Shown: one piece after another, positions 1 through 64,000 of the stretch
Numbering within the stretch: the first letter of the stretch is position 1
How the letters are laid out: the number at the start of each line of letters is the position of its first letter
Source: Candidatus Aminicenantes bacterium
GTDB taxonomy: Bacteria; Acidobacteriota; Aminicenantia; S016-38
NCBI GenBank assembly: GCA_026991555.1
Contig: JALXBI010000044.1
Span: 1,223-65,222 of the forward strand
Reading direction: 5' to 3'
DNA length: 64,000 bases
The notes under the pieces: model-generated
What the model saw: only the letters and a program-made list of their open reading frames with translations
The model's database searches: none
What the model was told of the DNA's origin: nothing
Translations under genes and position numbers: made by a program

Positions 1-514
1 TTTCTCGGTAAAGGAAGGAATAGCCTACGGGTCAGGAAGGGCTCCTGATGGAGTATCCCTTCCTGAGGTTCTTTCCCCTTACAGGGAGCTTATGGAAAGT
101 TTCGGAGGACATGCCACTGCAGTGGGCATAACCCTGAGGGAGGAAAACCTCGGTAGATTAAAATCTGCCCTTGAGGAGGCCCTTAAAAGCTGGAAAGCAA
201 CGGAAGAAAAAGGGGGAGATAATCCGGAAGAAACCGACTTCCACGAACTTAAAAACTCCCTGAATTACCTGAGGCTTTTTCCTCCCTTCGGCACGGGAAA
301 TCCCGAACCTTATTTTTTCACCAGGGAAGTTGAAGTGGTGCAAAATCCCTCCCCTGCAGGCAACGGTTACAGGGTGCTTTTAAGCCAGCGGGGAGTGATC
401 TTCCCCACAAGATTTAGAAGAGGGGATCTTTTAAACAAGTTCAGGAAAGGGGAAAAGCTTAACTTTAAATTCCACCTGGACCTCAAAGAAGGAGGACTGG
501 TTGTAAGGGAATGA
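1..514 (+). CDS. recJ: Single-stranded-DNA-specific exonuclease RecJ, C-terminal portion; the 5' part lies upstream of the window
   Basis: The reading frame is open from the window edge. The translation carries a GGHATAVG (DHHA1 GGH motif) and an FGTGNPEP motif typical of RecJ, followed by the C-terminal OB-like region. The TGA stop overlaps the next ATG (ATGA). Confidence 0.5.
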   Translation, partial: FSVKEGIAYGSGRAPDGVSLPEVLSPYRELMESFGGHATAVGITLREENLGRLKSALEEALKSWKATEEKGGDNPEETDFHELKNSLNYLRLFPPFGTGNPEPYFFTREVEVVQNPSPAGNGYRVLLSQRGVIFPTRFRRGDLLNKFRKGEKLNFKFHLDLKEGGLVVRE

Positions 515-1986
515 GAATTCTAAGGGTTTTCCTGTACTTAATTCTTGTAGGTTACATAGCCTTCGTGGGAATTATGGCCTTTTCTGGACACCAACCCCCT
601 GTCTCGGGCATCCGCATCCCCAACCCGTCTGCCAGGTCCATACAATGGGGTTTTCAGGTGAAGGAAATAGCAACCCGGGAACCCAGGTATATGGCCAAAG
701 CCAGGAAGCTTTTCGTGGATTCAAGGGGGAAAACCTTCCTTAGTCAGGGAGTCATTATAGAAATTCCCGGGTCAAGAACTTTCATATATTCCGAAAAATG
801 CACAGTTTCACCTGGGAAAAACCGGGTGCAATTTCCTGAAAGGGTTCGGGTAAGGAGCGAGACCGGGCTCTTCTCAGGAGAAAAATCCCTTTATCTGGCC
901 AAAAAAGGGGTGATACGGCTTGAAGGGCAAGTGAGCTTTAAAATAGGAAAAATATCCGGAAGGGCCGAAGGCGGGAGAATGGACCTGGAGAAAAAAGAAA
1001 TATTTCTCTTTAAGCCAAGATTCTCCTCTGAGGGCAACCTCCTTGAAGGCAAAAGAATAAAAGTTTACGAAACGGATATGAAGGCGGTGCTCCGGGGAAA
1101 ACCTGCCAAAATGAACTCTGAGGGAACAATGGTCTTCGCTCCTGTTATGGAAATAGACATAAAGGGGAAACGGGTTAATTCCATTTCAATGCCCAGCGGG
1201 GGCAGGATTTTTCAGAACAGGAAAAGGACCGTGGGGAAAACTCTGAAGTTCTGGGTAAATGGAAGGATAGAGGGAGAGCGGGTGGTGGCCAGGTGGGGGG
1301 GAAGGAAACTTTTTGCATCCCGAATAACCGGGGAAAAAGAACGCCTGAAAGCTTTCCAGGCCTTCGTTCAGTCCGGGGATCTTACCCTCACCGCAGATAC
1401 TATATTACTCAGGGAATCGGAAATAAAGGCTGAGGGGAAGGTCCAGGGGAAAATAGGAAACTCCTCCTTTCAAAGCGACGCCCTATTAAATTCTGGAGGG
1501 AGAAGGGTATTATCTGGGAATGTCCGGATAATCAAGGAGGGAAACATAATAACCTGCGACGAGGCAGAGGAAACAGAAGGAAAATACATCCTCAAAAACG
1601 CCACCATAATCTCACCCCAGGGATTTAAACTAACCGCCTCCACGGTGAAATATACAGATGAGAAAATGCTCCTTGAGGGAGGCGCCACCATAAAGTCCGA
1701 AGATCTCCTGGTTTCAGCCCCCAAGATTGAAATCCAATTGAGGAACGGAAAGCTGGAAAAACTCGTGGCCCGGCAAGCCCGGAAGATAATCCTTGGCAAG
1801 GATTCAGCTCGCTGTGAAGTCCTTACATACTATTTCCCTCAGGGAAAGGCCGTGCTTCAGGGCAAAGTCATATTAAAATCCTCCAAACACGGGGAGGTTA
1901 AAGGGGAAAGTATGGTAGTCTACCCCAAAACCGGTGCCTTTGAAATCACTGGCAGGGGAAGGACATCCTCGGAGATAAAGGAATGA
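511..1986 (+). CDS. LPS-transport periplasmic protein of the OstA/LptA-LptC family, possibly a fused LptC-LptA
   Basis: An N-terminal TM anchor (VFLYLILVGYIAFVGIMAF) is followed by long beta-rich repeats with G/K/R periodicity, as in the LptC/LptA beta-jellyroll fold. It sits immediately upstream of lptB-rpoN and its stop overlaps lptB. The 491-aa size is about the sum of LptC and LptA. Confidence 0.45.
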   Translation: MRILRVFLYLILVGYIAFVGIMAFSGHQPPVSGIRIPNPSARSIQWGFQVKEIATREPRYMAKARKLFVDSRGKTFLSQGVIIEIPGSRTFIYSEKCTVSPGKNRVQFPERVRVRSETGLFSGEKSLYLAKKGVIRLEGQVSFKIGKISGRAEGGRMDLEKKEIFLFKPRFSSEGNLLEGKRIKVYETDMKAVLRGKPAKMNSEGTMVFAPVMEIDIKGKRVNSISMPSGGRIFQNRKRTVGKTLKFWVNGRIEGERVVARWGGRKLFASRITGEKERLKAFQAFVQSGDLTLTADTILLRESEIKAEGKVQGKIGNSSFQSDALLNSGGRRVLSGNVRIIKEGNIITCDEAEETEGKYILKNATIISPQGFKLTASTVKYTDEKMLLEGGATIKSEDLLVSAPKIEIQLRNGKLEKLVARQARKIILGKDSARCEVLTYYFPQGKAVLQGKVILKSSKHGEVKGESMVVYPKTGAFEITGRGRTSSEIKE

Positions 1987-2726
1987 TTTCCGTCCGCGGA
2001 CTTAAGAAAAAATACGGAAAAAGGGAAATACTTAAGGGAATAAACATAGATGTAAAGCAGGGGGAGATAGTGGGACTCCTTGGCCCCAATGGGGCTGGAA
2101 AAACCACCACTTTCAGAACAATCCTGGGGGAGGTCTCCCCGGATCAGGGCGAAGTCTTCCTTGATGGCAGGAAAATAACCCATCTTCCCATGTGGAAGAG
2201 GGTAAGGATGGGAATAGGTTATCTTCCCCAAACACCGTCTATATTTAAAGGATTAAGCACAGAAGAGAACATAAGAGTTTACCTGGAATTTTCAAAATTT
2301 AAAAGGAGGCAGAAACGGGAAATCCTTTTTCAGGTTATGGAGGAACTCGGCATAGCCCATCTCCGCCACAGAAGAGCCGCATTGCTCTCCGGCGGGGAAA
2401 GAAGAAAACTGGAGGTGGCCAGGGCCCTTTCCCTGAAGCCTGCCTATATGCTCCTGGATGAGCCCTTCACGGGAATTGACCCTATTACCGTTAAGGAAAT
2501 GAGAAGGATTATTCTGGACCTCACTAAAAGGGATGTGGGGGTAATAATAACCGACCACAATGTCAGGGAGACATTGAAAATAACCCATAGAGCTTATATT
2601 ATTAATAAAGGAAGACTCCTTGCGTGGGGAAGCCCGAAAGAAATTTACAAAAATCCCTTGGTAAGGGAAAAATTCCTGGGAAGGGATTTTCATTTAGAGG
2701 AATATGAAACAGAAACAGGAACTTAA
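1983..2726 (+). CDS. lptB: LPS export ABC transporter ATP-binding protein LptB
   Basis: Walker A GPNGAGKTT, signature LSGGERRKLEVARAL and Walker B MLLDEPFTGID. It is 247 aa and lies directly 5' of rpoN, the canonical arrangement. Confidence 0.85.
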   Translation: MISVRGLKKKYGKREILKGINIDVKQGEIVGLLGPNGAGKTTTFRTILGEVSPDQGEVFLDGRKITHLPMWKRVRMGIGYLPQTPSIFKGLSTEENIRVYLEFSKFKRRQKREILFQVMEELGIAHLRHRRAALLSGGERRKLEVARALSLKPAYMLLDEPFTGIDPITVKEMRRIILDLTKRDVGVIITDHNVRETLKITHRAYIINKGRLLAWGSPKEIYKNPLVREKFLGRDFHLEEYETETGT

Positions 2727-4068
2727 TTTAAAGCAGAAACAGAGCCTGAGGCTTACAAATCAGATACGCCTCTTTATAGAGCTTCTTCCCCTGACCCATT
2801 TAGAGCTTAAGGAAAAAATTGAGGAGGCGCTTCAGGAAAATCCAGCTTTAGAGATAAGAAATGAAGAGCCTGATCATGAACCTTCTGTGCTGGACCTTCC
2901 CCGGGGGGAAGAATTCCTGGAGTTCTATTACGACGACGAAGAGGAAAAAACACCTCCAGAAGCCCTGGTGCCCTATGAACCGGAACCCAGGGAGAAAATA
3001 AAAAGGAATTTTCTTCCGGTTTTTCCGGACGAGAGGGAAAGAAAAATTGCCGAGGTCCTAATAGATTATCTCGATCCCAAGGGATTTCTGGACTCCGAAT
3101 CCTTAGAAATGGTCGTCCAGGAAACCGGGGAGAGCGCGGAAAAAATAGAGGAAGTTAGAAAAAAAATGATGGAAATCCCTCCCTATGGGGTTGGGGCCAG
3201 AAATTCCTTTGAGGCCCTTAAGGTACAGGCCAAAGTCAAACATCCCGAAGACCGAATTCTACAATTACTCCTTGAGGAAGAAAACCTCGGTCTTTTGAAA
3301 AAAAGGGCCTACGAGGAAATAGCCCAAAAATTAGGGTGTAGCCTTTCGGAACTCAAGGGAGCCCTGGAAAAACTAAAAACCCTTGACCCCTTCCCGGGAA
3401 GCCATTTCTTTCGTGGGGCTTCTGAACCCATATACGTGGACATAAACCTGGTGGAAGAAAACGGAGATCTCAAAATCCTCATAAGGGAAGAGGAGCTTCC
3501 CCCGTTAAGAATAAGCCCGTTCTTTATAAGAATACTCGAGGACCCTTCTTCCCCGGAAACCCTCAAGAAATATGCCAGGTCAAAAATAAAGGCTGCTCAA
3601 TGGTTCCTTTCTGCCATAGCTCAAAGAAAGGAGACTTTAAGGAAAACGGTGGAATACATAGTTGAAAAGCAGAAGGAATTTTTCTTAAAGGGATATAATC
3701 CTGAATATCTTAAACCCCTTAATCTGAGGGAAGTGGCGTCTGCGGTGGGAGTTCACGAGTCCACCATAAGCAGGATCGTCTCTTCAAGGTATATATCCAC
3801 CCCTAATGGAACTTACAGGTTGAAATTCTTTTTCCCTTCATCGTCCGGTCAAAATTCCAGGGTTTCCTCAGCCAGGGTAAAGGAAATTTTAAGAAAAATA
3901 ATAGAAAACGAACCCAAGGATTCCCCCTATTCTGACGAGGACCTTGCGGCTCTGCTTCGCCGAAAGGGAATTATCATTTCCCGCAGAACCGTGGCAAAAT
4001 ATAGGGAAGAACTTGGAATAGAAAATGCAGGAAAACGAAAAAGAAAATACAGGCTGGAGGTTTTATGA
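2704..4068 (+). CDS. rpoN: RNA polymerase sigma-54 factor RpoN
   Basis: Acidic/Q-rich N-terminus, a core-binding region and a C-terminal RpoN box (ARRKGIIISRRTVAKYREELGI). Size 454 aa, sitting between lptB and hpf. Confidence 0.9.
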   Translation: MKQKQELNLKQKQSLRLTNQIRLFIELLPLTHLELKEKIEEALQENPALEIRNEEPDHEPSVLDLPRGEEFLEFYYDDEEEKTPPEALVPYEPEPREKIKRNFLPVFPDERERKIAEVLIDYLDPKGFLDSESLEMVVQETGESAEKIEEVRKKMMEIPPYGVGARNSFEALKVQAKVKHPEDRILQLLLEEENLGLLKKRAYEEIAQKLGCSLSELKGALEKLKTLDPFPGSHFFRGASEPIYVDINLVEENGDLKILIREEELPPLRISPFFIRILEDPSSPETLKKYARSKIKAAQWFLSAIAQRKETLRKTVEYIVEKQKEFFLKGYNPEYLKPLNLREVASAVGVHESTISRIVSSRYISTPNGTYRLKFFFPSSSGQNSRVSSARVKEILRKIIENEPKDSPYSDEDLAALLRRKGIIISRRTVAKYREELGIENAGKRKRKYRLEVL

Positions 4069-4574
4069 TGGAGATAAGGTTTATCGGCAGGCATTACGAG
4101 ATTCCTGAATCCCTTAAAAAAAGGGCAGAAAGAAAAATCGCCAAACTGAAGAAATGGCTGGGGGATATTCAGCATGTAGAAATTATCCTGTCCCAGGAAA
4201 AATATCGCCACACCGCAGAGGTTATGGTAAAGGGGGGAATTTTTGAGTTCAGGGCCAAGGAAACCACCGATGAAATGCTCTCTTCTCTGAACAGGGCCTT
4301 TGACATAATAGAAAAACAAATAAAAAAGGAAAAGGAAAAAAGGAGAGCCAAGAAAAAGAGCTCTCCGCCTCAACCCTCTTCCCCAGTCCCTCAGGGCCCC
4401 AGGGTTTTGCAGAGCAATGCGTATTCTTCAAAACCTTTAACCCTGGAGGAGGCCATAGCCGAAATGGAGGAAAGGGGAGAAGATTTACTCGTTTACAGGA
4501 ACTCCAATACCCATAGGGTTAATGTGATTTACAGAAAGGGAAACGATTATTATCTCGTAGAGCCGGATTTCTAA
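4065..4574 (+). CDS. hpf: Ribosome hibernation promoting factor (long HPF/RaiA family)
   Basis: Sigma-54 modulation protein/S30EA N-domain (MMEIRFIGRHYEIPESLKKRAERKIAKL), a lysine-rich linker and the C-terminal dimerisation domain (VYRNSNTHRVNVIYRKGNDYYLVEP). Lies directly downstream of rpoN. Confidence 0.85.
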   Translation: MMEIRFIGRHYEIPESLKKRAERKIAKLKKWLGDIQHVEIILSQEKYRHTAEVMVKGGIFEFRAKETTDEMLSSLNRAFDIIEKQIKKEKEKRRAKKKSSPPQPSSPVPQGPRVLQSNAYSSKPLTLEEAIAEMEERGEDLLVYRNSNTHRVNVIYRKGNDYYLVEPDF

Positions 4575-5053
4575 TGCAGGTACATACCCTGTTGTCCCCG
4601 GACCTCATCCTCCTCAACCTTAAAGCTACCACTGTGGAGGAAGTGCTAAGGGAAATCTCCAGGTTCATGGAGGAAAGGGGTGCGGTAAAAAACGGGAAAA
4701 AATTATTCCAGAGGCTCATGGCCCGGGAAAAATTGGGTAGCACTGCCCTGCCTGGAGGGATTGCTGTGCCTCACTGCAAAATGGAGGAACTGGAGTCTCC
4801 TGTCCTATCCCTCGCCATATCCCCTCAGGGGGTGGACTTCAACTCTCCTGATGGCAAACTCACTCACATATTCTTTACCGCCGTCTCCCCTATCTCCCCT
4901 CCTAATCTCCATCTTCAGGTCCTGGCTGCCATTGCGAAACTGGCCAGAAAAGGGAAAAAATCCCTGGTGGAAAAGCTTTTAAACGCCAAGACCCCGGAAA
5001 TGGCCTATGAAATTATCCGGGACGAGGAAATTCAGGAAGGCAATGAAGAATAG
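4574..5053 (+). CDS. ptsN: PTS IIA-like nitrogen-regulatory protein PtsN (EIIA-Ntr)
   Basis: EIIA fructose/Ntr family with the active-site His in the GIAVPHC context. 159 aa, in the rpoN operon. Confidence 0.8.
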   Translation: MQVHTLLSPDLILLNLKATTVEEVLREISRFMEERGAVKNGKKLFQRLMAREKLGSTALPGGIAVPHCKMEELESPVLSLAISPQGVDFNSPDGKLTHIFFTAVSPISPPNLHLQVLAAIAKLARKGKKSLVEKLLNAKTPEMAYEIIRDEEIQEGNEE

Positions 5054-5945
5054 CCTACCCCTGGCGAGATTTCTTAAAGAGAACTCCGATGTTCTTGATC
5101 TGATATACCCCGAAGCGCAGGACCTGCACGGAGAGATAACCTGTGGGGTGCTTCAGAGACCGGGCCTTATCCTGGCCGGGGTCAAGGAAACCTTCAAGCC
5201 CGGAGCTGTTCAGTTCTTCGGAGAAGAGGAAACTGCTTACCTTCGTTCCCTGGAAGAGCAGGCCCGAAGAGAAACCTTGCAACAGTATCTATCCCTGAGA
5301 CCCGTAGCCGTCATAATTCAGAGCGAATTTTTACTGAATTTAATAATTGAGCTTTTCAAAAAGAACTCGGTGCCCCTCTTTCGGTGTAGGGCCCAGAACT
5401 GTTATGAAAAAATAAATCAATATCTGCACTGGAAACTTTCCGAAAGAATAACCGTCCACGGGGAACTACTGGGCATATATGGACTGGGGGTTCTCATAAC
5501 AGGAGAAAGCGGCATAGGAAAAAGCGAAATAGCCCTTGAGCTCATAACCAGGGGCCACATGTTCGTTGCCGATGACCTGGTGGAGGTGCTGAGACTTCCC
5601 GGTGGAAACATTGTAGGTAAGGCCCCCGACAGAGCCCGGGGATTTATGGAGGTTAGGGGATTGGGAATAATAAGCGTAAACGACATTTTCGGGGGAGCCC
5701 TTTTGCCTTTCTCTCCCATAGATCTCATTCTGGAGCTGGTTCCCTATAAAAAGGAAATGGAAAGATTATCAGTAGAGGAAGAAAAGGAGAACCTTCTGGA
5801 GATGGAAATTCCCAAGTTCAAAATCCCTGTGGCTGCAGGGCGAAACATCGCCAATCTGGTGGAAGTAGCGGTGAGGCTGTTTATCCTGAAAACCTCAGGG
5901 GAAAAGCCCTTAGAAGAGTTTCTCAGAAGGATTCAAAAACCATGA
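5043..5945 (+). CDS. hprK: HPr kinase/phosphorylase
   Basis: P-loop GVLITGESGIGKSE and the HprK C-terminal domain signature (LVADD...EVRG). The ORF caller starts at 5007; the Met at 5043 reduces the overlap with ptsN to 11 nt. Confidence 0.8.
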   Translation: MKNSLPLARFLKENSDVLDLIYPEAQDLHGEITCGVLQRPGLILAGVKETFKPGAVQFFGEEETAYLRSLEEQARRETLQQYLSLRPVAVIIQSEFLLNLIIELFKKNSVPLFRCRAQNCYEKINQYLHWKLSERITVHGELLGIYGLGVLITGESGIGKSEIALELITRGHMFVADDLVEVLRLPGGNIVGKAPDRARGFMEVRGLGIISVNDIFGGALLPFSPIDLILELVPYKKEMERLSVEEEKENLLEMEIPKFKIPVAAGRNIANLVEVAVRLFILKTSGEKPLEEFLRRIQKP

Positions 5946-6799
5946 AACCCTACGTGGTAATAATAACCGGAATGAGCGGTTCCGGGAAAACCACCTATCT
6001 CAAAGCCTTAGAGGATGCTGGATTTTACTCCATGGACAATATGCCCATAGAGATGATTCCCAGGATAATTTCTCATATCTCCAGGAACAACCCAGAGATT
6101 CAGAGATTCGCCCTGGTGGTGGATGTTCGGGAGGAAGGTTTTCAGAAAAAATTTTCCTGGCTTATTGATAAACTCTCAGGATCCAGCAGGTTGCATGTGG
6201 TATTTCTGGATTGCAGGGACGAGGAGCTTACCAGAAGATTCAAGATCATGAGGAGAAAACACCCCTTAGAGGATGGAAGAAGTCTGGAAGAGGCCCTCAG
6301 GGAGGAGAGGGTTCTGCTGGAAGAGGTAAGGGAAAGGGCTGAGACGGTGATAAACACCACTGGAATCACTCCCGGAATGTTAAGGAAAATGGCCGTGGAG
6401 TTACACCTGAAGGGAAGGGGAAAAAGGATTATACTCATGAGCTTCGGTTTTTCCGCAGGCATTCCCCAGGAGGCTGACTTCGTTTTTGACCTCCGGGCCC
6501 TTCCCAACCCTTACTGGGACGAGAGATTAAGGCCGCTCACAGGAAAAGACCAAGAGGTAAGGGATTTTCTCCTGGCTCAGAAAGAGGTTAATTCTTATCT
6601 TTCCTCCCTTAAAACTTTCCTTAGCGCCACTGTCCCCATAATGTTTGAGGACGGTAGATTCCAGCTGGTGATTGCCTTAGGCTGCACCGGTGGACGGCAT
6701 AGATCGGTATTTTTTGTGGAAGAACTGTATAATTGGTTTATAGATGAGTGGGAGGATTACGAACTGGAAAAAAAGCACCGGGAGATAGAGGGAAAATGA
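5942..6799 (+). CDS. rapZ: RNase adapter protein RapZ (YvcJ/YhbJ P-loop NTPase)
   Basis: N-terminal Walker A GMSGSGKTT, 285 aa, and conserved placement after ptsN/hprK. Confidence 0.8.
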   Translation: MKPYVVIITGMSGSGKTTYLKALEDAGFYSMDNMPIEMIPRIISHISRNNPEIQRFALVVDVREEGFQKKFSWLIDKLSGSSRLHVVFLDCRDEELTRRFKIMRRKHPLEDGRSLEEALREERVLLEEVRERAETVINTTGITPGMLRKMAVELHLKGRGKRIILMSFGFSAGIPQEADFVFDLRALPNPYWDERLRPLTGKDQEVRDFLLAQKEVNSYLSSLKTFLSATVPIMFEDGRFQLVIALGCTGGRHRSVFFVEELYNWFIDEWEDYELEKKHREIEGK

Positions 6800-7200
6800 T
6801 AGGAGGGGTAATCATTACTCACGGGGAACTGGGAGCCACCTTGCTTCAGGTGGCGGAGAAAATTATGGGGAAGAGGCTTTCCCTGCCCGTAATTTCCATT
6901 GACTGGAAGGACGGGGTAAGCCAGATCGGCAAAAAAGAGCAGGAGATTAAAGCGGCTATAGAAAGGGAAAATCGCGGGAAAGGCGTGGTGGTATTTACGG
7001 ACATCTTCGGGGGAACCCCTACCAATCTCTGCGTTTCCTTGCTCAAATCCATGGATGTGGAAATAATAACCGGGATAAACCTTCCCCTTCTCCTGAAGTT
7101 CCTTTCTGAAAGGGATAAAATGGCCTTTAGGGAATTAACCATGGCCCTGGTAAAAAGGGGAAGGGAATCCATAGGTCGGATAAGGGATTTTCTGGAATAA
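6796..7200 (+). CDS. PTS mannose/fructose-family EIIA component
   Basis: An MIGGVIITHGELGATLL start with the phosphorylatable His in the ITHG context, about 134 aa. An ATGA overlap with the rapZ stop supports the internal start at 6796; the ORF caller gives 6748. Confidence 0.7.
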   Translation: MIGGVIITHGELGATLLQVAEKIMGKRLSLPVISIDWKDGVSQIGKKEQEIKAAIERENRGKGVVVFTDIFGGTPTNLCVSLLKSMDVEIITGINLPLLLKFLSERDKMAFRELTMALVKRGRESIGRIRDFLE

Positions 7201-7469
7201 TGGTGGAGAAGGAAACAGTTCTCGTTAACAAGCTCGGCATGCATGCCAGAGCCGCCACCAAACTGGTCCAGCTGGCCCAAAAATTCAAAAGCAAAATAGT
7301 TGTCATAGTAAACGGGATGGAGGCTGATGCCAAATCCATTCTGGGACTTTTAATACTCGCGGCCCCTGTAGGAACAAAAATAAAAATTCGGGCGGAGGGG
7401 GAAGATGAAAAGGAGGCGGTAGAAGCTATTGTAAAACTGATTGAAAACAGGTTCGGGGAGGAAGAATGA
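7200..7469 (+). CDS. ptsH: Phosphocarrier protein HPr
   Basis: An 89-aa protein with GMHARAATKLV (His15 context) and a seryl-phosphorylation site region (KSILGLL). Confidence 0.8.
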   Translation: MVEKETVLVNKLGMHARAATKLVQLAQKFKSKIVVIVNGMEADAKSILGLLILAAPVGTKIKIRAEGEDEKEAVEAIVKLIENRFGEEE

Positions 7470-9244
7470 AGGTTCTGAAGGGGCAGGCAGTGGTGGGCGG
7501 CATAGGAATAGGAAAGGCCCGATTCCTGAGAAGGGGCAAGAGGTTGTCACCGCCGAAAATCATAAAGGGAGAAGAGGCGGAACAGATAATTCGCTTAGAA
7601 AGAGCCATAGAGAAGACCAGAAAAGAGCTGGAGGAGTTAAAAGCCCACATAGAAGAAACCTTAGGTAAGGAGCATGCCCTTATCCTTGATGCCCAGCTTC
7701 TCATTCTTCAGGACAAAAAACTCCTGGACGAACTTACTGAGCGGATTATCAAGAATCTTGACAGTGCCGAGCGGGCCATAAAAAACCTCATAGAGAAATA
7801 TCACGGCATATTCTCCCAGGTAGAGGATTATCATATAAGAGAAAAAGTTCACGATATAGAAGACATACTGAGAAGAATAGAGAAAAACCTGGGAGAGGAG
7901 GCTAAGGAAGAAAGCTGGGAAGGTTCGGTGGTAGTGGCGAAAAATATTTTTCCTTCCGAAACGGCCCACATAATTTCCAGAGGAAAACCTGAAGCTTTTG
8001 TCCTGGAGTTTGGGGGAGAGACATACCATGCGGTTATTCTGGCCAGGGCCTACGGAATACCCACCGTGGTTGGGATTGAAAATGTGGAAACGGAAATAAG
8101 GGAAGGTGAAGAGGTGGTGGTCAACGGCGATGAAGGAATTGTAATCGTCTCCCCCTCCAGGTTCCAGATATCCAATTATGTTGAGCTCAAAAAGAGCCTG
8201 CAGGAGGAAAGGGCCAGGCTAAAGGAACTCCTCCTTGAACCCAATGAGACCTTAGATGGGGAAAAATTTTCCCTTTTCGTTAACATTGAATTCCCCGCGG
8301 AGGCCGAACTTATTTCTCCGGAAGCCGTCGAGGGAATAGGTTTGTTCAGAAGCGAGTATCTGCTTCTGCTTAGCCAGAGGGTTCCTCCAGAAGAGGAGCA
8401 ATACCAAATCTACTCGCAGCTTTCGGAAAAATTCAAATGGGTAATAATAAGGCTTTTTGATCTGGGTGCTGAGAAGAAAATAGCTGACCTGCCCTTTCAC
8501 GAAGAGGAAAACCCGGCCATGGGGGAAAGGGGTATAAGATACCTGTTCTCCCACAGGGACCTGCTCTATCCTCAGGTAAGGGCCATCCTCAGGGCTTCAG
8601 CCCAAAGGAAAAACATAAAACTAATGGCTCCCATGGTAACCAATATAAAGGAAATAAAAAAGCTTCTTATGGTGGTGGAGGATGCTAAGGGACAGCTAAG
8701 GATGGAAAAAAAGCCCTTCCATGAAAACCTTCCTGTAGGAGTAATGGTTGAAGTTCCATCCTTAGCGCTGATGGCGGACAGGGTAAGCAAAATAGTGGAC
8801 TTCCTCAGCATAGGAACCAATGACCTTTCCCAGTATATATTCGCCGCAGACAGGGCTAACGAAAGGGTTTCCCTACTGTGCAATCCCCTGGACCCGGCCT
8901 TCCTGAAACTCCTGCGCTTCACCATAAAAAAAGCCCAGGATCAGGGGAAGGAAATAGCCGTTTGCGGAGAAATGGCCTCCAGGCCTCTCCATGCCCTTTC
9001 CCTGCTCGGCATAGGCTTGAGGGAATTCTCAGTGTCTCCGGCCATGCTCCCTGTAATTAAGAGGGTCCTATCCTCGGTAGAAGTCCAGGTCATCAGGAAA
9101 AAGATAAACTCAGCCCTCAGACTTTCGGACGGCCAGGAGCTGGAGGAATACCTTAGAGGGGAATTGGAAAAAATATATCCTGAGATTTACCGATGGATAA
9201 GGAGGATATGCCATGAAAAAAACAGAAAAACCCTGGGGATATGA
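7466..9244 (+). CDS. ptsI: Phosphoenolpyruvate-protein phosphotransferase (Enzyme I)
   Basis: A 592-aa protein with a PEP-utilizing phosphohistidine domain (GGETYHAVILARAYGIPTVVG) and a C-terminal PEP-binding TIM barrel (SIGTNDLSQY). Confidence 0.9.
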   Translation: MKVLKGQAVVGGIGIGKARFLRRGKRLSPPKIIKGEEAEQIIRLERAIEKTRKELEELKAHIEETLGKEHALILDAQLLILQDKKLLDELTERIIKNLDSAERAIKNLIEKYHGIFSQVEDYHIREKVHDIEDILRRIEKNLGEEAKEESWEGSVVVAKNIFPSETAHIISRGKPEAFVLEFGGETYHAVILARAYGIPTVVGIENVETEIREGEEVVVNGDEGIVIVSPSRFQISNYVELKKSLQEERARLKELLLEPNETLDGEKFSLFVNIEFPAEAELISPEAVEGIGLFRSEYLLLLSQRVPPEEEQYQIYSQLSEKFKWVIIRLFDLGAEKKIADLPFHEEENPAMGERGIRYLFSHRDLLYPQVRAILRASAQRKNIKLMAPMVTNIKEIKKLLMVVEDAKGQLRMEKKPFHENLPVGVMVEVPSLALMADRVSKIVDFLSIGTNDLSQYIFAADRANERVSLLCNPLDPAFLKLLRFTIKKAQDQGKEIAVCGEMASRPLHALSLLGIGLREFSVSPAMLPVIKRVLSSVEVQVIRKKINSALRLSDGQELEEYLRGELEKIYPEIYRWIRRICHEKNRKTLGI

Positions 9245-9554
9245 GCTTCTCTTTGCCTTAACCCCATACTATGCAGGGAAGGTTCTGTTCATAAAAAAAG
9301 GCCATCGCCTCTCCCTTCAGTATCACAGAGAAAAGGATGAGAGCTTCCTGCTTTGGAAAGGAAAAATGCTCTTCATTTACGAGGAAAATGGTGAAATGAA
9401 GGAAAAAATAATGGAGCCCCTGGATAGTTTCCATATCCCCCCGGGCATGAAACACCGGATGGCGGCCATAGAGGACTGCTATGTTTTTGAAGTTTCCACC
9501 CCCCATCTGGATGATGTGGTAAGGTTAGAGGACGATTACGGAAGGGAAGATTGA
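9213..9554 (+). CDS. Small cupin-domain protein
   Basis: A 113-aa ORF with a two-His cupin-like motif (SLQYHREKDESFLL ... PPGMKHR). It overlaps the ptsI 3' end by 32 nt. Confidence 0.4.
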   Translation: MKKTEKPWGYELLFALTPYYAGKVLFIKKGHRLSLQYHREKDESFLLWKGKMLFIYEENGEMKEKIMEPLDSFHIPPGMKHRMAAIEDCYVFEVSTPHLDDVVRLEDDYGRED

Positions 9555-9586
9555 CCTTTTCCTGAGTTTCACTTAGAATTAAGTGA
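9551..9586 (+). promoter_or_regulatory. Sigma-70-type promoter (TTGACC -17 nt- TAGAAT) with a 7-4-7 inverted repeat (TCACTTA gaat TAAGTGA) overlapping the -10, upstream of citrate synthase
   Basis: Read directly: -35 TTGACC at 9551-9556, a 17-nt spacer, and -10 TAGAAT at 9574-9579. The palindrome spans 9569-9586, and an AGGAGG RBS precedes the ATG at 9614. Confidence 0.4.
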
Positions 9587-9613
9587 GAACTTAATAAAAG
9601 AAGGAGGAGTAAA

Positions 9614-10762
9614 ATGGCTTTTTTAACAGGGGAAGTGACCTATTCAAGAGGACTTGAGGGAGTAGTTGCGGCCATCACTTCCATAGCCGCTATAGATGGG
9701 GAAGAGGGAAAATTAATTTACCGAGGAATTCCCATTGAACTTTTAGCGGAAAAATCCAATTTTGAAGAAACCGCCTACCTTCTCTGGTTTGGAGACCTTC
9801 CCAAAAAAGACGAACTGGAAAACCTGAAGAGGGATCTGGTGGAACACAGGGAAATTCCCCAATTCCTGGTAGATTGTCTTAAGGGAGCTCCCAAGGATAC
9901 CCATCCCATGGAAATCCTAAGGACCTGCGTTTCCATGCTTGGTTGCTTTGACCCTGACAAGAACGACAACTCCCGGGGAGCCAACATCAGAAAGTCCATA
10001 AGGCTTACCGCCCAGATGCCCACTATAGTCGCCTATTACAGCAGGCTCAGAAGGGGATTGGAGCTTGTCCACCCGGATCCCAAACTTTCCCACGCCCAGA
10101 ACCTTTATTATATGCTTACCGGGGAGGTCCCCAACGAGGAAATTTCAAAGCTCATGGATGTAATCCTCATCCTCCACATGGAACACGGAATGAACGCCTC
10201 AACCTTCGCTGCCATGGTAGTGGCTTCCACCCTTTCCGACATGCATTCCTCCATCTGCGCTGCCATAGGAGCCCTTAGGGGCCCACTTCATGGGGGAGCC
10301 AACGAAAGGGTTCTGGAAATGCTCCAGGAGATAGGCACAGTGGAGAATGTGGAGCCCTATATTCTTAATGCCCTCAAGGAACACCGCAGAATCATGGGAT
10401 TCGGCCACAGGGTTTACAAAGCATACGACCCCAGAGCCAGAATTTTAAAGGAATACGCGGAAAGGTTGTCCAGAGAAAAGGGAGATACTAAATGGATAGA
10501 GATCGCAGAAAAGATAGAGGAAGTGATGATAAGGGAAAAGGGAAAGAAGGGAATCTTCCCCAATGTGGATTTCTATTCGGGAATAATTTACAACCTCCTC
10601 GGATTTCCCAAGGAAGTATTCACCCCAATATTTGCCATAGCCAGGGTGGTGGGCTGGACCGCCCATGTCCTTGAATATCTCCAGGCTAACAGAATATTCA
10701 GGCCCAGGGCCATTTACAATGGTCCCCTGGATGTGGAATACATACCCATTGATAAGAGGTGA
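9614..10762 (+). CDS. Citrate synthase (small, 382-aa type)
   Basis: Citrate synthase family motifs GFGHRVYK and LHGGANE plus the catalytic His/Asp region. A (2-methyl)citrate synthase cannot be excluded from sequence alone. Confidence 0.85.
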   Translation: MAFLTGEVTYSRGLEGVVAAITSIAAIDGEEGKLIYRGIPIELLAEKSNFEETAYLLWFGDLPKKDELENLKRDLVEHREIPQFLVDCLKGAPKDTHPMEILRTCVSMLGCFDPDKNDNSRGANIRKSIRLTAQMPTIVAYYSRLRRGLELVHPDPKLSHAQNLYYMLTGEVPNEEISKLMDVILILHMEHGMNASTFAAMVVASTLSDMHSSICAAIGALRGPLHGGANERVLEMLQEIGTVENVEPYILNALKEHRRIMGFGHRVYKAYDPRARILKEYAERLSREKGDTKWIEIAEKIEEVMIREKGKKGIFPNVDFYSGIIYNLLGFPKEVFTPIFAIARVVGWTAHVLEYLQANRIFRPRAIYNGPLDVEYIPIDKR

Positions 10763-10765
10763 ATC

Positions 10766-12019
10766 ATGGGAAAAACCTTAGCAGAAAAGATACTCTCGGA
10801 ACATGTGGGCCGGGATGTAAGACCCGGCGAGTTAGTAGTTGTGCCGGTGGATGTGGCTTTAGTTCAGGATGGAACCGGGCCCCTTACAGTCCAGGGCTTT
10901 GACAAAATGGGCTTCAAGGAAGTTAAGGTTCCCAAGGCAATTCTTTTCATTGACCATGCGGCCCCATCTCCCAGGAAGGAGCTATCCAACGCCCACAATA
11001 TCCTGAGGGAATTCGCCAAAAGAACCTCAGCTATAGTATCGGATGTGGGAGAAGGAATAAGCCACCAGATAATAGCGGAAAAATATATAAAGCCCGGGGA
11101 TGTGCTTACCGGAGCCGATTCCCACACCTGCACCGCTGGAGCCTTGGGAGCCTTCGCCACGGGAATGGGCTCCACAGACATCGCCTTAGCCTTTGGCTTG
11201 GGAAAGGTCTGGATGAAGGTTCCCGAAACCTACCGCTTTATCCTGAAGGGCAAGCTTCCGGAAGGGGTCTATTCCAAGGACATAATTCTCCACATAATAG
11301 GGACTATAGGAGCTGATGGTGCCACCTACAAAGCCATGGAATTCCAGGGCGAGGTAATAGAGGAGCTTTCCCAGGAGGCACGCCTTACCATATCCAACAT
11401 GGCAGTGGAGGCGGGAGCCAAGGTGGGGCTAATGCCCACAGACGAAAAGACCAAGGAATTTCTGGCATCCCATGGAAGGGAGAAGGACTACAGGGAAATT
11501 AAACCCGACCCCGACGCCGTCTACGAAAAGACCTTCGAAATAGATGTATCCAAACTGGAACCAGTGGTTTCCTTTCCCCACACAGTGGATAACACTAAGA
11601 GCATAAGCGAGGCCAAGGGAATTAAAATCAACCAGGTATTCATCGGCACCTGCACCAATGGAAGGATAGAAGACCTGAGGATAGCCGCCTCTATTCTAAA
11701 GGGAAGGGAAAAGCATCCCGATGTCAGGTTAATAGTAATTCCTGCCTCCAGAAATGTGTTCTTAAAGGCCCTGAGGGAAGGGCTCATTGACATTTTCGTC
11801 CAGGCCGGAGCCGCGGTCCTTGCTCCGGGATGCGGTCCCTGTGTGGGCGTTCACGAGGGGGTTCTCGGCGACGGGGAGAGGGTCCTTTCTACCCAGAACA
11901 GGAACTTCCGGGGAAGAATGGGTAATCCCAATGCGGAAATATTCCTTGCCTCCCCAGCCACCGCCGCTGCCTCGGCCATAACCGGGGAAATCACCGACCC
12001 AAGAGATTACCTGCAATAA
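10766..12019 (+). CDS. Aconitase-family hydro-lyase large subunit, LeuC/homoaconitase (archaeal small-type), 417 aa
   Basis: Aconitase-family Fe-S cluster cysteines ([18 protein letters not shown]) and a substrate-binding SR region, at the LeuC/HACN large-subunit length. Confidence 0.8.
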
Positions 12020-12029
12020 GGAGGAAGAA

Positions 12030-12530
12030 ATGATTATAAAGGGAAGAGTATGGAAGTTTGGTGATGATATATCCACCGACCACATCGCCCCTGGAAGGTA
12101 TTTCCATTTAAGGACCAACCTGCCCGAGCTGGCAAAACATGTCCTTGAGGATGCCAGGGAAGACTTCGCCTCAAAGGTTCAGCCCGGGGACATAATAGTG
12201 GCCGGGAGAAATTTCGGGTTGGGCTCTTCCAGGGAACACGCCCCGAGAATCATAAAGCTCGCCGGGGTTGGATGCGTAATTGCCAAAAGCTTCGCCAGGA
12301 TTTTCTACAGGAATTCTATAAATGTGGGTCTGCCCTTGGTGGAGATAAAACAAACCGACGAGATAGACGAGGGGGACATCCTTGAGGTGGACCTGAGGAA
12401 GGGAATAGTGAAAAACATAACCAAGGGAAAGGAATACAAATTCGTTCCCATGCCGGAATTCATGCTCAAAATAATAGAGGAAGGGGGGATAGAGGAATAC
12501 ATAAAGAAATACGGAGATTACCAGCTTTAA
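12030..12530 (+). CDS. Aconitase-family hydro-lyase small subunit (LeuD/HACN small subunit), 166 aa
   Basis: LeuD-like swivel domain ([27 protein letters not shown]), directly after the large subunit. Confidence 0.8.
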
Positions 12531-12540
12531 AGGAGGAGAG

Positions 12541-13749
12541 ATGGCAGAAAAAATAAGGGTGGAGAACGGGAAAATTATAGTTCCCGACGAGCCCATAATT
12601 CCTTTTATAGAAGGCGATGGCATAGGCCCGGACATAATGTCCGCCTCCATGGTGGTCTGGAACGCAGCGGTGGAGTTCGCCTACGGTGGAAGGAGGAAAG
12701 TTCACTGGAAGGAAATATACGCCGGGGAAAAGGCGTATAAATTAAAGGGGGAACACCTTCCCAAGGAAACCATAGAGGCCATAAGGGAGCACATAATCGC
12801 CATAAAGGGACCGCTTACCACCCCGGTGGGAGGCGGTTACAGGAGCCTGAATGTTACCCTGAGGCAGGTCCTTGACCTTTATGCCTGCGTCAGGCCGGTG
12901 AGATGGATCAGGGGCGTTCCCTCTCCGGTAAGAAGGCCGGAGCTTCTTGATGTGGTAATCTTCAGGGAAAACACCGAGGATGTTTATGCGGGAATAGAAT
13001 GGCCCAAGGGAAGCGCGGAGGCAAAGAAGGTCATTCAGTTTCTCAGGGAGGAATTAGGGGTCAAGATAAGGGAAGATTCGGGAATAGGGATAAAGCCCAT
13101 TTCAGAATTCGCCACCAAGAGGTTGGTGCGTAAGGCTATTCAGTATGCTTTAGAAAACGGCAGGAAAAGCGTTACCTTAGTTCACAAGGGAAACATAATG
13201 AAATACACCGAAGGGGCCTTTAAAGAATGGGGCTACGAGGTTGCCAAGGAAGAATTCTCAGACAGGGTTATTCCCGAGTCCGAAATTCAGGGAGAGGTTC
13301 CCGAAGGAAAAATAATCATCAAGGATAGGATAGCCGACAACATGTTCCAGCAGATTTTAACAAGACCCGCCGAATACGATGTTATAGCCCTTCCCAACCT
13401 CAACGGTGATTATCTCTCCGACGCCGCTGCTGCCCAGGTTGGAGGGCTGGGAATGGCCCCAGGAGCCAATATAGGGGATTACATAGGACTTTTTGAGGCA
13501 ACCCACGGAACCGCTCCAAAATACGCTGGACTGGACAAGGTAAATCCCGGTTCTCTCCTCCTTTCCGGTGCCATGATGTTCAGGTATATGGGCTGGTGGG
13601 AAGTGGCGGATCTTATAGAAAGGGGAATGGAAGCTACCATAATGGATAAAAAGGTGACCTACGACTTAGCAAGGCACATGGAGGGGGTTGAACCCATAAA
13701 AACCTCAGAATTTGCCAGGGAAATTGTAAAGAGAATGGAGAATCTATAG
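12541..13749 (+). CDS. icd: NADP-dependent isocitrate dehydrogenase (E. coli Icd type)
   Basis: A 402-aa protein with the [10 protein letters not shown] substrate-binding motif, the NLNGDYLSD metal site, and the phosphorylation-loop region characteristic of Icd. Confidence 0.85.
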
Positions 13750-13757
13750 GAGGGAAA

Positions 13758-14492
13758 ATGAAGTGCCCTAATTGCGGCAAGGAGGTTTCGGAGGAATTCA
13801 GGTTTTGCCCCCATTGCGGTTACCCCCTTAAGGAAGAGGAGGCGGAATATTACGAGAGAATGGCCAGGAAACTCCGGGCCATGGGCAAATTAAAGGACGC
13901 CGCGGCCTACTGCGAAAAGGCAGCCAAACTTAAACCCAACGAATACTCCCACAAGAACTTGGGGGAAATTTACTACCTCATGGGCTCCCTTCACAAATCC
14001 ATGTATCACCTTCGCAGGGCCATTGACATGAGACCGGACTTTACCGATGCCCATTATGCCTTGGGAATCACCTATTACAGGGCCGGGATGATTGACGAGG
14101 CCATAAGGGAGCTGGAAAAGACCCTTGAGCTAAACCAGGAATTCCTAATGGCCCATTACTGGCTTGGTGTTGCTTATTATCACATGGGAGAGCTGGAAAA
14201 ATCCATAGACCAGTTCAGGAAACTTCTGGAGAAAAACCCCGAATCTGCCATAGCCAACTATCAGCTGGGAATATCCCTTTCCGCCTTGGGTAAATACGAG
14301 GAGGCCATAAAACATTTTGAGAAAATGGCAAAAATAGAGCCCAATCACGCCAGCCTTTTCTATCACTTAGGAAACGCCTATTATCAGGTCCATGACCTGG
14401 AAAAGGCCAAGAAAGCTCTAAAAAAGGCCATTGATCTCAATCCCAGGGATGAACGGGCGAAGAAGCTCTATGCCCTTTTGACAGAAGGATAA
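13758..14492 (+). CDS. TPR-repeat protein with an N-terminal zinc ribbon
   Basis: CPNCG...CPHCG at the N-terminus, followed by about five TPR repeats (AHYALGITYYRAG, AHYWLGVAYYHMG and others). Confidence 0.6.
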   Translation: MKCPNCGKEVSEEFRFCPHCGYPLKEEEAEYYERMARKLRAMGKLKDAAAYCEKAAKLKPNEYSHKNLGEIYYLMGSLHKSMYHLRRAIDMRPDFTDAHYALGITYYRAGMIDEAIRELEKTLELNQEFLMAHYWLGVAYYHMGELEKSIDQFRKLLEKNPESAIANYQLGISLSALGKYEEAIKHFEKMAKIEPNHASLFYHLGNAYYQVHDLEKAKKALKKAIDLNPRDERAKKLYALLTEG

Positions 14493-15979
14493 TGAGCGGC
14501 AATCTCGCCCAGGCAATTCTTTCTTCCCCTGTCCCTGATAAAGAAATCGCCATATTCTTCGAGGGAAGGGGCATAACCTACGGAGAGCTTAAAAAAAGGA
14601 TAAGGAAACTTGGGGCTTCCCTGAAAAGGGCCGGGGTGAAGGAAGGGGTCCATGTGGCCGTAGTTTTCCCCAATTTTCCGGACTTCATCTACGCCTACTT
14701 CGCCATCCTCGCTGCCGGGGGAGTGGTGGTTCCGGTAAACCCCATATTCAAGCCATACGAGATGAACTACATACTCACCCATTCCGATGCCAGGATGGTT
14801 CTTTGCTCCAATTTTTTTGAAGCCACGGTCAAGGAAGCTCTCCCCCAAGGAGTTCTTGTCGCAGACGACTTAGTCCTTTCCCAGTGGATGGATGGGGAAG
14901 AGGAAATTTCCCCGGCAGAAAAGCAAACCCATGACCTTGCGGTAATAATGTATACCTCCGGAACCACCGGAAGACCCAAGGGGGCAATGCTCTCCCACGG
15001 AAACCTGCTGGCTGACTCAGAGGCAGTAATAGAAGGACTTAAGCTGGAAAGGGAAGATGTCATGCTCACAGTTCTACCCCTCTTCCATTCCTTCGGAGCC
15101 ATGGTGGGAATGATTTCCCCCCTGAGGAAGGGGGCAAAGACGGCCCTGCTCACCAAATTTACCCCCGACGGTATAATAAAAGCCATAAAACAATACGGGG
15201 TGACCATTTTTCCTGCGGTTCCCTCCATGTTCGCTTTACTTAACCGGGTAAAGGATCTCTCCCGCCAGGACATACCTTCCCTGAAATATTGCATAAGCGG
15301 AGGGGCTCCCCTCCCCTTGGAGGTTATGGAGGAATTCGAAAGGAAATTCGGAGTTCCCATCTATGAGGGGGACGGTCCCACAGAATGCAGTCCGGTAACC
15401 AGTGTGAACCCCATAGGAGGGAAGAGGAAACCAGGCTCCATAGGGCTTCCCGTGAAAAACGTGAATATGGAGATTGCTGACGAAGAGGGAAATTTCCTTC
15501 CTCCGGGAGAGATAGGTGAAATCGTGGTAAAGGGCCCCAATGTTTTTCTGGGTTATTACAAGGACCCGGAGGCTACTGCGGAAGCCTTTTTCGGCCAATG
15601 GTTCAGGACAGGGGACTTGGGGAAAAAGGACGAGGAGGGTTATTTTTACATAATAGACAGAAAAAAGGACATGATCATAGTGGACGGACTCAACGTTTAT
15701 CCCAGGGAAATAGAGGAACTCCTTTATAAACTTCCGGAAATAGCGGAAGCCGCTGTGGTGGGAAAACCCCATCCTCTCCACGGGGAGATCCCTGTAGCCT
15801 TCATCGCTCTGAAGGAAGGGGCCAGCTGGAATGAGGATAGGGTCAAGGAATACCTCAGGAAACACTTAGCCGGATACAAAATACCTAAGAAATTCTATAT
15901 TCTGGAAAGCCTCCCCAAGACGCCTACCGGAAAAATCTCCAAGGTGGCCCTCAGGAGGAAGCTTGAAGATCATCTTTGA
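14492..15979 (+). CDS. Long-chain/medium-chain fatty-acid--CoA ligase (ANL adenylating superfamily)
   Basis: AMP-binding motif YTSGTTGRPKG, then GYGPTE-like motifs, and the C-terminal PKTPTGKISK lysine. Confidence 0.8.
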   Translation: MSGNLAQAILSSPVPDKEIAIFFEGRGITYGELKKRIRKLGASLKRAGVKEGVHVAVVFPNFPDFIYAYFAILAAGGVVVPVNPIFKPYEMNYILTHSDARMVLCSNFFEATVKEALPQGVLVADDLVLSQWMDGEEEISPAEKQTHDLAVIMYTSGTTGRPKGAMLSHGNLLADSEAVIEGLKLEREDVMLTVLPLFHSFGAMVGMISPLRKGAKTALLTKFTPDGIIKAIKQYGVTIFPAVPSMFALLNRVKDLSRQDIPSLKYCISGGAPLPLEVMEEFERKFGVPIYEGDGPTECSPVTSVNPIGGKRKPGSIGLPVKNVNMEIADEEGNFLPPGEIGEIVVKGPNVFLGYYKDPEATAEAFFGQWFRTGDLGKKDEEGYFYIIDRKKDMIIVDGLNVYPREIEELLYKLPEIAEAAVVGKPHPLHGEIPVAFIALKEGASWNEDRVKEYLRKHLAGYKIPKKFYILESLPKTPTGKISKVALRRKLEDHL

Positions 15980-16160
15980 TGGAAGAGAAGTGGAAATTCC
16001 TGAAAGAAAAATTCGGGTGAAGGAGCTTCTTAAAAAACTGGGAGCAGACGAGCTTTACTTTTTAGTAGTTGACCTTGAGAGGGGAAAACTTCTTACCAAC
16101 GACCGGGTGGTAAAGGAGGGGGACAGGATAGAGATTCGTTCCACCCTCTCCTGGGGATAA
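15963..16160 (+). CDS. ThiS/MoaD-like small beta-grasp protein (65 aa) with an atypical -SWG C-terminus
   Basis: The MKIIFDGREVEI...VVKEGDRIEIRSTLSWG pattern matches the ThiS/MoaD layout but ends WG, not GG. It has a TTG start and overlaps the acyl-CoA ligase 3' end. Confidence 0.35.
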   Translation: MKIIFDGREVEIPERKIRVKELLKKLGADELYFLVVDLERGKLLTNDRVVKEGDRIEIRSTLSWG

Positions 16161-17585
16161 TTACCTTAAAACCAAAGGGGTAGGAATCTTGTTTAAAAGA
16201 ACCTCCCCGTTTTTCTTTCCCCAACCTATGGGGTATCCCCTGTGGTAAACAGGGATGTATTCCAGGGCAGAGTCAGGGGAAGGGAGGTTCTCCCCTGAAG
16301 CGAATCTAAGCGCCGCCTCTTCGTCCAGCTCTAAGGCCGCGTTGCGAAAAAGGTGAGGAAAGGCCATGAGAAGGGCATGGGTGGGACGCATTTTTCCTCC
16401 GGAGTAAACTCTCACTGCCTTTACCCCCACCCTGTTAAAAACGGCCCTTGAGAAAAGGGGAGAGAAGTCCTGGGAATGATACCAGATGTGATCCCCGGAA
16501 AGGAAAAACCTGCCCTCCCGGAAAAACTCCCCCGCTCCATAGGGTTCAAAGAACTTCACCAAGGCATCCCTGGTTCCCCTATCGATCTCCCTTCCAAGAA
16601 CCCTTCCCTCGGGCACCCTTCCCCTCCTTACTGAAGCAGGCAGGGTTTCCCGCAGCTTCTTTAATTTGAAAATGGTGAAGGCTTCGGTGTCATTAAGGAA
16701 GGGCCATATCCTGGCTATCTTACTTACCTCAGGGTGAAATCTCTGCCCTTCAAATTCCCTTACCCCCTCCATGGTCTTAAGCCCTGGAAGTTTCACCTCC
16801 TCCACCTCCACTGCGCCAGGGAAAGCCTCTAAGGCATGGGTTAGGATAGCTTCGTTTTCCTCCGGGGTCATGGTGCATGTGGAGTAAACAAGCACCCCTC
16901 CCGGTCTGAGGGAATGGATGGCGGAAACTATGAGGGATTTTTGAACATTCTGGGCCCTTCTTATGTATGAAAGGTTCCAGTATTTTTTAAAAAAACTCTC
17001 GTCCTTTCGGGTGCTTCCCTCCGCTGAACACGGGGCATCCAGCAGAACCCTGTGGAAAAAATTGGGAAACCTCCAGCCGAAGGTATTTCCCCTTAAAATA
17101 CTAACCGCGGAATTTACCACCCCCATCCTCTCCAAGTTCCCCACCAGAACCTTTGCCCGATAAAGAAGGGGCTCGTTGACCACAAGGATTCCCTTTCCCT
17201 CCATGAGGGCCGCCAAATGGGTGGATTTCCCTCCGGGGGCAGCGGCCATGTCCAGAACTAACTCCCCAGGCTCAGGGGCCAGAAGCTCAGGCGGGGCCAT
17301 GGATGAAGCATCCTGGATGTAATAAAGGCCCATCATGTGAAAAACCAGTTTTCCCGGAGAGATTTCTCCCTCCACCCAGAACCCCGAAGGACACCAGGGA
17401 ACGGGTTTTAATTCATATCCCCGCTCACGAAGAAGGGCACTGAGTTTTGACGGGGAAATTTTTAGGGTATTGGTCCTGAGGGCTCTTCGCAGGGGAAGAA
17501 ATACGAATTTTACAAGTTCCTGAAGGAGCCCTTCTCCCAGAATCTCCCTGTATCGGGAAAGAAAATCCCGGGGAATCTCACCCAT
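16161..17585 (-). CDS. rsmF: 16S rRNA m5C methyltransferase, RsmF/RsmB (Fmu/Sun) family, with a C-terminal extension
   Basis: SAM-binding motif LDMAAAPGGKSTHL and the catalytic DAPCS and TCT motifs, about 475 aa. The start is moved to the Met at 17585 to avoid a 98-nt overlap with the upstream gene. Confidence 0.7.
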   Translation of the reverse strand: MGEIPRDFLSRYREILGEGLLQELVKFVFLPLRRALRTNTLKISPSKLSALLRERGYELKPVPWCPSGFWVEGEISPGKLVFHMMGLYYIQDASSMAPPELLAPEPGELVLDMAAAPGGKSTHLAALMEGKGILVVNEPLLYRAKVLVGNLERMGVVNSAVSILRGNTFGWRFPNFFHRVLLDAPCSAEGSTRKDESFFKKYWNLSYIRRAQNVQKSLIVSAIHSLRPGGVLVYSTCTMTPEENEAILTHALEAFPGAVEVEEVKLPGLKTMEGVREFEGQRFHPEVSKIARIWPFLNDTEAFTIFKLKKLRETLPASVRRGRVPEGRVLGREIDRGTRDALVKFFEPYGAGEFFREGRFFLSGDHIWYHSQDFSPLFSRAVFNRVGVKAVRVYSGGKMRPTHALLMAFPHLFRNAALELDEEAALRFASGENLPSPDSALEYIPVYHRGYPIGWGKKNGEVLLNKIPTPLVLR

Positions 17586-18885
17586 TTCTCTTGCCCAGAG
17601 GGGGCTTGCCCACAGGATAATACTCAAACCCCAAGGAGACCAGTTTTTTTCCTTCCAGGAAATTTCTCCCGTCAAAAATTATGGGGGTTTCCATAAATTC
17701 CTTTATCTTCTTCCAGTCAAGGTTTTTAAATTCCTCCCATTCGGTTATAAGTGCTAAAGCATTGGTCCCCTGGGCAAGGGAATACGGGTCAGGGGAAAGT
17801 TGGAGGGAGGGAATAACCTTCTTAGCGTTCCCTCCTGCTACCGGATCGTATGCCTTGACCTGAGCCCCTTCCTCCAGAAGAAGGTTTATTATCTTTAAGC
17901 TTGGGGCTTCCCGGACATCGTCGGTATTGGGTTTAAAGGAAAGGCCCAGTATCCCTATTGTCTTTCCTTTAAGGTTCCATATTACCCCTTTTATCTTCTT
18001 TAAAAACTTAACCGGCCTCTGCTGGTTTATCCTCTCCACTTCCTTAAGAAGGGAAAAATCCACCTGATTCTCTTCGGCAATTTTATAAAAGGCTTTTATA
18101 TCCTTCGGGAAACAGCTCCCTCCGAATCCCACACCCGCCTTGAGGAATTCCTTTCCTATCCTGGGGTCTAAGCCCATGCCCTCAGCCACCATTTCCACAT
18201 CAGCCCCCACCGCTTCGCAAAGGTCAGCCACCATGTTAATGAAGGAAATTTTGGCTGCAAGGAAGGAATTGGAGGCATGTTTTATTATCTCGGCGGTTTT
18301 AACATCGGTGAAAATTATGGGAGCTTTAAAATCCCTGTAAAGCTGCCCCATTATATCCTTAGCCCTCTGGGTCTCTGCCCCAATGACTATCCTGTGAGGA
18401 TGGAGGAAATCAGAAAGGGCGGTTCCCTCCTTCAAAAACTCGGGATTGCTCACCACATCAAAGGGAACATCCTTTTTTCTGTAAAGGTTTATGATCCTTT
18501 TTATCCAGTAAGCGGTGTGGACGGGAACCGTGCTTTTTTCCACTATAAGCTTGTAATCCTGCATCTCCTCTGCGATGAACCTGGCCACCTCCTCCACCTG
18601 GGAAAGGTCTGCGCTACCATCGGGGAGGGAAGGAGTTCCCACGCAGATAAATATTACATCCGCCTCCCTTACCACCAAGGCGGGATCCGTGGAAAATTCA
18701 AGCCTTTCTCCGTAACGCTCCAGGAACTCCTGGGCACCTGGTTCAAAATAGGGCACCTTTCCCTGCTTAAGAAGCTCTATTTTGGCTTCATCCTTGTCCA
18801 CAGCGAAGACAAGATGTCCCTTGCTGGCAAAGCCCAGAGCCGTGGTGAGCCCTACATAGCCAACTCCGAAAACTCCTATTTTCAT
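17578..18885 (-). CDS. ugd: UDP-glucose 6-dehydrogenase
   Basis: Starts MKIGVFGVGYVGL (NAD-binding Rossmann) and has the catalytic GFGGSCFPKD cysteine; 435 aa. The ORF-caller extension to 19020 is antisense to the riboswitch and is rejected. Confidence 0.85.
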   Translation of the reverse strand: MKIGVFGVGYVGLTTALGFASKGHLVFAVDKDEAKIELLKQGKVPYFEPGAQEFLERYGERLEFSTDPALVVREADVIFICVGTPSLPDGSADLSQVEEVARFIAEEMQDYKLIVEKSTVPVHTAYWIKRIINLYRKKDVPFDVVSNPEFLKEGTALSDFLHPHRIVIGAETQRAKDIMGQLYRDFKAPIIFTDVKTAEIIKHASNSFLAAKISFINMVADLCEAVGADVEMVAEGMGLDPRIGKEFLKAGVGFGGSCFPKDIKAFYKIAEENQVDFSLLKEVERINQQRPVKFLKKIKGVIWNLKGKTIGILGLSFKPNTDDVREAPSLKIINLLLEEGAQVKAYDPVAGGNAKKVIPSLQLSPDPYSLAQGTNALALITEWEEFKNLDWKKIKEFMETPIIFDGRNFLEGKKLVSLGFEYYPVGKPPLGKRNG

Positions 18886-18959
18886 GCTGAAATTATATAT
18901 GTTTTCCCCTCCTTTCCAAACTCCCATGAAATTGCTAAAATTATTTTCCTGGGTTGGGC

Positions 18960-19130
18960 AAAGGGAAGGTGGTGAAAAGCCACCGCTGCCCCCGCAGCTG
19001 TAACCGGGGACGAAACCCACAAAGGGCCACTGTCCTTACCCGAAAATTCGGGAGGATGGGAAGGCGTGGGGAGTAGGATGATCCGGGAGCCAGAAGACCT
19101 ACCAGCCCAGGCCTTCAGCTCCATCTTCGG
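18960..19130 (+). promoter_or_regulatory. Cobalamin (AdoCbl) riboswitch in the btuB leader
   Basis: All hallmark blocks are present in order: AAGGGAAGGUGGUGAAAAGCCACC, GCUGCCCCCGCAGCUGUAA, GGGCCACUG, GGGAAGGCG and the B12 box GAGCCAGAAGACCUACC. A GC hairpin (GGAGGGG...CCCCUCC) follows, then an AAAGGAGG RBS before the btuB ATG at 19186. Confidence 0.85.
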
Positions 19131-19185
19131 AGGGGGGATGGAGTGGTGATGGTTCCCCTCCTAAAAATAACAAAGGAGGTTTTCT

Positions 19186-21006
19186 ATGAAAAAACTTCTG
19201 GTTCTGCTCCTTTTGGGATTCCTTTCCTTCGCAGGAGGGGTTAAAAAGGAGAAGAAGGAAAAAAGGGAGAAAATCCTCAGGGAAGAGATTGTAGTTGTAG
19301 CGGAAAAAACCCGGGTGCCCCTGCTTTCCTTAGCTAATTCGGTGGAACTTCTTACCTCCCGGGACCTCAGGAGGTTTCAATCCCAGGACCTTAAGGAAGC
19401 CATGTTTCTTCTTCCTTCCACCTACACCCCGTCCTACAACACCCACGGAATTGTGGCCTCTACCTTCGTCCGGGGCGTTTCCTCCTCCAGGGGACTTTTT
19501 TCCCTGGAAGGAATTCCCCTGCTGGACCCCAATACTTATACCTTGCCCTTAGACACCATCCCCGCATTCTTCCTCTCCTCTGTAGAAACTGTGATGGGAC
19601 CCCAATCCAGTCTGTGGGGGGAAGGGGCCATGGGGTTTGCCACGTTCATGTCCCTGGACACTGAGCCCACATCCTCTTTCCGGGTAATGGCCGGAGGTAT
19701 GTCCACCCTCTCCTTAGAGGGAAAGGTAGGCTTAAGAGAGAACAATCTCTCCATGAAGGCCGGCTACAGTTATTTCAACACTGCAGGGGTTACGGAAAAC
19801 AATCGCTACAAGAGGAATTCTGTCTATTTCTCCTCTTCCTATTCCCTTTCCGGGATAAACTTCAAGCCCTTCGTAATTTACACCAATCAGCTGGGTTACA
19901 TTCCCTTTATCATGAGGGGAGTTCCTGCAAAGGACAGAAGGGCCAGGGACAAATTATTCCTGGCTTCCATCCCTGTAGTTCTTAAATTCAAGAAAATTCG
20001 TTTAACTCTCTCTCCGTTCTATTTCCAAAAATCCTACACCTTTACTGACCCTAACGACCCATGGGGCTTTACTAATTCTTCCACAATGGTAAAGTCAAAG
20101 GGGATTTTCGCTCAGGGAGAGATTCCCTTAAAGGAGGGATTTAGCCTGGTCTCAGGGCTGACATGGAGAAGGGAAAATCTGGAGTCAAAGAACAATTTCA
20201 TGATAAATTACCTTAACTTAACCCCCTCATATCTGGATTCCTGGATAAACCTGATTTATCACAATAAAAAACTCTTCCTTTCAGCAGGAGGAGGTTATTC
20301 CAGCTCCTCCGGATACGGGGGGAAATTTTCTCCTAAAATCGCCGGGGCCCTGTGGCTGGGAAAAAGGGTAAAGGTGAGGGCCTCCTATTCCAAGGGCCTG
20401 CGGTTCCCATCCCCATCGGAAACCACGGGACCGTGGGGAAATCCGAACCTTCTGCCGGAGCAGAGTGAGGGTTATGAGGGGGGTCTGGACTTCATCCCCG
20501 TAAACGGGCTGCTCCTCTCTATAACCGGCTTCAATACAAGGTTTACTGACCTGATAACCTTTGATTTCCCTTCCTGGAAATTTGCCAATGTGGGAAAGGC
20601 TGAAATCAAAGGGCTGGAATTTAAGGCTTCCGGCTCTGTAGAAAACACCCTGTTTTCCCTGTCTGTCCTGAACCTCTCCGCCAGGGATCTTGTAAAGGAC
20701 CAGGAACTTCTTCGCCGTCCTAAATGGCTGGTGAAATTTCTCGTGAGCAAAAACATCGCAACAAGGGCGACCGTATCCCTTTTCTTCGTCTACGTGGGCG
20801 AAAGGAAGGATTTTGACGACCAGACATGGCAAACCGTGGAAAACCCGGCCTACTATCTCCTTAACCTATCGGCAAAATATTCTCTCTGGAAAGGCATGAA
20901 AATCTTCCTCCGGGCTGACAACCTCCTCGACAAAAAATACGAGGACATTTTCGGCTACCCCTCCCCGGGAAGAACTGTCTATTCTGGTCTTGAATTTAAT
21001 TTTTAA
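19186..21006 (+). CDS. btuB: TonB-dependent outer-membrane receptor, BtuB-like (cobalamin)
   Basis: Signal peptide, TonB box (EEIVVVAEK), plug and 22-strand barrel length (606 aa), and a C-terminal aromatic terminus (LEFNF). It sits downstream of the B12 riboswitch. Confidence 0.8.
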   Translation: MKKLLVLLLLGFLSFAGGVKKEKKEKREKILREEIVVVAEKTRVPLLSLANSVELLTSRDLRRFQSQDLKEAMFLLPSTYTPSYNTHGIVASTFVRGVSSSRGLFSLEGIPLLDPNTYTLPLDTIPAFFLSSVETVMGPQSSLWGEGAMGFATFMSLDTEPTSSFRVMAGGMSTLSLEGKVGLRENNLSMKAGYSYFNTAGVTENNRYKRNSVYFSSSYSLSGINFKPFVIYTNQLGYIPFIMRGVPAKDRRARDKLFLASIPVVLKFKKIRLTLSPFYFQKSYTFTDPNDPWGFTNSSTMVKSKGIFAQGEIPLKEGFSLVSGLTWRRENLESKNNFMINYLNLTPSYLDSWINLIYHNKKLFLSAGGGYSSSSGYGGKFSPKIAGALWLGKRVKVRASYSKGLRFPSPSETTGPWGNPNLLPEQSEGYEGGLDFIPVNGLLLSITGFNTRFTDLITFDFPSWKFANVGKAEIKGLEFKASGSVENTLFSLSVLNLSARDLVKDQELLRRPKWLVKFLVSKNIATRATVSLFFVYVGERKDFDDQTWQTVENPAYYLLNLSAKYSLWKGMKIFLRADNLLDKKYEDIFGYPSPGRTVYSGLEFNF

Positions 21007-21791
21007 TGTTAGAAGTTCAGGGCATAAGGCTTGAAATGGGAGGAAGGGAGATCCTTAGGGGGGTCTCCCTCTCCCTTCCCTCCCCTTCCCTTTATTGCCT
21101 TATGGGACCCAACGGGGCCGGAAAATCCCTCCTTCTTGAAATCATTGCCGGGCTGAGAAAACCAACCTCCGGGAGGGTGGTCTGGAAGGGGAAGTCAATT
21201 TTAGAACTTCCACCGGCAGAAAGGGCAAGGAAACTGGGCCTTCTCCCCCAGAGGAGCGAGTTTTTCTCCCCTTTTCCCGTGGAGGAGGTGGTAAAAACCG
21301 GATGTTTCGCCAAGCGGGAATGCGACGCAGAAAGGGCCATGCAGGAAGCTGGGGTTCTTCATTTACGCTCCAGAGAATTTACCTCCCTGAGCGAGGGGGA
21401 GAGGAAACTGGTCCTTATAGCTAAGGTTCTGGCCCAGGGGACGGAGCTCCTGCTTCTGGATGAGCCCGCCTCCAACCTTGACCTTTCCAATCAGGTTAAA
21501 ATATACAGCCTTCTTTCTAAGATATCCCGGGAAAAGACCATCCTCACCACGGAGCACAATATATTCCTTTCAGGATTCTGCCGGAAGATTTTCTTTATAA
21601 AAAAGGGAGAAATAATCGACCAGGGAAGAACAGAGGAGGTAATGAATGCGGAAAACATTGAAAGGGTTTACGGTGCTTCTCCTGGTTTCCTTCCTTTTTC
21701 CCTTAACCCTGAAGGATTCCTTGGGAAGGAAGCACGTATTAAAGCCCCCGGTAAGGAGGCTGGTTTCCCTTTCTCCGGCCATAACCGATGA
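21006..21791 (+). CDS. ABC transporter ATP-binding protein, FecE/BtuD-like
   Basis: Walker A GPNGAGKSL, signature LSEGERK and Walker B LLLLDEPAS. The low-complexity C-tail overlaps the next gene by 145 nt. Confidence 0.8.
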   Translation: MLEVQGIRLEMGGREILRGVSLSLPSPSLYCLMGPNGAGKSLLLEIIAGLRKPTSGRVVWKGKSILELPPAERARKLGLLPQRSEFFSPFPVEEVVKTGCFAKRECDAERAMQEAGVLHLRSREFTSLSEGERKLVLIAKVLAQGTELLLLDEPASNLDLSNQVKIYSLLSKISREKTILTTEHNIFLSGFCRKIFFIKKGEIIDQGRTEEVMNAENIERVYGASPGFLPFSLNPEGFLGKEARIKAPGKEAGFPFSGHNR

Positions 21792-22458
21792 CCTTGTGGC
21801 AATAGGAGCGGAAAAACTAATAGTGGGAACCACCAGTTTCTCCCATATAAAAGGGGCAAAAAAACTGGGTGGAATCATTAATCCCAATATTGAGATGATT
21901 TTAGCCCTCAAACCTGACCTGGTTTTAGTTATGCAACCAACTCCCCTGAAACTTGTCTGGCAACTTGAATCCCTGGGCCTTGAGGTTTTTCCCATAAGGG
22001 AGCCGAGAAATCTCAGGGAAATTGCAGAGGTGGTTTTCCTTCTGGGGAAAATAACCGCCAGGGAGGGAAAAGCGAAAGCTGTGGGCCAGGAATTTTTGGA
22101 TAAGGTAAAACCCCTTCCTGTAAAAAAGGGGAAAATTTTCATAGGTTTTCCTTCCCCTCCCTTCTGGGCCGCCTGCAGGGAAACCTTCCTTGATGACCTC
22201 GCCCGAAGGGCAGGCTGGGAAAATGTCTGCAGGGGAAAGGGATGGAAGCCCGTGAGCGGAGAGGAAATCTTAGCCTCCAGCCCTGACCTTCTGGTAATCC
22301 CGGCCACAAGCCCACAAGGACCCTGGATAAGAAAATTCCCCTGGAGGAAACTGGAATCGGTTAAAAAAGGGAGAGTTCTCGCCTTTCCCCCTGACCTTCT
22401 TCTCCGCCCCACAGTTTCCTTAGCAGAGGTTTTTGAAAAACTGGCAGAATACAGATGA
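21646..22458 (+). CDS. Periplasmic substrate-binding protein, BtuF/FecB family
   Basis: Signal peptide MRKTLKGFTVLLLVSFLFPL, then RRLVSLSPAITDDLVAIGA (compare BtuF RVITLSPANTE) and a class III SBP layout. Confidence 0.7.
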   Translation: MRKTLKGFTVLLLVSFLFPLTLKDSLGRKHVLKPPVRRLVSLSPAITDDLVAIGAEKLIVGTTSFSHIKGAKKLGGIINPNIEMILALKPDLVLVMQPTPLKLVWQLESLGLEVFPIREPRNLREIAEVVFLLGKITAREGKAKAVGQEFLDKVKPLPVKKGKIFIGFPSPPFWAACRETFLDDLARRAGWENVCRGKGWKPVSGEEILASSPDLLVIPATSPQGPWIRKFPWRKLESVKKGRVLAFPPDLLLRPTVSLAEVFEKLAEYR

Positions 22459-23351
22459 TCTGGTTGATTTTAATTTTGAGTTTTGCCGTTTATCTTCTTT
22501 CAGGACCTGGAACCCCCAGTTTCCCAATTTTAAGTTACCGTTTTTTCAGGGGAGTTTTCGCCCTTATCTCAGGGGCCTATCTTTCCGCCTCAGGGGTTCT
22601 CCTTCAGGCAGTTTTCAACAATCCATTGGTGGAGCCTTACATCCTGGGGGTTTCCGCCGGGGCATCCACAGGGGCCCTCTTGGCCATCTATTTTCTCGCC
22701 CTTTCTTCCCCCCTGTGGGTATCTGGCCTTTCGTTTCTTTCTGCAGTGGCCTGCGTGGGCCTTGTTTTTCTCATCTCGGTAAAACTACATCCCTCAAGGG
22801 AAACCCTGCTTCTTGTGGGGCTTTCCATGGGAGCCTTTTTAACCGCCATAAATTCAATAATAATGCTGATTAAAAGTCAGAACCCCACCTCTGATTTAGT
22901 ATTCTGGCTCCTTGGAAGCCTTTCAGGAATAAACCGGGAGGAAGTTCTAATACTTATCCTCGGGTTGCCTTTTCTCGTATTCTCATTATTCCTTCACCGG
23001 CGCCTGGACCTTCTCCTCTGGGGAAGGGAGGCCGAGGCCATGGGACTTGCCCTCTGGGAAACCAGGGCCCTGGTTCTTGTAATATCCACAGTGCTTGCTG
23101 CTATAGTGGTATCCGAGGCAGGGGTTATTGGGTTCGTGGGCCTAATTTCCCCTCACATAGCAAGGAGGCTCTGGGGTTATCCCCATAGGAAACTCCTCCC
23201 AGGGGCCTTGGGCATAGGTGCCTTAGTTCTGCTCCTTTCTGACCTTCTCTCCAGGGTTCTCCTTTCTCCCTGGGAACTCCCTGTAGGCCTTATAACTGCC
23301 CTTATTGGCGCCCCACTCTTCCTCTATTTGACCCTCAGGAAATTTCAATGA
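22455..23351 (+). CDS. ABC transporter permease, FecCD/BtuC family
   Basis: About nine TM helices with conserved FecCD glycine-rich segments (ILGVSAGASTGA; LITALIGAPLFLYL). Confidence 0.75.
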   Translation: MIWLILILSFAVYLLSGPGTPSFPILSYRFFRGVFALISGAYLSASGVLLQAVFNNPLVEPYILGVSAGASTGALLAIYFLALSSPLWVSGLSFLSAVACVGLVFLISVKLHPSRETLLLVGLSMGAFLTAINSIIMLIKSQNPTSDLVFWLLGSLSGINREEVLILILGLPFLVFSLFLHRRLDLLLWGREAEAMGLALWETRALVLVISTVLAAIVVSEAGVIGFVGLISPHIARRLWGYPHRKLLPGALGIGALVLLLSDLLSRVLLSPWELPVGLITALIGAPLFLYLTLRKFQ

Positions 23352-23435
23352 GCGGAAGGCTTCCCGATTTTGGTTCTTTTTCCATTCTGGTAAAATTGAA
23401 CTGGCAGGATGGCTTGGCTATAAGGGAGGAGAAAA

Positions 23436-24029
23436 ATGAGAAGGAAAATAATTATTCTGTTCATAGCCGCCATTGCTCTTTTTTGCAGGGAACTTCCCCC
23501 AGGCTACCGCTACACCCTCTCCTTAGGCTTGGCAGAAGAGTATTCCAGCGAGGATTCAAAGACCATCTACGACGACTGGCCAAAACCCATTTTCTCCTTC
23601 GGAATAGAAAAGAGGCGCTCGCCTAAAACCTCCTGGACTTTAGAAGCTGAGGCAAGGCCCTTCAGGATAAAGAGGGTAAGCTGTGAAAATCTTGAGCGTG
23701 GATTTGACGTTGACATAACGGAATATTTCTTTACCTATTCCTACAAGAGATTGATAAACATTTCAGGGATAAATTTTTATGCAAGGGGTTATGTGGGCTT
23801 GGCGTTTACTAACTTCTTTGAAAAGGACACGAGGATTCCCCCTCCCTCCGTGGCCCAAGACGAATACCTTAATATAGGCGCTCATGCAGGGGTTGGAATG
23901 GGGGTGGTGGTTTTAAGGGCCCCCTGGGAGATGAATTTTGAGGTTTTCGTAAGGTGGATAGCAACAGCCCTGCCAGATGGGTATGGGACTAATTTCTTCG
24001 GGGCAAAACTGGGATTTTCCTTCAGGTAA
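23436..24029 (+). CDS. Small secreted beta-barrel outer-membrane protein, copy A
   Basis: Signal peptide, alternating hydrophobic/aromatic beta-strand pattern, 197 aa, and a C-terminal ...KLGFSFR. It is 97% identical to 24688..25281. Confidence 0.45.
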   Translation: MRRKIIILFIAAIALFCRELPPGYRYTLSLGLAEEYSSEDSKTIYDDWPKPIFSFGIEKRRSPKTSWTLEAEARPFRIKRVSCENLERGFDVDITEYFFTYSYKRLINISGINFYARGYVGLAFTNFFEKDTRIPPPSVAQDEYLNIGAHAGVGMGVVVLRAPWEMNFEVFVRWIATALPDGYGTNFFGAKLGFSFR

Positions 24030-24035
24030 GGAGGG
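23436..24035 (+). repeat. Direct repeat unit 1 (about 600 bp, CDS-length) of a near-identical tandem duplication
   Basis: Nucleotide alignment by eye with 24688..25287 shows only scattered mismatches, while the flanking sequences are unrelated. Confidence 0.8.
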
Positions 24036-24076
24036 CGAAATTTCTTGGGATTAAAATAATATGAAGAGAGATAGAA

Positions 24077-24682
24077 ATGAAGGGAAGGTTTCTCCTTTTT
24101 GTGTTTATTTTTGTGATGATAGATATGGTTTTCGGGAAGAGTTTTTATGAGGTTTCGGCCGGGCTCTCTCAAACCTATACCTGGAGTTGTTGTGAAGGGA
24201 GATGGGGTCAGGCGCCTCTTCCATTTTTCTCCCTGGGAATAGGGAATGCCACAGAAAAGGACGGAATTTCTCTGCTATTTCAGGTCCAGCCTCTCCCTAT
24301 GAAAAACAGTATTCGCGATGGGGAATTCCAATTACCGGATGGAAGCATAAAAATAATAGACGAGGATTATAAGAGGACTTGCCTTCTCCTTGGCTCTTAC
24401 AGAACTCTTATCTTCTGGAAAGTTTTCTTGAGGCTCTATCTGGGAATATCCGAAGTTTTAGTCCACGGGTCTGTGAGCATAAAGGGGAAGGGAATAGTTC
24501 ACCAATACAACTCCGAGGAATTTGGAATCACAGCAGGAGGGGGATTAGCCTTCCCTATAGGAAGAAAATCCAAGACCTTTTTCTATACAGAGATTTTTGC
24601 CCTTCATACAGAAATCCTGAGTTTGGGAGAAAAAAGCTTTCCCCAGATTCTCCTGGGCATTAGAGTTTCTGCGGAATTTTAG
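24077..24682 (+). CDS. Small secreted beta-barrel outer-membrane protein, divergent paralog
   Basis: Signal peptide, similar size (201 aa) and beta-pattern, and a C-terminal aromatic ...VSAEF. It lies between the two near-identical copies. Confidence 0.4.
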   Translation: MKGRFLLFVFIFVMIDMVFGKSFYEVSAGLSQTYTWSCCEGRWGQAPLPFFSLGIGNATEKDGISLLFQVQPLPMKNSIRDGEFQLPDGSIKIIDEDYKRTCLLLGSYRTLIFWKVFLRLYLGISEVLVHGSVSIKGKGIVHQYNSEEFGITAGGGLAFPIGRKSKTFFYTEIFALHTEILSLGEKSFPQILLGIRVSAEF

Positions 24683-24687
24683 GAAAA

Positions 24688-25281
24688 ATGAGAAAGAAAA
24701 TAATTATTCTGTTCATAGGAGCCATTGCTCTTTTTTGCAGGGAACTTCCTCAGGGCTACCGCTACACCCTCTCCTTAGGCTTGGCAGAAGAGTATTCCAG
24801 CGAGGACTCAAAGACCATCTACGACGACTGGCCAAAACCCATTTTCTCCTTCGGAATAGAAAAGAGGCACTCGCCTAAAACCTCCTGGACTTTAGAAGCT
24901 GAGGCAAGGCCCTTCAGGATAAAGAGGGTAAGCTGTGAAAATCTTGAGCGTGGACTTGACGTTGACATAACGGAATATTTCTTTACCTATTCCTACAAGA
25001 GATTGATAAACATTTCAGGGATAAATTTTTACGCAAGGGGTTATGTGGGCTTGGCGTTTACCAACTTCTTTGAAAAGGACACGAGGATTCCCCCTCCCTC
25101 CGTGGCTCAAGACGAATACCTTAATATAGGCGCTCATGCAGGGATTGGAATGGGGGTGGTGGTTTTGAGGCCCCCCTGGGAGATGAATTTTGAGGTTTTC
25201 GTAAGGTGGATAGCAACAGCCCTGCCAGATGGGTATGGGACTAATTTCTTCGGGGCAAAACTGGGATTTTCCTTCAGGTAA
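24688..25281 (+). CDS. Small secreted beta-barrel outer-membrane protein, copy B
   Basis: Differs from copy A at about 6 of 197 residues. The nucleotide identity begins at the ATG and ends a few nt after the stop. Confidence 0.45.
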   Translation: MRKKIIILFIGAIALFCRELPQGYRYTLSLGLAEEYSSEDSKTIYDDWPKPIFSFGIEKRHSPKTSWTLEAEARPFRIKRVSCENLERGLDVDITEYFFTYSYKRLINISGINFYARGYVGLAFTNFFEKDTRIPPPSVAQDEYLNIGAHAGIGMGVVVLRPPWEMNFEVFVRWIATALPDGYGTNFFGAKLGFSFR

Positions 25282-25287
25282 GGCTAA
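24688..25287 (+). repeat. Direct repeat unit 2 of the tandem duplication
   Basis: See unit 1; the two units are 1252 bp apart. Confidence 0.8.
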
Positions 25288-25322
25288 TTTAAGTTTTTTG
25301 AACACCCCCTAATTCCTTACCC

Positions 25323-25754
25323 TCAGGAAATTTCAATGATTTCGTATTCGGTCTCAATGGGAACCGAACCTCTGAGCATGGCGGTCACAGGACAATACTT
25401 GTTCTGGGAAAGGTATATGGACCTTTCCACAGCATCCTTGGATATATTCTTTCCTTCAAACACGAATTTCAGTCTTATTTTTGTGTAAACCTTGGGATGC
25501 TCCTCTGCCCTCTCGCCTTCTGCCTCAACCCAGAAACCCCTAAGGTCCTGCCTTTTCTTTTTCATAATGGAAATAACATCCATGCCTGTGCAGGAAGCCA
25601 GGGAAATAAGAAGAAGTTCCATGGGCTGAGGCCCCTGATTCAAACCAGCAACATCGGGCATCTGGTCCACCACTATGGCATGCCCGCTTCCACTTCTTCC
25701 CACCATCTGCAGGCCCTCAACCATTTTTACTACTACTTTCTTTATCTCTGCCAT
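25323..25754 (-). CDS. OsmC/Ohr-family peroxiredoxin-like protein
   Basis: OsmC signature with two Cys (LLISLASCTGMDV ... NKYCPV). The start is set at MAEIKK, giving 143 aa; the ORF caller starts at 25847. Confidence 0.7.
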   Translation of the reverse strand: MAEIKKVVVKMVEGLQMVGRSGSGHAIVVDQMPDVAGLNQGPQPMELLLISLASCTGMDVISIMKKKRQDLRGFWVEAEGERAEEHPKVYTKIRLKFVFEGKNISKDAVERSIYLSQNKYCPVTAMLRGSVPIETEYEIIEIS

Positions 25755-25888
25755 GTTTACCTCCTGGTCGTAATATTTATCTAAAATTTTATCAATTTGA
25801 TAGGAAATTTCAAGGGCATCCCTACCGCATATTTGAAAAAAATTCAATGAAGGAATATAATTTTTTGCCTTTATAGGAGGTTGAAATA

Positions 25889-26173
25889 ATGGGAAATGTC
25901 ATTGAAGAACTTAACATTGAAATTCGCAAAAGAAGGAAAAAGCCCTACAACAAGGGGGCGGAAATAATCATAAACCCGGAGCTTTGCAAAAGCTGCGCCC
26001 TCTGTGTCTTCGTTTGTCCCACCGGGGTTTTGGAAATGGTGGAAAACAAGAAGAACATATACAATTATTCAGCAGAAGCCGTAGCTCCTGAATACTGCAC
26101 CCTCTGCAATTTCTGCGTTTACCAGTGCCCGGATTTTGCCATAGAGATAAGGAAAAAGGAGGAGAAAAAATGA
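25889..26173 (+). CDS. 2-oxoacid:ferredoxin oxidoreductase delta subunit (2x[4Fe-4S] ferredoxin)
   Basis: Two CxxCxxCxxxCP motifs (CKSCALCVFVCP, CTLCNFCVYQCP); 94 aa. It is translationally coupled to the alpha subunit. Confidence 0.75.
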   Translation: MGNVIEELNIEIRKRRKKPYNKGAEIIINPELCKSCALCVFVCPTGVLEMVENKKNIYNYSAEAVAPEYCTLCNFCVYQCPDFAIEIRKKEEKK

Positions 26174-27297
26174 AAAGGGTGGTTATGCCGGGAAACGAAA
26201 CCGTGGCCCACGCCGCCGTTGCCGCAGGATGTCGTTTCTATGCAGGATATCCCATAACCCCTTCATCTGAACTGGCAGCCGAAATGTCAAAACTCCTTCC
26301 TAAGGTGGGGGGAAAATTCATCCAGATGGAGGACGAGATTGCCTCCATGGCCGCTGCCATTGGGGCCTCTGTGGCTGGTTACAAGGCGATGACCGCCACT
26401 TCTGGGCCTGGATTTTCCCTGAAGCAGGAGCACATCGGCCTTGCCTGTATGATGGAGGTTCCCGTGGTAATAGTAAACGTGATGAGGGGAGGCCCCTCCA
26501 CAGGTCTTCCCACCCATCCTGCCCAGGGGGATGTGATGCAGGCCCGGTGGGGAACCCACGGAGACCATCCCATAATTGCCCTGGCCCCTGCATTTCCCAC
26601 GGAGATATACATGGAAACCATAAGGGCCTTCAACTTAGCGGAAAGGTTCCGCAACCCTGTGATTCTCCTCCTGGACGAAATCCTTGCCCATACCTACGAG
26701 GTGGTGGACATTCCTGAACCCGAAGAAATAGAACTGGTGGAGAGGAAACTCCCCCCTTCAGGGCTAAACCGCCTGGACTTCTACACCTACCAGAGAAAGG
26801 AAGGGGACCCACCCCTTCTTCCCAATTTCTTCCAGGGCTACAATTTCCACTTTGAAAGCCTTGCCCACGACGAGATGGGATTTCCCACCACCGATCCTGA
26901 AAAGGTTGCCTATATTTCCCGCCTGAGGGAGGCGAAGATAGAAAAACACAGGGAAGAAATATGGAAGAACGACGAATATATGCTTGAGGATGCGGAAATA
27001 GTTATCTTTGCCTACGGGTCCGTGGCAAGATCCGCCAAGGAAGCGATTAACCGGCTCCGCTCTGAAGGGATAAAGGTGGGCCTCTTCAGGCCCATAACCC
27101 TCTGGCCCTTTCCCCACCAGCCCCTTAGAAAGGCTGTCGGGGAAAGAAAGGTGCTGGTAGCTGAAATGAACTTAGGGCAGATGGTTTACGAGGTGGAGAG
27201 AGCCCTGAGGAGGGATGTTTTTACCCTATTTAAAGCCGATGGAACGCCTATAAGTCCTGTAGAATTCATGGATAAAATTAAGGGGGAACTCATATGA
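26170..27297 (+). CDS. 2-oxoacid:ferredoxin oxidoreductase alpha subunit
   Basis: POR/KOR alpha domain (AGYPITPSSE ... GGPSTGLPT), about 375 aa. An ATGA overlap with the delta stop supports the start at 26170. Confidence 0.8.
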   Translation: MKRVVMPGNETVAHAAVAAGCRFYAGYPITPSSELAAEMSKLLPKVGGKFIQMEDEIASMAAAIGASVAGYKAMTATSGPGFSLKQEHIGLACMMEVPVVIVNVMRGGPSTGLPTHPAQGDVMQARWGTHGDHPIIALAPAFPTEIYMETIRAFNLAERFRNPVILLLDEILAHTYEVVDIPEPEEIELVERKLPPSGLNRLDFYTYQRKEGDPPLLPNFFQGYNFHFESLAHDEMGFPTTDPEKVAYISRLREAKIEKHREEIWKNDEYMLEDAEIVIFAYGSVARSAKEAINRLRSEGIKVGLFRPITLWPFPHQPLRKAVGERKVLVAEMNLGQMVYEVERALRRDVFTLFKADGTPISPVEFMDKIKGELI

Positions 27298-28109
27298 GTT
27301 ATATGGATTATGTTAGAACCTTCAAACTTCCCCATTCCTGGTGTCCTGGATGCGGAATAGGCACCATAATGCAGGCCATAGTAAGGGCCTTTGATGCTTT
27401 AGGATGGAGGAACGAGGACATTGCCTTTATAACAGGAATAGGTTGTTCGGGGAGAATGTCCACATACATTAACACCAACTCCATGCACACAACCCACGGA
27501 AGACCCTTAGCCTTCGCCACGGGGGTTAAACTGGCCCGACCTGATAAACATGTGGTGGTGGTAAGCGGAGACGGAGATGCCTTAGCCATAGGGGGAAACC
27601 ACTTCATTCATGCGGCAAGAAGAAACATTGACATTAAATTAATAATCATAAACAACTCCGTCTACGGAATGACAGGAGGGCAGGTTTCTCCCACCACCCC
27701 CCAGATGTTCAGAACCCAGACCACCCCTTACGGAAACATTGAGCCCAATTTTGATGTGGTAAAACTGGCCATTGCTGCAGGGGCCACCTTCGTAGCCAGG
27801 GAATCGGTAACCAGGCCCAGAAACCTCGAAAAGGTCATAGAGAAATCCTTCCTCCACAAGGGGTTTTCCGTGGTGGAAGCCATATCCAACTGTCACATAA
27901 ACCTGGGAAGGAGAAACAAGCTCAAGGACCAGATTACCATGCTCCGCTGGATAAACGACAGGATAATTCCCATGAATGTGGCCAAGAGAAAAAGCCCTGA
28001 GGAGATAAAGGACAAGATAATCCTGGGTGTGTTCCACGAGGACAAGGAAAGGGAGGAATATACCCAGCTTTACGAAAAATTAGTGGAAAGGGTAAGGGGG
28101 AGTAAATGA
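27294..28109 (+). CDS. 2-oxoacid:ferredoxin oxidoreductase beta subunit (TPP-binding)
   Basis: TPP-binding GDGD motif (VVVSGDGDALAIGGNHFIH) and the Cys-rich N-terminus WCPGCG. Confidence 0.85.
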   Translation: MSYMDYVRTFKLPHSWCPGCGIGTIMQAIVRAFDALGWRNEDIAFITGIGCSGRMSTYINTNSMHTTHGRPLAFATGVKLARPDKHVVVVSGDGDALAIGGNHFIHAARRNIDIKLIIINNSVYGMTGGQVSPTTPQMFRTQTTPYGNIEPNFDVVKLAIAAGATFVARESVTRPRNLEKVIEKSFLHKGFSVVEAISNCHINLGRRNKLKDQITMLRWINDRIIPMNVAKRKSPEEIKDKIILGVFHEDKEREEYTQLYEKLVERVRGSK

Positions 28110-28645
28110 AGGAGATCAATCACTACGAACTTCGTTTCAGTGCCATCGGGGGCCAGGGAATAATAACCGCAGGAGCCATGTTGGCAGAGGCTGTAGTTCA
28201 ATACAAGGGCCTTTATGCCATACATAGTCCCAGATACACCGCCCAGGTAAGAGGCGGCCCCACCAAGGTGGATGTGGTAATAGACAAGAATCCCATCAAT
28301 TTTCCCAAAACCACCAATGTGGACTACTATCTTTCCACCAGTGAAAAATCCTTCAGAACCTATTTCCAGGATATAAAACCCGGGGCCATTATAGTGCTGG
28401 ATTCCAACCTTGTGGAAGAATTCAACGATCCCAAATACAGGGTTTACAGAATCCCTCTCATAGAGACCGCAGCCAAGGAAATCGGAAATGTGGTAACCGT
28501 CTCCACCCTGAGCTTAGCGGTTACCGCAAAATTAACCGGGCTTTTAACCTTGGAAGAGCTTGAGGATTTTATCCCCAAAAGGGTTCCCAAGGGCTACGAG
28601 GAGATAAATCTAAAGGCAGTCCGCTTAGGGTATTCCTTGGTGTGA
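28106..28645 (+). CDS. 2-oxoacid:ferredoxin oxidoreductase gamma subunit
   Basis: POR gamma family (RFSAIGGQGIITAG), 179 aa. Confidence 0.8.
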   Translation: MKEINHYELRFSAIGGQGIITAGAMLAEAVVQYKGLYAIHSPRYTAQVRGGPTKVDVVIDKNPINFPKTTNVDYYLSTSEKSFRTYFQDIKPGAIIVLDSNLVEEFNDPKYRVYRIPLIETAAKEIGNVVTVSTLSLAVTAKLTGLLTLEELEDFIPKRVPKGYEEINLKAVRLGYSLV

Positions 28646-29016
28646 GGGTGGTAGCAGGAATAGTAAGGGATGGGGAAGGAAGGGTGCTGCTGGGAAGACG
28701 CTCAAAGGGAAACATAAAGGGTTTCTGGGAATTTCCAGGAGGGAAGGTAAGGGAGGGGGAAACGGACACCCAGGCCTTGGTCAGGGAGTTCATGGAGGAG
28801 TTTTCACTGAGAATAATTCCTGTGCGTTTTCTCGGGGAGGTGGAGCACCGATATCCGGACTTCAAGATTACCTTAGCAGGATATCTCTGCAGGGCAGAAG
28901 GGGAAATTAAGAAAATGGAAAGTCATTCACAGGTAGTATGGGTCCCCTGGAATGAGGTGAGGAAATTCCGCTTAGCTCCTGCAGACAGGAAACTCCTTGA
29001 AAAAATAGAATTTTGA
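28642..29016 (+). CDS. NUDIX hydrolase (MutT-like)
   Basis: Nudix box GGKVREGETDTQALVREFMEEFSL; 124 aa. Confidence 0.75.
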   Translation: MRVVAGIVRDGEGRVLLGRRSKGNIKGFWEFPGGKVREGETDTQALVREFMEEFSLRIIPVRFLGEVEHRYPDFKITLAGYLCRAEGEIKKMESHSQVVWVPWNEVRKFRLAPADRKLLEKIEF

Positions 29017-31166
29017 CCCCGCTCCTCCTCCCTGCCTTAACCCTTCTTGCAGGGAGCATTGCCGGTTTTCATCTCTGGGTGCACTATCCTGTTCCGCTAT
29101 TCTTAGCTGCGCTGGCTGCAGGGCTTTTCCTTCCCAAAAAATGGAGGAATTTCTTCCTTCTTGCAGGGCTTTTCATGCTGGGGGAAACCTTAGCTTCCCA
29201 AAGGAGAGGGGCGCTTCTCAGAGAGCCCTTTCCACCGGGGATTTATCAGGATTTTAAGGGAAGGCTCCTTAGAACCCCGGAATACTACAAGGGGAAAACC
29301 AGACTTCTAATAAAAACCCCTAAAGGAGAAATATCCGTAACGGTAAAGGGCATTATAGAAGGTATGGTGCCCGGAGATGTGATAGAGGGCTCTTCTTCCT
29401 TTTATTCCCGAGCCCATCCCTGCAATTTTGGGGTCAGAAATTACTATCATTTTTATTCAGGAATCTCTGCCTTTGGAGCAAGTAAGTCTAAGCTATTTTT
29501 CAGAAAAAGGGGCACATCCTTTCCCCTCTCCCTTTTAAAGCCCCTTTACCTCCTCAAGCAAAGGGCAGCCCTTAAAATTTCCCATCTTCCCCCCGGCTAT
29601 TCCGGGGTGGTCTCTGCCCTTCTCTTAGGCCAGAGATACCCCCTGACAGGAAGGCTTCCCTCTTCCCTGAGAAGGGCCGGGGTTTATCATCTTATGGCCA
29701 TATCCGGAACCCACATAGCCCTACTCACATACCTTTTATGGCTGGTTCTTTCCCTACTACTTCCCGGAAAAAGAACCCGGCTGATGTTCCTGGCCCTTTC
29801 CCTCCTGCTTTTTTACCTGTGGGTGGAGCCTTCCCCTTCAGTGAACAGGGCAACTTCCATGGCCCTTCTGGTAATAATTGGAAAGCTCCTCTGGAGGGAT
29901 ATTTCCTTCCTGAACATTATCTCCGCTTCCCTGATTCTATCCCTTTTTTCAAATCCCTTGGCCTTCCTATCCCCGGGTTTTCAGCTCACCTACTGGGTTT
30001 CCTTGGGGCTTATTCTCTTTGCCCCCATGTTCAAAAACCTCCCCTTTTTCTCTAAACTGTTTGCCTTCTCCTCGGTGGCCTTCCTCTTTTCCCTTCCCAT
30101 AACCCTTCACCACTTCCACAGAGCAAATCTTCTCTCCCCTCTGAATAACCTGATAGGTTTAGGGCTCATTCCTGGAATAATTTTCCTATCCACCTTGGCC
30201 CTGGCAGGGGCAAGTTTCCTATGGCCAGCGGTTTACTTTTTGGTGCATCTCCTATCCTCCTTGGACAAGCTGGATTTTTTAAACCTGAGCCTTCCCTCCC
30301 TCCCCTGGGGCGCTGTTTTTGCCGCCATGGCAATTCTCCTTTTAGCCAAGAAAAAACCCCTTCTCGCTCCCCTGGTCCTCCTCCTTCTCCTTTATCCTCA
30401 GTCCAAAAACCTGAAGCCTGAGGTGATTTTCCTGGATGTGGGCCAGGGGGACGCTGTTCTGGTTAAATGCCCGCCGGCAGTCTTTCTCTATGATACAGGT
30501 GGGGGAAGGGGAAGGGCGGACGTTGGGGAATTTATAACCTCCCGGGCCCTCTGGGCCCAGGGCATAAGGAAGCTAAACGCCCTTTTCATCTCCCATTTTC
30601 ACCCGGACCACGCCGGGGGAGCTGAAGCTATTTTAAGGAATTTTAAGGTGGAGGCTCTTTATTATTCCAAGAAGGCGGATTCTCCCCTTTTCAGGAGGAC
30701 AACATCCCTGGCAAAAAGGGCCATATCCCTTAAAAAGGGGGATTCACTTACCATAGGAAGCTGCAGAATAAAGGTGCTGGGGCCAGGAAAACTGGAACCA
30801 GGCCCCCCAAGGAATTCCGATTCCTTGGTGCTTCTTGTGGAGAGCCCGGACTTTTCCCTTCTTCTTACCGGAGACATGGAAAGGGAGCAGGAAATGGAGG
30901 CCCTCCCATACCTTAAGCCCATAACCGTTCTAAAAGTTGCCCATCACGGAAGCAATACAAGTTCCTCCTTAGAATTTCTCCGGAAAACAAGGCCCCGCTA
31001 CTCGGTAATTTCCGCCGGTCCCAATAATCCTTATGGCTTTCCCTCCCCCCGGGCCATGGAAAGACTGAGGAGATTTTCAGGGATGGTTCTTTTAACTTCC
31101 CGGTGCGGGGCGGTAAAAATAGGGAGGAGAGGAACGCAGACTTGTCTGCCGTGTCCTCGCTGGTAA
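29013..31166 (+). CDS. comEC: DNA internalization competence protein ComEC/Rec2
   Basis: Polytopic membrane core plus a C-terminal metallo-beta-lactamase domain (FLDVGQGDA ... SHFHPDHAGG ... VAHHGS). Confidence 0.8.
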   Translation: MTPLLLPALTLLAGSIAGFHLWVHYPVPLFLAALAAGLFLPKKWRNFFLLAGLFMLGETLASQRRGALLREPFPPGIYQDFKGRLLRTPEYYKGKTRLLIKTPKGEISVTVKGIIEGMVPGDVIEGSSSFYSRAHPCNFGVRNYYHFYSGISAFGASKSKLFFRKRGTSFPLSLLKPLYLLKQRAALKISHLPPGYSGVVSALLLGQRYPLTGRLPSSLRRAGVYHLMAISGTHIALLTYLLWLVLSLLLPGKRTRLMFLALSLLLFYLWVEPSPSVNRATSMALLVIIGKLLWRDISFLNIISASLILSLFSNPLAFLSPGFQLTYWVSLGLILFAPMFKNLPFFSKLFAFSSVAFLFSLPITLHHFHRANLLSPLNNLIGLGLIPGIIFLSTLALAGASFLWPAVYFLVHLLSSLDKLDFLNLSLPSLPWGAVFAAMAILLLAKKKPLLAPLVLLLLLYPQSKNLKPEVIFLDVGQGDAVLVKCPPAVFLYDTGGGRGRADVGEFITSRALWAQGIRKLNALFISHFHPDHAGGAEAILRNFKVEALYYSKKADSPLFRRTTSLAKRAISLKKGDSLTIGSCRIKVLGPGKLEPGPPRNSDSLVLLVESPDFSLLLTGDMEREQEMEALPYLKPITVLKVAHHGSNTSSSLEFLRKTRPRYSVISAGPNNPYGFPSPRAMERLRRFSGMVLLTSRCGAVKIGRRGTQTCLPCPRW

Positions 31167-31175
31167 AATATCCCC

Positions 31176-33491
31176 ATGGAAGAAAGATTTTATTTAGGCA
31201 AAAAATTAGAGCAGGGAAAATTAGGGGAAAAACTCCTTTACAAACCCTCCCATCTCACTACTCACGCGGTGGTTTTCGGTATGACGGGGAGCGGAAAAAC
31301 CGGACTTTGCATTGATCTTCTGGAGGAGGCTGCCCTGAAGGGAGTCCCTGTAATAGCCGTGGACCCCAAGGGGGATGTTTCCAACTTAGCCCTGGTTTTT
31401 GATGAGCTCTCCCCGGAGAATTTCCTCCCCTGGGTTTCCCAGGAGGAAGCTTCCCTTAAGGGAATGAGTAAGGAGGAGTTCGCCCGGGAAATGGCCAGGA
31501 AGTGGAAGGAGGGCCTGAAAGAATGGGGTATAGATGAAGGAAGATTGAAGGCCTTCAGGGAAAAGGTGGATGTGAGGATATACACCCCGGGCTCTACGGC
31601 CTCCACCCCTGTAAACATAATCACAGGATTTGAAACTCCCCCGGAGGATTTCAATTCTGACCCTGAACTCTACCTGGAGAAAATAAAAAACTCCGTCTCA
31701 GCCCTTCTGTCGGTGCTGGGGGAGGAGACGGACCCGGTAAAAAATCCTGCCCACATTCTCATCTCCAGCATAATTGAACACTTCTGGAGAAAAGGACAAG
31801 GAATCTCCCTTGAAAGCCTCATTCTGGCTGTCCAGCAACCCCCCATTAAAAAATTGGGGGTTTTTGACATTGATACCATATTTCCTCCGGAAAAGAGGCT
31901 TTCCTTGGCCCTTTCCCTCAACAACCTTGTGGCCTCGCCCAACTTCAGGCTCTGGAGGGAAGGGATTCCCCTTCAGGCCTCTGCCCTTTACAAAAAGGAT
32001 GGGAAAACCCCGGTGAACATTTTTTATATATCCCACCTTTCCGAAAGGGAGAGAATGTTCTTCGTAAGCCTTCTTTTCAACGAGGTGCTCGCCTTTGTGA
32101 GAACTCTTCCGGGCTCCAGCCAGTTGAAATACCTGCTTTACATGGATGAAATTTATGGGTATTTCCCCCCTTATCCTTATAACCCCCCATCGAAAAATCC
32201 CCTGATGCTCCTCCTCAAGCAGGCAAGGGCCTTTGGCCTGGGAGTTGTTCTTGTAACCCAGAACCCCAAGGACATAGATTACAAGGGGCTTACCAATATG
32301 GGAACATGGTTCATAGGGAGACTGCAGGCAGAGGGGGATAGGGAAAGGGTCCTGGAGGGACTTGAGGGGGCCACAACCTCCCAGGGTCTGGAAATTGATA
32401 GTAAAATTCTCAGGGATATCGTTACTGGACTTCGCTCCAGAGTTTTTCTTCTCCACGATGCCCGGGAGGGGAAACCCCTGGTCTTCAAAACCCGGTGGGC
32501 CATGTCATATCTTAAGGGTCCTCTGACCAGGACCCAGATAAAGAAACTTGCAGGAAAGCCCAGAGGGACGAAAAAGCCGTTTCCTGAGGCTAAAATTCAG
32601 GAAAGTCAGCTCCTTTCTTACCCTCCGGCCCCTCCAGCTGGAATGGAAGCCCTTTACGAATTAACTGACTCGGAAAATCCTGTTTATTATCCGTGGTTTA
32701 TGGCCGAGGCTGAGGTCCTTTTTGACGAGCCAAAACTGGGATTTTACCACCGGAAAAAATTCCAACTTTTATCGGATTTCCAGGGAGCCAATATAGAGGA
32801 AGCCAGAGAGGAGACCTCACCCCAGCCCCCATCAGGGGCCAAATTCACCCCCTTTCCCAGCCAGATAACCCTTAAACTCCTCAATAAAATAAAGAAAAGT
32901 ATGAAGGAATATCTGCTTTCCAAGGAGAAAATAACCCTTTTCCGAAATCCATCCCTCAAGTTAATATCATCCCCGGAAGAAACTAAGGAGGATTTCCTGC
33001 TGAGATGCCAGGAGGCAGCCCAGGGAAGGGCCAGGAGGGAAATTGAGAGGGTGAAGGGGAAGTTCATGAGAAAACTTGAAGCCCTGGAGAGAAAACTCCG
33101 CAGAGCTAAGAACCAGCTGGAGACCTTAGAGGCAAGATATAAGGGGAGGGCGGCGGAAGAAGCTTTATCGGTGGGGGAAATACTTCTGGGCTTAGCCCTG
33201 GGAAGGAAACCCACCACGGTGCTTACCAGAACAGCCAGAAGGAGGAGAATGACCGCGGAAACCAAACACCGCATGGAGGATGCCCAGGGGAAAATAGAAG
33301 AAATAAAGGAGGAGATGGAGGAGTTAAGAACTCAAATGGAAGCCCAGGAGGAAAACATCCGGGAAAAATACAGGGCCATGGCAGCGGACATACATCCCTA
33401 TTCCATAGGGCTTGAAAAAAACGATATTATTCTTTCCTCCCTTTCCCTTCTCTGGAGGGAAAGCCCTTGGCAAAATCGCAGTGTTCCCTGA
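31176..33491 (+). CDS. YjgR/DUF853-family HerA/FtsK-like P-loop NTPase with a roughly 280-aa C-terminal coiled-coil extension
   Basis: Walker A GMTGSGKTG near the N-terminus, Walker B LLYMDEIYGYF and VLVTQNPKDID/RLQ motifs, laid out as in E. coli YjgR. No N-terminal HAS barrel or TM segment. The C-terminal third is charged and heptad-like. Confidence 0.6.
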   Translation: MEERFYLGKKLEQGKLGEKLLYKPSHLTTHAVVFGMTGSGKTGLCIDLLEEAALKGVPVIAVDPKGDVSNLALVFDELSPENFLPWVSQEEASLKGMSKEEFAREMARKWKEGLKEWGIDEGRLKAFREKVDVRIYTPGSTASTPVNIITGFETPPEDFNSDPELYLEKIKNSVSALLSVLGEETDPVKNPAHILISSIIEHFWRKGQGISLESLILAVQQPPIKKLGVFDIDTIFPPEKRLSLALSLNNLVASPNFRLWREGIPLQASALYKKDGKTPVNIFYISHLSERERMFFVSLLFNEVLAFVRTLPGSSQLKYLLYMDEIYGYFPPYPYNPPSKNPLMLLLKQARAFGLGVVLVTQNPKDIDYKGLTNMGTWFIGRLQAEGDRERVLEGLEGATTSQGLEIDSKILRDIVTGLRSRVFLLHDAREGKPLVFKTRWAMSYLKGPLTRTQIKKLAGKPRGTKKPFPEAKIQESQLLSYPPAPPAGMEALYELTDSENPVYYPWFMAEAEVLFDEPKLGFYHRKKFQLLSDFQGANIEEAREETSPQPPSGAKFTPFPSQITLKLLNKIKKSMKEYLLSKEKITLFRNPSLKLISSPEETKEDFLLRCQEAAQGRARREIERVKGKFMRKLEALERKLRRAKNQLETLEARYKGRAAEEALSVGEILLGLALGRKPTTVLTRTARRRRMTAETKHRMEDAQGKIEEIKEEMEELRTQMEAQEENIREKYRAMAADIHPYSIGLEKNDIILSSLSLLWRESPWQNRSVP

Positions 33492-34098
33492 TGGGACAGG
33501 CGGAGCAATTTGGCGTAGGGCGGCAAAAAGACCTTCCCAGCTCAATTAAAAGAAGATGGAGTTCCTTTTTCAGGCGGTCCGGGACCAGGGAATTGAGTTT
33601 CTCCTGAACCTCCTTTCTGGTTCTCCCCTTAGCCAAGGGAATCCTGTTGGAGACCCTGAAAATATGAGTATCCACCGGGAAGTAGGGTTCCCCGAAGGAA
33701 AAAAGGCTTACCACTGCAGCGGTCTTGGGCCCCACGCCTTTGAGGGAAAGGAGAAATTCATAAAGTTCCTCCCCCTTTAAGGGAATCCTCAACCCTCCGA
33801 ACCTCTCCTTGAGGATATTAAGAACTTCCTTTATTCTTCTGGCCTTCTGGCGATAGAGCCCTGCTGGTTTTATAGCGCTTTCTATTTCCTCTAAGGGAGC
33901 CTCTGCCACCTCCTCCATGGAGGAAAATTTCCCCTTCAACCTTTTCCAGGCCAGATCTCTGTTTCTATCAGAGGTGTTCTGGGAAAGAATGGTAAGAACA
34001 AGCTCCTCCACCGGAGGGAGATTCCGGGGCTCAGGAAGGGGAAGGTTTGCCTTGAGAATCTTATAAATTCTTTCTATTTTCCCTTTCACCGGGCTCAA
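33427..34098 (-). CDS. nth: Endonuclease III (HhH-GPD DNA glycosylase with [4Fe-4S])
   Basis: HhH motif LKGVGPKTAAVV, a catalytic Asp region, and a C-terminal CX5CX2CX5C cluster (CRPTPNCSACPIREHC). Confidence 0.8.
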   Translation of the reverse strand: MSPVKGKIERIYKILKANLPLPEPRNLPPVEELVLTILSQNTSDRNRDLAWKRLKGKFSSMEEVAEAPLEEIESAIKPAGLYRQKARRIKEVLNILKERFGGLRIPLKGEELYEFLLSLKGVGPKTAAVVSLFSFGEPYFPVDTHIFRVSNRIPLAKGRTRKEVQEKLNSLVPDRLKKELHLLLIELGRSFCRPTPNCSACPIREHCDFAKGFPSREGKGRKE

Positions 34099-34160
34099 TT
34101 ATAATTTAAAACAGAGGCGAAGAAAATACGTATAAAAAAATAAAAACAAAGGAGGATAAC

Positions 34161-34862
34161 ATGAGGAAAATCGCTGCCTTTATTCTGGGACTCTCCCTTG
34201 TCCTGGCCATAGGGCTACAGGATGTGCTCAACAAAAACTATCAGGCTAAGGGAGGCCTGGAAAAATTAAAAAGCCTTAAAACCATTTACGCAGAGGGAAA
34301 AGTAATGGCCCAGGGGATGGAAATGCCTTTTAAGGTATGGGTAAAATTCCCTGAAAAAATCAAAATGGAAACTACAGTTCAGGGCCAGACTATGGTTCAG
34401 GCCTACGACGGCAAAACCGCCTGGTGGATAATGCCCATGATAAGTCCAAAGCCCCAGATTATGCCCCCAACACAGGCAAAGCAGTTCAAGGAGCAGAACC
34501 AATTCCGGGACCCCTTGGTTTTCTATAAAGAGTTAGGTTATAAACTGGAATACTTAGGTGAGGGGGAGGTTGAGGGAACCCCCGTTTATAAAATAAAGAT
34601 AACCAAGCCCAACGGTGATGTTTTAATCTATTACTTAGACAAGGACAGCGGCCTGGAAATAAAGGCGGAATTCTTCGGCAAAATACAGGGAAGGGAGGTT
34701 CATGGTTCCACCTACTTCGGGGAATACAAAAAGGTGGACGGCTTGCTGTTTCCCTTTTACATTGAAAGCCGAAGCGATGGTAAAGTGGTAAGTCAGGTAA
34801 GCATAAGCAAAATCGTAATAAACAAGCCCATAGATGATTCTATATTCCAGATGCCTAAGTAG
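34161..34862 (+). CDS. Secreted LolA-like / outer-membrane lipoprotein-sorting-fold protein
   Basis: Signal peptide; size (233 aa) and beta-rich pattern resemble the LolA/LppX/DUF4292 half-barrel. The call is weak. Confidence 0.35.
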   Translation: MRKIAAFILGLSLVLAIGLQDVLNKNYQAKGGLEKLKSLKTIYAEGKVMAQGMEMPFKVWVKFPEKIKMETTVQGQTMVQAYDGKTAWWIMPMISPKPQIMPPTQAKQFKEQNQFRDPLVFYKELGYKLEYLGEGEVEGTPVYKIKITKPNGDVLIYYLDKDSGLEIKAEFFGKIQGREVHGSTYFGEYKKVDGLLFPFYIESRSDGKVVSQVSISKIVINKPIDDSIFQMPK

Positions 34863-37800
34863 GGGGAAAAGGATGAGGAAAACCTTAGGAGTTTTTCTCC
34901 TGGCCCTCCTGCTTTCTGCAGGGCAAAAATTGATTATGACAGGTCTCAGACCCAGGAGCATTGGCCCTGCAGTAATGGGAGGAAGAATAACAGCCATCGC
35001 TTCCCCTTCCTCGGCTCCTAAAACCATATATGTGGGAACTGCCGGTGGAGGGGTATGGAAGAGTATAGACGGGGGAATAACCTTCAGGCCCATTTTTGAC
35101 CAATACTCCCAATCCATCGGCTCCCTCGCCCTGGATCCTTCTCATCCCGAAACCATCTGGGTAGGAACAGGAGAGTGCAATACCAGGAACAGCGTTTCTG
35201 TGGGAACCGGCCTATACAGAAGCCGGGACGGCGGAAATACCTGGGAGTTTATGGGCTTTAAGGACAGCGAAAGGATTGCCAAGATAATCGTTCATCCCCG
35301 GGATCCCAAAACCGTTTATGTTTGCGTCTTGGGCCATCTCTGGAACGACAGCAAGGAGAGGGGGGTTTATAAGACCACCGACGGGGGAAAGACCTGGAAG
35401 AAGATTCTGTATGTAAACGAGAGGACAGGATGTGCGGATATGGAAATGGACCCCCAGGAACCGGATATAATCTATGCCTCCATGTGGGAGTTCCGCAGGC
35501 TTCCCTGGTTCTTTACTTCAGGAGGGCCGGGAAGCGGTCTTTACAGAACCAAGGATGGGGGAAAAACCTGGAAGAAAATCCACAATGGTTTTCCAAAACC
35601 TCCCTACGGGAGAATAGCCATCGCCTTAGCCCCTTCAAGGCCCCAGACCCTTTATGCCACTGTAGAAGCAAAGGAAAACGGAGGACTCTACAGAAGCGAT
35701 GATATGGGGGAGCACTGGGAAAAGGTTAACGATTCCATTTTCGTCAAAATGAGACCCTTTTACTTCTCCAATTTGGTGGTCTCCCCCAAGGACCACAGGA
35801 CCCTCTATGTAGCCGGCCTGGTTCTCTCCAAAAGCAGCGACGGTGGGAAATCCTTTGACTTCGTTTACGGCTCAGTCCATTCCGACATTCACCCCATATG
35901 GATAGACCCCAAGGACCCCCAGAGGATAATTATAGGCTCAGATGGAGGAGTCTACATCTCCTATAACGGTGGGGGAACCTTCCGTTTCGCCAATAACCTT
36001 CCGGTTTCCCAGTTCTACCATGTATGGTATGACATGGCACATCCCTACAATGTCTACGGAGGCCTTCAGGACAACGGTGCCTGGTATGGGCCCTCCAGAA
36101 AATACGGCGGGGCTTTAACAAACAGGGATTGGGTCAATGTGGGCGTAGGCGACGGATTTTATGTCTTTCCTCATCCCAAGGACCCGGACATAATTTACTA
36201 CTCCTGGCAGGAAGGAAGACTGGTAAGATATAATCGCAGAAGCAAGGAAGCCAAGGATATAAGGCCCATGCCCTCGGATCCTTCTGAGCCCAAATACCGC
36301 TTCAACTGGAACGCCGCTGTTGCCCTCTCCCATCATGATCCGGATACCATTTACATAGGGGCTCAGTTCCTCTTCCGCTCTAAGGACCGGGGGGATACCT
36401 GGGAAAAAATTTCCCCTGACCTTACCACCAATGACCCTAAGAAACTTCGTCAGGAAGAATCTGGAGGAATAACCAAGGATGTAACCGGAGCGGAGAACCA
36501 CTGCACCATAGTGGCCATATCAGAAAGCCCCCTGGATCCCAATATAATCTGGGTTGGAACCGACGACGGAAACCTTCAGCTCACTAAGGACGGGGGAAAA
36601 CACTGGGTTAATTTAGTGAAGAACATCCCTGACCTCCCTCCCCATACCTGGGTTTCCTCTCTGGAGGCAAGCCATTTCAACCCGGCAGTGGCCTATGTAA
36701 CCTTTGATGGGCACAGAACCGGGGACATGAAACCCTACATTTACAAAACCACAGATTTCGGAAAGACCTGGGAAAAACTCTCCCCCCAGCAGGTTGAAGG
36801 ATACTGCCATGTAATAAGGGAAGATCTGGAAAACCCAAATCTTTTGTTCTTAGGCACTGAATTCGGACTTTTCGTCTCCATTGATGGGGGAAAGAACTGG
36901 AGCAGGGTAAGGGAAATGCCCAGGGTGGCGGTAAGGGATATAGCCATACACCCAAGGGAAAAGGACCTTATCTTAGCCACCCACGGAAGGGGAATAATGA
37001 TAATTGACGACATAACCCCCCTGAGGGCCCTTACCCCTGAGCTCATGGAAAAGGAAGCGGCGGTTCTTCCTTCCAGGCCAGCCATTCAGAGAATCACAGC
37101 CTGGGAGCAGGATTTTCCTGGAGATGCCCAGTTTTACGGGGAGAACTTCACCGACGGCCTCTATGTAAGCTATTACCTGAAGAAAAGGCTGATTTTCGGT
37201 AGCCTAAAAATAGAAATCCTTGATAGCAAGGGAAATGTGGTAAAAACCCTCCCTGCCACCAAGAGTAAAGGACTGAACAGAATCTACTGGAACATGAGGG
37301 AAAAGCCGCCCAAGGCTCCCAAGGGAGCAGGGCTCATGATTTTCGCCCCCTTCGGTCCAATGATTGACGAGGGAACTTATACTGTAAGGCTGGTAAAGGG
37401 AGATAAGGTTTTTGAGGGAAAGATCCAGGTCCTCCCTGACCCCATAGCCAATCACCCCTTAAAGGAGAGAAAGGCAAGAAAGGTGCTTCTTAAGAAACTC
37501 TACTCCATGCTCAATGACCTTTCCTCCTTTGCTGATAGGGTGAAAAACCTAAAGGAAAGGGCTGAGAAACTATCCAAGAAGACCAAGGGAAAGCTGAGAA
37601 GAAGGCTGGAAAGGCTTTCCAAAAAGCTCTGGGAACTTCACGGCCAGCTCATAAGCCACGATGGAATAATGGCAGGGGAAAGGCTTTACGAGAAGCTCAT
37701 GGGCCTTTACAGCTCCGTAATTTCCTACGGTGGAAAGCCCTCAAGGGCTCAGGAAAAATATGCTGATGTTCTTGAAGCGAGGATAAAGGAGAAAAAATCC

Positions 37801-37881
37801 AGAGTAAACAAGATTCTCAAGGACCTTCCGTCAATAAACAAGGCCCTGAAGAAAAAGGGACTACCCATACTGAAGTTTTAA
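34834..37881 (+). CDS. Secreted BNR/Asp-box repeat beta-propeller protein (sortilin/VPS10-like or GH74-like), 1015 aa
   Basis: Signal peptide and at least ten S/TxDxGxTW repeats (SRDGGNTWE, TTDGGKTWKK, TKDGGKHWVN, SIDGGKNWSR and others). The C-terminal 250 aa is a K/E-rich coiled coil. Confidence 0.65.
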   Translation: MILYSRCLSRGKRMRKTLGVFLLALLLSAGQKLIMTGLRPRSIGPAVMGGRITAIASPSSAPKTIYVGTAGGGVWKSIDGGITFRPIFDQYSQSIGSLALDPSHPETIWVGTGECNTRNSVSVGTGLYRSRDGGNTWEFMGFKDSERIAKIIVHPRDPKTVYVCVLGHLWNDSKERGVYKTTDGGKTWKKILYVNERTGCADMEMDPQEPDIIYASMWEFRRLPWFFTSGGPGSGLYRTKDGGKTWKKIHNGFPKPPYGRIAIALAPSRPQTLYATVEAKENGGLYRSDDMGEHWEKVNDSIFVKMRPFYFSNLVVSPKDHRTLYVAGLVLSKSSDGGKSFDFVYGSVHSDIHPIWIDPKDPQRIIIGSDGGVYISYNGGGTFRFANNLPVSQFYHVWYDMAHPYNVYGGLQDNGAWYGPSRKYGGALTNRDWVNVGVGDGFYVFPHPKDPDIIYYSWQEGRLVRYNRRSKEAKDIRPMPSDPSEPKYRFNWNAAVALSHHDPDTIYIGAQFLFRSKDRGDTWEKISPDLTTNDPKKLRQEESGGITKDVTGAENHCTIVAISESPLDPNIIWVGTDDGNLQLTKDGGKHWVNLVKNIPDLPPHTWVSSLEASHFNPAVAYVTFDGHRTGDMKPYIYKTTDFGKTWEKLSPQQVEGYCHVIREDLENPNLLFLGTEFGLFVSIDGGKNWSRVREMPRVAVRDIAIHPREKDLILATHGRGIMIIDDITPLRALTPELMEKEAAVLPSRPAIQRITAWEQDFPGDAQFYGENFTDGLYVSYYLKKRLIFGSLKIEILDSKGNVVKTLPATKSKGLNRIYWNMREKPPKAPKGAGLMIFAPFGPMIDEGTYTVRLVKGDKVFEGKIQVLPDPIANHPLKERKARKVLLKKLYSMLNDLSSFADRVKNLKERAEKLSKKTKGKLRRRLERLSKKLWELHGQLISHDGIMAGERLYEKLMGLYSSVISYGGKPSRAQEKYADVLEARIKEKKSRVNKILKDLPSINKALKKKGLPILKF

Positions 37882-37886
37882 AAAAG

Positions 37887-37909
37887 GGGGGAGGGCTCTC
37901 CTCCCCCTG
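37887..37909. terminator. GC-rich hairpin flanked by A6 / T-run; bidirectional rho-independent terminator, best fit for the minus-strand gene
   Basis: AAAAAA-GGGGGAGG-gctct-CCTCCCCC sits between convergent stops at 37881 and 37912. On the minus strand the 8-bp stem is followed by UUUUUU. Confidence 0.6.
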
Positions 37910-37911
37910 TC

Positions 37912-39990
37912 TCAAAATTTAATCAAATTTATCCATTGGAGATATCCCCAGCGGTTTAGCTGCCATATAAGAATTCTGGAAACCTTAAATTCAGGCAGAC
38001 GAAGGGGAACCACGCATTTCCCATCGTAAATAACCCCTCTCGCCCTTCCGTCTACCTTTTTCACTACTATTTCATTGTTTTCCCCGTGAATTCTAAGGTA
38101 AAGGGGAAATTCAAGTTCCTTAGGAGAACAGGGTTTCTTAAGGAGAATGAGCATCCTTCCTTCCCTGTATGCGGAAAATTTTCCCAGAGAAATGGGCTCT
38201 GAATTCAGGGGTAAGGGGCGTCTTCGGGTGAAATCGTTAAATATTATCCTTTCCAGAACCCTCAGTTTCCGGGGCAAACCCACATCCGGAATCCGATAAA
38301 CTCTTTCCTTTCCTTCCAATTTATTAAGAAGGTTTAAAACTTCCCACGGGAATTTAATTATTACCCGACGGGAGGGGAAAACCTTGGAGAAGGTATCCAC
38401 AAAAACCCGGAGCCTTCCCTTTTCATCCGTCCAAAGATAATCCACACTACCGAAACGGTTATTCCTCAGGGCCCAGGCCACAAAATGGGGATTGGGGGAG
38501 AGGGAAAGGAGCTTTATAAAAGCAATTCTCTCAAAGGCCAGAGCCGAAGGATGAGCGGCAAGGGTATGGAAGGGAAGAAAGAAATAAACTTCGTAAAAAG
38601 GGGAAATGTCCCTGACCACCATCCCGGTAGCCAGCACCACCTTGTCCTCGAGCTTGCTCACGAGCTCCTTATCCTGCGCCACCTGGTTTCTTGAATATCT
38701 GTAAAGGTTCTGTATCCTTCCCGAGGAAGAGAGCTCTTCTATTCCCATGAAAAGGGGGACCAGGGTGAAAACCATGAAAATCACCAGGGCCAGGTGACCG
38801 TAAGGGTTTCTTTCCTCAATAAGCTTCGCTGTCCAAAGCCCCAGGCCCAGAGAAAACAAAAGGAGGATAAAGAGAAAGACCTTGGAGACCAGAAAAGGGA
38901 TCCCCATGAGGATTCCCAGATAACCGATGCCCACCCATACATAGGAGGAAATTAAAAGGAGAAGAAGCTTTCCCTCTAAATCTTTTCTTCGGGCATATAT
39001 GAGATAGCCCAGGGATAAAAGAAAAACCAGGCCCGACTTACCGATGTTCGACAGGGATAGGGGAAAAAGATTGAAACTGGGAAGCAGGTGTTCATTGGCA
39101 TGGGGTTCAAATCCCCGGGTAAATATATCCTTAAGGTAGGGCAAAATATAGAAGGCTGATGCCGAGAAGAAGGCAAATCCCAGAATTAAATAATATTTTG
39201 TCCTTGATAAAAGCCTCTTGATACTGGCCCGGGGCTGGATTAAATAGTAAACCAGGAGGGGGAAAAACCAGTAATAATACACGGAAAATAGTATCCCCCC
39301 AAGGAGTCCCCCGGCTATAGCCTTCCCCCATCCACCTTCCCTTTCATTTTCAAGGTAATAAAGCCACCAGGGTATTATGAGAAAAGCCACGAAAATCTCG
39401 TAGGACTTCTGAAAAAGGTAAAAGGCCGTGCTTTGGGAAAGGCCTACGGCTCCAAGGCTGGCTAAGGTTAAGAAGAACGCCTTTTTAGCCCCTACGATTT
39501 TTCCCCACATCAGGAAAGCCAAAACAGGACTGAGATATATCAGGGCAAAAATCCCCTGCTTGAAGGCCCATTCCGGAGCCAAGGAAAGCCAGTGGGTAAG
39601 CTTACCGAGCAAATAATGGAAATAAAAGGGATAATGACTGGAAAGCCCCTTGAACCAGAAATCCACGCTCTCCCAGTGCCTGGAAAATTTGTCTATCATG
39701 GCTATGGAAAAGACATTGTCCCCGGTAACCCCACCCAGGGTTACCTGGGTTCCATAAAAAAGCCAAACGCTTATCATAAGAACCGAGGAGGATATTAAGG
39801 AAATTCTTAGGTGCTCTATTGCCTCATCCCCTTTGCCCTCCAGAAGAATCAGGGAAAAGGCCAGAGCCAGGAGAACGAGGCCTGAAAGGGCTAAGGACTC
39901 TGGAAATTCATTGCCCAGAACCTCAAATAAAACCGGGGGAAGGACGAGGGCCAATAAAAAGGGAATAAGATAATAAAGCCATTTTTTCAT
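37912..39990 (-). CDS. Polytopic membrane protein (GT-C-fold glycosyltransferase-like or YfhO-like) with a C-terminal soluble domain
   Basis: About 13 predicted TM helices in the first 400 aa, aromatic-rich loops, and a soluble domain of about 290 aa; 692 aa. Function not assignable from sequence alone. Confidence 0.3.
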   Translation of the reverse strand: MKKWLYYLIPFLLALVLPPVLFEVLGNEFPESLALSGLVLLALAFSLILLEGKGDEAIEHLRISLISSSVLMISVWLFYGTQVTLGGVTGDNVFSIAMIDKFSRHWESVDFWFKGLSSHYPFYFHYLLGKLTHWLSLAPEWAFKQGIFALIYLSPVLAFLMWGKIVGAKKAFFLTLASLGAVGLSQSTAFYLFQKSYEIFVAFLIIPWWLYYLENEREGGWGKAIAGGLLGGILFSVYYYWFFPLLVYYLIQPRASIKRLLSRTKYYLILGFAFFSASAFYILPYLKDIFTRGFEPHANEHLLPSFNLFPLSLSNIGKSGLVFLLSLGYLIYARRKDLEGKLLLLLISSYVWVGIGYLGILMGIPFLVSKVFLFILLLFSLGLGLWTAKLIEERNPYGHLALVIFMVFTLVPLFMGIEELSSSGRIQNLYRYSRNQVAQDKELVSKLEDKVVLATGMVVRDISPFYEVYFFLPFHTLAAHPSALAFERIAFIKLLSLSPNPHFVAWALRNNRFGSVDYLWTDEKGRLRVFVDTFSKVFPSRRVIIKFPWEVLNLLNKLEGKERVYRIPDVGLPRKLRVLERIIFNDFTRRRPLPLNSEPISLGKFSAYREGRMLILLKKPCSPKELEFPLYLRIHGENNEIVVKKVDGRARGVIYDGKCVVPLRLPEFKVSRILIWQLNRWGYLQWINLIKF

Positions 39991-41225
39991 CAGATTTTTT
40001 TGATTATAAAAAAGGTAAGATCATCGAAGACTTCATATCTATCGTTAATAATTTTTATAATTCTTTTCCCAATCTGCTCAGGAGAAAGTTCCTTCCAGGC
40101 CACAAGGGTCTCTTTAAGCCTTTCCCTTCCCAGCTCCTCGCCGTTTAAGAATCTCGCTTCGCTAAGTCCGTCCGTGTACATAAATATTAAATCCCCCTTC
40201 CCCAGTTTTCCTTTTCCCTCGGTGTAAGGAAAATCTCCCACCCCAAGAACCACCCCCCCCTCTTCAAGCTCTTCCACTTCACCGTTTTTCCTAAGGACAA
40301 TGGGGGGATTGTGGCCAGCATTGGTATATCTAAACTTTCCATCCCTGGAAAGCTCCACAGCGAAGAAGGTAACGAACACCGGCCCCTCCTCCTGGGGACG
40401 CTCCAGCAAATTTCTATTCAGCATACTTATTATTTCCCCGGGGGAACCCTCATGAAACTTAACAAGGGTTCTGAGGGAAGCCTGCAGGGTTGCCATTATT
40501 AGAGCAGCCGGGATACCCTTCCCCGCCACATCCCCTATAACAGCAAGGTATTTATCATCCCTGGGAAAATAATCGTAATAATCACCCCCAACCTCTCTGG
40601 AAGGTATACTCTTTGCATAGGCCTCATATCCATCCATTTCCACCCTTGAAGGAAGAAGACCTGTCTGAATGGATCGGGCTATTTCCAGTTCCCTCTCCAG
40701 CCTCTGCCTCTTTACTATTTCTCTATGGAAAAGAACATTTTCATAGGCAAGGAGGGTTATCTGAAAAAGGGCTTTAATGTAGTTCAACGAATCATCCCTG
40801 AGCTTCCCTTCCGGAAGGAAAAGGGCCAGATAATTTTCCCTCAGACTAAGAAAGTGTTCCACCCCCCTGTTCTTCAGGAAAAGTGCGGTCTCCTCGGAAG
40901 CAAAAGAAAGGTCAACTATAACATTAAACCCGAGTTTTTTGAGAATCTCTTTGGTCTCAGTCTCTCCCTTGCTTATCTTTTCTTTAATCTCCTCAGACAG
41001 GGCAATACCCTTCCCCAGCACAAAGACCTCCCCTACCGTCTTTATCCTCATTACAGCCTTGGGAGAACCCACCTGACCCATCACCACCGAGAGGAAGGCC
41101 TTAAAAATCCTTTCCTCATCAAGGATTTTTATAATCTGTCGGGCATACTGAAGGAAATTCTCCAGCTCGTATTCCTTAAGCTGAAGGGCTCTTTTCAGCC
41201 TCTGAATTTCCTCTCTACTTCCCAC
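39990..41225 (-). CDS. PP2C-type serine phosphatase, RsbU/SpoIIE family
   Basis: SpoIIE/PP2C motifs (GGDYYDY, VIGDVAGKGIPAALIMA, MYTDGLSEA) with an N-terminal coiled-coil/GAF-like sensor region. Confidence 0.75.
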   Translation of the reverse strand: MGSREEIQRLKRALQLKEYELENFLQYARQIIKILDEERIFKAFLSVVMGQVGSPKAVMRIKTVGEVFVLGKGIALSEEIKEKISKGETETKEILKKLGFNVIVDLSFASEETALFLKNRGVEHFLSLRENYLALFLPEGKLRDDSLNYIKALFQITLLAYENVLFHREIVKRQRLERELEIARSIQTGLLPSRVEMDGYEAYAKSIPSREVGGDYYDYFPRDDKYLAVIGDVAGKGIPAALIMATLQASLRTLVKFHEGSPGEIISMLNRNLLERPQEEGPVFVTFFAVELSRDGKFRYTNAGHNPPIVLRKNGEVEELEEGGVVLGVGDFPYTEGKGKLGKGDLIFMYTDGLSEARFLNGEELGRERLKETLVAWKELSPEQIGKRIIKIINDRYEVFDDLTFFIIKKI

Positions 41226-41611
41226 CAGTTCTTTCCCTCCTTAAAACCATATTCCATCCTGTCGCTTATTCTCCTTACTATTTCAAGCCCAAACCCCCTG
41301 GCCCTCCTTTCCCGAACTTTTTTTTCTAAATCAAACTCCTCCTCAGGCACCCGGATTTTTTTCCCTCCGAAATAAAAACTTACCTTAATTCTCCTGCGGT
41401 CCACTTCCCATATTATCCTTACCTGTCCCTCCCTTCCCCCGTAGGAATGTTCCACGATATTGGCAAGTATTTCCTGAACTGCCAGGGGGAAAACGGCCCT
41501 GGCCTTCTCGTCCGTGGAGTAGATTTCCAAAAGTTTTTCGGTAAACGAGTGAATTGGTCCAAGGAGTTTGTAGGAGGCAGGAAACTCCATTTCAATTTTC
41601 GCCATGGACAA
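41195..41611 (-). CDS. Anti-sigma factor / serine kinase of the RsbW/SpoIIAB family (HATPase_c)
   Basis: N-box ILANIVEHSY, G1/G2-like FGLEIVRRISD; 138 aa. Confidence 0.65.
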   Translation of the reverse strand: MSMAKIEMEFPASYKLLGPIHSFTEKLLEIYSTDEKARAVFPLAVQEILANIVEHSYGGREGQVRIIWEVDRRRIKVSFYFGGKKIRVPEEEFDLEKKVRERRARGFGLEIVRRISDRMEYGFKEGKNWWEVERKFRG

Positions 41612-41960
41612 AACTCTTTAAGGCCGAGGGCCTATCAGGGAAGAACCTGTAGATTTTGGTGAATCCGAGAAGGTCAAAAATCTGATAAACCCTGGAAGAG
41701 GTGCAGCAAATAACCAAATCCCCGCCCTTTTCCCGGATCTCCTCTATGTGGCCGATGAGCACTCCGAGGCCTGCCGAAGAAATGTAGTCAAGGCGGGAAC
41801 AATCAAGAATTATTTTCACCCTACCGTTTTTAATGCTTTCCTCTATGGATTTTTCAAATTCGTCCACAGTAAGGGGGTCTATTCTGCCTTCAGGAAGGAT
41901 TACCGTTACCTCACCCAGGCTCTCAGTTTTTACCTCAAGCATGGAACTCCATCCCAGCAA
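41592..41960 (-). CDS. Anti-sigma-factor antagonist (STAS domain, RsbV/SpoIIAA family)
   Basis: STAS fold with a phosphorylatable Ser in the LDYISSAGLGVLI context; about 115 aa. Confidence 0.7.
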   Translation of the reverse strand: MLGWSSMLEVKTESLGEVTVILPEGRIDPLTVDEFEKSIEESIKNGRVKIILDCSRLDYISSAGLGVLIGHIEEIREKGGDLVICCTSSRVYQIFDLLGFTKIYRFFPDRPSALKSFVHGEN

Positions 41961-42351
41961 AGAAATATCCTATTTCAAAGGCGGCGGATTCCTCGGAGTC
42001 AGAGCCGTGCACGGCATTTTGCTGAATGTCCGTGCCGAATTCCCTTCTTATGGTCCCCTCCTCCGCCTTGGCCGGATCAGTGGCTCCCATGAGTTTCCTC
42101 CACCTTCTTATGGCATTTTCCCCTTCCAGCACCATAACTACCACAGGGCCGCTGGACATGTAGGTGGTAAGTTCATCAAAGAAGAACTTACCCCTGTGGA
42201 CATGGTAAAAACCTTCTGCCTGGGCTTTGGTAAGGCGGAGCATTTTCATGGCTGCAATCCTTAGCTTTTCTTCCTCAATACGCATGATTATTTTTCCCAC
42301 CTCCCCCCTTTCCACCACCTCTGGTTTTATAATGGCCAAGGTTCTCTCCAT
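41935..42351 (-). CDS. ndk: Nucleoside diphosphate kinase
   Basis: MERTLAIIKPE start and the catalytic His in NAVHGSDS; 138 aa. The ORF caller's N-terminal extension is rejected. Confidence 0.9.
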   Translation of the reverse strand: MERTLAIIKPEVVERGEVGKIIMRIEEEKLRIAAMKMLRLTKAQAEGFYHVHRGKFFFDELTTYMSSGPVVVMVLEGENAIRRWRKLMGATDPAKAEEGTIRREFGTDIQQNAVHGSDSEESAAFEIGYFFAGMEFHA

Positions 42352-42361
42352 CAATACCTCC

Positions 42362-43624
42362 TTAGAAAAGACTGTCCTGAACTTTTTCCTCTTCCCCAAA
42401 GGGGTCTATTATCCCGTAAACTCCGTCATATCCCGGCTCCACCCTGACCTTCCCTTTTCTCATATTCTCCACCGCCTTAGCTGCTTTGGGCCCAAGAACC
42501 CTCCTTATTTCCTCTTGCGGGGTATTGGTGAGTATATCGTATTCGTTTCCTAAGAATTTTATGGCGGAGAAATACTTCTCCAGAACCCCCTTGGTCTGCT
42601 TCCCCTTGCCCTCAGCTTTAGCTATTATCTCCTGAAGGGGGAAAAGGTGTATATAATCCACTGCCCCCTGGGGCCTGAAGCCCTCCTCCCTGTCCGCTAA
42701 AACCTCCACCCTGTGAGCCACCCCTACTGTCAGGGGTCTTCCACATTTGGGACAGATGTTGTTCAATTTTAACGCTTCCTTGGGGGAAAGCCTAACCCCG
42801 CAATTGCGGTGACCGTCGTAATGATACTTCCCCTCCTCAGGGAAAAATTCCACTGTGTGAACGAAACCCTTTCTGGTTCTTATGGCCTCAATAATTCCCC
42901 GATAGGAAAGCTCTGTATCGAAAAGGTTGGCTTCCCTTCCTATGTTGGCCGGGGAATGGGCATCGGAGTTGGAAACCAAGGTGAAGCGGTCTAAGGAGGA
43001 AAGCCTCCAGTTCATGGGAGGGTCTGAACTGAGACCCGTTTCTAAGGCGAGAATGTGCTCAGCCAGTTCCCCACAGCATTCCTCAATGGAGTCAAATCCG
43101 GAATTGGCTCCGAAAAGTGAAAACCAGGGGGTCCAGATGTGGGCGGGAATTATCCCTGCTGACGGAACTGCGGATTTTACTAGCTCTATAAACTCCCTGA
43201 AGTCCATTCCAAAGGTGGGCCTTCCATCCGCCTGGAGATTGCCCCTGGCTGCGAGTATGGAATTTATAGCCTCTGCATCCTCTAAGTTCTCCACCAGCAA
43301 AACCACATGGATTTTCCTGACCCTTTTTCCCTTAGTATAGATGAGGCTGACCTCCACTGAGAGTATAAAATAAACCTCTTCCGGGGCCACTTCTATAGGA
43401 TACTCCTCTCCCCTGACCCCTTCTTTCAATGTTAAAAGCCCGTTATCCTTCTGAATTAAGGAAGTCTTAATGTTGAAAAACCAGTCAGGATGGGTGAAAT
43501 CTCCCGTGGCAATCACCTTTATCCCCTTGGCCTTGGCCCAGGAGGCCATCATGGGAAGGTCCATGTCCTTAGAGGTTGCCCTGGAATATTTAGAATGAAC
43601 ATGAAGATCTGCGAGAAATCTCAT
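42362..43624 (-). CDS. PHP-domain phosphoesterase with inserted zinc ribbon, Endonuclease Q-like (TIGR00375 family)
   Basis: N-terminal ADLHVHSKYS PHP metal site, further His/Asp motifs, and HxxC...CPKC zinc-ribbon residues; about 420 aa. The start is set at the Met whose ATG overlaps the upstream gene's stop by 1 nt. Confidence 0.55.
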   Translation of the reverse strand: MRFLADLHVHSKYSRATSKDMDLPMMASWAKAKGIKVIATGDFTHPDWFFNIKTSLIQKDNGLLTLKEGVRGEEYPIEVAPEEVYFILSVEVSLIYTKGKRVRKIHVVLLVENLEDAEAINSILAARGNLQADGRPTFGMDFREFIELVKSAVPSAGIIPAHIWTPWFSLFGANSGFDSIEECCGELAEHILALETGLSSDPPMNWRLSSLDRFTLVSNSDAHSPANIGREANLFDTELSYRGIIEAIRTRKGFVHTVEFFPEEGKYHYDGHRNCGVRLSPKEALKLNNICPKCGRPLTVGVAHRVEVLADREEGFRPQGAVDYIHLFPLQEIIAKAEGKGKQTKGVLEKYFSAIKFLGNEYDILTNTPQEEIRRVLGPKAAKAVENMRKGKVRVEPGYDGVYGIIDPFGEEEKVQDSLF

Positions 43625-44589
43625 CACAGGTTCTCCCTTAGGAAAAATTTTAAATAGGATTTTGGGATTCCCAAAAAAGTTTCCCGGTAAATCATATCGC
43701 ATTTCTGGCAGCGGGGGTGCTTGGGGTTTTCCTTGCGTTTAAAGGAAAGGCGGAGCTTCCTCATTTCCTCCCCGTTCCATATCTCAAGAAGGGGCTGGCG
43801 GGTAGCGTCTCCGATTATTATCTCCCCAAAAAAGTCCTGGGGACAGGCAGGAACTTTCCCATCGTAGAAAATGGTCATGGAGTAATAGGGGAAGGTGCAG
43901 GGCACATAATTCCCCCTTGGAGGGCCTCCGTAAAGCCCTGCCCAATTATGAATTCTCCTTACGATGAATTTATCTAAGGGAAGGCCTTTAAATTTGGCCT
44001 TAAATTCCTCCCTTTCCCTGCGGAGCTCCTCTTCGTCCTTTTTTATGACCTCCATTACCTCAAGAACAGCGTAGGGTTTTTCCGAGCCCAAGGCCTTCTT
44101 CTCCTCAAGAAAACCTATTATGTTGGAAAGCACCTCATCAAATTTGGCCCCAACCCTTATTTTTTCGTACATCTGCTTGTCATATCCATCAAAGGAGAAG
44201 GATATGAAATCAAGTCCGGCCCTTATAAGCTGGCGGGAATAATTTCTATCCAAAATTGTGGCGTTGGTGTGGAGCCTGGGCCTCAGCCCGGCTTCGGCTG
44301 TAAGCTTCACCATGTCTATGAATCTGGGATGAAGGAGACTCTCTCCCCTGTGGAAGAGATTTACATCGTAGGCAAATTTCCTTATTTGCTCCAAAAGATG
44401 GGTGAAAAGCTCCCATTCCATCATTCCCCTTTTAAGGGCATTGTAATCCTGGCCGTTGGGGCACATGATACACCGGAGATTGCAGGCATTGGTGGGCTCA
44501 AGCCAAATCCTCGTGGGGGGAACCGGGATTTTCAGGCTCCTTCTCCTGTAGTGATAGTAAAGCTGCGCTAAATGAAGGATGTGGTTCAT
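43624..44589 (-). CDS. Radical SAM protein with C-terminal SPASM/twitch auxiliary-cluster domain (NirJ/AhbD/PqqE-like), 321 aa
   Basis: CNLRCIMCP radical-SAM motif and C-terminal Cys clusters (CTFPYY...CPQDF...CQKCD). Its ATG overlaps the TGA of the upstream rSAM gene (ATGA). Confidence 0.7.
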   Translation of the reverse strand: MNHILHLAQLYYHYRRRSLKIPVPPTRIWLEPTNACNLRCIMCPNGQDYNALKRGMMEWELFTHLLEQIRKFAYDVNLFHRGESLLHPRFIDMVKLTAEAGLRPRLHTNATILDRNYSRQLIRAGLDFISFSFDGYDKQMYEKIRVGAKFDEVLSNIIGFLEEKKALGSEKPYAVLEVMEVIKKDEEELRREREEFKAKFKGLPLDKFIVRRIHNWAGLYGGPPRGNYVPCTFPYYSMTIFYDGKVPACPQDFFGEIIIGDATRQPLLEIWNGEEMRKLRLSFKRKENPKHPRCQKCDMIYRETFLGIPKSYLKFFLRENL

Positions 44590-45647
44590 AGTTTTTCTTT
44601 CAAAACATATTCTATGAATCCAGGGGAAAGGAATTTCCAGAACATTCCCTTTCTGATGTAGCTTAAATACAGGTTGGCAGGCCCCACGCATGTAAACATG
44701 CAGGGGGGGTGCTTGCCTTCCTTAATGTCCCGGCGCAGTTTTTCTGCCTGGGGGGAAAACCATATTTCCCTGAAACTCCTCTCCTCCAGGTTCCCCAGTT
44801 TCCGGAAGGCCACAGGACAGGGATGAACATCGCCGTTGGGGTGAATCTGGACGGAAAAATAAGCTGCAATGCAGCGAAAACTCCTCTTTACTTTCTCAGG
44901 ATTCATTATGAATTCCGGAAATTTTCTTAAATAGGCGTGAAAATGCGGAAGATACTTCGGAAATCTTTCAAGCACCTCCTCTATTTTCTCGGCCAGGAGC
45001 TCAGCGTCCTGAGGCCTTAAACCTAAGTCCTGCTCCGGGGAATACTTCTCAATGCTGTGGACCGGTTCTATGGTCACACCCTGGGCCCCCTGGCCTATTG
45101 CCATCTCAATGGTTTGGGGAAGGTAGGGAAGATTTTTACGGTTAAGGGTTATGTTGACGAATACCATAGGCCTTTTCCCTGCCTCCCTTATATTTTTTAT
45201 GGCGGCCATAACCCTTTCCCAGGCCCCCTCAACCCCCCTTATCCAGTCGTGAATTTCCTTAGGTCCATCCAAGGATAAAAATATGGTGTCTATCCCTGTG
45301 CCCGCAAGTTTTTCCGCGTTTTTTCTGTCCAGGAGCCACCCATTGGAATTGGCCGCCACCCTGAAACCCAAGGATTTTGCCCTGGAAAGAATTTCAAAAC
45401 TTTCCCGAAGAAGGAAGAGTTCTCCCCCGGAAAAGGAAACGTATTTCCCCCCGAGGGAACGGAGTTCCTCCAGAACTTCAAATATCCTATCCTTGCTGAG
45501 CCTTTTCTCCTCCTTTATTTTCCAGAGATGACAGTGCCTGCAGCGAAGATTACATCTATAGGTAAGCTCCCACTGGATTTTAACGGGGCCAGTTAGGGGA
45601 TTTATTCCCCCGGCCAGGAATTTTCCCAGATTTAAATAGAACTTCAT
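44586..45647 (-). CDS. Radical SAM protein with partial SPASM domain (NirJ/AhbC-like), about 353 aa
   Basis: CNLRCRHCH motif and C-terminal Cys (CPVAFR...CMFTC). The start is moved to MKFYLNLG at 45647 to avoid divergent overlap with gatB; the ORF caller gives 45737. Confidence 0.7.
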   Translation of the reverse strand: MKFYLNLGKFLAGGINPLTGPVKIQWELTYRCNLRCRHCHLWKIKEEKRLSKDRIFEVLEELRSLGGKYVSFSGGELFLLRESFEILSRAKSLGFRVAANSNGWLLDRKNAEKLAGTGIDTIFLSLDGPKEIHDWIRGVEGAWERVMAAIKNIREAGKRPMVFVNITLNRKNLPYLPQTIEMAIGQGAQGVTIEPVHSIEKYSPEQDLGLRPQDAELLAEKIEEVLERFPKYLPHFHAYLRKFPEFIMNPEKVKRSFRCIAAYFSVQIHPNGDVHPCPVAFRKLGNLEERSFREIWFSPQAEKLRRDIKEGKHPPCMFTCVGPANLYLSYIRKGMFWKFLSPGFIEYVLKEKL

Positions 45648-45704
45648 TGAACTGATATTATATTTTCCCCCCTTTAAATTTTCAATGCTATAATTACCTC
45701 TAAA

Positions 45705-47102
45705 ATGTGGGAACCTGTAATCGGCTTGGAAATACACATTCAGCTTCAGACTAAATCAAAGCTCTTCTGTTCCTGCAAAAATTCCTATGGAGACCCACCA
45801 AATACCAATATCTGTCCAGTCTGCCTTGGCCATCCCGGAACCCTTCCGGTGCTCAATTGGGAAGCAGTTAAAATGGCCACCAAGCTTGCCCTTGCCCTTA
45901 ATTGCAGGATAAACCCCATTTCCTACTTTGCCAGGAAGAATTATTTTTACCCGGACCTTCCCAAGGGATACCAGATAACCCAGCATAAATACCCCTTAGC
46001 CCAGGACGGATATATAGAACTTCGCTCAGGGAAAAGGATAAGGATAGAAAGACTACACTTGGAAGAGGATTCGGGAAAATCAATTCATACAGAGGAAGGA
46101 ACCCTGGTAGATTTCAACCGCTGCGGGGTGCCCTTGGCGGAGATAGTCACCAAACCGGACATTTCCTCCCCTGAAGAGGCAGTGGAGTTTTTGAAAATCC
46201 TGCGGTTAGTGGCCATTTACACGGGGGTTTCCGATGCGGACATGGAGAAAGGGAACATGAGGTGCGATGCCAACCTCTCCCTTAAACCGGCAGGGGCCGA
46301 TTCCTTAGGGGTAAAAACCGAGGTAAAAAACCTCAACTCCTTCCGATTTTTGGCCAAAGCCCTGCAATACGAAATTGAAAGACAGAAGGGAATTTTGGAA
46401 AAAGGAGGAAAGATATCGCAGGAAACCAGGGGTTATGATAGCCATAGGGGAATTACCTTTACCATGAGAAGCAAGGAAGAGGCCCATGATTACCGCTATT
46501 TCCCTGAGCCCGACCTTCCTCCCTTAGTGCTTTCCCAGGAGTTCATAGGTGAAATAAAGGAGGGAATAGAGGAGCTTCCCTGGGAGAAAAAGAACAGATT
46601 CGTGGAGGAATTCGGCCTTGACGAGGAAACCGCCTGGGTGCTTTGCGGGGAAAAGGAAATGGCCGATCTTTTCCAGGAGACTTTAAAGCATTTTCCAAAA
46701 CCCAAGGAGCTTGCAAACTGGGTAAAAACCGAGGTTATGAAACTCTGGAAGGAAGGGATGACCATTACCCCCCCACACTTAGGGGAGCTTCTAAAAATGG
46801 TGGATAAGGGGGAAATTTCAAGATTAAAGGCCAAGGAGGTGCTGGAGGAGGTGGCAAAAACCGGGAAAAGTCCTAAGGAAATTGTGGAGGAAAAAGGACT
46901 CGCTCAGATAAGCGATGAGGCCTCTTTAAGGGTTATAATAGAAGAGGTGGTGAGGGAATTCCCTGACAAGGTGGAAAAATACCGGTCAGGGAAAAAGGGA
47001 CTTCTCGGTTTCTTTATGGGCCAGGTGATGAGGAGGACCCAGGGAAAGGCTAACCCCAAAATTGTAAATAAAATCCTGGGGGAGGTCCTAAATGGTAAGT
47101 GA
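45705..47102 (+). CDS. gatB: Asp/Glu-tRNA(Asn/Gln) amidotransferase subunit B
   Basis: Starts MWEPVIGLEIHIQL; 465 aa with the GatB/YqeY C-terminal domain. Confidence 0.9.
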   Translation: MWEPVIGLEIHIQLQTKSKLFCSCKNSYGDPPNTNICPVCLGHPGTLPVLNWEAVKMATKLALALNCRINPISYFARKNYFYPDLPKGYQITQHKYPLAQDGYIELRSGKRIRIERLHLEEDSGKSIHTEEGTLVDFNRCGVPLAEIVTKPDISSPEEAVEFLKILRLVAIYTGVSDADMEKGNMRCDANLSLKPAGADSLGVKTEVKNLNSFRFLAKALQYEIERQKGILEKGGKISQETRGYDSHRGITFTMRSKEEAHDYRYFPEPDLPPLVLSQEFIGEIKEGIEELPWEKKNRFVEEFGLDEETAWVLCGEKEMADLFQETLKHFPKPKELANWVKTEVMKLWKEGMTITPPHLGELLKMVDKGEISRLKAKEVLEEVAKTGKSPKEIVEEKGLAQISDEASLRVIIEEVVREFPDKVEKYRSGKKGLLGFFMGQVMRRTQGKANPKIVNKILGEVLNGK

Positions 47103-47946
47103 AAGGGAAATAAAAAGGCTCAGGAAGATAGCCTTAAGACTAAGGAAACACATAGTTCGCATGACCGGACTGGCAAAGTCAGGGCATCCTGGCGGCTCCC
47201 TATCTGCAGCGGACATAGTTACCGTGCTTTTCTTTCACAAAATGAAGCTGGACCCGAAAAATCCCCAGTGGAAGGAGCGGGATATTTTCATTCTCAGTAA
47301 GGGACACGCCACCCCTGTTCTTTACGCCGCCCTTGCAGAAGCTGGGTTCTTTCCCGTGGAGGAACTGGCGGACTTCAGGAAATTAAGCTCCCATCTTCAG
47401 GGTCATCCTGACCGATTAATGACCCCTGGGGTGGAAATGTCCACCGGCTCCTTAGGGCAGGGTCTTTCCGTGGCCAATGGGGTAGCCCTGGCCTTCAAGC
47501 TGGACCGCTCGCCCAGAAGGGTTTATGTGCTAATAGGGGATGGGGAAATGCAGGAGGGCCAGATATGGGAAGCCGCCATGACCGCCTCCCATTACAGGCT
47601 GGACAACCTAACTGCCATTTTGGACTATAACGGGCTCCAAATTGACGGCCCTGTAAACAGTATAAAATCCGTGGAGCCGGTGGCGGAAAAATGGAGGGCC
47701 TTTGGATGGGAGGTGAGAAAAATAGACGGCCACAACATAAGGCAAATTATAGAAGCCTTTGAATGGGCAGAGAACGTGAAGGGAAGACCTTCTTTTATAA
47801 TCGCCAAGACCGTAAAGGGAAAAGGGGTCTCTTTTATGGAAGGAAAGGTTAAGTTCCACGGGGTTCCCCCTTCCGAAGATGAAATGGTGATGGCAATTAA
47901 GGAACTGGAGGAAAGGGAAAAGGAGCTGGAAAATGAAGGAGTTTGA
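47092..47946 (+). CDS. Transketolase, N-terminal (TPP-binding) subunit of a split enzyme
   Basis: GHPGGSLS and GDGEMQEG TPP motifs; 284 aa. Confidence 0.85.
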   Translation: MVSEREIKRLRKIALRLRKHIVRMTGLAKSGHPGGSLSAADIVTVLFFHKMKLDPKNPQWKERDIFILSKGHATPVLYAALAEAGFFPVEELADFRKLSSHLQGHPDRLMTPGVEMSTGSLGQGLSVANGVALAFKLDRSPRRVYVLIGDGEMQEGQIWEAAMTASHYRLDNLTAILDYNGLQIDGPVNSIKSVEPVAEKWRAFGWEVRKIDGHNIRQIIEAFEWAENVKGRPSFIIAKTVKGKGVSFMEGKVKFHGVPPSEDEMVMAIKELEEREKELENEGV

Positions 47947-48877
47947 ATTCAAGCACTTAAGAGACGCCTACGGGGAAGTTCTGGTGGAGATGGGGGAAAA
48001 ATACTCGGACATAGTGGTCCTGGACGCGGACCTTTCCGGTTCCACAAGAACCGCCCGGTTTGGTGCTAAATTTCCTGAGAGGTTCTTCAACCTGGGGGTC
48101 TCAGAGCAGGACATGATGTCCACGGCAGCGGGCCTGGCCTTAGGAGGAAAAAGGCCTGTGGTTTCCACCTTTTCCATCTTCGCCACAGGAAGAGCCTGGG
48201 AGCAAATCCGCCAGTCCATAGCCTATGCCAATGCCAATGTAAAAATCGTGGCCACCCACGGAGGGGTCACCGTGGGGGAGGATGGAGCAACCCATCAGAT
48301 GCTGGAGGATTTTGCCCTCATGAGGGTCCTTCCCAACATGAGGGTTTTCTGCCCTACAGATTACTATGAAACCAAGGCTATAGTTAGAACGGTAATAGAA
48401 AGTGAAGGACCGGCCTATGTCCGCCTTTCCCGGGCAAAATTTCCGGTAATCTACGAAAAGGAGCCGGATTTTGAAATCGGAAAGGCAAGGATCATGAGGG
48501 AAGGAACGGATCTTACCGCCATAGGGGTAGGAATAACCGTATACAGCCTGCTGGTGGCAGCAGAGGAACTGGAGAAAAAGGGAATATCTGTGGAGGTAAT
48601 AGCTTCCCCCAGCATAAAACCCTTAGACGGAGCTACCATAGAGGCTTCGGCCAGAAAAACCGGCAGAGTATTTACGGTGGAGGAACACTCGGTCATAGGT
48701 GGCTTGGGCTCTGCGGTGGCCGAATACTTAGCCCAGCATTATCCCGTCAGGATGAGGCTTCACGGGGTAAAGGATGTTTTCGGAAGGTCCGGCAAGGCCA
48801 TGGAGCTTCTCTCCTTCTTCCGGCTGGACCCCCAGGGGGTTAAAGAGGAAATCCTGGATTTTCTGGAAAGGGGCTGA
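47933..48877 (+). CDS. Transketolase, C-terminal (pyrimidine-binding) subunit
   Basis: Transketolase Pyr and C-terminal domains (ATHGGVTVGEDGATHQ); 314 aa. Confidence 0.85.
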   Translation: MKEFEFKHLRDAYGEVLVEMGEKYSDIVVLDADLSGSTRTARFGAKFPERFFNLGVSEQDMMSTAAGLALGGKRPVVSTFSIFATGRAWEQIRQSIAYANANVKIVATHGGVTVGEDGATHQMLEDFALMRVLPNMRVFCPTDYYETKAIVRTVIESEGPAYVRLSRAKFPVIYEKEPDFEIGKARIMREGTDLTAIGVGITVYSLLVAAEELEKKGISVEVIASPSIKPLDGATIEASARKTGRVFTVEEHSVIGGLGSAVAEYLAQHYPVRMRLHGVKDVFGRSGKAMELLSFFRLDPQGVKEEILDFLERG

Positions 48878-49536
48878 TGTTAAGGTTTGTGGGGGTTTAT
48901 AAGTCCTATTCCCATCCGGGTTATGCCCTACAGAACATAAATTTTTCCGTGCAAAAGGGGGACTTCGTTTTTATAACCGGCCCTTCCGGGGCAGGAAAAA
49001 CCACCATAATAAAACTCATCACCCGGGAGGAGACCCCATCCCAGGGAAGGATTTTTTTCGGCAATACGGACATCTCCAGGATAAGCAGGAGAAAAATATA
49101 TCAATATCGCAGGAAATTGGGGATAGTTTTTCAGGAGTTCAGGTTAATTCCATACCTGACCGTTTACGAAAATGTAGCCCTGCCCCTTATAGTTCAGGGG
49201 AAAAAGAAAAGGGAAACCGAAAGTAGGGTGCAACAGCTCCTGAAGGAATTTGAAATAATACACAAATACCGAGAACTCCCCTCTTCCCTTTCCGGAGGAG
49301 AACAACAGAGGGTGGCAATAGCCAGGGCAGTGGCGGCGGCCCCGGAGCTTCTTTTGGCCGATGAACCCACGGGAAATCTGGATCCTTTCCTCTCAAGAAA
49401 AATAATGAAGCTCTTCAAGAAACTTAATCTGAAGGGAACAACGGTAATAGTAGCGACCCACGACATTTCCTTAGTGGAGGAATTCGGGGAAAGAATAATT
49501 TACCTATCCTATGGAAAAATCAAGAAAATTGTATGA
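48877..49536 (+). CDS. ftsE: Cell-division ABC ATPase FtsE
   Basis: Walker A GPSGAGKTT, signature LSGGEQQR and Walker B LLLADEPTGNLD; 219 aa, directly 5' of ftsX. Confidence 0.85.
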   Translation: MLRFVGVYKSYSHPGYALQNINFSVQKGDFVFITGPSGAGKTTIIKLITREETPSQGRIFFGNTDISRISRRKIYQYRRKLGIVFQEFRLIPYLTVYENVALPLIVQGKKKRETESRVQQLLKEFEIIHKYRELPSSLSGGEQQRVAIARAVAAAPELLLADEPTGNLDPFLSRKIMKLFKKLNLKGTTVIVATHDISLVEEFGERIIYLSYGKIKKIV

Positions 49537-50372
49537 GAAAATTAGTTTACGGAATAAGGATTTTCCTGAGAGACCTTTCGTCCAGTCCGGAAAACCTCCT
49601 CCTGCCCCTCCTGGTCCTTTCCCTTTCCATGTTTGTGCTTTACTGGTTCCTCTTCCTGAGACAGGGAATGGAGAGGGGAATTGAGAGGTTATCCAGGGGT
49701 CTCTACGCCAGGATTTTCCTTGAAAGGGGAACAGAACCTGAAAAATTCATCTCCTTACTTCAAAAAAGGGCAAAAATTGAAAAATGGCGCCTGATAAATC
49801 CCGATGAGGCTTTCCGGGAATTTTCGCATCTATATCCCAAACTTGCCAGAATCCTCGGAAATGAAAATCCCTTTCCACCTAATATAGAGGTAGTCTTCTC
49901 CCCGGGTCAGAGCCCGAAAATTATTAGAGGGGCCCTGAAGGAAATTCAGGCCCTTCCTGGGGTGGAGGATGTGGTATTCCAGTGGGAAGCGGTGGAGAAA
50001 TTAAGAAAGGCCAGGAAAAGATTTGAGGAGGTGGGGGAATTCCTGACCGCCCTTCTTGTTCTGGCCTCTGCCCTTATAATAGCCAACTTAGTGGCCGTAG
50101 GGGTGGCCTCCCATAGCGAGGAAATCGCCCTCATGGAACTTCTGGGAGCAAGCCGAAGTTTCTCTTCCCTTCCCTTCGTTCTTATGGGAAGTTTGCTTTC
50201 CCTGATGGGAGCCCTTTTGGGGCTTTTGCTATTCCTGCTCTCCCGTTCTCTTCTAAGCTCTTTCCTCCCCCCCTTCTTCGGACAATTATCCCCTCTTTAC
50301 ATGGGAGGATTAATCCTGGGAAGTTTTTTGGTAGGACTTCTGGCCTCTCTGATAGCAATAAAAAGGCCTTAA
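49533..50372 (+). CDS. ftsX: Cell-division permease-like protein FtsX
   Basis: One N-terminal TM helix, a periplasmic domain and three C-terminal TM helices; 279 aa, coupled to ftsE. Confidence 0.75.
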   Translation: MRKLVYGIRIFLRDLSSSPENLLLPLLVLSLSMFVLYWFLFLRQGMERGIERLSRGLYARIFLERGTEPEKFISLLQKRAKIEKWRLINPDEAFREFSHLYPKLARILGNENPFPPNIEVVFSPGQSPKIIRGALKEIQALPGVEDVVFQWEAVEKLRKARKRFEEVGEFLTALLVLASALIIANLVAVGVASHSEEIALMELLGASRSFSSLPFVLMGSLLSLMGALLGLLLFLLSRSLLSSFLPPFFGQLSPLYMGGLILGSFLVGLLASLIAIKRP

Positions 50373-50869
50373 GGGAGCCCCAGTTTTTTTCTCGTATAGG
50401 GAATCAGGCCCCCTGCCTGGAGGATTTCTCTGACCTTCTCGGGAAATGGGGGAAAGGAAAAGACCCCTGCCGGGGTTTTCACTTCGCCCCTTTCAAGGTC
50501 TATTTCCACCTGGTCTCCTTCCTTTACAGCTTCAACCGCTTCGGGAAGCTCAATGGCTGGAAGCCCGGCGTTAATGCAGTTCCTATAGTAAATCCTGGCA
50601 AAGGACTTGGCCACTATAGCGGAAATTCCAGCATATTTTAGTGCCAGCACTGCCTGTTCCCTGGAGGAGCCCATACCGAAATTCTTACCGGCGAAAATTA
50701 TGTCCCCGGGCTGAACTTTGTTTTTAAATTCCGGATCCAGGTCCTCCATGGCATGGGAGGCCATTTCCTCAGGACTTAGATTTTTGTAGGTGTATCTTCC
50801 GGGAAAAATTACATCGGTATTGATATCATCCCCGTATTTGATGACCTTACCCTTAAGCTTCATTTTCAC
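50369..50869 (-). CDS. LeuD-family (aconitase swivel) small subunit, orphan paralog
   Basis: GDDINTDVIFPGRY and GKNFGMGSSREQA motifs, paralogous to 12030..12530. No adjacent large subunit. Confidence 0.75.
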   Translation of the reverse strand: MKMKLKGKVIKYGDDINTDVIFPGRYTYKNLSPEEMASHAMEDLDPEFKNKVQPGDIIFAGKNFGMGSSREQAVLALKYAGISAIVAKSFARIYYRNCINAGLPAIELPEAVEAVKEGDQVEIDLERGEVKTPAGVFSFPPFPEKVREILQAGGLIPYTRKKLGLP

Positions 50870-50890
50870 CTCCGGGAAAATTATATCAAT

Positions 50891-51856
50891 TTAAGTGGAG
50901 AATTTAACGGGCTCCTTAAGGGGCACGCATTCTTCCGCCCCAAGGCCCAGCTTTAACTTCTTTCCCTGGAAACTATCCCTCCTCTCCATTTCCCTGTCTA
51001 TTTCCGCAAGGACCTTTTGTTTCTTAAGGGCCCAGCCAGGGGCGATGAAGAGCTGCGGGGACCTTTCTCCGGAAATTCTCATTACAACCATATTCTCCCT
51101 GAGGTTTTCAAGGAAATCCACCGCTAAGGAAACAAATTCCTCCATGGAAAGGAGGGAAAGTTTTCCTTCGTGATAAAGTTTCTCAAGCCCGGTGTTTTTA
51201 AGCACATGGAGGGGATGAATTTTCACTCCGTCCACAGGAAGGGCGGACAAAAACCTGGCTGTCTCCACCACTTCCTCCCTCCCTTCCCCTGGAATTCCCA
51301 AAATAACATGGGCCGCTACCTTTATGCCCTGCCTCTCCTTAAGCCTCAGGACGGCATCTATAAAATCCGCAATTCCGTGATTCCTCCTCATCCAGCGAAG
51401 GGAGCGGTAATGGGAGCTCTCAAGTCCCAGCTCAACCCAGAGGGGCCTTTCCTTCGCCAGTTCTTCGAGAACCTCCACCACAGGCTCTGGTAGACAATCG
51501 GGTCTCGTTCCAATGGATATCTCCACGATCTCTGGAAATTCAAGGGCCTGCCAGTATCTTTCCCTGAGGGTCTCAGGGGGACCGTAGGTATTGGTAAAGG
51601 CCTGAAAATATGCTATAAAGAACTTCGCCCCATATCTCCTTCGGGCCCGCTTCATTCCCTCAAGAAGCTGTTCCCTTATGGGTGGGGGCTTGAAGGTAAG
51701 GGGACCGGAACCGTATACATCACAAAAAATGCACCCCTGCCTGGAAAGCCTCCCATCCCTGTTGGGACAGTAGAAACCCGCCTGAAGGGGTATTCTGTGA
51801 ACCCTGGCCCCGTATTTTTCCTTCAGATAAACGCTATACTTTCTATACTTTGCCAT
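50891..51856 (-). CDS. TIGR01212-family radical SAM protein (YhcC-like)
   Basis: N-terminal CPNRDGRLSRQGCIFC cluster motif and the length and organisation of TIGR01212. Confidence 0.75.
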   Translation of the reverse strand: MAKYRKYSVYLKEKYGARVHRIPLQAGFYCPNRDGRLSRQGCIFCDVYGSGPLTFKPPPIREQLLEGMKRARRRYGAKFFIAYFQAFTNTYGPPETLRERYWQALEFPEIVEISIGTRPDCLPEPVVEVLEELAKERPLWVELGLESSHYRSLRWMRRNHGIADFIDAVLRLKERQGIKVAAHVILGIPGEGREEVVETARFLSALPVDGVKIHPLHVLKNTGLEKLYHEGKLSLLSMEEFVSLAVDFLENLRENMVVMRISGERSPQLFIAPGWALKKQKVLAEIDREMERRDSFQGKKLKLGLGAEECVPLKEPVKFST

Positions 51857-52493
51857 GGACCACCTTTAAAGCCAATTTCATGTCCTCCCACACCATTTTC
51901 TTGAGCTCCTTGGGTTCCCCCCTCTGCAGAAGATAGGAAGGATGATAGGTTACCACCACAGGAATCCCACGAAAGCGATGAATAGTCCCCCTTAGGGAAG
52001 AAAGGGTGGTTTTCTTTCCCGTTAGGTTCACCGCTGCTACCCTTCCTAAGGCTATAAGCACCTTAGGTTTTATAATCTCTATCTGCTTTCGGAGAAAGGG
52101 AAAACAGGCTTTCTGTTCCTCCTCGGTGGGGGTTCTATTCCCAGGAGGACGGCATTTTACCACATTTCCGATAAAAACTTCCTCCCGGGTATAGCCCATG
52201 GCTTTAATTATCCTGGTCAGAAGTTCCCCTGCCCTGCCCACAAAGGGCCTGCCGGTCAGGTCCTCCTGAGCTCCAGGAGCTTCTCCCACGAAGAATATTT
52301 CAGCAAAGGGATTACCCTCTCCGGGAACGAATTTTTTCCTGTTTTTATAAAGGGAACATCTCCTGCACCCGGAAATTTCTTCGGCTATTTCCCTCAGGGC
52401 CTCCTCCCTCTTCAGGGTGGTAAAGCCTCCGCTTATTTCCCCAAGGAATTTCCCGTAGCCCTTCAGGTCGTCAAAAAATCCCTTACCTTCCAT
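51843..52493 (-). CDS. Uracil-DNA glycosylase, family 4
   Basis: GEAPGAQEDLTGRPFVGRAGELL motif, N-terminal Cys pair (CRRCSL) and a C-terminal HPS motif. Confidence 0.8.
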   Translation of the reverse strand: MEGKGFFDDLKGYGKFLGEISGGFTTLKREEALREIAEEISGCRRCSLYKNRKKFVPGEGNPFAEIFFVGEAPGAQEDLTGRPFVGRAGELLTRIIKAMGYTREEVFIGNVVKCRPPGNRTPTEEEQKACFPFLRKQIEIIKPKVLIALGRVAAVNLTGKKTTLSSLRGTIHRFRGIPVVVTYHPSYLLQRGEPKELKKMVWEDMKLALKVVHGKV

Positions 52494-53215
52494 AGAATCT
52501 CCTTGTTGGAGAGGATGGAACGGTGGTCGTCCTCAGGATAAAAAAGGAGCTCTGCCTCTGGACACCTCTGGCTCAAACGGAGGCTATCTTCGTATGGAAC
52601 AGTCTCGTCCAGTTTACCGTGGATTAAAAGGTGAGGTATTGACCTTTTGCATATGAAATTAAGGGGGGAGAATTCCTCCAAGGAAAACCCCACCTCTTCC
52701 TCTATTTTCCGGAGGACCTTCTTCCTCAAAGAAGGGGGAAGGGGCTTTATCATTTTCTCGGTTATTTCCAGGGTGGAGGCAAAGGGAGCCAGCGCCACCA
52801 CCTTCTTTACCTGAGCGTAGGTTGAGGCAGCAATAATGGAAGAAGCGGCCCCCATGGAATGACCCACCAAGAAAACTTCTTCCCCGAGGAATTCAATGGC
52901 AGCCCCAATGTCCTGCCAGAACACCTTTATGCTTACGGGCCAGTAGGGACTGCTTTCCCCGTGGTTGGAAGCATCAAAGGCCAGAAGGGAAAACTCCGGA
53001 TAAAGTTCCCTGATGAGGGGTAGAAAAACCTCCCTATTAGCCCCCCAACCGTGGACGAGCACGGCCCAGTTTCCGCCCGCGTTCATTTTCCACGCCTTGA
53101 GAATCCTCCCGCTGCTTTCAATCTCCACATCCTGGAAGCCGAGTCCTAAATCCGCCGGGGAGGACGAAGGAGGGATCTTGGCGTTTTTGAAAAAGGATTC
53201 TATTATTTTCAGCAT
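52463..53215 (-). CDS. Alpha/beta-hydrolase (esterase/lipase-like)
   Basis: Nucleophile elbow GHSMGA, with Asp/His downstream; 250 aa. Confidence 0.6.
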   Translation of the reverse strand: MLKIIESFFKNAKIPPSSSPADLGLGFQDVEIESSGRILKAWKMNAGGNWAVLVHGWGANREVFLPLIRELYPEFSLLAFDASNHGESSPYWPVSIKVFWQDIGAAIEFLGEEVFLVGHSMGAASSIIAASTYAQVKKVVALAPFASTLEITEKMIKPLPPSLRKKVLRKIEEEVGFSLEEFSPLNFICKRSIPHLLIHGKLDETVPYEDSLRLSQRCPEAELLFYPEDDHRSILSNKEILWKVRDFLTT

Positions 53216-53815
53216 CTATCCTCCTGCTGGAATTATAGCAGTAATGGACTTCAGAGGAAGCAGGGAAAACCTTTCGGTAACCCTGATTCCCACCGAAGAG
53301 AGTCCCAGAAGTTTATCAAAAACGAGGTTTGTTTTAAGGGAAAGATCCCCATAACCCGGGGAATACCTCCGATGGAACCTGTGTAGCCCGAAGTGAACGC
53401 CCTCCCTTTCTATGGCCCTGTTAAGACTTTCGGCCACCCCCTCCACTGCCTCAGAGCCAAAGGCATCCAGAATTACGGCCTGGTCCACGGGCAGGGTCTC
53501 CATTAAACGGTCAAACTCCTCCCCTATGGTAACTGCCATAAGATACCCATGGGTAAAACCCATAAAATGGGAAGCAAGGCTCCTGCTGTTTATTTTCTCC
53601 CCCCCTATTATAAGGTATCCCTCCCTTAGCTCCTCCACCCCAAAGAGCCCATATATTCCCACAGGTTTTATCACCTTCTTTGCCTTCTCAATGGTTTTTT
53701 CAATTTTTTCCATCATCCTGGGGCTAATCTGGCTTTTCCCCTTTTTATATCCCAGAAGACCCCAGAAAGCCTTTTGATTCACGGTATAGGGAATCCCTTT
53801 CACTACTTTTATCAT
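53216..53815 (-). CDS. Protein resembling the B12-dependent methionine synthase activation (AdoMet-binding) domain
   Basis: An RRYSPGYGD motif is recalled from Met_synt_B12 domains; 199 aa. The assignment is tentative. Confidence 0.35.
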   Translation of the reverse strand: MIKVVKGIPYTVNQKAFWGLLGYKKGKSQISPRMMEKIEKTIEKAKKVIKPVGIYGLFGVEELREGYLIIGGEKINSRSLASHFMGFTHGYLMAVTIGEEFDRLMETLPVDQAVILDAFGSEAVEGVAESLNRAIEREGVHFGLHRFHRRYSPGYGDLSLKTNLVFDKLLGLSSVGIRVTERFSLLPLKSITAIIPAGG

Positions 53816-53832
53816 GGTATAATTTTACACCA

Positions 53833-53905
53833 GCCGACGTAGCTCAGCAGGTAGAGCAGCTGATTCGTAATCAGCAGGTCAGGGGTTCAAATCCCCTCGT
53901 CGGCT
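53833..53905 (+). tRNA. tRNA-Thr (anticodon CGU)
   Basis: The cloverleaf was folded by hand: acceptor GCCGACG/CGTCGGC, D-arm GCTC-AGCAGGTA-GAGC, anticodon stem GCTGA/TCAGC with loop TTCGTAA, T-arm AGGGG-TTCAAAT-CCCCT. No encoded CCA. It closely resembles E. coli tRNA-Thr(CGU). Confidence 0.85.
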
Positions 53906-54460
53906 TAGAAAATCCGAATTCTTAATGAAGGCCCTATAAGGGAGTTGCTTCCCTTCCCTTATCCCTATTCTCCCTGAAAATCCTATCTCCTCATTTTCCC
54001 TCAATTTTCCTTCCAGAAGCTTTACAGGCCCTAAGTTTATCAGGCCCCCATCTAAGGAAAGGTCCATTCCCAGGGCCTGGGTCAATTTCCCGGGGCCTGA
54101 GCAAAGCTCCTTCAGCTTCCGCTTTCTCCTTCTCTTCCTCATTTCTTCAATGCCGACAGTGGGCTCTAAGGCCCTTATCAATATGGCCCCAGGACAACCC
54201 TCCTCCAAGAAAATTATGTTCAAAAGAATGTGGCCGTGAACCCTATAAAGGAAAAGGCTGCCCGGGGGACGGTAGAGGGCATCCCTTTTTATGCCTTTTT
54301 TCCCTTTATAGGCAAAGGAACCGGGATCCTCCTCACCTAAATAAGCCTCGGCCTCCACGATTCTGCCCCCTGAGCCCTGATAAAAAAGGATTTTTCCCAG
54401 AATTTTCTCTAAGGCCTCAAGGGGATGGAGAAGAAAAAATTCCCTTCCCACCTTTTCCAT
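53879..54460 (-). CDS. mpg: DNA-3-methyladenine glycosylase (MPG/AAG family)
   Basis: GGRIVEAEAYLGEEDPGSFAY motif characteristic of the AAG family; 193 aa. The last 27 nt are antisense to the tRNA-Thr. Confidence 0.7.
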   Translation of the reverse strand: MEKVGREFFLLHPLEALEKILGKILFYQGSGGRIVEAEAYLGEEDPGSFAYKGKKGIKRDALYRPPGSLFLYRVHGHILLNIIFLEEGCPGAILIRALEPTVGIEEMRKRRRKRKLKELCSGPGKLTQALGMDLSLDGGLINLGPVKLLEGKLRENEEIGFSGRIGIREGKQLPYRAFIKNSDFLSRRGDLNP

Positions 54461-54516
54461 ACAGAGATTTTACCCCATCCCTTTGGGCTGCAATCAAGTT
54501 GGGGTAAAATTTAACC

Positions 54517-55413
54517 ATGAAGTTCTCTTTCGCCGGAGCGACCGACAGGGGAAAGGTAAGGAAGAAGAACGAGGATTGCTTCGTTGCCAAAAGGCTCGGT
54601 GACGACGAGTATCTCTTCATTGTGGCTGACGGAATGGGAGGCCACCTTGCCGGGGAAATAGCCAGTTCTCTTGCGTGCAAAATAGTGGAAGAGTTCCTCA
54701 CAAAGAAGACCGGAGAAAGACCCCTTTTGAAACTTCTTGAAGCCTTTGAATGGGCCAACCAGGAAATTCTAAGGGAAGGGAAAAAATCTGCCAGCACCAT
54801 GGGTATGGGAACAACCCTCACAACCCTATACCTCAAAAATTCCAAGGCCTACATAGCCCATGTGGGAGATTCCAGGGTTTACATGATTAAAGAAGGCAGA
54901 ATACTGAAGTTAACCAAGGACCATTCCTTAGTGGAAAAACTCCTAATGGAAGGGAGCATATCAGCCAGGGAGGCCAAAAATCACCCGAAGAAGAACATCC
55001 TTTACGAATCCGTAGGGGTTTTAGGAGAAATTCACCCCCAGCTGGTGGGACCACTGGACATCGAAGGGAACGAGATTTTCGTCCTGTGTAGTGATGGTCT
55101 GAATCTCCACCTAAGTGACGAAGAAATTAAGGAAATAGCTGAAAAAGGGGAGGCAGAGGATGCGGTAAAAACCATGATAAAAACAGCCAATGAACGGGGC
55201 GGAAAGGACAATATAACCGCTATAATAGTTAAAGGGGATATGATGAAGCAAATTTCCGTGGAAGAACAGGAAGAGGCTCGGAGCCGATGGGACTGGCTCA
55301 CTTTGGCCTTTGTGGTTCTTATCTACATAAGCTTCCTCCTTGGGGGATTGCTTATACAGAAAAAGGCAGAATCCTTTATCATAAGGCCACCTTCCTCCCT
55401 TTCCGTCAAATGA
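54517..55413 (+). CDS. PP2C-family Ser/Thr phosphatase with a C-terminal membrane anchor
   Basis: ATDRGKVRKKNED, VADGMGGH and DGL motifs, plus a C-terminal TM (LTLAFVVLIYISFLLGGLLI). Confidence 0.8.
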   Translation: MKFSFAGATDRGKVRKKNEDCFVAKRLGDDEYLFIVADGMGGHLAGEIASSLACKIVEEFLTKKTGERPLLKLLEAFEWANQEILREGKKSASTMGMGTTLTTLYLKNSKAYIAHVGDSRVYMIKEGRILKLTKDHSLVEKLLMEGSISAREAKNHPKKNILYESVGVLGEIHPQLVGPLDIEGNEIFVLCSDGLNLHLSDEEIKEIAEKGEAEDAVKTMIKTANERGGKDNITAIIVKGDMMKQISVEEQEEARSRWDWLTLAFVVLIYISFLLGGLLIQKKAESFIIRPPSSLSVK

Positions 55414-56105
55414 GACATCTGAGGTTTATCCTGTTTATTGTTTACGCCCTGCTTTTTCATCTCACCCTGGCCCCCGTGTTTATAATCCTCGCCTGGGTTC
55501 TGAAGGAAGAGGCTCTCCTTTACCGGCTTTACAAATTTTTCTGGAGAGCTTCTTACTCTATCCTCGGTATAAAATTCAGAGTGGAAGGCCAGGAAAACAT
55601 TCCTCCCCCCCCTTTTATAATTACCCCCAATCATCAAAGTTATATAGATGGCCCCTTTTTCATAGCCTTCTTCCCTTATAGGGTAAAAGCCATGATAAAG
55701 GAGAGCATCTTCAGAATTCCTTTTGTAGGTCAAGCATTAAGGGTGGCCAATTTTATAAGTGTAAAGAGGGAATCCTCCCTCAGGGCCTCCATGGCCTTCA
55801 GAAAAGCTGAGGAACTATTGAAAAAGGGCGAGATCCTCCTTATTTTCCCTGAGGGAACAAGGACCAGGGATGGAAGCCTCGGAAAATTCAAAAAGGGAGC
55901 TTGCAGATTGGCCAGGCAAGCCGGTGTTCCCATTCTACCGGTGGTATTTTTTAATTCCATGGAATTGCTGCCCCGGGGAAAGTGGATCCCACGGAAAGGA
56001 AAGGTACGGGTGAAGTTCCTGCTCCCCATAGAACCCAGGGGCGGACCGGAGGAACTTTGCCAACAACTCAGGAAAGGATTAGAAAATGCCCTTGAAAGGA
56101 ATTAA
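55410..56105 (+). CDS. plsC: 1-acyl-sn-glycerol-3-phosphate acyltransferase
   Basis: An HX4D-like motif (NHQSYIDG) and FPEGTRTRDG. The start is set at MRHLRF, whose ATG overlaps the upstream stop (ATGA). Confidence 0.75.
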   Translation: MRHLRFILFIVYALLFHLTLAPVFIILAWVLKEEALLYRLYKFFWRASYSILGIKFRVEGQENIPPPPFIITPNHQSYIDGPFFIAFFPYRVKAMIKESIFRIPFVGQALRVANFISVKRESSLRASMAFRKAEELLKKGEILLIFPEGTRTRDGSLGKFKKGACRLARQAGVPILPVVFFNSMELLPRGKWIPRKGKVRVKFLLPIEPRGGPEELCQQLRKGLENALERN

Positions 56106-57792
56106 GGCCTTTCTAAAAAGAATATACATAAAGGAAGACCAGTTACTATTCGTCCTGATAATAATCCTCGGATTCCTTGTGGGGCTGTTCGATGCGGCCT
56201 TTAGGTTCTCCATCCATCTAATTTCGAAATTAACCTATCTTAAGGGAGGTATATGGATTTTATCCCCTGTGGTAGGGGGATTGGTGGCAGGTTTTCTTAT
56301 CAGGTTGTGCCGGGAGGCGGCGGGAGGAGGTGTGGGTTATGTTCGGAGGATGCTTTCGTTTTTCGGGGGAAAAATTCCCCTTAAGATAACCGCCTTTCGC
56401 TTCCTGACCAGTGCGGTAAATGTGGGAAGCGGGTTTTCCTTAGGGCCCGAGGGACCCTCCGTGGCCATAGGAGCGGGGACAGGGGCAGCCTTAGCCAGTG
56501 CGTTTCACCTTTCCACAAGGAACACACGGATTCTGGTGAGTATAGGAGCAGGAAGCGGAATATCTGCTGCCTTCGGGGCTCCCATGTCCGGGGTTACATA
56601 CATGCTGGAGGAAATTCTGGGAAATTTCAGCGCAAGAATAGTGGGGACTTCCTTTATCGCTACGGTCTTCGCTTCTGCAGTTCAAAAATGGGTCGGTGGT
56701 CATCTTTTAATGTTTTCCGTTCCGGAATTCCGGCTCCTGTCTCCTTATGAACTCTTTTACTACATACTTCTGGGCCTCTTTATCGCCCCCATTTCCGTGG
56801 CCTTCATTCGATTAAACAAGTACTTCAAGGGATTTTTCAAGAAATTAAAGCTTCCCATGGAACTTCGTCTTGCTGCCGTTGGAGGGGTTATATCCCTCAC
56901 GGCGCTGGCCCTGCCTCAGGTCATGGGAACAGGTTACGAAACCCTCACAGAGTTCATGCAAAAACCCTCTTCGCTCAACATGGTGGCAGTGCTTCTGCTT
57001 GGAAAACTTGCCATGACCTCCCTTTCCATTGGCTCCGATGCCAGCGGGGGAATGTATGCCCCCTCCTTCTTCTTAGGAGCTTTCTCAGGGCTATTCATGT
57101 GGAAATTTTTCTCCCTGCTCTTTCCCTTTCCCATCGCATCCCCGGGAGCCTATGCCATAGTGGGAATGGGAGCATTTTTCGGCGGGGCTTTTAGAGTTCC
57201 CCTTACCGCCTTCCTCCTCATTTTTGAGCTAACAAAGATGAACAGTTCCATACTCCTGCCCCTTATGTTGGCCACCGGGGTGAGTTATGTTATATCTCAG
57301 GCCCTTTACGAGTATTCGGCCACGGAAGCCATCATGCTTGAGGAAGGAAGCCTTATTCCCAAGGAAGCCGGGGGGGTTCTGGAGGAAATACTGGTCAAGG
57401 ATGTGATGAGGGTGGACTTTGACGTTATTCCTGGGGACTACACGGTTTCCCAGGTAAACGAAATCCTGGGTCTTCTTCCCTTCTCCTCGTATCCTGTGGT
57501 GGATAGGGACGGAAATTACCTTGGCATGGTAACCAAATCGGAATTGAAAAGGGCATACTTAAGGGGAGAAGGAGATAAAAGGGTAAGCGAAATCCTTTCC
57601 CATACCACCGCCCACCTTCATCCGGACATGCCCATGAGTATTGCCATGACCAGACTGGCTGACAGCCCCACGGATATTCTTCCCGTGCTTGATCCTGTAA
57701 GCCACCGGAAACTTCTGGGGGTTCTCTCCATGGGGGATTTTATGAGAAAAATAATGGAAAAAATGGAAACAAAGGGAGGTGAATATGAATAA
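56086..57792 (+). CDS. ClC-family chloride channel/antiporter with C-terminal tandem CBS domains
   Basis: GSGIP-like selectivity motifs (GPEGPSV; GAPMSG), GxFxP, and two CBS repeats at the C-terminus; 568 aa. Confidence 0.8.
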   Translation: MPLKGIKAFLKRIYIKEDQLLFVLIIILGFLVGLFDAAFRFSIHLISKLTYLKGGIWILSPVVGGLVAGFLIRLCREAAGGGVGYVRRMLSFFGGKIPLKITAFRFLTSAVNVGSGFSLGPEGPSVAIGAGTGAALASAFHLSTRNTRILVSIGAGSGISAAFGAPMSGVTYMLEEILGNFSARIVGTSFIATVFASAVQKWVGGHLLMFSVPEFRLLSPYELFYYILLGLFIAPISVAFIRLNKYFKGFFKKLKLPMELRLAAVGGVISLTALALPQVMGTGYETLTEFMQKPSSLNMVAVLLLGKLAMTSLSIGSDASGGMYAPSFFLGAFSGLFMWKFFSLLFPFPIASPGAYAIVGMGAFFGGAFRVPLTAFLLIFELTKMNSSILLPLMLATGVSYVISQALYEYSATEAIMLEEGSLIPKEAGGVLEEILVKDVMRVDFDVIPGDYTVSQVNEILGLLPFSSYPVVDRDGNYLGMVTKSELKRAYLRGEGDKRVSEILSHTTAHLHPDMPMSIAMTRLADSPTDILPVLDPVSHRKLLGVLSMGDFMRKIMEKMETKGGEYE

Positions 57793-58255
57793 AAAACTTG
57801 CGTTCCTATTCCTCTTGATTTTCCTCTTTGCCTGCGGGAGAACGGAGAAGAAAAACAAACAGCCCCTAAAACTTGCAGATTTCTACTTCTTCGTGCTCAA
57901 GGGTGGAAAGGAGGTGAAACTTTCAGGAGAAGAATTCACTCAGGGTCAGGTGGTTAAAGTTAAGATTTTCGTGGAAAATTTCGGCTATATAAAAACCGAA
58001 AAGGGATACAGGATTTCCGTAATGGAGTTGCTAAAAATTATTGATAGCGAAGGTTCCGTTGTATATTCAAAGGTAGAGGTGGACCAGACCAGGGTGCTTA
58101 AGGAACTAAATAAGGAGCTTATCTTCATCAACACCCTGGGATTTTCAAAGAGGATGCCCGCTGGAGATTACACGCTGGTATTTGAAATTGTGGATAGAAT
58201 TAAGAAACAGAAATTGAAGATAAGAAAAAAGATTCACGTAAAGGCTCTCATCTGA
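57779..58255 (+). CDS. Small lipoprotein of unknown function
   Basis: Lipobox LFAC after a signal peptide; 158 aa; no recognisable domain. Confidence 0.4.
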   Translation: MNMNKKLAFLFLLIFLFACGRTEKKNKQPLKLADFYFFVLKGGKEVKLSGEEFTQGQVVKVKIFVENFGYIKTEKGYRISVMELLKIIDSEGSVVYSKVEVDQTRVLKELNKELIFINTLGFSKRMPAGDYTLVFEIVDRIKKQKLKIRKKIHVKALI

Positions 58256-59498
58256 TATCCCCAGCCTTTTTAAGAGCTACAAGAAAAAGGGGGGGGCCGA
58301 TGAGCATACTGAAGATGACAGTGGATATAATTAGATTCTTCAATAAAATTCCATAATCCTGGAAATAATCGCCCACCAAGGAAGCGAAGCCCAGGGTGAG
58401 TCCTGCCTGACTTATAAAGGCCATCCACCCGAATTTTTTCACCTGGGGTTCCCGAGCCCCTGCCCAGGTTCCTGCAAAAAGAGAAAAAAGCCTGACCGCC
58501 ACGAAAAAGATGGTTGCCGGGAGAATGCTCTTGACCACTTTAAGGTCCATGGAGGCGCCGGTCATGGAAAAGAAAACCGTCAGAATAGGAACCGAAGCTT
58601 CATAAAGGCTTTCCAGGAAGTCGTGACCGAATGAGGAGAGGTTTCTAACGGCCATACCGGCGGTCATGGCTGCCATTATGGAGTGGAAATGCAGGTGGTG
58701 AGAAATGGAGGCTATAAAAAAGGCAACTATCAGAACAAAGGAAAATCTCCCTCCCTGAAAATAGGAAAAATAAAAGATAATCAAAGCCGAAAAAACCAGG
58801 CCCGATATTATTGAAATCAGCAGCTCTAAGGATAGGTTGGTGAAAACCCCGAAATTGAATCTTGTACCTGCGGAAATCAGAGCAATCACCAGGGTAAAAA
58901 GAAAAACAATTAGCACATCCTTTAACACCGTTATGCCTACTATTATATCGGTGAACCTTCCCTCTGCCCGGCTTTCCATAATAACCGCTATGGTGGTGGC
59001 AGGGGATTTGGCTATGGCCCCGGTCATCAAAACGAGGAAAACCATAAAATAAAGGGAAAAATCGCCTTTTATGCCAAGGAACTTCAAAAAAACAGGAAGT
59101 GATAATCCAAATAATAGTATTACCGCCAGGGTCTGGAAGACTATAACCCCCATGACATCCCTGATATTTCTTTTAAGGGCCTTTACGTCTACCTTGGCGC
59201 CAGCGGCAAAGGCAATGAGGGCCAGAGCCAGTTCGTCCACGAAGGAGAGGTGCAAAAGGGTAGCCTGGTCTATAATTCCAAGAAAAGATGGCCCCACCAG
59301 GATCCCCACAAAAAGATATCCCGTGACCTGAGGAAGCACCGTTCCCGAAAGTATTTTCCCCCCGAAAAGAGAAGAAAGAACCATATACCCAAAACCTGCA
59401 GTCTCCTTGCTGAGAAGGTGTTGGGTTTTTCCGGAAAGGTGGGAAAAGAGGTATCCCGTAAGGACCAGGAAGAGGGTTATTATTGCGTAGTGAATCAA
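58248..59498 (-). CDS. Monovalent cation:proton antiporter (Na+/H+ exchanger, CPA family)
   Basis: About 12 TM helices and the GYLFVGILVGPSFLGII motif typical of Na_H_Exchanger proteins; 416 aa. Confidence 0.7.
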   Translation of the reverse strand: MIHYAIITLFLVLTGYLFSHLSGKTQHLLSKETAGFGYMVLSSLFGGKILSGTVLPQVTGYLFVGILVGPSFLGIIDQATLLHLSFVDELALALIAFAAGAKVDVKALKRNIRDVMGVIVFQTLAVILLFGLSLPVFLKFLGIKGDFSLYFMVFLVLMTGAIAKSPATTIAVIMESRAEGRFTDIIVGITVLKDVLIVFLFTLVIALISAGTRFNFGVFTNLSLELLISIISGLVFSALIIFYFSYFQGGRFSFVLIVAFFIASISHHLHFHSIMAAMTAGMAVRNLSSFGHDFLESLYEASVPILTVFFSMTGASMDLKVVKSILPATIFFVAVRLFSLFAGTWAGAREPQVKKFGWMAFISQAGLTLGFASLVGDYFQDYGILLKNLIISTVIFSMLIGPPLFLVALKKAGDIR

Positions 59499-59499
59499 A

Positions 59500-59934
59500 T
59501 TACCTCCTGGCCTTAAAAAAGTTTTTAAGGAGCTGAGAGCTTTCCTTGGACATAACCCCTCCCACTATCTCCATCCTGTGATTTGCTCTGGAAAGGTCCA
59601 CAGAAAAGGCAGAAAAGGCGCCGCCCTTGGGGTCTTCAGCACCGAAGACCAATTTTTTTATCCTCGCGTGAATCATGGCCCCTAAACACATCAAGCACGG
59701 CTCCTTGGTTACATACAATTCCGTTCCCTCAAGACGATAATTTCCCAGCTTCCTTCCCCCTTTTCTTAGAACGAGTATTTCCGCGTGGGCAGTGGGGTCA
59801 GAAAGGTGAATGGTCCGGTTATGGGCCGAAGCTATAAGCTGGTCATTCTTTACCAGAACAGCTCCCACAGGCACTTCCCCTTCCTTCTCTGCCGTTTCCG
59901 CCTCCTGAAGGGCGATTCTCATCCATTTATCCAT
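59500..59934 (-). CDS. tadA: tRNA-specific adenosine deaminase
   Basis: CMP/dCMP deaminase zinc motifs HAEILVLRKGG and PCLMCLGA; 144 aa. Confidence 0.85.
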   Translation of the reverse strand: MDKWMRIALQEAETAEKEGEVPVGAVLVKNDQLIASAHNRTIHLSDPTAHAEILVLRKGGRKLGNYRLEGTELYVTKEPCLMCLGAMIHARIKKLVFGAEDPKGGAFSAFSVDLSRANHRMEIVGGVMSKESSQLLKNFFKARR

Positions 59935-59964
59935 GGCTCTATTTTAACATGTTAAAATTTTCCT

Positions 59965-61260
59965 ATGCTTGAAAGATTATCCGATAGATTCCAGGGCTTT
60001 TTGAAAAGGCTAAAGGGAGAGGGGCACTTAACCGAGTCAAATGTGGAGCCGGCGTTGAGGGAAATCCGCATCGCCCTTCTCGAGGCCGATGTAAACTACC
60101 GGGCAGTTAAGGACTTCGTTTCCGCCCTAAGGGAAAAACTTCTTGGAGAGGAAGTAAGGAATTCCCTTTCCCCTTACCAAACCGTAGTAAAAATAGTCCA
60201 CCGGGAACTTACAGCTCTTCTCGGAGGAGAAGGCAAGAGAGAGTTAAAAACCTTAGCGGGAACTGACCTTTACATGCTTATAGGACTACAGGGAGCAGGA
60301 AAGACCACAACAGCGGGAAAACTGGCCCATATTCTCCTTCAAAGAGGAAAGGTTCTCTTGGTCTCCCTGGACCTTAAGAGGGCTGCTGCCCAGGAGCAAC
60401 TGGAGAAGATAGCTAAATGGGCCGGGGCGGATTTTTTGCCAGCCCCATCCTCCCTGGAGAGGGCCTTTTCCATCATCGGGGAGATAAGAAGGTCGGGCAA
60501 ATATGCAGCAATAATCGTGGACACTGCCGGAAGGCTCCATGTGGACGAGGAGTTGATGGAAGAGCTGAGGAAAACCAGGGAGGAGCTTTCCCCTACTGAG
60601 GTTATCCTGGTGGCCGATGCCATGACAGGTCAGGAAGCTGTGAGGGTGGCCAGGGAGTTCAAGGAGAAGGTGGGCTTTGATTCTGTGATACTCACCAAGA
60701 TGGACGGCGATGCAAGGGGAGGCGCAGCCCTTTCCATAACCTATGCCACGGCCCGCCCCATAAAATTTATTGGAGTAGGGGAAAAGATTGAAGATCTGGA
60801 ATCCTTCGTTCCCGAAAGAATGGCCTCCCGGATTCTTGGAATGGGAGACATCCTCACCCTTATAGAAAAGACCGAAAAAGCGGTGGAGGAGGAACAGGCC
60901 AGGAAGCTGGCTGCGAAACTGAAAAAGAACGCCTTTACATTAGATGACCTTAAGGAGCAAATTCGGCTTCTAAGGAAATTAGGGGGCCTGAAAAAAATAA
61001 TCCCCTTCCTTCCCAAGATGCCGGGCATAGGCGCGGTTGACGACAGAAAATTAATACACATGGAAGCCATTATAAACTCCATGACCCCGGAGGAAAGGCA
61101 GCGACCGGAAATAATAAAGGCCAGCAGAAAAAGGAGAATTGCCCGGGGAAGCGGAAGGCCTGTCCACGAGGTGAACCAGCTCCTTCGGGGATTTTTCCAG
61201 ATGAAAAAGATGCTAAAATCTAAACAGGTCCGAAACATGTTAAAGGGGATTGACATATAG
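59965..61260 (+). CDS. ffh: Signal recognition particle protein Ffh
   Basis: N domain, G domain (GLQGAGKTTT; DTAGR) and a Met-rich M domain with RILGMGD; 431 aa. Confidence 0.9.
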   Translation: MLERLSDRFQGFLKRLKGEGHLTESNVEPALREIRIALLEADVNYRAVKDFVSALREKLLGEEVRNSLSPYQTVVKIVHRELTALLGGEGKRELKTLAGTDLYMLIGLQGAGKTTTAGKLAHILLQRGKVLLVSLDLKRAAAQEQLEKIAKWAGADFLPAPSSLERAFSIIGEIRRSGKYAAIIVDTAGRLHVDEELMEELRKTREELSPTEVILVADAMTGQEAVRVAREFKEKVGFDSVILTKMDGDARGGAALSITYATARPIKFIGVGEKIEDLESFVPERMASRILGMGDILTLIEKTEKAVEEEQARKLAAKLKKNAFTLDDLKEQIRLLRKLGGLKKIIPFLPKMPGIGAVDDRKLIHMEAIINSMTPEERQRPEIIKASRKRRIARGSGRPVHEVNQLLRGFFQMKKMLKSKQVRNMLKGIDI

Positions 61261-61302
61261 CAATTTCTTAGTTAACCTAATATAAGAACACAGGAGGTAG
61301 AG

Positions 61303-61557
61303 ATGCTCAGCATAAAGTTGATGAGAATGGGAAAGAAGAAGCAGCCCTTCTACCGCATAGTAGTGGTAGAAAAAAGAAGCCCAATAAGAACGGCTACTGT
61401 GGATGAGATAGGATATTATAATCCCCTGCCCGAGGACATACAGCTGAAAATAGACTTTGAAAAACTTGAATACTGGCAAAAACGCGGGGCTCAGCCAACT
61501 AAAACGGTAAAGTCCCTGATAAAGAGGGTTAAAAAGCAGGCTCAAAAAAATAATTAA
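61303..61557 (+). CDS. rpsP: 30S ribosomal protein S16
   Basis: [21 protein letters not shown]. Confidence 0.9.
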
Positions 61558-61568
61558 AGGAGGTAGCC

Positions 61569-61802
61569 GTGAAAGAGTTAGTGGAAATGATCGCCAAGGC
61601 ATTGGTGGACAATCCGGACAAGGTGCAGGTTCATCAGGTAGAGGGAGAGCAGACCACCATACTTGAGCTCAAAGTTGCTCCCTCTGACCTCGGAAAGGTT
61701 ATAGGAAAACAGGGAAGAACCGCTAAGGCTATAAGAACTATCCTCTCTGCCGCAGGCATGAGGGATAAGAAGAGGTATGTCTTAGAGATTCTGGAGAGTT
61801 GA
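61569..61802 (+). CDS. KH-domain RNA-binding protein (YlqC/UPF0109 family)
   Basis: [17 protein letters not shown] motif; 77 aa with a GTG start, in conserved position between rpsP and rimM. Confidence 0.7.
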
Positions 61803-62254
61803 CCTTACTGGGGAGGGTCCTTAAACCTCATGGATTAAAGGGAGAGGTGAGGGTCCTCCCCATAGAATCCGGCCTTTACAGGAAGGCCGTGGGTTCTGTT
61901 TTAATTCTGAGGCGGAAACACCGGAAGCTTAGTTTAAAGATAGAAAAAGTCAAAAGGTCTCCCAGGTATTTAATAATAAAATTCGAGGGCATCAATTCCC
62001 TGGAAGAAGCTGAGGCTCTCCGGGGCTTTGAAATCGTTGGGAAAGAGGAAAAGGCTAACCCCGTTGAAGGGAAAAAAGCTGTCGCCGGAGGCCGCGTGCT
62101 TGGTATAGTGAAGGAGGTGCTTCCCATTCCAATGAATCCAGTTGTGGTTATAGAGACCTATTCAGGGAAGGAGCTTCTGGTGCCGATGAAATTCTGCATG
62201 GAAAAGGAAAATGTGCTGGAGGTTAATCTACCTCCTGGCCTGGAGGAACTTTGA
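61799..62254 (+). CDS. rimM: 16S rRNA processing protein RimM
   Basis: [16 protein letters not shown]-terminus and a PRC barrel C-terminus; TTG start. Confidence 0.8.
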
Positions 62255-62949
62255 AATTTTCAATCATAACCATTTTTCCCGGCTTTTTCTCTTCCCCTCT
62301 TAAATACGGGATCCTCTCCCGGGCCATTGAGGAAGGAAAAATACAGGTAGAGATTTACAATCTCAGGGATTTTGCTTCCGACCTTCACAGGAGCGTGGAT
62401 GATAGGCCCTTCGGAGGGGGTTCAGGAATGATTATGAAAATAGAGCCCATCTGGAAAGCACTTTCTGCCATAAAAACTTCGGACTCTCGGGCCATACTGC
62501 TATCTGCCGCTGGAAAGCTCTTCACCCAGGAAAAGGCAAAGGAACTTTCGGGCCAGAAGCATATAATTTTAATATGCGGCAGGTATGAGGGAGTGGATGA
62601 AAGGGTAGCAGAAAATCTGGTGGACGATGAAATCTCCGTAGGAGATTACGTCCTTTCCGGAGGTGAACCTGCTGCTCTTATAGTAATGGACACCGTGACC
62701 CGGTTAGTTCCCGGGGTAATAAGGGAAGAGTCAACAAAAATAGAAAGTTTTTCCAGCGGTCTTTTGGAATACCCACAATATACGAGACCCAGAGATTTCC
62801 GAGGAATGGTGGTTCCGGAGGTTTTATTTAGCGGAGATCATGGTAAAATAGAGAAATGGAGAAAAAGGAAAGCTTTGGAAAAAACCGTGAAAAACAGGCC
62901 AGACCTCGTAAGAAAAAGGAGGAATCATGGAGTTGATAAGGGAAGTTGA
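62251..62949 (+). CDS. trmD: tRNA (guanine37-N1)-methyltransferase
   Basis: [19 protein letters not shown] and the SPOUT knot region. Confidence 0.9.
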
Positions 62950-63277
62950 AAAGGAATATTTAAGGAAGAACCTGCCGGACTTCCGTCCTGGAGATACTGT
63001 AAGGGTACACCTTAAAATCAAGGAGGGAGACAAGGAAAGAATTCAGGTCTTTGAAGGGGTGGTTATTGCCAGAAGAGGTGGCGGATTAAGGGAAACCTTT
63101 ACAGTAAGAAAAATATCCTTCGGAATCGGGGTGGAAAGAATCTTCCCCCTGCACTCTCCGAAAATAGAGAAAATTGAGGTGGTCAAGAGGGGCAGAGCAA
63201 GAAGGGCAAAACTCTATTTCCTCCGCGGTTTAAGCTCTAAAAAGATGAAACGGAAAATTGCAGCGAAACAACAGTGA
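62927..63277 (+). CDS. rplS: 50S ribosomal protein L19
   Basis: [10 protein letters not shown]...[21 protein letters not shown]. Confidence 0.9.
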
Positions 63278-63836
63278 GAAGCTAATAGCAGGGGTAGACG
63301 AAGCTGGCAGAGGTTCTTTATTTGGTCCTTTAGTAGTGGCAGCAGTTATCCTGCCCCGGGAGGGAATAGCTGGGCTAAGAGATTCAAAGCAGCTTTCTCC
63401 CAGAAGAAGGGAAAATTTTTTCAGGGAAATCCTCGATTCAGCAATAGGGTGGAGCTTCTCTCTGGGAACCTTAGAGGAAATAGAGGAGAACAATGTCTTA
63501 AAGGCCACCCTAAAGGCCATGGAAAGAACTATAAAGAAACTGACCCCTCCCCCCTCAGTAGTGTTGGTGGACGGCCCCTTTGTCCCGGAAATAGATGGTT
63601 ACCTCGTAAAGCCGGTTGTCCACGGGGATAGGCTTGTTCCTCAGATATCGGCAGCCTCCATATTGGCAAAGGTAATAAGAGACCGTATAATATCCAGGAT
63701 GGCCAATCTTTTCCCTGGATTTTCCCTGGATAAAAACATGGGCTATGGCACCGCGGCCCACAGAAGAAATTTATGTTTTCTGGGCCCAACCCCTTTTCAC
63801 CGGGGAAAATTTGTCCTAAAATATAGGCAGGGGTAA
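63258..63836 (+). CDS. rnhB: Ribonuclease HII
   Basis: [21 protein letters not shown] catalytic DEAGRG motif; TTG start. Confidence 0.85.
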
Positions 63837-63837
63837 T

Positions 63838-64000
63838 ATGCGGGATTCTTCACCGGAAAAGCTGGTCCGTCAGGGGAAAATAGAAGAAGCCATCCGTATA
63901 TACGAAAGAGCCCTAAGGAAAAAGCCCCGCGACGAATACCTCATGAGGAAGCTGGGGGAGCTTTATGAAAGGGCGGGGCTAAAAGATGAGGCCATAAGAA
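63838..64000 (+). CDS. TPR-like protein, 5' fragment; continues past the window end
   Basis: The ATG at 63838 follows the rnhB stop. The first TPR-like helices are visible (AIRIYERALRKKP...LGELYERAGLKDEAIR). Confidence 0.35.
   Translation, partial: MRDSSPEKLVRQGKIEEAIRIYERALRKKPRDEYLMRKLGELYERAGLKDEAIR

Follow-up and report, generated by a model that had tools for sequence, protein, structure and literature searches.

Described two-subunit hydro-lyases of the aconitase superfamily

The highest-scoring solved relative of the hydro-lyase pair described here is the isopropylmalate isomerase (IPMI)/citramalate isomerase of Methanocaldococcus jannaschii, MJ0499/MJ1277 (PDB 4KP1, 4NQY and 3VBA; 428 and 190 bits, respectively), which has the same two-subunit architecture, belongs to the same fold family and shares the Cys ligands, the catalytic residues and the GSSRE motif. 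The two systems differ in that the substrate-recognition loop of MJ1277 (YLVYT) contains no Arg and is one residue shorter, that in MJ0499 the catalytic Glu is followed by Met and the Cys motif reads PSCSACMG, where the large subunit (LSU) studied here has Ala216 and PGCGPCVG, and that our pair has no leucine or isoleucine genes in its genomic context. The homoaconitase (HACN) of methanogens, MJ1003/MJ1271 (PDB 4KP2 and 2PKP), likewise consists of two subunits, acts on tricarboxylates and carries a GCGPC motif in the LSU. The Arg-Thr pair in the loop of its small subunit (SSU) reportedly sets specificity, a finding attributed to Jeyakanthan et al. in 2010. The role of the SSU loop in specificity has been confirmed (PMC7308503). 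Compared with that of MJ1271 (YLRTT), the loop described here (F-H-L-R-T-N) is longer by one residue and has an invariant His; the pair scores below the HACN equivalogs, and its neighbours are genes for citrate synthase and NADP-dependent isocitrate dehydrogenase (IDH), not those for homocitrate synthase and homoisocitrate dehydrogenase.

The monomeric aconitases (mitochondrial aconitase [mAcn], AcnA/IRP and AcnB) catalyse the reaction that we propose for the pair, and their active-site residues in domains 1–3 are conserved in it, but the pair is made up of two polypeptides and has neither a linker nor extra domains. The nearest family named as an aconitase is the fused ‘putative aconitate hydratase’ (NCBIfam NF005558/PRK07229 and TIGR01342), a single polypeptide of ~650 aa. 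On the profile of this family, the LSU aligns over its whole length with the first 415 positions (416 bits) and the SSU with positions 476–600 (88 bits), and the pair remains under the cut-offs of 612 and 719.

In Dehalococcoides mccartyi, a LeuCD-type pair lies immediately before the biochemically verified IDH (DET0450/KB1_0495), as it does here, and is listed without locus tags as putative aconitase subunits (Fig. S2), while a full leuA-leuC-leuD-leuB operon is encoded separately (PMC4720418). The aconitase idea is not wholly new, as the Dehalococcoides orthologues already bear the name ‘putative aconitase’, at the level of annotation only (PMC4720418 supplement). In contrast to the locus described here, no citrate synthase gene adjoins the D. 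mccartyi pair, the Re-citrate synthase (Re-CS) being encoded elsewhere, and the IDH is shorter (360 aa). Two Dehalococcoidia/Chloroflexia loci (L074 and L075) share our loop type, in the forms AHLRSNL and APLRSNL, and their LSUs belong to our LSU clade.

Gene organization of the locus

The window, i.e. the whole 64-kb stretch of DNA that was analysed, contains four co-oriented genes at 9614–13749, all on the + strand and separated by intergenic gaps of 3, 10 and 10 nt. The features of this block and its surroundings are as follows.

9551..9579, + strand, sigma-70-like promoter candidate, TTGACC-17 nt-TAGAAT, matching at 10/12 positions
9614..10762, + strand, Si-type citrate synthase (Si-CS), 382 aa (TIGR01800, PF00285; GFGHRVYK at residue 262)
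10766..12019, + strand, LeuC/HacA-type [4Fe-4S] hydro-lyase LSU, 417 aa, proposed aconitase LSU (TIGR02086, PF00330)
12030..12530, + strand, SSU, 166 aa, proposed aconitase SSU setting substrate specificity (TIGR02087, PF00694)
12541..13749, + strand, NADP-dependent IDH, 402 aa (TIGR00183; SLNVTLRQ at residue 102)
13758..14492, + strand, 244-aa protein with TPR repeats and, at its N terminus, a zinc-ribbon-like CxxC motif (generic TPR matches only)
14492..15979, + strand, AMP-forming acyl-CoA ligase, 495 aa, ending the co-oriented run (NF004837, 481 bits versus a cut-off of 476)
50369..50869, − strand, second, orphan SSU of another clade, about 164–166 aa, outside the cluster (50% identical to the first SSU)

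The original prediction had described a co-oriented block of citrate synthase, LeuCD-type pair and IDH, and an ORF check gave the genes, the GFGHRVYK and SLNVTLRQ motifs and the product sizes of 417 and 166 aa exactly as claimed. A GGAGG-type ribosome-binding site precedes each of the four genes. The sigma-70-like sequence lies in the 59-nt gap 5′ of the citrate synthase gene and is the top match within 9000–16400; since such matches in this interval are no more numerous than the shuffled expectation, it remains a mere promoter candidate.

Family assignment and active-site residues

The citrate synthase scored 509 bits against TIGR01800 (cut-off, 421) and 490 bits against PF00285. TIGR01800 spans 2-methylcitrate synthase as well as citrate synthase II and was the sole synthase model passed, the narrower equivalogs being missed, so that the product of 9614..10762 may also be a 2-methylcitrate synthase. 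The IDH exceeded the cut-offs of TIGR00183 (679.8 versus 567.3 bits) and NF005425 (641 versus 490), whereas homoisocitrate dehydrogenase models gave 197–219 bits against cut-offs of 500–540.

The LSU matched TIGR02086 (IPMI_arch, 606 bits), the HacA_fam subfamily model (593 bits) and PF00330 (357 bits), and the SSU matched TIGR02087 (213 bits) and PF00694 (68 bits), in agreement with the earlier view, which assigned the pair to the archaeal LeuCD/HACN type and not to AcnA/AcnB. Membership of the AcnA, AcnB or mAcn families was rejected: there are two polypeptides, not one of ~750–900 aa, and the LSU reached just 95–201 bits with these models against cut-offs of 686–1287. Both subunits are also under every NCBIfam equivalog cut-off specific for IPMI (TIGR02083 LEU2, 504.6 < 610.65; TIGR02084 leud, 218.7 < 245.85; TIGR00170/00171, 264 < 560 for leuC and 53 < 116 for leuD) or HACN (NF040615 HacA_Meth, 498.8 < 550; NF040625/NF040604 HacB and NF010629 for the SSU, 205.7 < 230 [HacB2], 156.5 < 230 and 166.5 < 229).

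When the 417-aa product was aligned to mAcn (1C96), Cys296, Cys356 and Cys359 corresponded to the [4Fe-4S] cluster ligands C358, C421 and C424, and the equivalents of mAcn Q72, D100, H101, H147, D165, S166, H167, N258, E262, N446, R447 and R452 were all retained. With these residues in the LSU and the carboxylate-binding motif GSSRE in the SSU (residues 65–69, inside segment 63–72), the pair is a [4Fe-4S] hydro-lyase of the aconitase superfamily. Ala216 of the LSU replaces a Met found in both IPMI and HACN, and PGCGPCVG is closer to the motif of MJ1003 than to that of MJ0499.

Substrate-recognition loop of the SSU

The loop of the SSU reads G22-R-Y-F-H-L-R28-T-N-L and is one residue longer than those of MJ1277, MJ1271 and PH 1v7l. 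An invariant Arg and the added residue set it apart from the IPMI-type loop, which has no basic residue for a γ-carboxylate. Leu-Arg-Thr, known from the HACN-type YLRT, occurs in it too, but an inserted residue displaces it and an invariant His stands before it. In a short local sequence alignment, the TDHI...R...L segment of the SSU aligns with mAcn residues 567–583, and Arg28 falls on mAcn Arg580 with equal G-x5-R-x-x-L spacing. The alignment score to this segment was 38 for the SSU, compared with 17–22 for the IPMI, HACN and orphan SSUs. The G-R-x-x-H-L-R signature is retained in 119 of the 120 closest SSU clusters and in 38 of 40 SSUs adjoining related LSUs in the genome loci fetched, and is limited to a small set among 150 SSU representatives at 50% identity. 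The majority of these representatives have YLN(T/S)xDP, which we read as the ordinary leucine-pathway type common in bacteria, and a few have an HACN-like YLRT.

Phylogeny and conservation of gene order

A phylogenetic placement had been suggested together with the original prediction. In 99.5% of 200 bootstrap neighbour-joining trees, the 40 LSUs associated with the loop all lay on one side of a branch, with MJ0499, MJ1003 and the LSU partners of the other SSU clade on the other side. Bootstrap values for the exact clade were only moderate (59–69% for the Si-CS-linked clade). The clade is phylogenetically apart from characterised IPMI and HACN, yet inside the LeuCD/HACN branch. Of the homologues checked in databases, all that are named are called 3-isopropylmalate dehydratase, with the one exception of a 2,3-dimethylmalate dehydratase small subunit; the label ‘small subunit 1’ on the Thermotoga homologues implies that another pair exists there. 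We found no enzyme assay or other biochemical proof for any member of the clade in the literature.

The order Si-CS, LSU and SSU was found in at least 20 of 80 related genome loci from several phyla and both prokaryotic domains, and because it recurs so widely the clustering is not due to chance. Usually followed by NADP-IDH, this order occurs in Aminicenantes (L007–L012), Hydrothermota and WOR-3 (L013–L016), Thermotogaceae, including Marinitoga-like ones (L019 and L027), and Neomarinimicrobiota (L041). Archaeal clusters were found in the DHVE2/Aciduliprofundum group (L017–L026 apart from L021, and L093) and, with a divergently oriented citrate synthase gene, in Njordarchaeota (L060). The cultured Kosmotoga olearia has the cluster as Kole_1230 to Kole_1227, and the Thermotoga cluster runs on into proA-proB, the genes leading from glutamate to proline.

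Other loci of this LSU clade are linked with citrate synthases of other kinds. In 11 loci from Syntrophorhabdaceae, Deltaproteobacteria and Methanosarcinales-like organisms (the available sequence including the SSU in seven), the product of the gene directly 5′ of the LSU resembles SYN_02536, a characterised Re-CS of the Syntrophus type (54–58% identity over 404–599 aa). In three loci, two of them from Actinomycetota (L033 and L035) and the third being L045, the upstream product is 51–61% identical to HM1_2993, a confirmed Re-CS of the Heliomicrobium type, and just 35–42% identical to NifV and LeuA of the same organism as HM1_2993. Every Re-CS locus whose sequence extends far enough has an IDH-family gene after the SSU, and one lies near the pair in most Si-CS and Re-CS loci with enough sequence. 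Three unrelated or non-orthologous types of citrate synthase thus flank one clade of hydro-lyases, and the conserved operon link to citrate synthase and IDH that is looked for in an aconitate hydratase is present. The same loop was also found with no nearby TCA gene in three thaumarchaeal loci (L058, L076 and L079) and in L054; should these genomes lack any further LeuCD, the loop would be compatible with isopropylmalate as a substrate. Two loci (L081 and L086) have an HM1_2993-like gene beside an LSU lying outside the clade.

The orphan SSU

Searches of the 64-kb window by tblastn with LeuA-family, Iso_dh-family and LeuC probes gave no LeuA-family gene, no second Iso_dh-family dehydrogenase and no second LSU. 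The earlier statements that leuA, leuB and homocitrate synthase are absent and that the LeuD-like gene at 50369..50869 has no partner LSU hold throughout the window. Leucine genes beside the orphan SSU, together with a canonical acnA/acnB elsewhere, had been named as a finding that would speak against the prediction; no leu gene adjoins the orphan, whose neighbours encode FtsX and a radical-SAM protein. The loop of the orphan is GRYTYKNLSPEE, with no His-Leu-Arg. Orphan-type SSUs stand alone in close relatives too, including one that is 81% identical and has a different neighbourhood, and distant relatives occur in LSU-SSU-dehydrogenase (AksF2/LEU3_arch-like) or LSU-SSU-PrpD-family clusters.

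Proposed function and alternative explanations

We consider it likely that the pair at 10766–12530 is a heterodimeric [4Fe-4S] aconitase that converts citrate to isocitrate via cis-aconitate. This is the step to which the original prediction had assigned it, and the assignment is supported computationally by synteny, the Re-CS links, the Arg-containing loop and phylogeny. The scores under the IPMI and HACN cut-offs, the precedent in D. mccartyi and the likely 2-oxoglutarate:ferredoxin oxidoreductase encoded in the window also speak for it. Points against it are that the solved relatives closest in overall sequence are an IPMI and an HACN, the loop-sharing loci with no TCA gene nearby, the moderate exact-clade bootstrap values and the two loci L081 and L086. 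Aconitase activity would have arisen within the LeuCD/HACN branch of the superfamily, with the LSU carrying the [4Fe-4S] cluster and catalytic residues and the SSU providing GSSRE and a flexible substrate-recognition loop, in which Arg28 may bind the γ-carboxylate of citrate like Arg580 in mAcn. Citrate synthase, the pair and NADP-IDH would form a single transcription unit that turns oxaloacetate and acetyl-CoA into 2-oxoglutarate, the physiological direction that we infer, mainly to feed biosynthesis of the glutamate family in an anaerobic organism. If this is true, the leucine-pathway name used in databases most likely mislabels the aconitase of many anaerobic bacteria and archaea making 2-oxoglutarate.

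That the pair serves leucine or isoleucine synthesis as an ordinary isopropylmalate/citramalate isomerase, its position between gltA and icd having no functional meaning, is highly improbable. The top solved relatives, the names given by all naming sources but one and the four loci that share the loop with no TCA neighbours favour such an enzyme, but both subunits are under the LEU2 and leud cut-offs, the window contains neither leuA nor leuB, three kinds of citrate synthase and IDH recur beside the pair across phyla, and Arg is invariant at a loop position that is hydrophobic or small in IPMI. The complete separate leu operon of D. mccartyi and the second pair implied in Thermotoga argue in the same direction. 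A homoaconitase acting on homocitrate/cis-homoaconitate, in α-aminoadipate lysine synthesis or 2-oxoacid chain elongation, would explain the Leu-Arg-Thr that recalls YLRT of MJ1271, the MJ1003-like GCGPC region and the HacA_fam score. It is very unlikely given the scores under the HacA_Meth and HacB cut-offs, the longer loop with a His absent from HACN, an upstream gene for Si-CS and not for a LeuA-family homocitrate synthase, and a downstream gene that passes the NADP-IDH equivalog and falls far short of homoisocitrate dehydrogenase; the LeuA-family neighbours seen elsewhere match Re-CSs, not NifV.

The LSU may instead be shared, acting as an aconitase with the adjacent SSU and as IPMI, HACN or another hydro-lyase with the orphan SSU. 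Arabidopsis IPMI has one LSU and three function-defining SSUs, and SSU swaps between HACN and IPMI remain functional (PMC7308503, citing Jeyakanthan 2010 and Lombo 2004 for the swaps); the orphan has no LSU of its own within 64 kb and is also alone in its 81%-identical relative. We nevertheless regard sharing as unlikely, as orphan-type SSUs in more distant genomes adjoin their own LSU, of a different clade, and a second LSU may lie beyond the window, just as the LSU and SSU genes of M. jannaschii are unlinked, judging from the gene numbers MJ0499/MJ1277 and MJ1003/MJ1271. Scarcely credible is a methylcitrate-type pathway, in which the synthase makes 2-methylcitrate and the pair isomerises it. 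The breadth of TIGR01800 and a PrpD/MmgE-family gene adjoining one orphan-type SSU relative would fit, but the gene after the pair encodes an NADP-IDH at equivalog level and not a methylisocitrate lyase, the proA-proB continuation in Thermotoga points to glutamate, and the PrpD link belongs to the other SSU clade.

Genes downstream of the block

The TPR gene starts 8 nt after icd, has its own GGAGG-type ribosome-binding site and probably shares a transcript with the block. It is kept 3′ of the cluster in the Aminicenantes, Hydrothermota and WOR-3 loci. Its stop codon is overlapped by the start codon of the acyl-CoA ligase gene, whose product passes a long-chain-fatty-acid--CoA ligase subfamily model (NF004837) and which occupies the same position in Aminicenantes loci only. 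A likely 2-oxoglutarate:ferredoxin oxidoreductase is encoded 12 kb downstream of the cluster in the same window.

Organization of the citrate synthase-isocitrate dehydrogenase cluster

The original prediction placed a LeuC/LeuD-type hydro-lyase between a citrate synthase and an NADP-isocitrate dehydrogenase (IDH). The four co-oriented genes were found as described, with gaps of 3, 10, and 10 nt, and the motifs cited for the citrate synthase and the IDH were located in the corresponding ORFs.

Genes of the cluster
9614-10762, +, Si-type citrate synthase, 382 aa (TIGR01800, 509 bits; cut-off, 421; NCBIfam/Pfam)
10766-12019, +, LeuC/HacA-type large subunit, 417 aa (TIGR02086, 606 bits)
12030-12530, +, LeuD-type small subunit, 166 aa (TIGR02087, 213 bits)
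12541-13749, +, prokaryotic NADP-isocitrate dehydrogenase (icd), 402 aa (TIGR00183, 680 bits; cut-off, 567)

A GGAGG-type ribosome-binding site stands ahead of each of the four ORFs. The best sigma-70-like match of the region falls within the 59-nt gap 5' of the synthase gene, and the promoter and terminator scans yielded match numbers not above those of shuffled sequence. No leader or riboswitch was found at the cluster using Rfam. The co-oriented run extends to 15979 through genes for a TPR protein and then an acyl-CoA ligase. The TPR protein (13758-14492, +), encoded directly after icd, carries an N-terminal CxxC...CxxC zinc-ribbon-like motif, and a TPR gene follows icd also in Aminicenantes, Hydrothermota, and WOR-3 loci. 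Directly upstream of the cluster (2704-9244, +) lie rpoN-hpf-ptsN-hprK-rapZ-EIIA(Man)-HPr-Enzyme I, a nitrogen-PTS type of regulatory module whose placement is kept in Aminicenantes relatives. Proteins of the window are up to 96% identical to those of other MAGs labelled Candidatus Aminicenantes.

Catalytic residues and the small-subunit loop

As predicted, the pair is not of the AcnA/AcnB type: the AcnA, AcnB, and mitochondrial aconitase (mAcn) models gave 95-201 bits versus cut-offs of 686-1287. The nearest solved structures are the isopropylmalate isomerase (IPMI; MJ0499/MJ1277) and the homoaconitase (HACN; MJ1003/MJ1271) of M. jannaschii. Alignment of the large subunit to mAcn showed conservation of its three cluster cysteines and of every catalytic residue in domains 1-3, and the small subunit contains the GSSRE motif; the pair therefore looks catalytically competent.

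The small-subunit loop reportedly determines substrate preference (Jeyakanthan et al. 2010). For the LeuCD/HACN family, control of substrate preference by this loop, which follows the TD motif, is described in PMC7308503. The loop of the small subunit in the window (10 residues) is one residue longer than those of the IPMI MJ1277 (YLVYT), the HACN MJ1271 (YLRTT), and P. horikoshii 1V7L (YNLTKD). The sequence G-R-x-x-H-L-R occurs in 38 of the 40 small subunits adjoining related large subunits and in 119 of the 120 closest small-subunit clusters. Among 150 representatives (50% identity), it is limited to the best-scoring group and a small number of further members, and most representatives carry YLN(T/S)xDP.

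Arg580 of mAcn binds the gamma-carboxylate of the substrate. When the small subunit was locally aligned with residues 564-585 of pig mAcn (22 residues), a 17-residue segment was placed on 18 residues of mAcn with Arg28 on Arg580; this loop alignment scores 38, versus 17-22 for other small subunits. A single position of the large subunit proved clade-specific: residue 216, which follows the catalytic Glu. The His-Leu-Arg clade has Ala, Cys, or Ser there, whereas IPMI, HACN, and the large subunits that pair with the other small-subunit clade have Met.

Genomic context of related pairs

For 80 genome loci with a relative of the large subunit, the neighbouring genes were mapped. Si-citrate synthase, large subunit, and small subunit, usually followed by IDH, occur in this order in Aminicenantes, Hydrothermota, WOR-3, Thermotogaceae, and Neomarinimicrobiota and, among archaea, in the DHVE2/Aciduliprofundum group and Njordarchaeota. 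Cultured examples include Aciduliprofundum boonei T469 and Kosmotoga olearia (Kole_1230 to Kole_1227); a transcriptome paper on the latter treated the synthase and IDH as a route to 2-oxoglutarate and named no aconitase (PMC5674127). Complete genomes with the cluster include those of T. maritima, K. olearia (CP001634), Marinitoga piezophila, and A. boonei. In Thermotoga, the cluster leads directly into proA and proB, which ties it to glutamate-derived biosynthesis. In the DHVE2/Aciduliprofundum loci (L017-L026 and L093), a nearby Iso_dh gene lies on the opposite strand and is only 33% identical to the IDH of the window.

In other phyla, the gene upstream of the pair belongs to the LeuA family, and these genes were compared with the reference sequences in Table S1 of PMC12016533, in which HM1_2993 of Heliomicrobium is a confirmed Re-citrate synthase and the Syntrophus aciditrophicus enzyme is characterised. 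The upstream gene of 11 loci (Syntrophorhabdaceae, Deltaproteobacteria, and Methanosarcinales-like) shares 54-58% identity over 404-599 aa with the S. aciditrophicus Re-citrate synthase, against only 24-32% with LeuA or NifV; the upstream genes of two Actinomycetota loci (L033 and L035) and of L045 are 51-61% identical to HM1_2993. An IDH-family gene follows the pair in every Re-citrate synthase-type locus whose sequence reaches far enough, and in the loci scanned it matches the NADP-IDH models best. Thus, three kinds of citrate synthase together with IDH surround one hydro-lyase clade, a synteny with no easy explanation other than citrate-to-isocitrate conversion by that clade.

Two loci (L081 and L086) are at odds with this simple picture: an HM1_2993-like gene (53-55% identical) lies beside a large subunit of the E-M-G type, outside the His-Leu-Arg clade and without an adjacent small subunit. 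In three thaumarchaeal loci (L058, L076, and L079), no TCA gene neighbours the pair. Large subunits of the same broad clade with E-C-G at the catalytic Glu, also without an adjacent small subunit, were found mostly in Archaeoglobi, several loci being labelled only 'uncultured archaeon' (L048, L051-L053, L056-L057, L059, L064-L066, L068-L069, L071-L073, L077, and L082-L083). Aconitase was once reported missing from Archaeoglobus, and these proteins are candidates for it.

Phylogeny of the large subunit

In neighbour-joining (NJ) analysis, the branch splitting the loop-associated large subunits from MJ0499, MJ1003, and the partners of small subunits of the second type in the window (see below) was recovered in 99.5% of 200 bootstraps; this separation is the robust statement, exact-clade support for larger groupings being 45-69%. 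The Si-citrate synthase-linked set is recovered as a clade at 59-69% support. Within it nest the DHVE2 archaea, themselves a clade with 100% support, and the DHVE2/Aciduliprofundum sequences group with WOR-3/Hydrothermota (64%). This nesting of archaeal clusters in a bacterial clade suggests that the proposed citrate synthase-aconitase cassette has moved between the two domains.

Functional assignment of the pair

An aconitase is the best-supported explanation of the pair, and we consider this assignment quite probable. A plain IPMI, the function of one of the nearest solved structures, is unlikely: the pair stays below the IPMI equivalog cut-offs (LEU2, 505 < 611; leud, 219 < 246), and the predicted lack of a LeuA-family gene was borne out by tblastn of the window with LeuA-family, Iso_dh-family, and LeuC probes, in which no second dehydrogenase was detected either. 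HACN, the other structural neighbour, is likewise unlikely given that the methanogen homoaconitase cut-offs are not reached (499 < 550; 206 < 230) and that the flanking genes encode an Si-citrate synthase and an NADP-IDH. A role in the methylcitrate pathway is also unlikely in view of the downstream NADP-IDH and of the Thermotoga cluster leading into proA-proB. It is possible that the enzyme is shared or has broad specificity.

Beyond this pair, the balance tilts towards the LeuCD clade with the His-Leu-Arg loop being a distinct, heterodimeric aconitase class that originated inside the IPMI/homoaconitate branch, recognisable from sequence, apparently carried on a cassette that moved between bacteria and archaea, and constituting the 'missing aconitase' of many bacterial and archaeal anaerobes. 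Its signature would combine the G-R-x-x-H-L-R loop of the small subunit with a small amino acid next to the catalytic Glu, on its C-terminal side, in the large subunit, and its range would cover Thermotogae, Aminicenantes, WOR-3, Syntrophia, Dehalococcoidia, Methanosarcinales, DHVE2, and perhaps Archaeoglobi.

The missing-aconitase gap was once attributed to AcnX, which later proved to comprise other enzymes. In Dehalococcoides mccartyi, the IDH adjoining the equivalent pair was verified biochemically, the pair itself is given in the supplement as putative aconitase large and small subunits, and a complete, separate leu operon is present (PMC4720418). A 2021 survey of the aconitase superfamily included no heterodimeric class (PMC8184944). 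The relatives checked (NCBI, UniRef, and JGI), including that of Thermotoga maritima, are named 3-isopropylmalate dehydratase, with one exception named 2,3-dimethylmalate dehydratase. Within the incomplete coverage of the full-text literature, neither a biochemical characterisation or report of a two-subunit aconitase nor any mention of Thermotoga TM0290-0292 or Kole_1228/1229 was found. The proposal, a two-subunit aconitase that can be recognised by a signature of its own, had been anticipated only in annotation.

If the assignment is correct, the oxidative TCA branch has been wrongly called broken in reconstructions of many anaerobes and uncultured lineages, which would also count a nonexistent extra leucine/isoleucine enzyme; the loop and the small post-Glu residue would allow bulk correction of annotations. 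The aconitase superfamily would gain a heterodimeric class, and a clean example in which substrate specificity is reset when the loop of an exchangeable small subunit changes by one residue. We rate the significance as moderate rather than high, since the reaction itself is conventional and the same idea was put forward earlier for Dehalococcoides.

The orphan small subunit

One further small subunit, 50% identical to the first, was detected by tblastn of the whole window:

50369-50869, -, LeuD-type small subunit, between ftsX and a radical-SAM gene

In agreement with the original prediction, it has no large-subunit partner in the window, where LeuC probes detected no second large subunit. The loop of its clade, TDVIFPG[KR]YTYxxx, is variable precisely where that of the first clade is invariant. 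More distant relatives are encoded together with a large subunit and a dehydrogenase, the latter closest to the homoisocitrate or isopropylmalate types. This different loop, together with the relatives' own clusters, indicates that the orphan probably belongs to a different hydro-lyase. Its own large subunit may be encoded outside the window. It is also possible that one large subunit serves both small subunits, by analogy with Arabidopsis IPMI, in which one large subunit works with several small subunits (PMC7308503); close relatives of the orphan (L094 and L096) are likewise orphans, and one 81%-identical relative has a different gene neighbourhood.

In another locus (L089, 6736-10007), a divergent MmgE/PrpD-family gene (117 bits; PrpD cut-off, 950) comes after the genes for a large subunit and an orphan-type small subunit. 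Since this family includes cis-aconitate decarboxylases, the three products may work in another tricarboxylate route.

Other features of the window

18938-19120, +, cobalamin riboswitch (RF00174, 112.6 bits)
26125-28645, +, three-subunit 2-oxoacid:ferredoxin oxidoreductase (beta subunit, 382 bits; 2-oxoglutarate-specific equivalog cut-off, 364)
53832-53906, +, tRNA-Thr (CGT)

The oxidoreductase, 12 kb from icd, is probably specific for 2-oxoglutarate and would catalyse the next TCA-related step. The riboswitch lies directly 5' of genes for a TonB-dependent receptor (19186-21006), an ABC ATPase, a periplasmic binding protein, and a FecCD permease, and the whole looks like a B12-regulated uptake operon. 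The tRNA gene is the sole one in the window.

Follow-up and report, generated by a model that had tools for sequence, protein, structure and literature searches.

A cassette of predicted outer-membrane barrel genes, probably linked by gene conversion, beside a cobalamin importer operon in Candidatus Aminicenantes

The window, meaning the whole 64-kb stretch of DNA analysed, carries three plus-strand genes at coordinates that match those of the earlier note: A (23436..24029, 197 aa), M (24077..24682, 201 aa, ending in ...SAEF) and B (24688..25281, 197 aa, starting 5 nt after M). All three are predicted 8-stranded outer-membrane barrels, with A and B as two copies of one type (B-type) and M as the representative of a second (M-type). 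Alignment of A with B revealed 15 differences over 594 nt (97.5% identity), in agreement with the duplication of about 97% noticed earlier, while the number of differing codons, previously given as about 6, is in fact 13. The proposed count of synonymous and nonsynonymous differences gave seven replacements (R3K, A11G, P22Q, R61H, F90L, V153I and A162P) and six synonymous changes, with a dS of 0.06. Self-BLAST (97.5%) and a repeat search delimited the two repeat copies to 23431..24031 and 24683..25283 (601 nt each, + strand), and self-BLAST returned no further copy within the 64-kb window. As had been claimed, identity is limited to the coding sequence, starting 5 nt before the ATG, at a GAAAA found ahead of relatives' B-type genes too, and stopping 2 nt past the TAA; the 60 nt on each side of the block likewise proved unrelated between the copies. 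M is an old paralog of A and B, which agrees with its description as a divergent third member placed between them, and dN/dS values of 0.20-0.27 indicate that A, M and B are real genes. A further reading frame, 23348..23626, was rejected as spurious, as it lies out of frame within A and is called only on truncated contigs (L030, L031).

Upstream lies a block of importer genes on the same strand (19186..23351), as the earlier note had described, assigned by Pfam and NCBIfam matches together with the gene calls of contig L027. It comprises a TonB-dependent receptor with plug and barrel domains (19186..21006), for which BtuB is the top NCBIfam model at a score under its cutoff, an ABC ATPase (21006..21791), a periplasmic binding protein (open reading frame 21646..22458, likely start near 21796) and a FecCD/BtuC permease (22455..23351), hereafter btuC. 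A cobalamin riboswitch (18938..19120, + strand; full-length match to Rfam RF00174 scoring 112.6 bits, the gathering score being 31.5) heads this operon and is counted here as context, outside the cassette. A is co-oriented with the importer as stated before, and the spacer to btuC, given then as 85 nt, measures 84 nt. The right boundary is formed by a convergent OsmC-family gene (osmC, 25323..25754, minus strand; Pfam PF02566 and gene calls). The cassette thus delimited spans approximately 2 kb, and its GC content is 44.8%. With a mean of 48.3% across the window and an sd of 1.7% for 2-kb windows, this is only about 2 sd low and therefore weak evidence for a foreign origin.

Structure prediction with AF2, using 6-9 input sequences, gave for both types a closed antiparallel barrel of eight amphipathic strands at moderate confidence, with loops at pLDDT 50-60, in line with the small barrels proposed earlier. 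The residues predicted to face inward are polar or charged in both types. By inspection, the N-termini begin with a basic n-region (MRRK or MKGR) that is followed by a hydrophobic core of 12-14 residues, position -1 being occupied by a small residue (C/S or G). AF2 models residues 2-16 and 2-18 as a signal-like N-terminal helix. The M-type C-terminus, G-I-R-V-S-A-E-F, ends on an aromatic residue as expected of a beta-signal, while the B-type C-terminus, G-F-S-F-R, carries its Phe in the penultimate position before a non-aromatic last residue, and in two distant B-types, P0006 and P0007, a short extra tail extends the C-terminus. As previously noted, a lipobox ([LVI][ASTVI][GAS]C) is absent: A and B read A-L-F-C with Phe at -1 of the pattern, and M has no cysteine in its signal region. 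The cysteine of A and B is not conserved: P0003 has Ser at this site, and P0006 and P0007 have Gly/Ala.

Searches for relatives recovered B-type and M-type genes in three further contexts, namely tRNA-M-B-5S/23S rRNA (L004), B<-->M-nrdJ (L003/L009) and g1-B1-B2-M (L006-8), and the two types adjoin in every context seen. The co-occurrence of the nrdJ locus with an A-M-B locus is at the level of samples. The family has 4 representatives among 1.84e9 proteins, and its clusters number 3+2+1 among 5.8e9. That no named family can be recognised, as the earlier reading had it, is borne out by the Pfam search, which returned no match at E<=1 for A, M or B and no relevant match at E<=10 for any of 11 family members. 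OMP_b-brl, OmpA_membrane, OmpW, Ail_Lom and Opacity gave no significant HMM match, NCBIfam none for A, M, B or relatives, and a PDB sequence profile search nothing relevant; pattern scans of GTDB species-representative genomes with the B-type and M-type alignments were likewise empty. Judged by sequence, B-type and M-type genes form a very narrow orphan family of about 10 distinct sequences, all metagenomic, which adds a sequence-orphan family to the fold class of 8-stranded outer-membrane barrels.

The earlier note had listed an assembly artefact as a reason to discard the duplication. The order A-M-B, however, recurs in independent assemblies (L001/L013/L025, L027+L016, L032, L033 and L014), and short-read contigs from other samples run only some 30 nt into the repeat before they end, the behaviour expected of a true repeat; the repeat also accounts for the breaks at this locus in metagenome-assembled genomes (MAGs) of this organism.

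Comparison of the window with L001, a contig of a second strain, revealed 99.956% identity over 20,594 nt, with 9 SNPs, 8 of which fall within A and B, together 1,188 nt (binomial P ~1e-9; short-read assemblies). At all eight, the site takes the state of the other paralog: in L001, seven consecutive A sites (268-484) are B-like and B site 182 is A-like. Such swaps of paralog states between strains point to gene conversion, which, if recurrent, would keep the coding sequences of A and B near-identical and would account for the loss of identity at either edge of the CDS. Distances between loci are discordant as well. The B-type gene of the nrdJ locus differs from A and B by a dS of 0.19-0.23, compared with 1.09 between its M-type neighbour and M, and for L004 the ordering is reversed (B 0.67, M 0.52). 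By these distances and by the flank homologies described below, A and B resemble each other more closely than would be predicted from the orthology of flanks and neighbours at their positions.

Alleles from other samples are mosaics of loops. The L2 motif (SC or HW) and the L3 motif (PPPS-type or PSE-type) occur in all four possible combinations, and of 34 variable residues 26 map to regions predicted to be extracellular. We propose that the B-type genes of the population, including the one at the second locus beside nrdJ, may constitute a recombining mosaic whose variation is concentrated in the predicted extracellular loops L2, L3 and L4. Loop-centred variation of this kind would be the usual mark of surface-exposed proteins under diversifying pressure, for example from phage, predators or adhesion targets.

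As the comparison rests throughout on short-read metagenome assemblies or MAGs, the swapped SNPs and mosaic alleles of a 97%-identical repeat could in part be phasing errors of the assemblers. A stronger version of this objection holds that all signs of exchange are assembly chimeras and that the duplicate is real but static. Many contigs do break at the repeat edges, and L026, a single-gene contig in which A's left flank is joined to B's right flank, could have arisen in exactly this form if the assembly graph was traversed via the 110 nt that both genes share at their 3' ends; its MAG also has a contig (L017) with a different B 3' end. However, the converted tract of L001 is one contiguous seven-site run on a 39-kb scaffold, an allele designated X was recovered in identical form from three assemblies (L026, L020 and L023) that differ in sample and assembler, an A allele with the PSE-type L3 loop recurs in L032 and L033, and the dS discordance between loci is independent of phasing within one repeat. 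We thus consider it unlikely that chimeras explain the exchange as a whole.

The alternative of a simple, very recent duplication whose copies diverge independently, without gene conversion, appears somewhat less probable still. It would fit the low A-B divergence, the presence of M-B only, without an A copy, in L004, and the independent duplication of the B-type gene in L006 (B1 and B2 are 50% identical), but it would lead one to expect homologous flanks, whereas identity extends only 5 nt and 2 nt beyond the two ends of the CDS. It also conflicts with the SNPs that swap paralog states and with the discordant dS of B-type genes and their M-type neighbours. Moreover, the flank of A resembles that of the L003 B-type gene and the flank of B that of L004, and these separate homologies indicate two positions with separate histories. 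The results support the earlier view of gene conversion or a very recent duplication in place of an ancient pair, and favour its first half.

A and B probably hold two old positions. The 84-nt flank of A is identical to that of the L003 B-type gene at 50 of 84 sites (ungapped and ATG-anchored, P ~4e-10), and this comparison revealed an extended -10-like element, TGGTAAAAT (23388..23396, + strand, 40-48 nt upstream of A's ATG), which corresponds to TGGTATAAT in the relative. A consensus promoter scan of the btuC-A interval returned nothing, the element being missed owing to a weak -35. A probably possesses its own promoter-like flank, in common with a relative's B-type gene, and B would be translationally coupled to M as in L004, with which the tight M-B spacing is shared. 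The A-M and btuC-A spacers, compared with the region upstream of M in L004, scored no higher than shuffles.

The cassette is flanked by a perfect 21-nt direct repeat, ACCCTCAGGAAATTTCAATGA, whose left copy (23331..23351, + strand) consists of the last 6 codons and stop of btuC and whose right copy (25319..25339, + strand) overlaps the last 5 codons and stop of the minus-strand osmC. It has two matches in the window against none expected and is present in all strain contigs. From this repeat, we suggest that btuC and osmC once converged with overlapping ends and that the cassette was inserted there, with duplication of 21 bp. Exact-protein look-ups of BtuC and OsmC yielded no empty site, as every contig carried the cassette or broke there, and no flanking direct repeats were found around the L003, L004 and L006 cassettes.

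Such an insertion would make the place of the cassette beside the btu importer probably incidental. The opposing explanation makes A, M and B accessory outer-membrane components that help in corrinoid uptake and share with btuBDFC a transcript controlled by the cobalamin riboswitch. It has points in its favour: the genes are co-oriented and follow btuC closely, the riboswitch is confirmed, and no terminator was found between btuC and A, so that control of A by read-through is possible. In addition, an M-type gene lies 126 nt upstream of nrdJ, encoding a B12-dependent ribonucleotide reductase, so that two of the four contexts adjoin B12-related genes, and the predicted extracellular loops L1 and L2 of the M-type are unusually conserved and acidic. 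Against it, neither btu genes nor the riboswitch occur in any of the three other contexts, L004 and L006 being devoid of B12 genes, and linkage to btu is confined to this species cluster. A's own conserved promoter-like flank and the 21-nt duplication, which points to secondary insertion, likewise oppose it, the predicted charged interior argues against a channel, and the B12 surface accessories BtuG and BtuH are lipoproteins of different folds. We therefore regard an accessory function in uptake as very doubtful. Even more remote appears the possibility that the M-type/B-type pair is a new surface module that captures corrinoids or serves some other B12-linked purpose. In that case the pair would have been recruited in this species behind the riboswitch-controlled btuBDFC and, at the second locus, would lie directly upstream of nrdJ, with the acidic M-type loops (TYTWSCC.., RDGE..PDG..DEDY) as putative binding site. 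For annotation, position alone is a poor ground for calling A, M and B B12-related.

That the host has an outer membrane follows from the TonB-dependent receptor at the same locus. It is hardly to be expected that the three proteins are, instead of membrane proteins, soluble 8-stranded barrels of the YceI, lipocalin or avidin kind, located in the periplasm or secreted. The likeliest role, judged solely from the predicted fold and the variation pattern, would be that of a loop-displaying structural or adhesin-type pair of outer-membrane proteins, with two B-type gene doses per M-type gene. Taken as a whole, we read A-M-B as a conversion-linked orphan barrel cassette that was inserted and whose adjacency to the importer is most likely incidental, at a probability of roughly 0.6.

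Among known systems, NspA and Opa of Neisseria are 8-stranded outer-membrane barrels, Opa being a multi-locus family, but A, M and B share no sequence similarity with them and match neither Pfam Opacity nor OMP_b-brl. They comprise two to three copies instead of the approximately 11 of Opa, have an obligatory divergent M-type partner adjoining each B-type gene, and belong to an environmental, metagenome-only bacterium; an Opa-like phase-variation tract was absent from 23300-25400, which holds no pentamer tract and no tandem repeats. The polar and charged inward side places them nearer OmpA, OmpX and NspA than OmpW and AlkL, which have a hydrophobic lateral channel. Compared with the OmpA N-terminal domain, OprF-N, OmpX and Ail, they give no HMM match and lack a C-terminal peptidoglycan-binding domain, with 7-16% identity in structural alignments, and TtoA of Thermus thermophilus (PDB 3dzm) and OmpW/AlkL show no sequence relationship to them either. 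The Bacteroides proteins BtuG and BtuH are surface B12-binding lipoproteins with conserved btuB linkage; A, M and B resemble them as extra outer-membrane-associated genes beside btuB, but have no lipobox and no conserved btu linkage.

Concerted evolution is known from tufA/tufB of Salmonella and E. coli and from the hom/bab outer-membrane protein paralogs of Helicobacter. A and B share with these the near-identity confined to the CDS, the unrelated flanks and the non-reciprocal exchange seen between strains, but differ in lying only 1.25 kb apart in direct orientation with a third paralog between them. Deletion of M is an expected by-product of such close direct copies, and L026 is a possible example of deletion by recombination between them. 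Fold, conversion mechanism and loop-focused variation are already well known, and the practical value is modest; the locus nevertheless offers a clean natural case of concerted evolution in tandem surface-protein genes, with tracts visible between strains that are 99.96% identical.

The three small forward-strand ORFs have the coordinates given in the earlier note: A (23436..24029), M (24077..24682) and B (24688..25281). Nucleotide alignment of A and B revealed 15 mismatches over 594 nt each, and the resulting identity of 97.5% agrees with the roughly 97% claimed there, whereas 13 codons differ instead of about 6, comprising 7 replacements (R3K, A11G, P22Q, R61H, F90L, V153I, A162P) and 6 synonymous changes (NG86: dS 0.064, dN 0.015, dN/dS 0.24). 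Self-comparison of the window delimited a 601-nt repeat block (23431-24031 and 24683-25283), which starts 5 nt 5' of the ATG and ends 2 nt 3' of the stop codon, with the adjoining 60 nt on each side unrelated between the copies; the identity is hence limited to the coding sequence, as had been noticed. No further copy was detected within the 64-kb window. The self-comparison also returned an inverted pair of ~70-nt segments (12172-12241 and 50652-50720, 84-85% identical) that is unrelated to the A/B finding. A 92-aa ORF at 23348-23626, overlapping the btuC stop codon (ATGA), reading across the start of A in another frame and called as a gene on two truncated contigs (L030, L031), is almost certainly spurious.

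The duplication is real and not an assembly artefact, the A-M-B order being present again in independent assemblies. These include a 39-kb ENA scaffold (L001/L013/L025), two contigs of MAG GCA_027013365.1 with the break within M (L027, L002/L016), and two short contigs (L032, L033) of a strain ~95% identical to the window, while an 872-nt contig (L014) carries M and stubs of both B-type copies. Unitig-style contigs from other runs end 30 nt beyond the last site distinguishing A from B (L030 and L031 at 23531; L018, L021 and L022 at 25254 or 25255), and since a k=31 graph behaves in this way at a true repeat, these ends fit a genuine duplication.

For the origin of the similarity, the earlier note had offered gene conversion or a very recent duplication, and the evidence favors the former: with a probability of roughly 0.7, A and B have been homogenised by gene conversion inside a small recombining B-type family. 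Comparison of the ENA scaffold with the window (99.956% identity over 20,594 nt) revealed 9 mismatches, of which eight lie within the combined 1,188 nt of A and B (binomial P about 1e-9) and the ninth in the binding-protein gene. At each of the eight, the site takes on the base found in the other paralog: A of the scaffold is B-like at sites 268, 345, 375, 420, 457, 480 and 484, which form one uninterrupted tract of 217 nt or more, and B is A-like at site 182. The flanks of the two copies also have separate pedigrees. The 84 nt 5' of A match those of a B-type gene at an nrdJ locus (L003) at 50/84 positions in an ungapped, ATG-anchored comparison (P about 4e-10), including an extended -10-like element (TGGTAAAAT in the window, TGGTATAAT in L003), and B is preceded by the 3' end of M, an arrangement shared with a contig bearing an M-B pair (L004). 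Divergence is likewise discordant, judged by dS, between B-type genes and their M-type neighbors: the nrdJ-locus M-type gene is further from M than that of L004 (1.09 vs 0.52), the B-type gene closer to A/B (0.19-0.23 vs 0.67), and dS of the L032/L033 strain relative to the window is 0.03 for M and 0.16 for A. Finally, B-type alleles read as mosaics, as the motifs of predicted loops L2 (SC or HW) and L3 (RIPPPSVAQDEY-type or (I/L)PSE-type) occur in 4/4 combinations (window, the 198-aa allele X, L32_A and L33_A), and the motif of L4 (PDGYG/R or GEDSYR) assorts independently of these.

A single recent duplication without conversion would produce the A/B similarity too, but the paralog-swapped SNPs, the separate flanks, the discordant dS values and the mosaic alleles make it the less favored explanation, and recurrent conversion also explains why the identity ends at the CDS borders. 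That the signs of exchange are purely artefactual is unlikely: every sequence stems from short-read assembly and phasing errors could create some mosaicism, yet identical alleles recur across samples and assemblers, and the dS argument holds between loci.

Wherever the available sequence suffices for a judgment, B-type and M-type genes are neighbors, and four contexts were found. The species cluster of the window has btuBDFC-A-M-B followed by convergent osmC. In L004/L005, an M-B pair without an A copy, encoding proteins 77-79% identical to those of the window, has a tRNA gene on one side and the 5S end of an rRNA operon on the other (tRNA-M-B-5S/23S; L004:341-3104), with an M-B spacing of 8 nt versus 5 nt in the window. 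In L003/L009/L010, a B-type gene is divergent from an M-type gene followed directly by nrdJ, which encodes a B12-dependent ribonucleotide reductase (L009:160-1616, L003:111-1455); this M-type product is 57% identical to M, its gene is intact in L009 and frameshifted in L003, and the locus shares samples with A-M-B-type contigs (ERZ27262679, ERZ23491094). The fourth arrangement, in a distant relative (L006:1-2789, also L007 and L008), comprises B1, B2 and M behind a 201-aa secreted protein without family match, itself accompanied in L006 by the Cys-rich C-terminal part of a further protein. Protein identity is 50% between B1 and B2 and about 40-44% between either of them and A; two patches in which the B1 and B2 genes retain 76-78% nucleotide identity may reflect partial conversion in L006 too. 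As no riboswitch was found in the latter three contexts, linkage to the B12 importer is limited to one species cluster.

In the window, a full-length cobalamin riboswitch (18938..19120, 112.6 bits) precedes genes for a TonB-dependent receptor (best NCBIfam match BtuB), an ABC ATPase, a binding protein and a FecCD/BtuC permease (Pfam/NCBIfam). The placement of A behind this importer stands, its start being 84 nt after btuC. The longest binding-protein ORF starts at 21646 and overlaps the ATPase gene by 146 nt (window 21646-21795); the start chosen by gene callers on related contigs, near 21796 (220 aa), is probably the correct one. No terminator-like hairpin was found between btuC and A, so that transcripts of the riboswitch-controlled operon may extend into A in addition to those from A's own promoter. 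At the other end, an inverted repeat (GGTAAGG...CCTTACC, 25276-25330; minus-strand fold -20.2 kcal/mol, z = -2.5) covers the stop codons of B and osmC and may be a bidirectional terminator.

A perfect 21-nt direct repeat, ACCCTCAGGAAATTTCAATGA, containing the 8-bp palindrome GAAATTTC, flanks A-M-B at 23331-23351 and 25319-25339 (chance expectation 0 matches). Its left copy comprises the last six codons and stop of btuC, its right copy holds the last five codons and stop of osmC, and the repeat resembles the trace that an insertion would leave where two genes overlap tail to tail. In the simplest reading, btuC and osmC would formerly have overlapped by 17 nt, and a promoter-A-M-B unit of about 1.97 kb would have entered this overlap, duplicating it and leaving both genes intact. 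The GC content of the cassette is slightly low (44.8% versus 48.3%, sd 1.7%). No empty btuC/osmC site was found among related contigs, no recombinase gene near A-M-B and no comparable flanking repeat in the other contexts. We consider it probable that the location behind the importer is a by-product of insertion.

Between btuC and osmC, contig L026 (GCA_027037695.1 JALVZC010000160.1, 4982-5724) carries a single B-type gene, allele X, and no M. This allele is A-like at 5' sites, shares W83 and the GEDSYR loop with L004, and adjoins osmC on two further contigs (L020, L023), both ending at gene nt 9. L026 may represent the deletion or single-copy haplotype that A x B recombination would produce, or equally an artificial join made by the assembler across the shared 3' end.

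In line with the earlier failure to recognize a named family, A, M, B and eight relatives matched no Pfam model, NCBIfam model or PDB sequence. The family is tiny: among 5.8 billion clusters, a word-indexed search yielded three B-type clusters, two M-type clusters and, with a profile, one more; 1.84 billion representatives, searched exhaustively with a HMMER profile, yielded four proteins, and two pattern scans of GTDB species representatives yielded none. Orthologue comparisons (dN/dS 0.20-0.27) mark these as genes under purifying selection. The absence of a lipobox was borne out: A and B read A-L-F-C, with a Cys not conserved among relatives. M ends in a classical outer-membrane-protein C-terminus (...SAEF), B-type proteins in ...FSFR. 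Predicted strands alternate a hydrophobic/aromatic face with one rich in R, E, K, D, T, S and Y, which suggests a closed, salt-bridged interior as in OmpA, OmpX and NspA, in contrast to the hydrophobic channel of OmpW. The three proteins very likely form closed 8-stranded outer-membrane barrels and belong to an orphan family.

Variation among six closely related B-type alleles was mapped on the AF2 topology, with 2-4-residue turns assigned by convention to the periplasmic side and loops L1-L4 to the other. The beta5-L3-beta6 hairpin tip (127-150), L2 (82, 83, 90) and L4 (179-184) together account for 26 of the 34 variable residues, while L1 and the majority of membrane strands do not vary; on this predicted topology, such loop-centred variation would be the usual picture of a surface-exposed protein under diversifying pressure. 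In M-type proteins, predicted extracellular L1 (TYTWSCCEGRW; M residues 33-43, window 24170-24200) and L2 (RDGE..PDG..DEDY; 80-98, 24310-24370) are the most conserved segments among homologues of 44-79% identity, the opposite of the usual outer-membrane-protein pattern. The conservation of L1, with its Cys-Cys pair, and of the acidic L2 (RDGEFQLPDG..DEDYKR in M) hints at a conserved extracellular interaction or a candidate cation/ligand-binding site. Tentatively, the proteins could be surface-exposed, loop-displaying structural or adhesin/receptor proteins, with M-type as obligate partner or co-factor. A B12-linked surface module, for which the position beside btu and nrdJ and the conserved M loops speak, is very improbable.

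CDS-limited conversion as in the A/B pair is known from tufA/tufB, and loop mosaicism resembling that of the B-type alleles from Opa and Hom. While the sequence family is new, its predicted fold and its likely evolutionary mechanism are familiar.
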